Assembly (NCBI GenBank): GCA_021778815.1
Contig: JAJYBW010000002.1
Span: 1 to 25,825 of the forward strand
Direction of reading: 5' to 3'
Length of the DNA stretch: 25,825 nucleotides
Source: Acidobacteriota bacterium
GTDB taxonomy: Bacteria > Acidobacteriota > Terriglobia > Terriglobales > Acidobacteriaceae
Of the stretch, positions 1 to 25,825 are shown piece after piece (positions within the stretch are counted from its first letter, which is position 1; each line of letters begins with the position of its first letter). The translations under genes and the position numbers were made by a program. The notes below the pieces were generated by a model, which had not been told where the DNA came from, ran no database searches, and was given only the letters and a program-made list of their open reading frames with translations.

Positions 1-1080
1 GCTGTCTTGAAGATCTTGGAATGCGGTTTGCGTGTCCAGTTTGATCTGGTCCTGGACATTGGCGAGGTTGGCACGGCTGGCCCTGGAAAGTGCCTGCGCT
101 TGATGGATCTCCGCTCGTGTGCCGCCACCCTCATAAATCGGAATGGACAAATTGAGCGAGCCGCCCACCTGGTCGATGGCCACGGGCGGAATCAGCGTTC
201 CCGCGGCGTGCTGGCCGATGCCGCTCAGCGTCAAGGTGGGCCAACGCGCCCGCTTGGCATACTGCACCTGTTGCTCCGACACTTTCAATGTGGCCCTTGC
301 CTGCTGCAGCAGCGGCTGATTTTTCAGCGCCGCCGCAAGCCACGGTCCGATCGTGTCCGGCTGCGGACCAGTCGGTTGTAACGACGTGACGTCCTCCAAG
401 GTTCCTACGGGCTGGTGCGTCAGACGCTCCAACTGGTTCTTCGCCACCGTGACCGCATTGTTCGCCGCAATCAGGTCAGCCTTGGCCGCGTCCAATTGCG
501 CCTGCACTTCCTGCACCGAAATAATATCTCCGCTGCCAACCTGCAGGCTGGCTCGGGTCTGCTTGTCGATACTTTGCAGCAGGTCCATCTGCTGCTGCGC
601 TACGCGCTGGTTGGCTTCAGACTGCAAGATGCCAAAGTAGGCCTGCGTCACCTGCAGCGCGACCACTTGCTGCGCATACGCCAGGGCCGCTTCGCTGGCC
701 CGTATGCGGCTGTCCGACTGCTTCATCGCGGTAAACGCCTGCCCGTTGAAGATCGACTCGGTCAAGCTGGCGCTGAAGACGTCAGAATGATATCCCGTGG
801 AAATCGTTTGCGCGCCGAAGCCCGTGACACGGGCGGTATTCATACCTCCGCTGGCTCCAGCATTGATGTGCGGAAGAAGCGCCGCGCGTGCCAGCGGTCT
901 GCCGGCCAGATCGTGGTCCAACTGTGCCCGCGCCTGGGCGAGGACCGGTGAAGTCGAAGCCGCCTGTTTGTAGGCTGTCTGCAGGTTCTCCGCCGCAGAG
1001 GAGACCGTATGGAAGATCGCACACCCGAAGGCCGCGAGCATCGACATGGAGAGTGCAAGAGAACGACGTTTCAGCCCCAT
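1..1080 (-). CDS. TolC-family outer membrane efflux protein, 3' end runs off the window
   Basis: Absent from the ORF track because there is no stop in the window. My translation from the ATG at 1080 is open to base 1: MGLKRRSLALSMSMLAAFGCAIFHTVSSA (signal peptide), ENLQTAYKQAASTSPVLAQARAQ, ARAALLPHINA, LQVTQAYFGIL, RARWPTLTLSG, LNLSIPIYEGG. These are OEP/TolC repeat motifs. An AGGAG RBS lies upstream. Confidence 0.9.
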   Translation of the reverse strand, partial: MGLKRRSLALSMSMLAAFGCAIFHTVSSAAENLQTAYKQAASTSPVLAQARAQLDHDLAGRPLARAALLPHINAGASGGMNTARVTGFGAQTISTGYHSDVFSASLTESIFNGQAFTAMKQSDSRIRASEAALAYAQQVVALQVTQAYFGILQSEANQRVAQQQMDLLQSIDKQTRASLQVGSGDIISVQEVQAQLDAAKADLIAANNAVTVAKNQLERLTHQPVGTLEDVTSLQPTGPQPDTIGPWLAAALKNQPLLQQARATLKVSEQQVQYAKRARWPTLTLSGIGQHAAGTLIPPVAIDQVGGSLNLSIPIYEGGGTRAEIHQAQALSRASRANLANVQDQIKLDTQTAFQDLQDS

Positions 1081-1156
1081 GGCGCCTTGTTCTCTCCTCA
1101 GACCATCCGGGTTTCTTTTGACTGGAGCCATTTTCGTTTTACTCCACCGATATACA

Positions 1157-1312
1157 TCAATCTCTCGCGGCATCATCGGATAACCGTTGCGATACATGGG
1201 AATCGAGGACCGCGAGCCGCGCGGCAAAGAGGCGGCGGCTCGGCCAGGTGATCTCCTGATCGTTCAGTGTGGATATGCAATCGTGATTCAACACTTCTGC
1301 TCGCGCGGTCAT
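1157..1312 (-). CDS. Small hypothetical ORF (51 aa), possibly a remnant
   Basis: ATG overlaps the ArsR stop (ATGA at 1309-1312) and has an AGGAGAG RBS. Sequence MTARAEVLNHDC...DDAARD. No family recognised. Confidence 0.35.
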   Translation of the reverse strand: MTARAEVLNHDCISTLNDQEITWPSRRLFAARLAVLDSHVSQRLSDDAARD

Positions 1313-1602
1313 CTCGTTCTCTCCTTCAGAACCTGCGTCGCACAAGTGAAGAAATTGCAGACGCAAGGGGTAAGCAGCCGGTAATACACGGTGGTCCCTT
1401 CGCGCCTGTCCTCAACGATGCCGTGGGCGCGAAGCAACGCCAGGTGTTTCGAAACGGTCGACAGATCGCCGCCGACAAGGTCCCTCAGTTCCCCAACCGA
1501 GCACTCCCCGCGACTCAGCCGGTCCACAATCATCAGTCGGGATTCATGGGCAAGGGTCTTGAGCATCTTTGCCTGTTCCACGAAGGTGTAGCGTTTTTTC
1601 AT
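1309..1602 (-). CDS. ArsR/SmtB-family transcriptional repressor
   Basis: LKTLAHESRLMIVDRL, ECSVGEL, STVSKHLALLRAHGIVEDRREGTTVYYRL winged-helix signature; C-terminal PCVCNFFTC cysteines. Confidence 0.95.
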   Translation of the reverse strand: MKKRYTFVEQAKMLKTLAHESRLMIVDRLSRGECSVGELRDLVGGDLSTVSKHLALLRAHGIVEDRREGTTVYYRLLTPCVCNFFTCATQVLKERTR

Positions 1603-1620
1603 GGGTCAACATTATTTCTT

Positions 1621-1640
1621 TATTGGCCATGTTGCCATGT
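1621..1640. promoter_or_regulatory. Putative ArsR autoregulatory operator
   Basis: Inverted repeat TGGC-N6-GCCA (1624-1637) about 20 bp upstream of the ArsR start. Assignment to ArsR is inferred from position. Confidence 0.45.
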
Positions 1641-1693
1641 AGGGATGCAAAATGCTGTGATCGCCGTCACGGGAGTTGCAAAGAATGCTTGGA

Positions 1694-2170
1694 TCATCGT
1701 CCGCCCCGTTGGAGGCGATGGGCACCTTTGGGCCGTTCCGCACCTTCGAGACAGTGTCTCGAAACCTGCCGCCTCAAACCGTTCGCCTTTCCCTCAGGGG
1801 CGAACTGCGCCAGATGATTTTCCAGCCGCCCTATCAGATCGATCCACGGCACATAATTACTGTGCTGACGGAAACGGGCGGCGATCGGTTTTCCAAAATC
1901 CGCGCTGTCGATGCGATCCGCATAGATCAGGCAACTGAAGAGTATCCGCGCGAGCAGGCCCCGCTGAAACGCCTGAATCACCTGGTCGCTGTTCTTCTCG
2001 CCCATGCGCTGGCATGCGTCCGTGAGTTCCAAAACCAACTCTGGATCAGCCAGCAATGCCTCGATGGGTTCTCGGACGACCGAATCCGCGTTGCTCCATG
2101 CTTCCGTGCGGTGCGTGTTGGCGTCGGTATTGTTCAGCATTCTGCTGAAATCGTCGCTCCCGTCCGACTT
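1694..2170 (-). pseudogene. cas3: Internal fragment of CRISPR-associated helicase/nuclease Cas3 (type I-C-like): end of HD domain to a broken Walker A
   Basis: GLLARILFSCLIYADRIDSADF resembles the HD-domain C-terminal motif (RxLFSCLxDAD). PWIDLIGRLENHLAQF..NGLRRQVSRHCLEGAERPKG is the linker before helicase motif I. The expected xxLTVPTGGGKT survives only as frameshifted SPPTGRT. There is no N-terminus and no helicase body. Confidence 0.75.
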
Positions 2171-2415
2171 CACGCATTCCGGCGCTTCGAAGCACACATC
2201 TTCGGAATCGCACATCCCGATGTCCTGAAGGTCTCCAGAATTTCTGGATGGGACACGCGGATGAGAGCATGTCCGATCTCTACGACAAGATTAAAGAGGA
2301 TGTGGCGTTCCGTAGAGAGTGGGCAGAAAAGTGGGGTTTCGGCTTCACGCTTGCTTCGGCTGAACCGAATGTACCGAAAACAGAGGAAGAATACGAAGCG
2401 AAGAAAGTTGCGTAA
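2168..2415 (+). pseudogene. C-terminal fragment of a tyrosine recombinase/integrase
   Basis: LHAFRRF (H-x-x-R, codon CAC at 2171), then after a 1-nt frameshift STHLRNRTSRCPEGLQNFWMGHADESMSDLYDKIKED...KKVA* (GH and catalytic Tyr). Stop at 2413-2415, 20 bp before the att repeat. Confidence 0.8.
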
Positions 2416-2434
2416 GTATCTTTAAATTGTGTGA

Positions 2435-2448
2435 GAAAGAATGGTCGG
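2435..2448 (+). repeat. Left attachment-site core (14-bp direct repeat GAAAGAATGGTCGG)
   Basis: Exact match to 20725-20738, which spans the CCA end of tRNA-Pro. Followed by a degenerate T-arm mimic (GATTTTAGAACCTC versus GATTTGAACCTC in the tRNA). Confidence 0.8.
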
Positions 2449-2560
2449 CCCTAGTGGAAGATTTTAGAACCTCTCGTGCACTCGATGGCGAGAATATCGA
2501 CATTTACTTTACCGCTTCCGGGGATTCTTTTCACCGGTGAAACTTTCGATGATATTCCGC

Positions 2561-2900
2561 TTAGACAACCGGCCAATCTAATTGCCGCATCGTCCTCGCA
2601 CTCAGCTTCCCGACCCTGGAAGACTGAAGTTGCAGCCGATCATTCAGCCACGCCATCGATTCCGGAGTAAGATCCATAGCCGGTTTTTGCATGTAAGCAG
2701 TCCTGGGATTAGATTCTCGCCAGCGAGCTTGCGCCTCTTGGTGGACGCCAAGGAGAGCGCCCCCAATTCGTTCATCATTTGATTAAGCGACACGCCGTCG
2801 TCGAGTCGCCCTCCCAATGAACTCCGCGTCCTCCACTCTTATGTAATGAGGCCACGACTTCTTCCAATTGCCTCTATTGAAGCCTCCGTTGAACTGTCGC
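2561..2900 (-). pseudogene. Frameshifted C-terminal remnant of an unidentified gene (from memory, resembles the tail of PLD-like nuclease proteins)
   Basis: Protein-like blocks in three frames: NWKKSWPHYIRVEDAEFIG / RLDDGVSLNQMMNELGALSLASTKR / NPRTAYMQKPAMDLTPESMAWLNDRLQ...DWPVV* (stop 2561-2563). The family call is unverified recall and the upstream boundary is approximate. Confidence 0.4.
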
Positions 2901-2982
2901 AAGAATATTCAATCGGGTGTTCCGAAAGACAGCGAACGGTGCCTAATAGACTAACCGCAAACAAACCTCGGGTCAGCGCGAA

Positions 2983-3308
2983 ATGTTAGAAATTTTGAAG
3001 GAGATAGGATACGTCGCATTAGCTATATTCGGAGCAAGTTGGATAGTGGTTTGGATCAATGTCTTCGCCAGAGCTATGTTAGTCCAGTGGTTGAATAAGC
3101 GAGAAAAAAACAAGCCCACGAAGAGGCGGTCGATAGAGTTCTGCAAGACCATTTTTCCCAAGATGAAATTGACTGGATTGTCCGCGATGGAAAGAGAAAG
3201 CAAACCGGTGGGATTCTGGCCGCCTTTGCTTCGATCACCGCTAAGCATGTGAACAAGTGGGATGAATGGGCCGAACGTGATGTGGACTACTATACTGGAT
3301 CGTTTTAG
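2983..3308 (+). pseudogene. Hypothetical N-terminally membrane-anchored protein, probably frameshifted at an A7 run
   Basis: MLEILKEIGYVALAIFGASWIVVWINVFARAMLVQWL (one TM helix) up to A7 at 3104-3110. A second frame continues KQAHEEAVDRVLQDHFSQDEIDWIVRDG...DYYTGSF* to 3308. Confidence 0.35.
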
Positions 3309-3356
3309 ACTTTGCTCCCAAGGAGTACCCGGAGACATTTCCCCGGATATTTACGC

Positions 3357-4033
3357 ATGGCGCTCAAGAAATCTGAATACACCTCGCTCTGGGCCAGTTG
3401 CGATGAACTTCGCGGCGGCATGGATGCCAGCCAGTACAAGGAGGGCGTCCTCGTCCTACTTTTCATCAAGTACGTCAGCGACAAATATGTCGACATCCGG
3501 TTTGCCCCCGTCACCATGCCTCCGGGTCGTCCTTCCGAGACATGGTCGCGCTCAAGGGCAATCCCGACATCGGCGGTCAGATCAACAAGAAGATCATCGC
3601 CACGCTGTAGAAAGCCAACAATCTCTCTGATTTCCCAGATTTCAACGAAGCCGCCAAACTCGGCAGCGGCAAGGAGATGGTGGATCGACTCACCAACATG
3701 GTCGCAATCTTTGACAATCCGGCGCTCGACTTCTCCAAGAACCGTGCCGATGGCGACGACATCCTTGGCGATGCCTACGAGTACCTGATGCGGCACTTCG
3801 CCACGGAGATCGATCGCAAGGGCCAGTTCTTCTATACCCCGGCAGAGGTCAGCCGCATCATGGCTCAGATTCTCGGCATCCGAACTGCTCGGGTTACCTC
3901 TTACACCACGGTGTATGACCCGACCTGCGGTTCGGGATCGCTTCTGCTCAAAGTGGCCGATGAGGCGACGGCCACGCCCACCCTCTGCGGGCAGGAGAAG
4001 GATGCTGCGACCAGCGCCTGGCCCGCATGAATA
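3357..4033 (+). pseudogene. hsdM: Type I restriction-modification methyltransferase subunit, degraded and truncated
   Basis: MALKKSE..SLWASCDELRGGMDASQYK, DILGDAYEYLMRHFATE, GQFFYTPAEVSRIMA, VYDPTCGSGSLLLK (SAM motif I), GQEKD. Frameshift near 3525, in-frame TAG at 3608-3610, frameshift near 4015. Homology ends at ARMN, before the NPP(Y/F) catalytic motif. Confidence 0.93.
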
Positions 4034-4329
4034 TCGACGGTATACGGATCGAAAGATTGATGCCACTCTTTGACCTGATCATCATCTAGACATGTGATTC
4101 TCCCTCTCGAGAATTTCTGGCGAAGCGGATGGCGTTTCCGGCGGAGCAAAATTATACAGCAACGGCACTTTATTGGTCCACATCGTCAGCGTTTTTCCTG
4201 CGCTCTTCGCAGCAGCCGTGGCGAGCCTTTTTTCCTCTGGAGACCGGCGATACGCCCTTCTCACTCCGTCATCGCAGGTGCCACAGCAGCCTATTTTCCG
4301 GGGATTTCTTGGACGCGAGATGCACCAAC

Positions 4330-5469
4330 CTATTTCCCGACCATTCCGGTGGCCGATTGATGTGCGTGTTGCAGATGCAGCACGTGTGGGATGGGGGGGG
4401 CGAATTCCCATGGCTCTTTTGCCGTAACGCCAAAGATAAATACCTGGCCCGGCCTATATCTCTGCCGGACTTCGAAATTTTCAAACGCCACACCGCCTGG
4501 AACTGGGTCGCGAGAGGCCCAATAGACACGCCGGCCATTCACCCTAACACGAAGATCCGGTTCGATGTCGTCCGCTGGAACCCTCCAATACTGTGTGAGC
4601 TTGGGAAGAAGGTAGCGCCAGTGCCCCGCTGCTGCGGTATCTAGAACCTTAGACGGGGATGATTCATTCGAAGTGCAAAGAGCGATGGCATCGCCATCGG
4701 AAGTCTGCAACATTTCATCCAGCGGGTAATTTTCATGTTCGATGAACGCGTCACCAGCGTAGGACGCGTAAAGCTTGCGACTGTCTACAACGCGGTCCTT
4801 GAGCCAGAGCCAGCGTAATCTCTCGTAATTTCCCATTGTTGCGGTCACCGTTAACTCTTCCACGGCCGGGCTGTCGTTATATTGGTACACTGCCAAACGA
4901 AGCTCATTGGGGTGGTCGCTGTCTATCGATGCCATCAGATATACGTGCGCGCCATTTGCCGCAAACCGCTCTACGTCGATCTGCACGGTGAGCCTTTCTA
5001 TTGGAGAGACACGGCTTGAGAAAGCGTGCAGGTTGCCGCGGAACCCATCAACCGAAGCTGTTTTAACAAGGTCTACCCACAACCGTTTGCCGCGAGACCC
5101 CGGATCCATAAGGCTTGGCTCCAACTCACTGAATGCCTGTCGGCTGGCGCGGCTACCAGCGCCAAACACCACAGGTTCAATCGCGATGAAATTCAGGAGA
5201 TCGGGTTTGCCGGTCTTCGCAGAAATCACGCCTACGCGGATGAGTCCGCGAGGCCCCGGCAATCCTCCTGGAGAGGGTATGCCAAAAACAATGCCATCCT
5301 TACGGCCCCAGATCAGCGGGTCACCCCGTTTATGAGGTCGAATCCACTCCGAATCTATATGACTTGTAACTTGGCCATACGCGCTGTGAGGCTCCAAAGC
5401 CGCGGATAGCAGGAACACCGCCGCGAGGAACAGGAGGCTCGCCGCCATCGAAAATCGGGCAATCGACAT
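4330..5469 (-). CDS. Uncharacterised secreted protein (379 aa), putative member of the sugar regulon
   Basis: Long ORF with signal peptide (MSIARFSMAASLLFLAAVFLLSAA...AYG|Q), rich in Trp/aromatic and beta-strand-like segments, divergent from lacI with an operator-like palindrome upstream. Confidence 0.85.
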   Translation of the reverse strand: MSIARFSMAASLLFLAAVFLLSAALEPHSAYGQVTSHIDSEWIRPHKRGDPLIWGRKDGIVFGIPSPGGLPGPRGLIRVGVISAKTGKPDLLNFIAIEPVVFGAGSRASRQAFSELEPSLMDPGSRGKRLWVDLVKTASVDGFRGNLHAFSSRVSPIERLTVQIDVERFAANGAHVYLMASIDSDHPNELRLAVYQYNDSPAVEELTVTATMGNYERLRWLWLKDRVVDSRKLYASYAGDAFIEHENYPLDEMLQTSDGDAIALCTSNESSPSKVLDTAAAGHWRYLLPKLTQYWRVPADDIEPDLRVRVNGRRVYWASRDPVPGGVAFENFEVRQRYRPGQVFIFGVTAKEPWEFAPPIPHVLHLQHAHQSATGMVGK

Positions 5470-5516
5470 ATGAGTCTCTTCGGATGATTGGCAGAATTTT
5501 AAAAACTTTGCTTGGA

Positions 5517-5554
5517 GTATTTAAACGGATCAACGATTTAATCGTTTAAAATAC
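5517..5554. promoter_or_regulatory. LacI-type operator region upstream of the secreted hypothetical gene
   Basis: TTAATCGTTTAA at 5538-5549 (TTAA-N-CG-N-TTAA with a LacI-style central CG), overlapping palindrome AACGATTTAATCGTT (5532-5546) and an extra half-site TTAAACG at 5521-5527. Confidence 0.6.
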
Positions 5555-5768
5555 TGTACACCACAAATCAGATCGACGTAGGCATTGCTAAATCATGCGA
5601 GCGAATTGAGATAAAAAACAGGCATTTGCCAAAGTTGAGGACAGATTATTCGCCGCTTGAAGTGATTGCGGCGTGAGATCAAAGTGCTCAGGCGGCTGTA
5701 AGATGAATCAGATTTCCTGCTCTAATCGCGCCTCTGGTTGTTTGTGAGGCCTGGGGGTTCACCCATCC

Positions 5769-6779
5769 ATGCCTTCTATCGTGGAAGTAGCAAAACGCGC
5801 TGGAGTATCGATCGCCACGGTTTCGAACGTGATCAGGGGAACCAAGCGTGTCAGCCCCGCTTTACAGGAGCGCGTTCAATTGGCCATTCGGGACTTGGAC
5901 TATTATCCGAATGAATTGGCGCGCAGTCTGAAGGTAAAGCAGACGCGAATGCTCGTCATGGTGCTCCCGGACATCACCAATCCTTTTTTCCCTGAGATCA
6001 TTCGGGGTGCTGAAGATTGCGCTTTTCAACGCGGCTATTTCTTGATGACGGCGAACACAGATGAGCAAATCGGGCGTGAGCGCAGAATCGTTTCGGCGCT
6101 CCGTTCCTATCGAGTCGATGGAATTCTGCTGGCTTCCGCGCCGGGAAAAGATATCAGCCATATTGAAAGCGTCCTACGGGCTGGATTATCAATCGTCTGC
6201 CTGGATAGAACTGTTTCCGGAATCGAGACCGACGCGGTGTTGTTGGACAACGTTCGGGGGGCACAAGAATGCGTGCGCCATCTGATCCAGGCCGGCTATC
6301 GTCGAATTGCAATCATCACCGGACCGTTAAAATTGCTGACCGGGCGCGAGCGCCTGCGCGGCTATGGGGACGCACTTCGAGAGGCAGACATAGAGCCTGA
6401 CCCCGCGTTGATTTTCGAGGGAGATTTCCGTGAAGACTCCGGCTATCGTTTGAGCAAAGAAATGCTGCGAAGACGCCGCAAGCCTTCCGCAATATTTGTT
6501 TGTAACGGCGTTATGACACTCGGCGTGTTGAAGGCGTTGGAAGAGACTGGCATGCTATGCCCGAATGATATTGCCTTGGCGACATTTGACGATTTGATGC
6601 TCGACCATTCTTTTCATCCCCACTTGACTACTGTCGTACAACCCAGTTATGAGATCGGCGCCCGTGCGGCGACCATCCTGATAGACCGTATCGAAGGCAA
6701 ATTGCCGAAGGAACCTCTCGTGGTGCGAATCGCGCCAACGCTTATCGTCCGCGAGTCTACAAGACCACGAAGGCCGTAG
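5769..6779 (+). CDS. LacI/GalR-family transcriptional regulator
   Basis: N-terminal HTH SIVEVAKRAGVSIATVSNVI, hinge YYPNELARSLK, PDITNPFF, periplasmic-binding-protein-like sensor domain, LTTVVQP. Confidence 0.97.
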   Translation: MPSIVEVAKRAGVSIATVSNVIRGTKRVSPALQERVQLAIRDLDYYPNELARSLKVKQTRMLVMVLPDITNPFFPEIIRGAEDCAFQRGYFLMTANTDEQIGRERRIVSALRSYRVDGILLASAPGKDISHIESVLRAGLSIVCLDRTVSGIETDAVLLDNVRGAQECVRHLIQAGYRRIAIITGPLKLLTGRERLRGYGDALREADIEPDPALIFEGDFREDSGYRLSKEMLRRRRKPSAIFVCNGVMTLGVLKALEETGMLCPNDIALATFDDLMLDHSFHPHLTTVVQPSYEIGARAATILIDRIEGKLPKEPLVVRIAPTLIVRESTRPRRP

Positions 6780-7035
6780 ATAGGTGCTGACTGTTCAGGC
6801 GCTCTGCTTGAATGTCAAGCCTGATAGTTGCCACAGCGCAGTGCCAGGATGCGTGGTGCCCTCAGAATAGGCTCCAGTCTAAGTTTCGTTTCCGTGCAAA
6901 TCGAACTACAGGATTCACAGGGTCGAAAGGATACGGGAATGCGAAATTTCCCTGGGGGCAGGATTCCATAGAATGCAATCAAAATCAAATGCCTTGACAA
7001 AGTGCGATTTTATATGGTCTTCTCATCCCGTTGTT

Positions 7036-7047
7036 TTAAACGTTTAA
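7036..7047. promoter_or_regulatory. LacI-type operator upstream of the TonB-dependent receptor
   Basis: Perfect 12-bp palindrome TTAAACGTTTAA ending 16 bp before the ATG at 7064; 11/12 identical to 5538-5549. Confidence 0.7.
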
Positions 7048-7063
7048 CATTCGGAGCGAATCG

Positions 7064-10000
7064 ATGAAAATAGTGACTGCAAAAATCTGGCCAGTTGTCG
7101 CTCTGTCCGTCATGCTGACGGTCTGGATATTTCCGAGCCTCACTTGGGCGCAGGCCTACCGTGGAGCGATCAAGGGCCAGGTGGAGGATCAGACGCATGC
7201 TGTTGTCGCTGGAGCGCAGGTTTCACTCAAAAATCAGGCCACAGGTGTGGTTTCGACGACCGTATCGGGTAAATCGGGCGAGTTCAGCTTCCTGAATCTC
7301 ATCGCCGGACACTACCGGCTCATCTCCACAATGCAAGGGTTTCAAACAAATATCCAGCAGGATCTTGCTGTGAATCTGGGAAGCACCGTTGCCGTGACCG
7401 TCATGCTCCAGGCAGGTGAGACCAAGCAGACCGTGACCGTTTCCGCAAACTCCGCCAGCGTTGAAAGCCAGACCTCGGAGATTGGCACGACTGTTACACC
7501 CCAGGAGATCAAGGATTTGCCGTTGCCGATGAGTGGCGACAGCAGAAACCCTCTAAGCTTTGTTCTTCTAACGCCTGGCGTTAGCGGTTCCGAGCCTGGG
7601 GCTACCCCGGACTACAGGCTGCATATCAGTGGTTCGGTCAGCGAAGCCGATCAGGTCTATATCGATGGCGTCCCGGTCTTGAATACAAACGAAATGGGGA
7701 ATCTGTCAACGGACCATCCCCCGCTCGATTCCATTTCAGCATTCAAAGTCATCACGAACAATCAGACCGCCGAATACGGTCTCGCCAGCGGAATCGTTTC
7801 CTTCGGATTCCGTTCAGGCACCAACGATCCGCATGGAAGCCTGTTTGAATATGTACAGAACTCCGCGCTCAATGCCGCCGGCTACGTGACAGATGCCCTT
7901 CATCAAAAGAAAGCTCCATTGAGCCAAAATGAATATGGTGGCACGTTCGGCGGCCCGGTGCGGATCCCGAAACTTTACGACGGCCGGAACAAAACTTTCT
8001 TCTTCGTGGACTATACCGGATTTAGGTACCGCCCAAGTTACAACAACGCGGCCCTGACAACGATTCCAAACGAGTATCGCACGGGAAACTTCTCCCAATC
8101 ACTCGGAACGCAATTGACGTCTGCTGGAGCACCAGTCTTTGATCCAGCAGGACGCCCAGTTTATAACGGTGAAATTTACGACCCGCTTTCCGCTCATACC
8201 GTAGTCGGGCCCGATGGGAAGGACTATGTTGTGCGCGATCCATTCCCTGGCAACATCATTCCGACAGGTCAGCCAGGATTAAGTACGGTATCGCAAACCA
8301 TCCTTAATAGCTTTCCGCAGGGCGATAACAACGCTCTCTTCGACAACCTTTTCCGCAATCAAGCTACCAAGACAGACGAACAACGCGTCGTTGTCAAAAT
8401 AAACGAAACTATCTCACCAAAACACTCGTTATACGGCAGTATTTTCATGGGTACTTTTACTACCTCCAATAATGGTGGCTTAAACGACTTAGATGCCAGC
8501 CTAACCACAGACCCGACGAAGCAATTCCGCGTGACCTACAACTACACGCCTTCCCAGCATGTGTTTAATAACCTCAATATTGGCTTTTTGCGGGACACCA
8601 GTTTTAACGGAACTCTACAGCCCGGACCAGGCCTCACTGCATTAGGTATACAAGGGCTGCCTCCGTTTGCGAGCAACAGCCCTTATCCATTGATCCAGAT
8701 GGGCACACTGACAAATAGTATCGGATCTACGAATGCATCGTCCGAAGCGCAAAACAGATTCTTCGAGGATGACAACCTGACACTGTTGCACGGCCGTCAT
8801 ATGTTTACTCTCGGCGGTGAGGTTCGGCGCTTGCAACGAAATGAGACGGGAATTCCCGGCGGTTCGTTCGATTTTGAACCCACAGAGTCAGGGCTCAATG
8901 GAACAGGATTTATCAATGGCACGCAAGCAATATCTATTCCATCTGGCACAGGAAACCCAGTGGCCAGTTTCCTATTTGGCGGTCTGGACTTTGCAAATGT
9001 AAGTTACCCGATTTCATCGGAATATCGCTGGCTCCAAACGGGCGTTTATTTCCAGGACGACTGGCAGGCTACCTCCGATCTTACTTTGAATCTTGGGATT
9101 CGTTATGACATCCAGGTTCCACGCACAGAAGTCCATGGTTACGCATCAACCATGGATCCAACCCTTCCAAATCCCGATGCAGGCAACCTACCCGGCGCAT
9201 ATACATACTACGGGAAAGGCAAGGGTCGCAATGGCATGGCCCGTATAGGCAAGACAGATTTTCTCGGACTTCAGCCAAGAATTGGCTTTGCCTACTCACC
9301 GGGAGACCATAAGACCGCTATCCGCGGAGGCTTCGCCATCAGCCGGCCGATTGGAAATGACAACATAGAGAACGGCATTAGCGGGACACTTTACAACACA
9401 GGCTTTTCTACTTTGGCGACAATTAATCGGCCTCAAGACTATGTTGGCTCGCCAGCCTATTATTGGGACAATCCTTTCCCGTCGTCATCCATCAGCGGAG
9501 TGGATCTCAATCCTGGAACCTTGGTTGGGAATGATAACCCCACCATGATCCATCCCTCCGCCGGCTTGCCTCCGACCCAGTTGTATTGGTCCGCGCAGGT
9601 GCAACAAGCGTTTCCTGGGAATATGGTGGCCAGTATCGGCTATGTTGGAATGCACACCTATCACTTGGGGATATGGTCCAAGCCAAACCAGATCAATCCC
9701 TTAGTTGCACAGCAATACAGTGCCGCCGCCGCCAAAGCAGGACTCCCCTTAAACGACTATTTGTCCCTTCCCGTCACTGATTCCAGGTCAGTGGTTGCCC
9801 CTCCGTGGTCTGGCTTTGTTTCTACATTCGGTTCGGGCGCGACCATTGGTCAGGCGTTGCGTCCTTGGCCACAATATGGCGATGTAGACAATCCATTCAA
9901 TCCTATCGGCAGCGTTACTTACAACGGCCTGCAAACAAGTTTGCAAAAGCGTATTTCGCGGGGACTTACTTTCCTAGTGTCATACACCTGGGAAAAAACT

Positions 10001-10783
10001 TTGGGTGATGTGGATTCAAATAGCGGTCCCAATGCTGGGGCGGAGAACGCGATTTACGCCGGCTCGTTCTTTCAGAACTATTACGACAGCAAGGCGGAAC
10101 GTTCCGTTACCAGTTCCGACATTCCACAAGTGCTATCTATCAGCTACACCTACCATCTTCCGATTGGAACGGGGCAGCGCTTCCTGAACCACACTGGCGT
10201 GGCTGGGAAGGTCTTGAGCGGCTGGGAAGTTTCTGGCATTCAGCAGTACCAGAGTGGGCGTCCGATCCATATTGAATACGATGCATTTGGAAGTTCGAAT
10301 CCCTATTTTGGCGGTGGCGACGGCTTCAGTTTCCGGCCTAACATCGTTCCTGGACAACCGCTGAAGAACCCGGCTTACCGCAGCAGTTGTTCCGGTCCCG
10401 TCCAATCCACTCCCGGCCGCAGCCCATGCCAGTTTTATATCAACCCGGCCGCCTTCTCGTTGCCGCCGTCTGGCGAGTTTGGCAACGCTCCCAATTTACT
10501 CGGCGGCTTGCGCATGCCACGCTTTTATGACGAGGACCTTTCCATCGCCAAGTCAACGGTGATTCACAACACGATGAATTTGCAAATCCAGGCAAATTTC
10601 TTCAATGCCTTCAATCGTACTGTGTTCTCTGATGGGGGCAACGCTCAAACATTTATCATCAATAATGCTCCACCCGATCTAAGTCCGGCTTCTTTGGCAA
10701 ACTCAAGTACGGTGTTCGGAATCATGTCGGCCCAACAAAACGGACCAAGGATCATACAATTCGGGGCGAGATTCGAGTTCTGA
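7064..10783 (+). CDS. TonB-dependent receptor (Oar-like, N-terminal carboxypeptidase-regulatory-like domain)
   Basis: 1239 aa; signal peptide; GAIKGQVEDQTHAVVAGAQVSLKNQATG; plug motif TAEYGLASG; YFQDDWQATSDLTLNLGIRYD; C-terminal beta-signal IIQFGARFEF. Confidence 0.95.
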   Translation: MKIVTAKIWPVVALSVMLTVWIFPSLTWAQAYRGAIKGQVEDQTHAVVAGAQVSLKNQATGVVSTTVSGKSGEFSFLNLIAGHYRLISTMQGFQTNIQQDLAVNLGSTVAVTVMLQAGETKQTVTVSANSASVESQTSEIGTTVTPQEIKDLPLPMSGDSRNPLSFVLLTPGVSGSEPGATPDYRLHISGSVSEADQVYIDGVPVLNTNEMGNLSTDHPPLDSISAFKVITNNQTAEYGLASGIVSFGFRSGTNDPHGSLFEYVQNSALNAAGYVTDALHQKKAPLSQNEYGGTFGGPVRIPKLYDGRNKTFFFVDYTGFRYRPSYNNAALTTIPNEYRTGNFSQSLGTQLTSAGAPVFDPAGRPVYNGEIYDPLSAHTVVGPDGKDYVVRDPFPGNIIPTGQPGLSTVSQTILNSFPQGDNNALFDNLFRNQATKTDEQRVVVKINETISPKHSLYGSIFMGTFTTSNNGGLNDLDASLTTDPTKQFRVTYNYTPSQHVFNNLNIGFLRDTSFNGTLQPGPGLTALGIQGLPPFASNSPYPLIQMGTLTNSIGSTNASSEAQNRFFEDDNLTLLHGRHMFTLGGEVRRLQRNETGIPGGSFDFEPTESGLNGTGFINGTQAISIPSGTGNPVASFLFGGLDFANVSYPISSEYRWLQTGVYFQDDWQATSDLTLNLGIRYDIQVPRTEVHGYASTMDPTLPNPDAGNLPGAYTYYGKGKGRNGMARIGKTDFLGLQPRIGFAYSPGDHKTAIRGGFAISRPIGNDNIENGISGTLYNTGFSTLATINRPQDYVGSPAYYWDNPFPSSSISGVDLNPGTLVGNDNPTMIHPSAGLPPTQLYWSAQVQQAFPGNMVASIGYVGMHTYHLGIWSKPNQINPLVAQQYSAAAAKAGLPLNDYLSLPVTDSRSVVAPPWSGFVSTFGSGATIGQALRPWPQYGDVDNPFNPIGSVTYNGLQTSLQKRISRGLTFLVSYTWEKTLGDVDSNSGPNAGAENAIYAGSFFQNYYDSKAERSVTSSDIPQVLSISYTYHLPIGTGQRFLNHTGVAGKVLSGWEVSGIQQYQSGRPIHIEYDAFGSSNPYFGGGDGFSFRPNIVPGQPLKNPAYRSSCSGPVQSTPGRSPCQFYINPAAFSLPPSGEFGNAPNLLGGLRMPRFYDEDLSIAKSTVIHNTMNLQIQANFFNAFNRTVFSDGGNAQTFIINNAPPDLSPASLANSSTVFGIMSAQQNGPRIIQFGARFEF

Positions 10784-10792
10784 GCTGTGACC

Positions 10793-12205
10793 ATGCTTCC
10801 CACAATCGTGTTCTTTTTAAGTGCGGCACCTCTTTTACTTGGCCAAACGCCCAACGGCACTCTTCAGATGCACGCTCAGGCGGCACAGCAAGCGGAGCTG
10901 CGAAAGGACTTCCCGGCAGCAGTGCGGGAATATGAGGCGTTGGCCAAGCTACTGCCAAATAGCGCGGAGGTTCAGAGCAATTTAGGCGTGGCGCTCTATT
11001 TTGAAAATGACAAGCGTAGAGCCATTCAAGCCTTTCATAAAGCACTCGGCTTGGATTCGACGCTATTTGTGCCTCACTTGTTTTGCGGGCTAGCTTGGTA
11101 CAAGCTTTCGAATCCGGATGCTGCAGTGCCCGAGTTAGAAAGGGCAGTGCAGCTCAATGGAGCCGATGCCATAGCTCACACTTGGCTGGGTTATGCCTAT
11201 ATTGCGCAGTTTCGATACCGGAAGGCGATCGCGGAGTTACAGACCGCAGGGCAAATCGATTCTGGCAATATCGACATCTGGTATGCACTTGGTCAGGCTT
11301 ATACAGAAGCTGGAAGTGAAGCCACTGCGAAGCTGCTTAAGGTCGCGCCGAATGCCGGCCGCGTGTGGCAACTCGCGGGCGAACAAGCGCAATTGCAGGG
11401 GGACCGCCCCAAGGCCCTTGAATTGTTTGAAGGTGCGTACCAGCGCCGTCCAGACCTCACAGAATTACGCCCACTGATTGCCAAGCTTGGGGGGACCGCG
11501 ACCGCTGCTTCAAGCTCGCCTGCAGTGAAGGATCGACAAGAAGATGGACTTTACAAGGTAGCCCACAACGATGAGCAACAGGCGCGCGCTGCTTTCCAAA
11601 AAGTGATTGAGATTGCTCCGGATTCCTACCGTGCTCACCAGATTATGGCGGAGGCATATAGTGCCGAACAGCATTACGGAAAATCCAACGAAGAATATGA
11701 AAAGGTTGTAGCTCTAAAGCCGGATCTGCCAGGCATTCATGAAGCAATGGGAAAAAATCTGGTTCGCGCCGGAAAGCTCCAGGAAGCGTTAAGTGAGTTC
11801 CACGTTGAGCTCCAGAGTCAGCCAGACTCTTCAATGGCATACATGAATGTCGGAAACGCGTTGCTGTTGATGCAACATGACAATGAGGCAGAGAAAATGT
11901 TGCGCCAATCCCTTCAACTGGATCGGCCTCCTTCAGAGACTTACAAGCTTTTGGGGAAGATCGATCTGACTCGCCGAAACTATAGCGGAGCAATCGAAAT
12001 GCTTACAAAATATATTGGTTTGGCTCCGGGCGATTCGGATGGATATTACATGTTAAGTCGTGCCTATCGGGCTATAGGCAACAAATCGGAGATGACTCGC
12101 ATGCTCGGTCTATACAAGAGCACATCCGACCTATACAAGGACACCCCCCAAGCTACGAAATCCGGCGACGGCACAGGAAGTGCCCTACCTGATTTGAAGA
12201 AATAA
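10793..12205 (+). CDS. Secreted tetratricopeptide-repeat protein
   Basis: Signal peptide MLPTIVFFLSAAPLLLG|Q, then many TPR units (AEVQSNLGVALY, IAHTWLGYAY, YRAHQIMAEAY, AYMNVGNALL). An alternative GTG start exists at 10787. Confidence 0.92.
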   Translation: MLPTIVFFLSAAPLLLGQTPNGTLQMHAQAAQQAELRKDFPAAVREYEALAKLLPNSAEVQSNLGVALYFENDKRRAIQAFHKALGLDSTLFVPHLFCGLAWYKLSNPDAAVPELERAVQLNGADAIAHTWLGYAYIAQFRYRKAIAELQTAGQIDSGNIDIWYALGQAYTEAGSEATAKLLKVAPNAGRVWQLAGEQAQLQGDRPKALELFEGAYQRRPDLTELRPLIAKLGGTATAASSSPAVKDRQEDGLYKVAHNDEQQARAAFQKVIEIAPDSYRAHQIMAEAYSAEQHYGKSNEEYEKVVALKPDLPGIHEAMGKNLVRAGKLQEALSEFHVELQSQPDSSMAYMNVGNALLLMQHDNEAEKMLRQSLQLDRPPSETYKLLGKIDLTRRNYSGAIEMLTKYIGLAPGDSDGYYMLSRAYRAIGNKSEMTRMLGLYKSTSDLYKDTPQATKSGDGTGSALPDLKK

Positions 12206-12222
12206 AGGAGCGATTTGCTGCT

Positions 12223-13833
12223 GTGAATGAAGCAATCCTAGTCACGAGCGGAGATCTGCGCCAGTCCGCCAACCGAGCGTGCTGGCCGGCGCAGGAAGAT
12301 CTGGAGCGCAGGCTCATGCAATGTTTTCACGATGAGGGAGTTTCGGTGCGCCGCGCTTTTCCCGTCGACCCGCATCTGAGGCATGGTTTCATCTCCGGTC
12401 AGCGCATGGGGATGGATGTTTTTGCTACGATTCCGCCGGAATCAAACCTGATATTTGCGACGGCTGCATGGCAGTACAGCCATCATGTGCTGCCGGGACT
12501 GCGCTTCCATCGCGGGCCGATTCTCACGGTGGCGAATTGGTCTGGGCAATGGCCAGGCCTCGTGGGGCTGCTGAATCTTAATGGCTCCCTGGTCAAGGCC
12601 GGAGTCCCGTTCAGCACCATCTGGAGCCAGAGCTTCTCGGACGAGTACTTTCTCAATGGGATCCGGGAGTGGATCAGGAGCAAGCGTATTTCCCATGACG
12701 CAGGTCATGTGCGGGATCTCGATATCAGTGCGCTTCCAGATGCCGCAGTTTGTTTAGGGCATCAACTCGCGGATACTCTCAAGCGCCGGAAGGCGATTCT
12801 CGGCATCTTCGACGAGGGATGTATGGGGATGTACAACGCCATCATCGACGATGAACCCTTGAATGCCTTGGGAGTCTTCAAGGAGCGCCTGAGCCAGTCC
12901 GCGCTGGTGGCAAAAATGCGCACCGTACATGAAGGAGAGACCCTCAAGGTGCGGCAATGGCTGGAGGGCAGGGGCCTGCGGTTCGTGACCGGGAAGGACG
13001 CGCAGTCTGAACTGACGGATACGCAGATCCTTGAACAATGCAGGATGTACATTGCCGCAGTGCGCATCGCACACGAATTCGGTTGCGACGCGATTGGCAT
13101 TCAGTACCAGCAAGGCCTGAAGGAGATGGTTCCGGCATCAGACCTGGTGGAAGGGCTGCTGAATAATGCAGACCGTCCGCCGGTGTTCGACGAGCACTCC
13201 GGTAAGGAACTCTATGCAGGCGGGCCGCTGCCCCACTTCAACGAGGTGGACGAGTGTGCCGGGCTCGATGCTCTGGTGACAAACCGCTGCTGGACAGCAC
13301 TCGAACTCGATCCCGCAACAACGCTGCACGATGTGCGTTGGGGGGAGCATTACAAGGGCGAAGGGGTGGACGATTTTGTGTGGGTGCTTCAAATATCGGG
13401 AGCTGCGCCCGCCAGCCATTTCGTCGATGGGTATCGTGGAGCTTCGAGCGAGCGTCAACCGCCAATGTATTTTCCCCTGGGCGGGGGAACCCTCAAAGGT
13501 GTTGGCAGACCAGGGGAGATTGTGTGGAGTCGCGTTTTCGTGGAGGGTGGAGCCCTACACGCCGACATTGGGCGTGGCGCTGTGGTCGAGCTTCCAGGGG
13601 AGGAAGTTGACCGCCGCTGGAAGCATACGACCCCACAATGGCCCATGGTCAGCGCGGTTTTCCCTGGAATTTCGCGCGACGCTTTCATGGCTCGCCATCG
13701 CGCTAACCACGTCAATATCGCGTATGCGTCCGATGCGGATACGGCCAACAAGGCGCTCGCTGTAAAAGCTGCAATGTTCGACTCACTGGGCGTGAGGGTG
13801 CACCTCTGCGGCCCGGCTGGTTTAGGGAAATGA
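12223..13833 (+). CDS. L-fucose/arabinose isomerase-family sugar isomerase (cytoplasmic)
   Basis: LGIFDEGCMGMYNA, VFKERLSQSAL, GCDAIGIQYQQG, PHFNEVD, TTLHD, C-terminal HRANHVNIAY; GTG start with AAGGAG RBS; no signal peptide. Confidence 0.85.
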   Translation: MNEAILVTSGDLRQSANRACWPAQEDLERRLMQCFHDEGVSVRRAFPVDPHLRHGFISGQRMGMDVFATIPPESNLIFATAAWQYSHHVLPGLRFHRGPILTVANWSGQWPGLVGLLNLNGSLVKAGVPFSTIWSQSFSDEYFLNGIREWIRSKRISHDAGHVRDLDISALPDAAVCLGHQLADTLKRRKAILGIFDEGCMGMYNAIIDDEPLNALGVFKERLSQSALVAKMRTVHEGETLKVRQWLEGRGLRFVTGKDAQSELTDTQILEQCRMYIAAVRIAHEFGCDAIGIQYQQGLKEMVPASDLVEGLLNNADRPPVFDEHSGKELYAGGPLPHFNEVDECAGLDALVTNRCWTALELDPATTLHDVRWGEHYKGEGVDDFVWVLQISGAAPASHFVDGYRGASSERQPPMYFPLGGGTLKGVGRPGEIVWSRVFVEGGALHADIGRGAVVELPGEEVDRRWKHTTPQWPMVSAVFPGISRDAFMARHRANHVNIAYASDADTANKALAVKAAMFDSLGVRVHLCGPAGLGK

Positions 13834-13870
13834 GAGTGAGACGAGCGATCTCTCTGGCGGGAGCCTGTCG

Positions 13871-15460
13871 ATGAGCTTGGTTGCGGGCGTCGACTTTGGA
13901 ACGTTGAGCGTTCGGGTGTCTATATTCGACAGCCGAAAAGGCCGCATATCATCCGGGGTGGCGGAATACCCGCTGAACCGTTCCGCCCAGGATCCTAACC
14001 TCGCAACCCAGAGCCATGTCAAACAGATGGAGGCGCTCGAGCGCGCCATGCGGCGTGCGCTTGCTTCGGGAAATGTGGATGGGAGTGAAGTCAGGGCCTT
14101 GGCGTGCGATACCACCGGTTCCAGTGTCATTCTGGTGGGAGCAGAACTTGAACCGCTCGACGATTACTACTTGTGGTGTGACCATCGCGCCTGGCGAGAG
14201 GCGCGAGAGATAACGGCCGCTGCACACGCGCAAAAGCTTGAAGCGATCGAGTGGTGCGGCGGCACCTATTCTTCGGAATGGGGATTTTCAAAGCTCCTGC
14301 ATTGGCTACGCCACAACCCCGAAAAGCGCGACCGCCTGGTGACGGCCATGGAAAATTGCGACATGGTTGTCGCGACCCTTTGCGGCATCACGCTGGCAGC
14401 CGACGTGCCGCGTAGCATCTGCGCCATGGGCCACAAATGGATGTGGAATCCGAAATGGGGCGGTCTGCCGTCACAGGAATTTCTTACCTCCGTCGATCCG
14501 CTGTTCGCAGGCATTTGCGAGAAGCTCTCCGGACGCTATGAAAGCTCGGATAGGATCGCGGGAAGGCTCAGTGCTGCGTGGGCAAAGCGGCTCGGATTGC
14601 GAGCCGGTATTCCTATCCCTGTTGGAGCGCTCGACGCCCATTGGGACGCGATTGCGGCGAACATTCGGCTGGGAGACGTGGTGAATGTCATCGGGACTTC
14701 CACCTGCATTATCGGAGTAAGCGCGCAACAAGCCCTGGTGCCAGGAGTGTGCGGCGTCGTACCCGGTTCGGTGCTGCCGGAATACGTCGGCATTGAAGCG
14801 GGATTGTCGGCCGTTGGCGACCTGTTTGATGGCATCGCCCGTCGGGCAGCAATGGATGCGCCCACCTTAAGCCAAGGGCTGGATTCGTATCGCGCCGGAC
14901 AGACCGGATTGTTGCGCATGGTGTGGGACAACGGCGATCGAACGGTGCTGGTCAATCCAAACCTGGGGGGCGTCACGCTGGGGTGGAACATTTTGAGCAC
15001 TGCGCAGGATGAACTGTTCGCGGCCATCGAAGGGACCGCGCTCCACACCCGCATCATTCTGGAACGCATGGGGAAAAAGGGCGCGCCGGTCGAGCGAGTG
15101 ATTAATGGCGGTGGTATTCCCCAGAAAAGCGCTGTGCTGAACCAGGTGTACGCGAACGCGCTGAACAAGCCGGTATTGGTTCCCTTTGGCGACGTAACCA
15201 GCCTCGGCTCGGCAATCTTCGCATTTCTCGCAGCCGGAGAATTTGCGTCTGTCGAAGAAGCGCAGGATGCACTCTGTCCTCCGCACCGAACCTTTCTGCC
15301 CGACGCGCGCGAGGCGGAGACCTACGACCGGCTATATTTACTTTTTAACGAATTGTATTTCTCTCTGGGAGCGCCGCACAGCTCTGCTGTGCGCATCGGA
15401 CACATACTGCCGTCATTGCGTGAAATCGCCTTCAAGTTACAGGAACTCGAGCCCCGATGA
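13871..15460 (+). CDS. FGGY-family carbohydrate kinase, ribulokinase-like
   Basis: GVDFGTLSVR phosphate motif, ACDTTGSS, LWCDHRA, YSSEWGFSK, GALDAHWDA, IGTSTC, INGGGIPQK. Confidence 0.92.
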   Translation: MSLVAGVDFGTLSVRVSIFDSRKGRISSGVAEYPLNRSAQDPNLATQSHVKQMEALERAMRRALASGNVDGSEVRALACDTTGSSVILVGAELEPLDDYYLWCDHRAWREAREITAAAHAQKLEAIEWCGGTYSSEWGFSKLLHWLRHNPEKRDRLVTAMENCDMVVATLCGITLAADVPRSICAMGHKWMWNPKWGGLPSQEFLTSVDPLFAGICEKLSGRYESSDRIAGRLSAAWAKRLGLRAGIPIPVGALDAHWDAIAANIRLGDVVNVIGTSTCIIGVSAQQALVPGVCGVVPGSVLPEYVGIEAGLSAVGDLFDGIARRAAMDAPTLSQGLDSYRAGQTGLLRMVWDNGDRTVLVNPNLGGVTLGWNILSTAQDELFAAIEGTALHTRIILERMGKKGAPVERVINGGGIPQKSAVLNQVYANALNKPVLVPFGDVTSLGSAIFAFLAAGEFASVEEAQDALCPPHRTFLPDAREAETYDRLYLLFNELYFSLGAPHSSAVRIGHILPSLREIAFKLQELEPR

Positions 15461-16785
15461 CCATCAACTCGCACGTCATAAAGAGTACTGCCGTCGGCGC
15501 ACTCGGCGGACTGCTTTTCGGATTTGATACGGCAGTCATTTCGGGAACCACGCATGCATTGACGGTGACATATCACCTTTCGCCCGCATTGCTCGGCGTG
15601 ACTGTTTCCAGTGCTCTGGTCGGCACCGTAATCGCCGCGATGACCGCCGGCATTCCCGGGCAAAAATTTGGCCGGCGCGACAGTCTTCGCGTGATGGCGA
15701 TGTTCTATGTGGTTTCGGCGCTGGGCTGCGCCTTTGCATGGAACTGGCCTGCGCTTATATTCTTTCGATTTATGGGCGGCATCGGGATTGGTGGCTCATC
15801 CGTGCTCGGTCCCATGTACATCGCAGAAATTGCCCCCGCCGAGTGGCGGGGCAGGGTGGTAGGGGTTTTCCAGGTCAACATTGTCGTCGGCATCTTGCTG
15901 GCGTACCTGTCGAATTTTTTCCTTCGCAGTCTGCATCTTGGAGTCAATACATGGCGCTGGCAGCTTGGCATCTCCGCAATCCCAGCCGTCCTTTTTCTGG
16001 TTGCATTGTTTGGCATTGCGCGCAGCCCGCGATGGCTGGCAACCCAGGCCAAGCTGGTGGAAGCGATGGATGTGCTGCGCCTGACCGGCATGCCGGAACC
16101 GGAAAAAGAACTGGAAGAGATTGTCGCCTCCATTCATCTGGAGCGGTCGGTCCGCGCCGAGCCGCTGTTCTCCAGGAAATACCGCCGGCCGGTCTTCCTC
16201 GCTATTACTGTGGGGATGTTCTGCCAGCTCTCGGGGATCAACGCAATTCTTTATTATCTGAACGATATTTTCTCTCTGGCAGGAGCATCTCAGATTTCGG
16301 GCGATCTGCAGGCTGTGGCCGTGGGCGCGACAAATCTGGTGGCAACGCTACTCGCGATGGCGGTGATCGATAAAATCGGCCGCCGGAAGCTATTACTGGG
16401 AGGGACCGTCGGTTTGACGGCGGCCCTGACAGCCATTGCTCTCATCTTCTTGACCCGCAGTCATTTTGGATGGTTGCTCTGGCTGCTGATGGCGTATATC
16501 GCCTGCTTCGCCGTCTCTCAGGGGGCGGTGCTATGGGTCTACATCAGCGAGGTATTTCCCACCACGGTGCGCTCCAAAGGTCAAAGTCTGGGCAGTTCTT
16601 CCCACTGGGTGACAAATGCGCTGATCTCTCTCGTTTTTCCATTAATGGCGAAGTCATCGGGAGCATCCCCGTTCATATTTTTCGCAGCGATGATGGTAAT
16701 CGATTTCTTCATGGTGCTGTTTTACTACCCCGAAACGAGCGGCATCTCTCTGGAACAGATGCAGCACAATTTCGGCATCGACTAA
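15457..16785 (+). CDS. Sugar porter family MFS transporter (XylE/AraE-like)
   Basis: ALGGLLFGFDTAVISG, KFGRR loop, PMYIAEIAP..RG, QLSGINAILYY, IDKIGRRKLL, WVYISEVFP, PETSG; 12-TM pattern; ATGA overlap with the kinase. Confidence 0.97.
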   Translation: MTINSHVIKSTAVGALGGLLFGFDTAVISGTTHALTVTYHLSPALLGVTVSSALVGTVIAAMTAGIPGQKFGRRDSLRVMAMFYVVSALGCAFAWNWPALIFFRFMGGIGIGGSSVLGPMYIAEIAPAEWRGRVVGVFQVNIVVGILLAYLSNFFLRSLHLGVNTWRWQLGISAIPAVLFLVALFGIARSPRWLATQAKLVEAMDVLRLTGMPEPEKELEEIVASIHLERSVRAEPLFSRKYRRPVFLAITVGMFCQLSGINAILYYLNDIFSLAGASQISGDLQAVAVGATNLVATLLAMAVIDKIGRRKLLLGGTVGLTAALTAIALIFLTRSHFGWLLWLLMAYIACFAVSQGAVLWVYISEVFPTTVRSKGQSLGSSSHWVTNALISLVFPLMAKSSGASPFIFFAAMMVIDFFMVLFYYPETSGISLEQMQHNFGID

Positions 16786-16800
16786 ACCAGTCAAAACTGT

Positions 16801-16825
16801 CGGCGGCGCGAAGCTTGCGCTGCCG
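16801..16825 (+). other. Intercistronic GC-rich hairpin without a U-tract
   Basis: CGGCGGCGCG-AAGCT-TGCGCTGCCG: 10-bp stem with two G-U pairs and a 5-nt loop. Confidence 0.45.
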
Positions 16826-16899
16826 CAAGCCTCAACAGCAGGGTTCGGCTGAGTTCACCCGCAACACAGATTTTTTATCGTTCGCAATGGAGGACGTTT

Positions 16900-18066
16900 A
16901 TGAAGCGACTTGCCGTTGTCATCTCGATCATTGTAGGTATTACTGGCAGCGCATATGCGCAAAGTGCAAGCTGGCAGCCCGATCTGACCCGGCAGCAGAC
17001 CTATGTCCAACATCGCGCCTCCAGTTCCGATCCCACTGGCACCAATGCGGACTTCCGTGTGGTTGCTCCTGGCGCGACGTTGACGGTACTGGACGTCGAC
17101 GGTCCGGGCACCATCTCCCATATGTGGTTCACGATCAACGACGGTGAATCATACAACCTCAAGCGTATTGTCCTGCGCATGTATTGGGATGGAGAGCAGT
17201 CTCCAAGTGTCGAGACGCCTATCGGAGACTTTTTCGGCCTCGGGCTTGGGTACTACTACAACTGGCACTCCGAATTGCTCTCGGTGGGCAGCGTCCAGGC
17301 TTTGAACTGTTTTTTCCCGATGCCATTTCGGCACCATGCGCGCATTACGATTACGAACCAAGGGAAGCAGCCCATCGGCAGCTTTTACTACAACATCGAT
17401 TACCGCACGTATTCGCATCCACTCCCACCAGACAGTCTGTATTTTCACGCCGAGTACCGGCAGGCGCAGCCGAACCATGGCTGGACCGACAAGTGGGAGA
17501 CTAACCAGGATCCTCTGGTGAACGACAAGGCGAACCTCTACGGCAAAGGCAATTATGTATGGCTGGACGCCAAAGGCCACGGGCAATTCGTGGGCGTGAC
17601 CATGTCCGTGTTGCAGAACCAGGACATGTGGTGGGGCGAGGGCGACGACATGTTCTTCATCGATGGCGCAAGACGGCCATCCATAGCCGGAACCGGTACT
17701 GAGGACTATTTCCTCGGAGCATGGGATTTCGGTGGCAAGCCCTTCTCGTATCCGCTGTACGGAGCTCCGGTGGTAGGCAAAGAGGTTGCCGGGAGTCGGT
17801 CCAGCGTCTACCGTTTTCATCTCGATTCGCCGATCCCGTTCACGAAATCCATCCAGGCCACCATCGAGCATGGCAACGCGAACGATCGCTCCGACAACTA
17901 TTATTCCGTAGCATACTGGTATCAAGCCGAGCCGCATGAGCCGTTTCCTCCATTACCGCCTGTGGACCAAAGGCTGCCCCGGTTACAGTGCGTGGGTGGT
18001 CCCGGAAATAGTCATGGCCTGAACGACTCCAATTCCTATACCGGCATCTCTCAACATCCGCAGTAA
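16900..18066 (+). CDS. Secreted glycoside hydrolase family 172 (DUF2961) protein; candidate alpha-D-arabinofuranosidase / alpha-D-fructofuranosidase
   Basis: Signal peptide (…GSAYA|Q); DGPGTISHMWFT, LRMYWDGE..PSVETPIGDFFG, NCFFPMPF, YFHAEYRQ, WWGEGDDMFFIDG and GTGTEDYF (both candidate catalytic Glu present), YRFHLDSPIPF, TIEHG; GGAGG RBS. Confidence 0.93.
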   Translation: MKRLAVVISIIVGITGSAYAQSASWQPDLTRQQTYVQHRASSSDPTGTNADFRVVAPGATLTVLDVDGPGTISHMWFTINDGESYNLKRIVLRMYWDGEQSPSVETPIGDFFGLGLGYYYNWHSELLSVGSVQALNCFFPMPFRHHARITITNQGKQPIGSFYYNIDYRTYSHPLPPDSLYFHAEYRQAQPNHGWTDKWETNQDPLVNDKANLYGKGNYVWLDAKGHGQFVGVTMSVLQNQDMWWGEGDDMFFIDGARRPSIAGTGTEDYFLGAWDFGGKPFSYPLYGAPVVGKEVAGSRSSVYRFHLDSPIPFTKSIQATIEHGNANDRSDNYYSVAYWYQAEPHEPFPPLPPVDQRLPRLQCVGGPGNSHGLNDSNSYTGISQHPQ

Positions 18067-18156
18067 ACCTTGGCGGGAGCTTCGATCATCGCGAGGAGCG
18101 TGCGCCCGTCGAATGATCACTGGGGGAATAGTTCTGGGGCAGGATGGAGGCAGTTC

Positions 18157-18279
18157 ATGAACATGCGTACGATGTTTCTGGCTTCGCTGATTTTCTCCGG
18201 TTGCCGCCTCTGTGCCACCACTCGGTTACAGGCCCCGAACGGTTCGATACGCTTGGATGTGAACATCGGGAGATTTCTA
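18157..18279 (+). pseudogene. 5' stub of a secreted protein (possibly GH97-like N-terminus), truncated
   Basis: GGAGG RBS then MNMRTMFLASLIFSGCRLCA|TTRLQAPNGSIRLDVNIGRF; interrupted at the IS630 target TA. The GH97 resemblance (LxSPDG...) is weak. Confidence 0.45.
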
Positions 18280-19305
18280 GAGCAGTTTCTGAAATAGCGT
18301 AGACTCATCCTGGCGAGACTCTGCGGCGAGTGAATCGATGGCGAAGCCATATGGGGATGATTTGCGCCGTAAGTTTCTGTTTGCTTACGATCAGGGCGAG
18401 GAGACGCTGGAGGAACTTGCGGATCGCTTCCTGGTAAGCGTGGGCTGGGCGAAGAAGATTTCCGCGCAACGGAAGCGCACCGGACAAGCTGAGCGGGTGC
18501 CGCATCGGCCCGGACGTAAATTGCGGGCCGGAACCGAGGCACAGCGTCAGGTGATGGATTGGGTGGCATCGAAGCCCGATCTGACGCTGGCCCAACTACA
18601 GGCCAGGTTGTACAGCGAGGCTGGCGTTTCGCTCAGTTTGGGGCGGATCTGGCATCTGTTGAAGAAGCTGGGGCTGCGGCTGAAAAAAAGTCACTCCACG
18701 CAGTCGAGCGGGACACCGAGGCCAACCTCAAGCGTCGTGAAGAGTTCGTTGCGCGCATCCAGTCGATCCCGCCGGAGCGGCTGATTTTTCTGGACGAGAG
18801 CGGCATCACTACCTCAATGACGCGGCTCTACGCGCGCGGCACGGGAGGCAAACGCATTCATGAGGCGACCCCTGGCGGACACTGGAAAATCATGACGATT
18901 CTGGGCGCCATGAGCCTGAACGGCATGGTCGCAACCATGACCATCGAAGAGCCCACCGACAGGGACATCTTTCTGGCCTACGTCGAACATCTGCTGGTCC
19001 CGGTCCTGAGGCCCGGCGACGTGGTGGTCATGGACAACCTCAGTGCGCACAAGGCACCTGCGGTTCGCACATGGATCGAACAAGCCGGTGCCGAGCTGCT
19101 CTATCTCCCGCCCTATTCTCCCGATCTGAACCCTATCGAGAAGGCTTGGGCAAAACTCAAACAACTGCTTCGCACCGCCAAGGCACGAACGAAAGAAACC
19201 CTCGATCAGGCCATCGCTGATGCTCTGCCATGCATCACGCCCGCCAATGCACAAGCTTGGTTCAGACTCCCCATCAACGGTTTTACAGTAAAACAGAAAA
19301 TGCTC
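18280..19305 (+). mobile_element. IS630-family insertion sequence (~1.03 kb), inserted at CTAG with TA duplication
   Basis: TA at 18278-79 and 19306-07. Terminal inverted repeats TAGAGCAGTTTCTG (18278-18291) and CAGAAAATGCTCTA (19294-19307) match at 13/14. Confidence 0.92.
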
Positions 19306-19308
19306 TAG
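18338..19308 (+). CDS. IS630 transposase, HTH and DDE ORFs joined by a -1 frameshift at A7G (18683-18690), ~323 aa fused
   Basis: ORF A ends RLKK; the -1 frame continues [42 protein letters not shown] (D-D-E triad). Confidence 0.92.
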
Positions 19309-19312
19309 CTGC

Positions 19313-20808
<1,496 letters not shown>

Positions 20809-20995
20809 AAAACTGCAATGATTGCTACGCGGAAGGGCGCGAGCGGGAACAATCCTGGCCGCTGACGCTTTCAAAAGTGTAACAGAATCGGAGCTTGCGG
20901 ACGGCCGCGAGGTTCGATCGCCACTGCGAGATTTGAGAGGCTTGCCGAGCAGGTCGGCCATGTAACAATAAAAGTGTCCCTCTACCAGGAAAACA

Positions 20996-23368
20996 ATGAA
21001 ATCTGCGTCCACTTCTGCGATTCCTAACCCGGCACAGATCACGCCGGAGCTGCTGGCCCAGCATGGCATTACGGCTGACGAATATCAGCGCATTCTGGAC
21101 GCGCTGGGTCGAGTTCCCAGCTTCACGGAGCTTGGCATTTATAGCGTGATGTGGAGCGAACACTGCTCCTATAAGTCTTCGCGCGTGCATTTGAAGCGTC
21201 TGCCGACCGAGAGCCAGCGCGTGGTGCAAGGCCCGGGAGAGAATGCCGGCATCATCGACGTTGGCGATGGCTGGGCCTGCGCTTTCAAGATTGAATCGCA
21301 CAATCACCCATCCTATATAGAGCCCTACCAAGGTGCGGCGACTGGCGTGGGTGGAATTTTGCGCGACATTTTTACCATGGGTGCGCGACCGCTGGCGGTG
21401 ATGGATTCGCTGCGATTTGGGCCGATCGTTTCAGAGGATGCTGGGAAGGCGGATGGAAAAAACTCGATCCCGACCGCTCTGCTGAATAAGAACCACCAGA
21501 TTCTGGAAGGCGTGGTCAGCGGCGTGGCCGGCTACGGCAATTGCTTTGGAGTGCCGAACCTGGGCGGCGAAACTCGCTTTGAACCCTGCTATTCCGGGAA
21601 CCCGCTGGTGAATGCGTTCGCGCTGGGCATGGTGCGCAAGGACGAGATTTTCTATGGCAAGGCGACGGGCGTCGGCAACCCCGTGCTATATGTAGGCGCG
21701 AAGACGGGACGCGACGGAATCCACGGCGCGACGATGGCCAGCGAGGAGTTCCACGAGGGCTCGGAACAGAAGCGGCCGAACGTGCAGATGGGTGATCCCT
21801 TCATGGAAAAGCTGCTGCTGGAAGCATGCCTGGAGGCGATGCAGACCGGCGCGATCGTTGGCATTCAGGACATGGGCGCGGCGGGATTGACGTCGTCTTC
21901 CTGCGAAATGGGCGGTCGCGGCGGAGTTGGCATTGAAATGGAGTTGGATCGCGTCCCGCAGCGCGAAACCGGCATGACGGCGTACGAGATGATGCTGTCG
22001 GAGTCGCAGGAGCGCATGCTGCTGGTGGCCGACAAGGGTCGCGAAGAGGAAGTGACGAGAGTCTTCGCGAAGTGGGGACTGGATGCGGTGACGGTGGGGA
22101 CGGTGATCGCGGAATCGCGATTGCGGATCTTCCATCACGGGGAATTGGTCGCGGATATTCCGAATGCGTCGTTGACGGATGAGGCGCCGCGCTATCATCG
22201 GCCGATTGGAACATGGAAAGCGCCGGTGCCGAGCGAACCTTCGGCGGAAATTTTGCAGCCACTGCAGGCGAAGCGCGACTTGACCGCTGACCTGAAGAAG
22301 CTGCTGGCGTCGTCAAATATCTGCGACAAGCGTTGGGTGTACGAGCAGTACGACACTATGGTGCAGACAAACACGGCGCAAGGACCAGGCGGGGAAGCTG
22401 GCGTGATGCGGCTGAAAGGCACGCAGCGTGGGTTGGCGATGGCGCTCGATGGCAACAGCCGCTGGTGCTATCTCGATCCGAAATTGGGTGCGGCGCATGC
22501 GGTGGCGGAAGCTGCGCGGAAAGTGGCTTGCACTGGGGCGACGCCGATTGCGGCAACGAACTGCCTGAACTTCGGCAACCCCGAGAAGCCGGAGATTATG
22601 GCGCAGCTTTCAAGCGCGATTGATGGCATTGCGGAGGCCTGCACTGCACTCGGTACTCCGATCACGGGCGGCAATGTTTCGCTCTACAACGAGACCAAAG
22701 GGGAAGCGATCTATCCTTCGCCGGTAGTTGGAATCGTTGGAATTCTGGAAGATGTTTCGAAGAGTGTGCCGGCGGATTTTCAGCGGGTGGGCGATGCGGT
22801 GTTGCTGCTGTGCGGGAAAGCAACTGTTGCAGAAAACGCCAGCTTGAAGGAATTCGGTTCGTCGGAATACGCGAAGGTTTTTCTGCATGCCTTGTGGGGT
22901 ACGCCGCCGGCGCTCTCGCTTCAGGCTGAGGCAGACCTGCACAAGTGCCTTGCGAAGCTGGCGGATGAAAAGTTGCTGCACTCTGCGCGCGATATTTCTG
23001 ATGGCGGAATTGCGGTTGCGTTGGCGGAAGGTTGTTTCGCTCATCAAGTTGGAGTGCGCGTGGAAGCTCCCGGAGGTTTGGCTGCAGTTCCGGCGTCATG
23101 CGCGCTATTCGCCGAACCTGCCAGCGAAGTGCTGATTTCCTGCTCACTTCAATCGGTAGAGAAGATCAAGAAAATCGTCGATGATGTCGGCTTCGTGACT
23201 GTGGTTCCGCTGGGATCGACGATTGCCGATCGGGTGGAGATCGTGGTGAATGGGCAGTCGCTGATTTCTGAATCGATTGCAAATCTTTTCGAGCCGTGGC
23301 GCCGTGGATTGCCGGATGCGCTGGAGTCTACATTTCATCGCGAAAGTTCCGCGATGGATCAGGCATAA
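20996..23368 (+). CDS. purL: Phosphoribosylformylglycinamidine synthase subunit PurL (small type)
   Basis: [88 protein letters not shown]. Confidence 0.98.
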
Positions 23369-24843
23369 TGAACGCATACAAACCATCGATGGAACCAATG
23401 CCCATACCCGAGCATGACCCCACTCCATTCGACAAACTCCGCGAAGAATGCGGCGTCGTGGCCATTCACAACCATCCAGATGCCGCGCGCCAGGCGTATT
23501 TGGCTCTCTATTCTTTACAGCATCGCGGGCAGGAATCGGCGGGCATCGCCACGGCCGACTACGAAAATCTGTGGAACATCAAGGGCATGGGCCTGGTCGC
23601 GGAAATTTTTACGGACGATGTTCTGGCTAAGCTGCCGGGTTCCTTAGCCATCGGTCACACGCGCTATTCGACCACGGGAGATTCGGCGCTGTTGAATGCG
23701 CAGCCGATTCGGGTGGACTCCACCAAGGGGTTGATCGCGATTGCCCACAATGGAAACCTGGTGCATCTCGGCAACCTGCGCACGCAACTGGAGCGCGAAG
23801 GCGCTATTTTCCAGACCACCAGCGACTCGGAAATTATTGTGCAGTTGATCGCACACTCGAAAGAGCCGACGCTGATCGACGCTATCGCCGACTCCTTGCG
23901 CCAGGTAGAGGGAGCCTTCTCCATTGTGATGATGACGCGGGATCGCATCTTTGCCGCCCGCGATCCACGAGGGTTTCGTCCTCTTTCCATGGGGCGCATT
24001 GCGAACGCCGACGGCACGGATACGATTGTGTTTGCATCGGAGACCTGCGCCTTCGATCTGCTGCGTGCGACCTATGAGCGCGAAGTGAAGCCGGGCGAAC
24101 TCGTGATGGTTTCGCGCGAAGGCGTGACCTGCCGCCAATTTTCCACCGGACTTCCGCAGGCTAGTTGTGTGTTTGAGCATGTCTATTTTTCGCGCCCCGA
24201 CAGCAAAGTATTTGGCCGCTGGGTTCAGGAAAGCCGCGAAGAAATGGGGCGGCAACTGGCGCGCGAATCCGGTGTCGAGGCCGACCTGGTGGTGCCGGTG
24301 CCTGACTCCGGCGTGACGGCGGCCATTGGCTATGCGGCGGAGAGCGGGATTCCATTCCGATTTGGGCTGATTCGCAACCATTATGTGGGGCGAACTTTTA
24401 TTGAGCCGGAACAGCGGGTGCGCGATTTCGGAGTGAAGCTGAAACTGAATCCGGTGCGCAATCTGCTGGAAGGCAAGCGAGTGATATTGATCGATGACTC
24501 GATCATTCGCGGCACCACCAGCCGGAAGATTGTTCGCATGGTGCGCGGTGCCGGTGCGACTGAGGTTCACCTTCGCATCAGCTGTCCGCCGACGATATCT
24601 CCCTGCTTTTACGGCGTGGACACCCCCAGCAAACGCGAGTTGATTGCCGCCAATCAATCGGTGCAGGAAATTTGTGAATTTATTGAGGCGGATTCTCTGG
24701 CGTATCTGTCGCTTGACGGACTGCTGCAAGCCTGCGATGGGGCCGCCGGCAACCGGTACTGCACCGCTTGCTATACCGGCGTGTATCCAACGCAATGGGT
24801 CGATGTCGATTCCATTTTGCCCGCGCCTGCCGTTGAAGTATGA
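23368..24843 (+). CDS. purF: Amidophosphoribosyltransferase (propeptide, Fe-S type), 491 aa
   Basis: EECGVV (N-terminal nucleophile Cys after propeptide), LQHRGQESAG, IGHTRYST, AHNGN, PVPDSG, LIDDSIIRGTTS, CPP..PCFYG, YCTACY. ATG overlaps the purL stop (TAATG). Confidence 0.97.
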   Translation: MNAYKPSMEPMPIPEHDPTPFDKLREECGVVAIHNHPDAARQAYLALYSLQHRGQESAGIATADYENLWNIKGMGLVAEIFTDDVLAKLPGSLAIGHTRYSTTGDSALLNAQPIRVDSTKGLIAIAHNGNLVHLGNLRTQLEREGAIFQTTSDSEIIVQLIAHSKEPTLIDAIADSLRQVEGAFSIVMMTRDRIFAARDPRGFRPLSMGRIANADGTDTIVFASETCAFDLLRATYEREVKPGELVMVSREGVTCRQFSTGLPQASCVFEHVYFSRPDSKVFGRWVQESREEMGRQLARESGVEADLVVPVPDSGVTAAIGYAAESGIPFRFGLIRNHYVGRTFIEPEQRVRDFGVKLKLNPVRNLLEGKRVILIDDSIIRGTTSRKIVRMVRGAGATEVHLRISCPPTISPCFYGVDTPSKRELIAANQSVQEICEFIEADSLAYLSLDGLLQACDGAAGNRYCTACYTGVYPTQWVDVDSILPAPAVEV

Positions 24844-25313
24844 ACGTCCGGATTCGCGAGTTTCAGCCCGGAGATGAAATTTCTTTCCGCGCGTTGAACG
24901 AAGCGTGGATTACTGCATCCTTTCATTTGGAAGATGAAGACATTGCGATCTTGGGCGATCCGCAACATCACATCCTGAGCTCTGGCGGCCATATCTATTT
25001 TGCAGCGCACCCCGAATCTGGCGAGGTTCTGGGATGCTGTGCGTTGCTGCCAATGGAGGACGGTTGCTTTGAAGTCGCCAAGATGGCGATGGCCGAACGG
25101 CACCGCGGGCAGGGGATCGGAAGACAAATGCTGCGCGGAACGATTGTCGCAGCTCGTGACTTGGGAGCGCGGCGACTCTATCTGGTGACGCATCATTCGC
25201 TGAAGAACGCCATCGGACTGTACGAGTCGGAAGGCTTTGTGCACCTTCGCCCGGAAGATGCACCGCCTTCACCGTACGCGCGCGCGACCGTTTTTATGGA
25301 GAAGTTTCTGTAG
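24840..25313 (+). CDS. GNAT-family N-acetyltransferase
   Basis: FEVAKMAMAERHRGQGIGRQML (acetyl-CoA motif A), NAIGLYESEGF; ATGA overlap with purF. Confidence 0.92.
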   Translation: MNVRIREFQPGDEISFRALNEAWITASFHLEDEDIAILGDPQHHILSSGGHIYFAAHPESGEVLGCCALLPMEDGCFEVAKMAMAERHRGQGIGRQMLRGTIVAARDLGARRLYLVTHHSLKNAIGLYESEGFVHLRPEDAPPSPYARATVFMEKFL

Positions 25314-25336
25314 CCAATCGAGCGCCAGGATCGCGT

Positions 25337-25825
25337 TTATCCCAGGTCGAACAACAGGATTTCCGCATTGTCGGTTGCAACAATTTGTACCCAGCCCTCG
25401 TCGTCGATCGTCAGACCGTCGCCGGCGTGCAGCGCCTTGCCATTTACGGTCACCTCGCCGGCGGCCACCTGCACCCAGCCATGGTTGCCAGACAGGGTTT
25501 GATCGATGGTGGTTCCACCATCCAGCTTGCCCGCGTACACCTCAGCGTCGCTGCGGATCAAGAACGATCCATCGCGGCCATCGCGGGAAGCGATCAAGTG
25601 CAGATTGTTCGGTTGCGTCTCGATAGGAAAAGACTTCTGTTCGTATTTCGGATCGAGCCCATTGCGATTCGGCAGCAGCCAGATTTGCAGCATATGTGTT
25701 GTTTCCGTAGATGACGGATTGGCTTCGCTATGACGGATGCCGGTTCCGGCCGACATGAACTGGACGTCTCCGTGGCGAATGATGCCGCCGGATCCGAGCG
25801 AATCTTTATGGCCAAGCTCCCCGTT
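25337..25825 (-). CDS. Pirin-family (YhhW-like) protein, 5' end outside the window
   Basis: Frame open to the window edge: GELGHKDSLGSGGIIRHGDVQFMSAGTGIRHSE, LQIWLLP, WVQVAAG, AEILLFDL. Confidence 0.93.
   Translation of the reverse strand, partial: NGELGHKDSLGSGGIIRHGDVQFMSAGTGIRHSEANPSSTETTHMLQIWLLPNRNGLDPKYEQKSFPIETQPNNLHLIASRDGRDGSFLIRSDAEVYAGKLDGGTTIDQTLSGNHGWVQVAAGEVTVNGKALHAGDGLTIDDEGWVQIVATDNAEILLFDLG

Follow-up and report, generated by a model that had tools for sequence, protein, structure and literature searches.

Mycobacterial arabinogalactan and lipoarabinomannan (LAM) are built around a core of D-arabinan, a polymer whose degrading enzymes were identified only in 2021-2023. These enzymes reportedly belong to GH172, GH183, and GH116 subfamily 4, with Al-Jourani and Shimokawa said to have described them in 2023. 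GH172 has a jelly-roll fold, GH183 a beta-propeller, and GH116 an (alpha/alpha)6 fold. Carbohydrate-active proteins of another architecture, the beta-supersandwich, include aldose 1-epimerases such as Escherichia coli GalM, with catalytic residues H104, H175, and E309, and the hydrolase families GH174 and GH186, in which the catalytic carboxylates are D119/E120/E218 of Fun174A and an acid in OpgD, respectively. The GH116 D-arabinan enzyme combines a beta-sandwich with an (alpha/alpha)6 barrel (PMC10509167), and the published D-arabinan clusters also contain an isomerase/kinase/porter module (PMC10509167, PMC10115798). Proteins "lacking annotation" are said to occur in those clusters, and the family described here is one such.

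The window, a 25,825-nucleotide stretch of acidobacterial DNA, carries this module together with genes for uptake and glycan cleavage. The uptake module comprises a TonB-dependent receptor (7064-10783, forward strand; Pfam OMP_b-brl_4, CarboxypepD_reg, and Plug) and a TPR protein (10787-12205, forward; Pfam TPR). The D-arabinose catabolic module comprises a FucI/AraA-like isomerase (12223-13833, forward; Pfam and NCBIfam), a ribulokinase-type FGGY kinase (13871-15460, forward; ribulokinase PRK04123 at 505 bits versus a 428-bit cut-off), and an MFS sugar porter (15457-16785, forward; Pfam and NCBIfam). A secreted member of GH172, the exo-alpha-D-arabinofuranosidase family (16900-18066, forward; Pfam DUF2961, E 6e-84), is the sole GH172 of the MAG (73% complete), and DUF4185/GH183 had no match in the window or the MAG; both points agree with the earlier note on this DNA, which had listed a GH172 but no DUF4185/GH183. 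No GH97 stub was found downstream of the GH172 gene in the window by tblastn, and no recombinase or IS homologues lay beside the syntenic loci within the range covered. A LacI-family regulator (5769-6779, forward; Pfam LacI and Peripla_BP_1/3) is divergent from the gene of interest here, which encodes an uncharacterized protein that we designate P0001.

The P0001 open reading frame (4330-5469, reverse strand) has a stop-free translation of 379 amino acids, and the product had been described from sequence as a secreted protein of no recognizable family. The second part of that description stands, with no matches in Pfam, including PF13810 (GH183/DUF4185) and PF11175 (GH172/DUF2961), and none in NCBIfam. 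The first is supported by the signal peptide, which takes up roughly the first 32 residues (5374-5469, reverse) and in which a short polar start precedes an 18-residue hydrophobic stretch, AASLLFLAAVFLLSAAL, that contains no Cys; as read from the sequence, the signal is of the Sec type, lacks a lipobox Cys, and has candidate cleavage sites after about A24 or G32. The AF2 model is of low confidence before residue 40 (pLDDT <60), and in every homologue the N-terminus is hydrophobic and leads into a conserved W[IV]RP. The abundance of Trp and Tyr claimed for the protein is moderately high only (9 Trp, 2.4%; 12 Tyr, 3.2%). Four motifs picked out as conserved-looking, LLNFIAIEP, AFSELE, TATMGNYERLR, and GGVAFENFE (starting at residues 91, 112, 209, and 325, respectively), all coincide with columns that are invariant, or nearly so, in an alignment of 62 sequences. 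The P0001 sequence was found in no RNA runs; the DNA runs containing it are acid-mine-drainage metagenomes.

A word-index search recovered 1149 homologues of P0001 (426 representatives at 50% identity), annotated only as "hypothetical," and no characterized protein is closely related. In the 62-sequence alignment, where identity falls to 27%, 10 columns are invariant, and approximately 63 positions are conserved alike in the D-arabinose-linked, group-B, and PVC members, among them E115, T211, R219, N311, R313, E330, and N331. The invariant Glu115 of the FSELE motif (codon 5125-5127, reverse), conserved in all three context groups, is a candidate catalytic or ligand-binding carboxylate, and the invariant Glu330 of the GGVAFENFE motif (codon 4480-4482, reverse), near the C-terminus, is a candidate catalytic carboxylate. 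Judging from their positions in the sequence, the conserved polar and aromatic residues may line one cleft. No His is invariant or near-invariant across the 62 sequences, H176 being replaced in many, and no residue signature specific to the D-arabinose-linked members was found. The family is undescribed and apparently isofunctional.

Structure prediction and a fold search, proposed earlier as checks, yielded a predicted supersandwich fold with a putative, strongly conserved polar site. The AlphaFold model is confident (pLDDT 91.6) and predicts a galactose-mutarotase-like beta-supersandwich, with the conserved domain spanning residues 40-356 (4402-5352, reverse). When the model was compared with the PDB and Swiss-Prot by Foldseek, all matches were to supersandwich domains at low TM, among them GH36 N-domains and the P1 domain of YidC; these matches to a predicted structure are uninformative on function. 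An hmmsearch of the family profile against all PDB chain sequences gave chance matches only (E ≥0.5). Elsewhere the P0001 domain is fused to other modules, in the arrangements GH97+P0001, GH99-like+P0001, P0001+GHL10, P0001+CE4+GH9, and P0001+NPCBM; the GH97 part of the first is 48% identical over 656 amino acids to the GH97 of the Bacteroides intestinalis D-arabinan locus. The C-terminal extensions of relatives of 500-550 amino acids had no Pfam match.

Two putative LacI-type operators were located in the window. A perfect palindrome, TTAAACGTTTAA (7036-7047), lies 17 bp before the ATG of the TonB-receptor gene, and an 11/12 copy of it, TTAATCGTTTAA (5538-5549), lies within an imperfect dyad (5516-5555), 69 bp upstream of the P0001 ATG. 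These were the only matches with two or fewer mismatches in the 25.8 kb (0.29 expected; 3 of 100 shuffles reached two). A promoter-like site of P0001 (TTTAAA, 18-nucleotide spacer, TAAAAT; 5496-5525, reverse) is a consensus match only and is not significant alone, because three such sites were found versus 2.0 expected. The divergent pairing of LacI gene and P0001 homologue recurs in five other loci, including one in B. intestinalis, and eight loci have equivalent operator sites in the spacer between the two genes. Across nine syntenic acidobacterial loci the operator TTAAA[CG][CG]TTTAA stands upstream of the P0001 homologue, the receptor, and GH183, and in Chitinophagaceae loci the same motif occurs upstream of SusC and DUF6786. 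The operator common to P0001 and the receptor gene, first reported in the earlier note, is therefore conserved in related loci, and the proposed place of P0001 within the LacI regulon is upheld as putative control, through an operator-like palindrome that it shares with regulon genes. These sequence patterns support the assignment of P0001 to a LacI-controlled sugar locus as a functional member.

Gene-neighborhood analysis, the other check that had been proposed, linked the homologues to D-arabinan-type carbohydrate loci across phyla. Among 82 non-redundant loci, D-arabinan markers lay within 10 kb of the P0001 homologue in 26. Its neighbors included a TonB receptor in 22 loci and a TPR protein in 18. 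Genes for GH172, GH183/DUF4185, GH116, FucI-type isomerase, and FGGY kinase adjoin it in several lineages (Acidobacteriota, Chitinophagaceae, Bacteroidales, Balneolaceae, and Sumerlaeales), often with junctions of <120 bp. At least four bacterial phyla have it inside D-arabinan clusters. It lies 35-37 bp from GH172 in two Vicinamibacteraceae loci and adjoins GH172 genes in Sumerlaeales. With X denoting the homologue, the gene order is SusCD-GH172-X-GH172-DUF6786-GH116 in two Chitinophagaceae loci, GH183-X-MFS-GH172...FGGY-FucI in Balneolaceae, and GH172-X-GH183-GH183 in Bacteroidales, the last with 2-bp and overlapping junctions. The isolate Parafilimonas terrae (Chitinophagaceae) has X in a D-arabinan-type locus, and in B. 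intestinalis the genes for GH116, FGGY, MFS, DUF6786, FucI, and LacI are divergent from those for X, GH172, SusCD, GH97, and GH183. Six loci have GH183/DUF4185 genes beside X, partly with the operator in common. These gene sets match those of published D-arabinan clusters (PMC10115798, PMC10509167); the portion covered of the D. gadei PUL42 proteome table (PMC10115798 supplement) contains no clear match of about 355 amino acids.

The association is with the whole isomerase/kinase locus and not with every GH172: a 99% complete genome, G095, is fully syntenic, and three other genomes with GH172 lack both. G095 has no match to GH183 (searched with a positive control) or GH116, and the sole glycan-active candidates there are GH172 and X. 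Of 299 genomes sampled across the phylum, a single one contained X, which is too rare for a co-occurrence test, and 49 contained GH172, a count that includes the unpublished genome G023 and on which nothing here rests. Other members of the family have different surroundings. An acidobacterial paralogue clade of 14 loci has a non-sugar context (Lnt/TetR/DUF4440, phospholipase C, and DeoC), D-arabinose neighbors are not recognizable around the majority of members from Planctomycetota and Verrucomicrobiota, and among 102 genes tallied in the surroundings of non-acidobacterial copies the only recurrent partners were a few sulfatases.

P0001 shares with GH172, GH183, and GH116 subfamily 4 its gene clusters, presumed substrate, and regulon, and like the GH172 proteins of Bacteroidota and Acidobacteriota it is secreted, but it belongs to an unrelated sequence family. 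It is found alongside each of them, which makes a distinct activity probable. A second uncharacterized protein, DUF6786 (PF20583), recurs in the same Bacteroidota and Balneolaceae loci; an ESM feature search placed both near DUF4380/YidC-like supersandwich families, which is a lead only, and hhalign indicated no relationship between them (probability 0.4). The two differ in that DUF6786 proteins have a Pfam model, are lipoproteins, and are absent from acidobacterial loci; an AF2 model of DUF6786 built from five sequences was unusable (pLDDT 45). The Bacteroidota copies of X have SPI-type signals without a lipobox, which suggests a periplasmic location, and on this ground a lipoprotein or surface location was rejected for them.

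We tentatively favor the reading that P0001 is a new periplasmic glycan-active enzyme working beside GH172 on imported D-arabinofuranose (D-Araf) oligosaccharides, and we rate it at a little below an even chance. The TonB-dependent receptor would admit oligosaccharides containing D-Araf to the periplasm, and the Sec-exported, soluble P0001 would act on them there through a putative conserved polar cleft, to which invariant E115 and E330, together with R219, R313, N311, N331, T211, and conserved Trp, Tyr, and Phe residues, may contribute. The most likely activity would be of the glycoside hydrolase type: P0001 would cleave, or clear the way past, some linkage or decoration beyond the capacity of the neighboring GH172; the GH172 exo-alpha-D-arabinofuranosidase would then free D-arabinose, to be imported by the MFS porter, isomerized to D-ribulose, and then phosphorylated. 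What the analysis shows is the gene, its family and predicted fold, the pattern of conservation, the operator kept in related loci, and the clustering with D-arabinan genes across phyla; the periplasmic location, the catalysis, and above all the bond attacked are what we infer. With somewhat greater reserve, we consider it possible that the family is a new one of glycoside hydrolases or other glycan-cleaving enzymes, with a supersandwich catalytic domain directed at a D-Araf linkage or decoration of mycobacterial-type arabinan outside the reach of GH172, GH183, and GH116. Hydrolysis is consistent with the cross-phylum linkage and cluster-like gene sets, the recurrent operator and the tie to the whole isomerase/kinase locus, the enzyme-like conservation, the modular fusions typical of CAZymes, the non-lipoprotein signals in Bacteroidota, and the absence of GH183 and GH116 matches in G095. 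Precedents are the GH174 endo-1,3-fucanase (8jd7, 9k1g) and the GH186 OpgG/OpgD beta-1,2-glucanases (1txk, 8x18), which like P0001 are secreted or periplasmic and which carry acidic catalytic residues on the sandwich, but which differ in substrate and context and have no sequence similarity to P0001 in the profile search of PDB sequences. Against hydrolysis, the profile searches detected no glycoside hydrolase and no protein of solved structure similar in sequence to P0001, the supersandwich is commoner in mutarotases and non-catalytic domains than as a hydrolase catalytic domain, the family has no D-arabinose-specific signature, and some of its members (the 14-locus clade and most PVC proteins) stand apart from D-arabinose genes. 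In addition, the richest loci, where X co-occurs with both GH116 and GH183, have no obvious "missing" linkage left.

The fold itself raises a live rival, which we consider rather unlikely and not the best reading: P0001 could be a periplasmic D-arabinose mutarotase or furanose-to-pyranose converter, speeding conversion of the alpha-D-arabinofuranose released by the retaining GH172 to the ring and anomeric form that the FucI-type isomerase and the porter of MFS/FucP type can use. The logic is analogous to that of NanM, a periplasmic sialic-acid mutarotase, and YihR, a sulfoquinovose mutarotase. Such a role suits the tight adjacency to the monosaccharide-releasing GH172 in at least seven lineages, the retention of X in minimal loci (receptor, GH172, X, porter, isomerase, and kinase only), its presence alongside GH183, GH116, and GH97 without redundancy, and a family-wide conservation without specificity drift, as expected for one small invariant substrate. 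Members of the GalM superfamily (GalM, YeaD, YMR099c, and DUF4432; clan Gal_mutarotase-like) resemble the AlphaFold model of P0001 in fold, are likewise stand-alone and of similar size, have genes in sugar-catabolic clusters, and have a conserved Glu on a C-terminal strand; the invariant E330, at a comparable position near the C-terminus, may correspond to GalM E309 by a by-eye analogy with GLALESEF that hhalign does not support. The collinear motifs seen by eye (KRRW/KRLW, TNHVY/MGNY, and GLALESEF/GVAFENFE in GalM and P0001, respectively) were not relied on, because the middle pair lacked hhalign support. The known members of the superfamily are cytoplasmic, however, whereas P0001 is exported, and the GalM catalytic His residues appear to have no conserved counterpart. 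Neither a Pfam Aldose_epim match nor an hhalign relationship to E. coli GalM or an 11-sequence GalM alignment was obtained (probability ≤0.2). The mutarotase role suggested in the earlier note gains support from the fold but none from sequence. The approximately 30 conserved polar residues and three conserved Arg exceed the needs of a monosaccharide pocket, an enzyme acting on a monosaccharide would not be expected to have endo-type GH domains or a polymer-binding NPCBM module as fusion partners, arabinose rings interconvert spontaneously, and a canonical aldose 1-epimerase is present elsewhere in the same MAG.

The same fold is common in non-catalytic modules of GH31, GH36, GH97, GH38, and GH2 and in YidC, and P0001 might hold imported D-Araf oligosaccharides in the periplasm for GH172 or the transporter, or be a partner subunit of GH172. 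This binding or accessory role is improbable. The domain is appended to complete GH enzymes in the fashion of a binding module, and several loci have the gene next to the TonB receptor or SusC/SusD, both of which are consistent with it, but invariant charged and polar residues persist in clades of differing context, about 330 amino acids is large for a binding module, the Bacteroidota copies are non-lipoproteins, unlike known surface glycan-binding proteins, and the P0001+NPCBM fusion would be left without a catalytic part. Slightly more improbable is a function unrelated to D-arabinan, such as envelope or general carbohydrate housekeeping, with repeated capture of the gene beside LacI or GH172. 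The conserved non-sugar synteny of the paralogue clade, the lack of D-arabinose neighbors in most PVC members, and the unchanged active-site-like residues in these members fit this explanation; against it, chance would hardly bring the same neighbors together in five or more lineages whose copies are 35-45% identical, with a shared operator and with junctions that overlap or measure <120 bp. GH172 also occurs elsewhere in 9 of 10 genomes with X outside such a locus, which is weak evidence against this rival because these genomes are CAZyme-rich. Least probable is an extracellular or surface endo-D-arabinanase replacing the GH183 missing from the window. GH183 is without a match in the window, the MAG, and G095, GH174 is a precedent for endo-glycanase activity on the supersandwich, and the many conserved polar and aromatic residues could build several subsites; yet X stands beside one or two GH183 genes in five loci, partly with the same operator, its fold is unrelated to that of GH183, and endo-attack on a polymer would be unexpected in the periplasm, where the Bacteroidota signals point. 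The role of GH183 stand-in suggested for P0001 is therefore disfavored, and since X co-occurs with GH183 and with GH116, it was rejected as a simple substitute for either.

The proposal that P0001 is a candidate carbohydrate-active protein is credible in light of the D-arabinan linkage, the predicted fold with its putative polar site, and the CAZyme fusions, and its occurrence inside D-arabinan clusters of at least four phyla makes it a strong candidate for a missing pathway step. There is demand for enzymes acting on D-arabinan in the analysis of cell walls, in tuberculosis diagnostics based on LAM, and in work on the recycling of actinobacterial necromass by soil and gut bacteria. Homologues occur in cultured Parafilimonas terrae and B. 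intestinalis, so the function is directly testable. If P0001 were a mutarotase, it would be, to our knowledge, the first exported enzyme of the supersandwich fold with that activity; if it were a hydrolase, it would be the founding member of a new family with an unusual fold for catalysis. Should the glycan-cleaving reading be true, the family would represent a fourth enzyme class of D-arabinan degradation, extending from soil Acidobacteria to human-gut Bacteroides.

Protein X is encoded on the minus strand (window 4330-5469) by an uninterrupted ORF of 379 codons, and its translation has a polar start followed by a hydrophobic core of 18 residues without cysteine, i.e. a Sec-type signal, in keeping with the signal peptide reported in the earlier note. 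The four motifs quoted in that note were located at residues 91, 112, 209, and 325, and its statement that X has no recognizable family held, with zero matches in Pfam-A and NCBIfam. All other locus genes were recognized with these libraries: a LacI regulator (5769-6779), a TonB-dependent receptor (7064-10783), a TPR protein, a FucI-like isomerase (12223-13833, a weak match), a ribulokinase-type FGGY kinase, an MFS sugar porter, and GH172/DUF2961 (16900-18066). The FucI domain matches of the 536-residue isomerase all fall below the Pfam cut-offs, its acidobacterial orthologues are without Pfam annotation, and a canonical FucI of 591 residues occupies the corresponding place in Bacteroidota loci; by comparison with the latter, the window enzyme looks like a divergent form or a non-orthologous replacement. 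The MAG, derived from acid-mine-drainage metagenomes, is 73% complete in 437 contigs and carries a canonical aldose 1-epimerase (G000:C247:1067-2044) and two GH116-like genes (G000:C205:14-934 and G000:C207:2407-3276) on other contigs. Within the fetched range, no homologue of the serine recombinase or IS630 transposase of the window (18066-20800) flanks the related loci L089, L002, and L006-L010. The locus is patchy in its family (1 of 25 genomes), a distribution that would fit horizontal spread.

The palindrome TTAAACGTTTAA lies 17 bp ahead of the receptor gene, and an 11/12 copy, TTAATCGTTTAA, lies 69 bp ahead of X. As these are the sole two matches within the window, the operator claimed to be common to both genes was found at each and at no third site. 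Operator-like TTAAA[CG][CG]TTTAA sites were present upstream of X and the receptor in nine syntenic acidobacterial loci and, where GH183 is present, upstream of that gene too. Because the sites recur across syntenic loci, phylogenetic footprinting supports the predicted membership of X in the LacI regulon. In Chitinophagaceae loci, TTAAACG[AT]TTAA occurs upstream of SusC and DUF6786 (L056:3684; L058:3633 and 16280; L091:4511, 4578, 4644, and 14089; L093:14008). Its 12 bp match the operator of the acidobacterial window, which suggests that the LacI regulators are orthologous across phyla with equal DNA specificity.

The gene-neighborhood analysis linked X homologues to GH172 and isomerase loci in several lineages. 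The LacI-receptor-TPR-isomerase-kinase-porter-GH172 arrangement beside X is repeated in many acidobacterial loci, some of which have DUF4185/GH183 as the next gene downstream of X and GH31 inserted into the operon. In these versions (L001:693-3368, the same locus as L006; also L008 and L030), the GH31 gene lies between the TPR and isomerase genes, and the DUF4185 copies are divergent, with scores that barely reach the Pfam cut-off or fall short of it. Vicinamibacteraceae show the order receptor-X-GH172 with gaps of 35-37 bp, and a Bryobacteraceae genome (L037) shows GH172-receptor-X. Outside Acidobacteriota the partnership recurs at 35-45% identity: SusC-SusD-GH172-X-GH172-DUF6786-GH116 in Chitinophagaceae; SusC-SusD-X-GH172-...-LacI-DUF6786-FucI-MFS-GH172 in a Parafilimonas terrae isolate; SusCD-sulfatase-GH183-X-MFS-GH172-...-FGGY-FucI in a Balneolaceae MAG; LacI-GH172-X-GH183-GH183-SusCD-DUF6786-MFS, with 2-bp and overlapping junctions, in a Bacteroidales MAG; and, in Bacteroides intestinalis, GH116, FGGY, MFS, DUF6786, FucI, and LacI, with X, GH172, SusCD, GH97, and GH183 divergently oriented. 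These are the same gene sets as the published D-arabinan degradation clusters of Dysgonomonas gadei and Microbacterium arabinogalactanolyticum, which include an isomerase and a kinase converting D-arabinose to D-ribulose 5-phosphate (PMC10115798, PMC10509167). Since three related genomes with GH172 in other contexts have neither X nor the isomerase and kinase genes, X accompanies the complete D-arabinose locus and not GH172 as such.

A second uncharacterized protein, DUF6786 (PF20583), recurs across the Bacteroidota and Balneolaceae D-arabinan loci (Chitinophagaceae L056:12883-14169 and L058:12290-13525; Balneolaceae L084:16685-17971; P. terrae L091:14104-15396; Bacteroidales L108:18974-20185; B. 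intestinalis L111:5657-6880). Every inspected copy has a lipoprotein signal with cysteine after the signal, so DUF6786 may be a surface component of these loci; no mention of it was found in the literature.

A word-indexed search retrieved 1149 relatives, every one annotated "hypothetical" and devoid of Pfam domains; an exhaustive HMMER search gave 426 representatives at 50% identity, and scanning a single genome from each of ~185,000 species gave 454 loci. In the phylum of the window, the family was present in 1 of 299 good genomes sampled. The family is thus broadly spread at low density. An alignment of 62 sequences, down to 27% identity, has 10 invariant columns (E115, G127, T211, R219, F242, N311, R313, G326, E330, and N331) and ~40 near-invariant ones. 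On a maximum likelihood tree, the D-arabinan context is scattered over the acidobacterial and the Bacteroidota/Balneolota halves, with at least 5-6 state changes versus 16 with shuffled labels. Fourteen Acidobacteriaceae paralogues form a monophyletic clade (L011, L013-L015, L017, L019-L025, L027, L029, and L046) whose non-sugar neighborhood is conserved: Lnt, TetR, and DUF4440 precede the gene, and phospholipase C/phosphoesterase and DeoC aldolase follow it. The conserved residues are unchanged in this clade; one MAG holds both paralogues (L021 and L046).

The fold search that the earlier note had proposed was run on a confident, all-beta AlphaFold2 model built from the 62-sequence alignment (pLDDT 91.6, pTM 0.86). 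Foldseek against AFDB returned family members and fusions, one with a C-terminal NPCBM carbohydrate-binding module, and against solved structures only low-TM matches, none above the rest. Because sequence methods revealed no relationship to the matched structures, X represents a novel sequence family with a known fold, one that elsewhere serves mutarotases, the catalytic domain of a few hydrolases and lyases, and the accessory domain of many enzymes. X domains are fused to GH97, a GH99/GH71-like domain, GHL10, CE4 plus GH9, and NPCBM, architectures typical for CAZyme modules with a catalytic or binding role; in Pirellulales, a 1217-residue protein (L066:9719-13372) joins X to a CE4 polysaccharide deacetylase and CelD_N plus GH9. 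The GH97 half of the fusion P0172 shares 48% identity over 656 residues with the GH97 of the B. intestinalis D-arabinan locus (L111:18270-20243), and a GH97 fragment occurs in a Blastocatellales locus of this type (L031:16350-17211). Judged by homology, the fusion and the GH97 genes of D-arabinan loci constitute a Rosetta-stone link to the pathway.

The earlier suggestion that X stands in for a missing endo-arabinanase is disfavored, as GH183 adjoins X in five loci. With GH116 adjoining it in three, X is ruled out as a simple replacement for either the endo-arabinanase or a beta-arabinofuranosidase. In a 99%-complete genome with a window-type locus (G095), neither GH183 nor GH116 was found, the GH183 search being validated with positive controls, and X and GH172 are the sole candidate glycan-active proteins. 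The signal peptides of Bacteroidota X copies are of the SPI type and lack a lipobox, and the adjoining DUF6786 proteins are lipoproteins; under the usual PUL model, X would then be periplasmic, with imported oligosaccharides or released sugar as its substrate. We tentatively favor a hydrolase-type enzyme of the periplasm, one opening some linkage or decoration beyond the reach of GH172. The less probable reading is that X acts in the periplasm as a mutarotase or ring converter for D-arabinose, for which the fold has precedent; the fusion architectures of X are unusual among monosaccharide mutarotases.

Binding modules share these architectures, and X could be a non-catalytic binder; nevertheless, ~63 positions are conserved alike in D-arabinan-linked members, the paralogue clade, and all others, and this three-group comparison found no residue signature particular to the first, so that the pattern fits a single conserved chemistry and is unlike a diversifying binding module, making a binder improbable. 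Smaller weight still is given to an extracellular endo-arabinanase and to a function unrelated to D-arabinan. The latter draws on the non-sugar paralogue clade and on the heterogeneous neighbors around most Planctomycetota and Verrucomicrobiota copies. GH172 is present elsewhere in 9 of 10 genomes whose X copy sits outside a D-arabinose locus, weak evidence for a D-arabinan link because CAZymes are abundant in such genomes. The evidence supports well that X is a genuine and conserved protein, that it is exported, and that its function is tied to D-arabinofuranoside utilization, and its family has members in cultured strains, the P. terrae isolate and B. intestinalis.

Follow-up and report, generated by a model that had tools for sequence, protein, structure and literature searches.

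D-arabinofuranose is a rare form of arabinose that occurs in cell walls of the mycobacterial type. Escherichia coli K-12 catabolises D-arabinose with FucI, FucK, FucA and AldA, and E. coli B uses FucI and a D-ribulokinase. In Microbacterium arabinogalactanolyticum, a homologue of the GH172 exo-α-D-arabinofuranosidase is encoded with a putative isomerase and kinase, which were proposed to convert D-arabinose to D-ribulose-5-phosphate, and this locus is induced by D-arabinose (Shimokawa 2023, PMC10509167). In Dysgonomonas gadei, PUL42 encodes a TonB-dependent importer of the outer membrane together with GH172 enzymes that release D-arabinose, and during growth on D-arabinan no carbohydrate-active protein was more abundant than a predicted fucose isomerase (Al-Jourani 2023, PMC10115798).

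In this study, we analysed a 25,825-nucleotide stretch of DNA (the window) from the 73% complete MAG of an uncultured soil acidobacterium. [quoted passage not shown] That Gram-positive locus uses an ABC importer, intracellular GH172 and GH116 enzymes and four GH183 endo-arabinanases, whereas the window pairs a TonB receptor with a TPR protein and adds a periplasmic GH172 and an MFS porter, and its island has no GH183 or GH116. PUL42 resembles the window operon in being a Gram-negative TonB-importer locus, and its DgGH172c is structurally close to the window GH172. It differs in its Bacteroidota SusC/SusD pair, three GH172 enzymes, GH183 endo-enzymes and a GH116; the window has a secreted TPR protein in place of SusD, one GH172, a LacI regulator and an isomerase that falls under the FucI Pfam cut-offs. 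The E. coli fucose-enzyme route likewise joins an isomerase to a pentulose kinase, but in the window the kinase is an AraB-type 5-kinase, the isomerase is divergent, and a glycosidase, a receptor and a porter are added. The locus resembles araBAD in that its kinase is of AraB type (NF003154) and its aldose-ketose isomerase belongs to the same superfamily; it contains neither AraA (PF02610) nor AraD.

Integration of the island at tRNA-Pro

The operon lies on an 18,276-bp integrative island (window 2449-20724), which is proven by empty sites and a direct repeat (Table 1) and was probably inserted at the 3′ end of a tRNA-Pro(CGG) gene by a large serine recombinase. Three same-genus genomes (G001, G006 and G015) have no island at the corresponding tRNA-Pro/purL site; the homologues of its two flanks adjoin each other there, with an overlap of exactly the 14 repeat nucleotides. 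The same tRNA-Pro gene adjoins purL in these three genomes and in G013, where the site is filled by a sibling element. The final 23 codons of the recombinase gene come from the tRNA-Pro gene, this tail being a 100% match to the tRNA-bearing empty sites, and relatives of the recombinase with 78-84% identity adjoin tRNA-Pro genes in G013. In the hsdM remnant, HsdM_N lies in the ORF at 3312-3788 and N6_Mtase in the ORF at 3677-4030, in different frames. An earlier note, made from the letters of the window, had suggested a mobile island in an acidobacterium-like host. The empty sites, the repeat and the terminal recombinase bear this out and demonstrate that the locus is on a horizontally acquired island; the host assignment was also right, all close homologues coming from Acidobacteriaceae.

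Table 1. Features of the window (positions counted from its first nucleotide)
Feature	Position	Strand	Basis or remark
attL core, left copy of 14-nt direct repeat GAAAGAATGGTCGG	2435..2448		Same 14-mer at 20725-20738
Type I restriction-modification methylase (hsdM) remnant, frameshifted, left island end	3312..4030	+	HsdM_N and N6_Mtase matches
Secreted 379-aa protein, unnamed Acidobacteriaceae family	4330..5469	-	Divergent from lacI
LacI-type operator-like palindrome TTAATCGTTTAA	5538..5549		69 bp upstream of divergent secreted gene
LacI-family repressor	5769..6779	+	LacI HTH and Peripla_BP_3/1
Operator-like palindrome TTAAACGTTTAA	7036..7047		17 bp upstream of receptor start codon
TonB-dependent receptor	7064..10783	+	CarboxypepD_reg (N-terminal), Plug, OMP_b-brl_4 (582.9 bits); signal peptide
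Secreted TPR protein	10787..12205	+	TPR families only (Pfam); signal peptide
Isomerase, divergent FucI/AraA-superfamily clade	12223..13833	+	Weak Fucose_iso_C/N1 matches, below Pfam cut-offs
AraB-type ribulokinase paralogue (FGGY)	13871..15460	+	NF003154, 505.4 bits (cut-off 428)
MFS sugar porter	15457..16785	+	Sugar_tr 345.7 bits; TIGR00879 338.7 (cut-off 237.8)
GH172 glycosidase, periplasmic or secreted	16900..18066	+	DUF2961, 281.7 bits
IS630-type insertion sequence	18338..19308	+	HTH and DDE_3 parts in two frames
Large serine recombinase, tRNA-proximal island end	19313..20797	+	Resolvase, Recombinase, Zn_ribbon_recom domains
attR core, right copy of 14-nt direct repeat	20725..20738		Overlaps tRNA-Pro 3′ end
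tRNA-Pro (CGG), integration target	20732..20808	-	ARAGORN

Organisation of the operon and probable LacI control

The six co-directional genes described in the earlier note (7064-18066) were found with the positions and families given there: TonB-dependent receptor, secreted TPR protein, FucI-superfamily isomerase, AraB-type ribulokinase, sugar porter and signal-peptide GH172. They are separated by 3, 17, 37, -4 and 114 bp, the porter start overlapping the kinase stop. The same gene order, at 53-87% protein identity, recurs at five loci in other Acidobacteriaceae genera (L002, L018, L120 in G135, L128 in G102 and L122 in G070), so the arrangement is not due to chance. Receptor orthologues with 57-69% identity occupy the same position in five genera, and the pairing of receptor and TPR protein is kept in seven of the relatives (L002, L018, L029, G135, G102, G070 and G137). 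Pfam and signal-peptide prediction revealed neither a SusD domain nor a lipobox Cys in the TPR protein.

Upstream of the operon lie the LacI gene and the divergent gene for a secreted protein, with an operator-like site at both promoters. The repressor passed no NCBIfam equivalog cut-off, and its orthologues (65-87% identity) adjoin the same operon in other genera. The palindrome matched twice in the window against 0.10 matches expected, and the same or a one-mismatch palindrome stands directly upstream of the receptor or isomerase gene at nine further loci (L018, L002, L120, L029, L128, L122, L125, L107 and L040). Binding of LacI to the TTAAWCGTTTAA sites at both promoters would be the control step. 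The divergent 379-aa protein had no Pfam match, and all of its 1149 homologues are annotated as hypothetical; the family is co-located with LacI or GH172 in L002, L029, G135, G070 and G078. Its AlphaFold model (pLDDT 83) has a galactose-mutarotase-like β-supersandwich with Z scores of 11-14 to GalM, GH174, OpgD and PL26, and Foldseek returned nothing significant for it. The protein is a candidate glycan-active or sugar-binding partner.

GH172, isomerase and kinase

The GH172 protein matched PF11175 well above the gathering cut-off of 27 bits, over profile positions 1-235, and its Sec signal peptide ends at AYA, before Q. Its PDB matches were alphaFFase1 (2.7e-72), BACUNI_00161 (1e-70), DgGH172c (1.1e-64) and ExoMA1 (2.7e-37), which places it much nearer to the clade of alphaFFase1 and DgGH172c (1e-64 to 1e-72) than to the Microbacterium enzyme ExoMA1. 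A HMMER alignment showed that it keeps the counterparts of alphaFFase1 W267, E270, T288, E291, D292, W298 and Y187. [quoted passage not shown] The Ca ligand N272 is replaced by Asp, and the loops that carry E85 and K147 are missing from the window enzyme; alphaFFase1 requires these +1-subsite residues for inulobiose but not for pNP-α-D-Araf (PMC8605356, Table 2). The window enzyme is probably an exo-α-D-arabinofuranosidase.

The L-fucose/D-arabinose isomerase family is defined by PF07881, PF07882 and PF02952. The window isomerase scored 26.4 bits for Fucose_iso_C (gathering score 29.3) and 22.6 for Fucose_iso_N1 (28), had no match to Fucose_iso_N2 or any NCBIfam model, and retrieved nothing in a PDB sequence search. 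With both Pfam cut-offs missed and only 14-17% identity to FucI structures, it cannot be called an L-fucose isomerase in the family sense. In a Foldseek search with its structural model (pLDDT 94.9), the top match was the D-arabinose isomerase 3a9r (9.5e-22); 3a9r, 4c20, 6k1f and 1fui were at 1e-21 to 1e-22, and AraA was at 1e-16 to 1e-12. The family profile had a single PDB match, again 3a9r (1.3e-5). Modelled fold and profile thus appear nearer to D-arabinose/L-fucose isomerase than to AraA, and the activity would be conversion of D-arabinose to D-ribulose. The island isomerase is a xenologue and did not arise by duplication of the host's native copy.

The kinase passed the ribulokinase model NF003154 and remained under the cut-offs of TIGR01234 (317 vs 583) and of TIGR01315, which contains D-ribulokinases (156 vs 409). 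Its identity to the AraD-linked AraB of the same MAG (contig C9) is 64-65%; to isomerase-linked copies (G135 and G102) it is 79-80%, and to AraD-linked copies 62-68%. Its predicted activity is conversion of D-ribulose to D-ribulose-5-phosphate. Contig C9 carries an araD-symporter-araB cluster (AraD 323 bits, cut-off 257) that contains no isomerase, and searches of the MAG and of the complete same-genus genome G144 revealed no canonical AraA (PF02610). The earlier note had excluded L-arabinose and L-fucose because AraD and FucA were missing, which holds at the locus only. Its argument from AraD is weak, because the C9 enzyme, adjoining a second AraB-type kinase, could complete an L-arabinose route in trans.

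Association of the isomerase with other genes

We surveyed 120 Acidobacteriaceae genera, each represented by a single genome. The results showed that GH172 was present in 17 of the 20 isomerase-positive genomes and in 29 of the remaining 100, and the two genes were no more than 20 kb apart in 8 of the 17 genomes having both. In Alloacidobacterium dinghuense, the isomerase adjoins an ExoMA2-like GH116, which matched exo-β-D-arabinofuranosidase at 1e-134 and β-glucosidases at 1e-22. In G137, a DUF4185/GH183 gene (47.5 bits vs 39.5) immediately precedes the orthologous GH172 of the same operon. The locus in G106 combines a TonB-dependent receptor, GH183 (60.9 bits), a FucI-like isomerase, FGGY and an ABC transporter, and the top PDB matches of this GH183 were the two EndoMA1 endo-D-arabinanase entries; a weak GH183 match was also seen at the G135 locus. 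The sibling island in G013 (L142) carries the isomerase with a RhaB-like kinase, a class II aldolase and AldA (808 bits vs 500), a set like that of E. coli K-12 which, from its gene families, appears to form a fucose/D-arabinose-type aldolase route. Most isomerase copies (Terracidiphilus, Chloroflexota) lie away from any GH172. GH31 genes are present in orthologous operons.

Substrate of the operon

Gene association best supports uptake and catabolism of α-D-arabinofuranosyl oligosaccharides and D-arabinose, a function that we consider probable. The TonB-dependent receptor and its secreted TPR partner would import short glycans to the periplasm, where the signal-peptide GH172 would remove terminal α-D-arabinofuranose; the MFS porter would carry D-arabinose into the cell, the divergent isomerase would yield D-ribulose, and the AraB-type paralogue would yield D-ribulose-5-phosphate for direct entry to the pentose-phosphate pathway. 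The three-step logic of GH172, isomerase and 5-kinase put forward earlier remained the best-fitting one after the comparative tests. Several observations were counted against D-arabinose: the AraB-type family of the kinase and the frequency of AraD in isomerase-positive genomes; the alphaFFase1/DgGH172c clade of the GH172, one member of which favours α-D-fructofuranosides; the lack of an endo-arabinanase or GH116 on the island; the distance of most isomerase copies from GH172; and the GH31 genes.

Since the genome has AraD and AraB on C9 and no canonical AraA was found, the isomerase could in principle serve L-arabinose. It would then replace AraA, the kinase would be a second L-ribulokinase as its NF003154 match allows, the C9 AraD would epimerise L-ribulose-5-phosphate, and GH172 would act on some L-arabinose-bearing or unrelated glycoside. 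We regard such a module as unlikely. AraD does occur in 18 of the 20 isomerase-positive genomes, but this is equally explained by a need for the AraD-linked AraB, because most of these genomes have no other ribulokinase. The isomerase was near AraD in none of 18 genomes, whereas canonical AraA, the control, adjoins AraD in 5 of 11. No anticorrelation of AraA and isomerase was seen among 56 AraD-positive genomes (both in 3, AraA only in 8, isomerase only in 15, neither in 30), and some other isomerase is required anyway. A GH51 α-L-arabinofuranosidase gene stands 4 kb from the isomerase at locus L001, but of about 100 isomerase loci only one had GH51 nearby. The fold and profile of the isomerase also point away from AraA, its G013 relative sits in an aldolase/AldA route unused for L-arabinose, and every characterised GH172 enzyme works on D-furanosides.

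It is also unlikely that the operon serves another sugar of FucI configuration or an undescribed furanoside (for example L-fucose, L-galactose or a sugar of bacterial exopolysaccharides) through a GH172 specificity that has not been reported. The isomerase family is uncharacterised, with FucI a distant relative, and the G013 route would suit L-fucose too; an AraB-type 5-kinase, however, suits a pentulose and not a 6-deoxyhexulose, and the neighbourhood of the isomerase showed no fucosidase families. The GH31 genes of the orthologous operons and the 379-aa secreted protein misfit known D-arabinan loci, but GH172, GH116 subfamily 4-like and GH183 enzymes, all known for D-arabinan, associate with the isomerase. 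Very unlikely is a locus for α-D-fructofuranosides among soil fructan derivatives (difructose dianhydride I or inulobiose), like that of Bifidobacterium dentium alphaFFase1: this enzyme is the top PDB match and its -1 subsite, identical in the window GH172, fits both Fruf and Araf, but its inulobiose residues sit in insertions that the window GH172 lacks, the length and architecture of the latter are those of DgGH172c, which releases D-arabinose from arabinogalactan, the operon has neither GH32 nor fructokinase, and an aldose-ketose isomerase with a pentulose kinase would be useless for fructose.

Significance for the host

Under the D-arabinose reading, the food is likely D-arabinan fragments of actinobacterial cell walls. 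To call the route self-contained and directed at arabinogalactan and LAM, as the earlier note did, goes too far: the island has neither a GH183 (DUF4185) endo-D-arabinanase nor a GH116 subfamily-4 exo-β-D-arabinofuranosidase, and a search of the MAG, which is 73% complete, gave no PF13810 match. Because it carries an exo-enzyme only, the island may depend on endo-enzymes encoded elsewhere or supplied by other organisms. A GH116 (1e-137 to ExoMA2) is encoded on contig C207 of the same MAG, adjoining a FucU-like gene and cobW. The island would be a consolidated second copy in a host already equipped with a native isomerase-porter pair, the AraB/AraD cluster and this ExoMA2-like GH116. We found no paper tying GH172 or D-arabinan to Acidobacteria. 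As a kind, however, such a system is not undescribed: for Microbacterium and Dysgonomonas, the coupling of GH172 with an isomerase and a kinase for D-arabinose was put forward in 2023 (PMC10509167, PMC10115798). This kind of locus has been known since then, and it is here extended to a new phylum and to a mobile element.

Gene content and regulation of the operon

The earlier note had described a tightly packed, co-directional run of six genes, from a TonB-dependent receptor (TBDR) to a GH172 enzyme. The run was present on the + strand, and Pfam and NCBIfam bore out every family. The LacI-type operator-like palindrome TTAAWCGTTTAA occurred in two copies, one at each of two promoters, against 0.10 expected. 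In nine orthologous loci the palindrome again precedes the receptor or isomerase gene, and such sites make up nearly all of its 20 matches in 1.78 Mb of compared DNA. A promoter and terminator scan of the window stayed at chance level (11 versus 8.5 and 13 versus 13.9, respectively), and transcript boundaries are therefore not claimed.

The family of the secreted 379-aa protein numbers more than 1100 and has no Pfam model; in six loci it is kept next to the LacI gene or the GH172 gene. Its predicted fold was a galactose-mutarotase-like supersandwich (Z 11-14 by VIA-align, a likeness at the level of fold class), a fold type common to GH174, GH186 (OpgD) and some lyases. A Foldseek search of this protein against the PDB gave no significant match.

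Features of the operon and of the island that carries it (window coordinates)
Feature	Position	Strand	Remarks
hsdM (type I methylase) remnant	3312-4030		Frameshifted; left end of the island
Secreted 379-aa protein	4330-5469	-	Divergent, upstream of the run; without Pfam family
LacI-family gene	5769-6779	+	Upstream of the receptor-to-GH172 run
TBDR	7064-10783	+	Pfam/NCBIfam; Sec signal peptide
TPR protein	10787-12205	+	Pfam/NCBIfam; Sec signal peptide
Isomerase	12223-13833	+	Sub-threshold Fucose_iso_C/N1 matches alone; no PDB relative by sequence
FGGY kinase	13871-15460	+	Curated ribulokinase model NF003154, 505 bits versus 428
MFS sugar porter	15457-16785	+	Pfam/NCBIfam
GH172	16900-18066	+	Pfam/NCBIfam; Sec signal peptide
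IS630-type element			Between GH172 and the large serine recombinase
Large serine recombinase	19313-20797	+	
tRNA-Pro(CGG)	20732-20808	-	

Integration site and sibling islands

The 14-nt direct repeat GAAAGAATGGTCGG was located at 2435-2448 and 20725-20738, the latter copy overlapping the 3' end of tRNA-Pro; a default direct-repeat search missed it, and it was recognised by reading both island ends. In three genomes of the same genus (G001, G006 and G015), the homologue of window ~2200-2448 joins the homologue of 20725 onward with an overlap of exactly 14 nt. These empty sites mark window 2449-20724 as an insertion and, together with the repeat, uphold the claim of a mobile island: an 18,276-bp island at tRNA-Pro is demonstrated. 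The G+C content was 54.5% in the island, 58.1% in the flanks and 57.0% in the genome. The flanking purL was 92-93% identical to its nearest relatives, and the island GH172 only 72-83% identical to its counterparts within the genus.

The recombinase ORF spans the att core and reads its final 23 codons off the complement of tRNA-Pro, which makes its C-terminus dependent on integration. Relatives keep the stretch 2193-2448 beside tRNA-Pro, and the ORFs at 1267-2425, flanked by a gene for an efflux protein and by the left att site, had no Pfam match. The efflux gene was present in 4 of 20 genus genomes, in none of them near purL, indicating that the left flank varies too.

Recombinase relatives turned up in the same genus only, in 4 of 24 genomes. 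On contig C12 of one of the genus's genomes, G013, an element of ~15.8 kb (L141, 3775-19518) occupies the same tRNA-Pro/purL site and has both ends in common with the window island. Its cargo is different: aquaporin-like, cobW, ExoMA2-like GH116, FucU-like and GH32/LamG-like genes, an FGGY kinase, a porter, GH27-like and class II aldolase genes, and a truncated recombinase. On contig C11 of G013 (L142, L143), tRNA-Pro(TGG) has a full-length recombinase (82-84% identity) beside it and an identical core sequence; the genes that come next encode a class II aldolase, a RhaB-like kinase, the isomerase (65% identity), AldA (808 bits versus 500) and two GH172-like proteins. The isomerase, 1-kinase, aldolase and AldA of this set form a fucose/D-arabinose type of route. 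The window island and these siblings with related cargo show sugar modules moving between close relatives.

Contig C19 of the host genome, a MAG (3.26 Mb, 437 contigs, 72.8% complete), has a second isomerase-porter pair, a native one set among housekeeping genes, at 77% identity. In the tree, the partner of the island isomerase was the one on a metagenome contig (88% identity, support 100), and the native copy stood elsewhere, which speaks against a duplication of the latter. The island isomerase is an acquired xenologue, its source being another Acidobacteriaceae lineage.

Substrate of the operon

The earlier note had argued from the missing AraD that the operon does not serve L-arabinose. 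This argument proved weak, since contig C9 of the host genome has AraD (323 bits versus 257) and a second AraB-type kinase, in the order GH31-like, araD, sodium-solute symporter, araB and without an isomerase (L112, 5211-11965). Canonical AraA was found neither in the host genome nor in the complete same-genus genome G144. With AraD and AraB on C9 and no AraA found, the L-arabinose alternative was tested directly across the family, using one genome from each of 120 Acidobacteriaceae genera. AraA was present in 11 of the 120, the isomerase in 20, GH172 in 46 and AraD in 56. The last accompanied the isomerase in 18 of 20 genomes, a co-occurrence that dependence on the AraD-linked AraB explains equally well. 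The isomerase was near AraD in 0 of 18, whereas AraA, the control, adjoined AraD in 5 of 11. Among the 56 AraD-positive genomes, three had AraA and the isomerase, eight AraA alone, 15 the isomerase alone and 30 neither, so AraA and the isomerase were not anticorrelated. The 30 genomes with neither imply that many Acidobacteriaceae have some other L-arabinose isomerase. GH172 was found in 17 of the 20 isomerase-positive genomes versus 29 of the 100 others, and lay no more than 20 kb from the isomerase in 8 of those 17. Only G135, G102 and the host, among the isomerase-positive genomes, had a second, isomerase-linked kinase; such kinases were 79-80% identical to the window kinase, and AraD-linked ones 62-68%. 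Phyletic pattern and adjacency thus mostly reject the isomerase as a plain replacement of AraA.

The isomerase model (pLDDT 94.9) was closest to the Bacillus pallidus D-arabinose isomerase and L-fucose isomerases (~1e-21), compared with 1e-16 to 1e-12 for L-arabinose isomerases. The family profile had a sole match in the PDB, the B. pallidus D-arabinose isomerase. Given the C5 ribulokinase partner, a pentose would fit better than a 6-deoxyhexose.

The best PDB relatives of the window GH172 were Bifidobacterium dentium alphaFFase1, BACUNI_00161 and DgGH172c, with the Microbacterium enzyme ExoMA1 more distant. The catalytic glutamates of alphaFFase1 are kept, as is every residue of its -1 subsite. 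E85 and K147 of alphaFFase1, needed for inulobiose and dispensable for pNP-alpha-D-Araf (PMC8605356), sit in insertions that the window enzyme is without, which speaks against a difructose-dianhydride enzyme. For lack of these +1-subsite loops, and in view of the operon content, the difructose-dianhydride (DFA I) reading was rejected. The window GH172 fits the short form of DgGH172c from Dysgonomonas gadei, which releases D-arabinose from arabinogalactan (PMC10115798).

Genes related to known D-arabinan enzymes accompany the isomerase elsewhere. In Alloacidobacterium dinghuense (L001), it adjoins a GH116 that matched the exo-beta-D-arabinofuranosidase ExoMA2 at 1e-134, versus 1e-22 for beta-glucosidases. 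The GH116-cobW pair that follows the isomerase there recurs on contig C207 of the host genome (L014, 959-5404), with a FucU/RbsD-like gene, a 912-aa GH116 (ExoMA2, 1e-137) and a cobW-family GTPase. In G070 and in six loci from Chloroflexota, the isomerase has FucU/RbsD-like genes alongside. A DUF4185/GH183 gene directly precedes GH172 in the orthologous operon of G137. Contig C19 of G106 (L140, 2066-11900) carries a co-directional TBDR, DUF4185/GH183 (60.9 bits), FucI-like isomerase (506 aa, 35% identical to the window isomerase), FGGY kinase and ABC sugar transporter, a candidate for a second D-arabinan locus type in Acidobacteriaceae. The island has an exo-enzyme only, and a GH183 search of the 72.8%-complete host genome found none.

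Distribution of the operon and its isomerase

Close homologues of the isomerase number more than 8000, the named ones all from Acidobacteriaceae. A search of species genomes with an 11-sequence alignment as query gave at least 597 further places, Chloroflexota among them at 65-70% identity, and the family also occurs in Actinomycetota (Atlas). Such identity across phyla suggests transfers or, for locus L040, mis-binning. In the isomerase tree, the G129 (L118) and G137 (L123) copies nest within Chloroflexota sequences, and L040, on a contig labelled Acetobacteraceae, nests within Acidobacteriaceae.

Most copies stand alone, as in Terracidiphilus. The complete order (379-aa protein, LacI, TBDR, TPR, isomerase, kinase, porter, GH172) was found in L002, L018 and G135, in chromosomal contexts, and variants in G102, G070, G062, G078, G109, G137 and G129, the last with five GH172 genes. 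The island recombinase was found in none of these orthologous loci. In G135 (L120, 9115-11790), L018 and G137 (L123/L139), a GH31 gene separates the TPR gene from the isomerase gene; it has no evident part in breaking down D-arabinan.

Discussion

In the walls of Corynebacteriales and soil actinobacteria related to them, D-arabinan is a major polymer. Of all soil bacteria, Acidobacteriaceae rank with the most abundant and the least cultured. Enzymes degrading D-arabinan were identified only in 2023, in one gut Bacteroidota species and one Microbacterium, and GH172, isomerase and kinase were already proposed for D-arabinose that year (PMC10115798, PMC10509167). Our literature search found no publication joining GH172, DUF2961 or D-arabinan to Acidobacteria. 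Distinctive here are the divergent isomerase clade, the TBDR-TPR importer, the captured AraB paralogue and the demonstrated mobile island with its siblings. The known biochemistry is unchanged, and the interest is therefore ecological and enzymological, not conceptual.

A joint reading, which we consider unlikely as a whole, is that tRNA-Pro serine-recombinase islands of one soil Acidobacteriaceae genus specialise in shuttling alternative D-arabinofuranoside modules. These would be the GH172 and AraB-type kinase route of the window; the ExoMA2-like GH116 and FucU-like gene that G013 has at the same attB; and, at the second tRNA-Pro of G013, the isomerase with the RhaB-like kinase, aldolase, AldA and GH172-like genes. 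On this doubtful account, the regulon would have two components not described before, a new family of D-arabinose isomerases and a secreted beta-supersandwich protein, perhaps a new glycan-active enzyme in place of the missing endo-arabinanase, and the ability to live on D-arabinan from actinobacterial cell walls would be mobile and widespread among soil Acidobacteria.

If the D-arabinose reading is true, the operons would be a source of new exo-D-arabinofuranosidases and possibly of a new D-arabinose isomerase family, they would offer concrete cultivation substrates to try, and Acidobacteriaceae would be regular consumers of a sugar from D-arabinan necromass.
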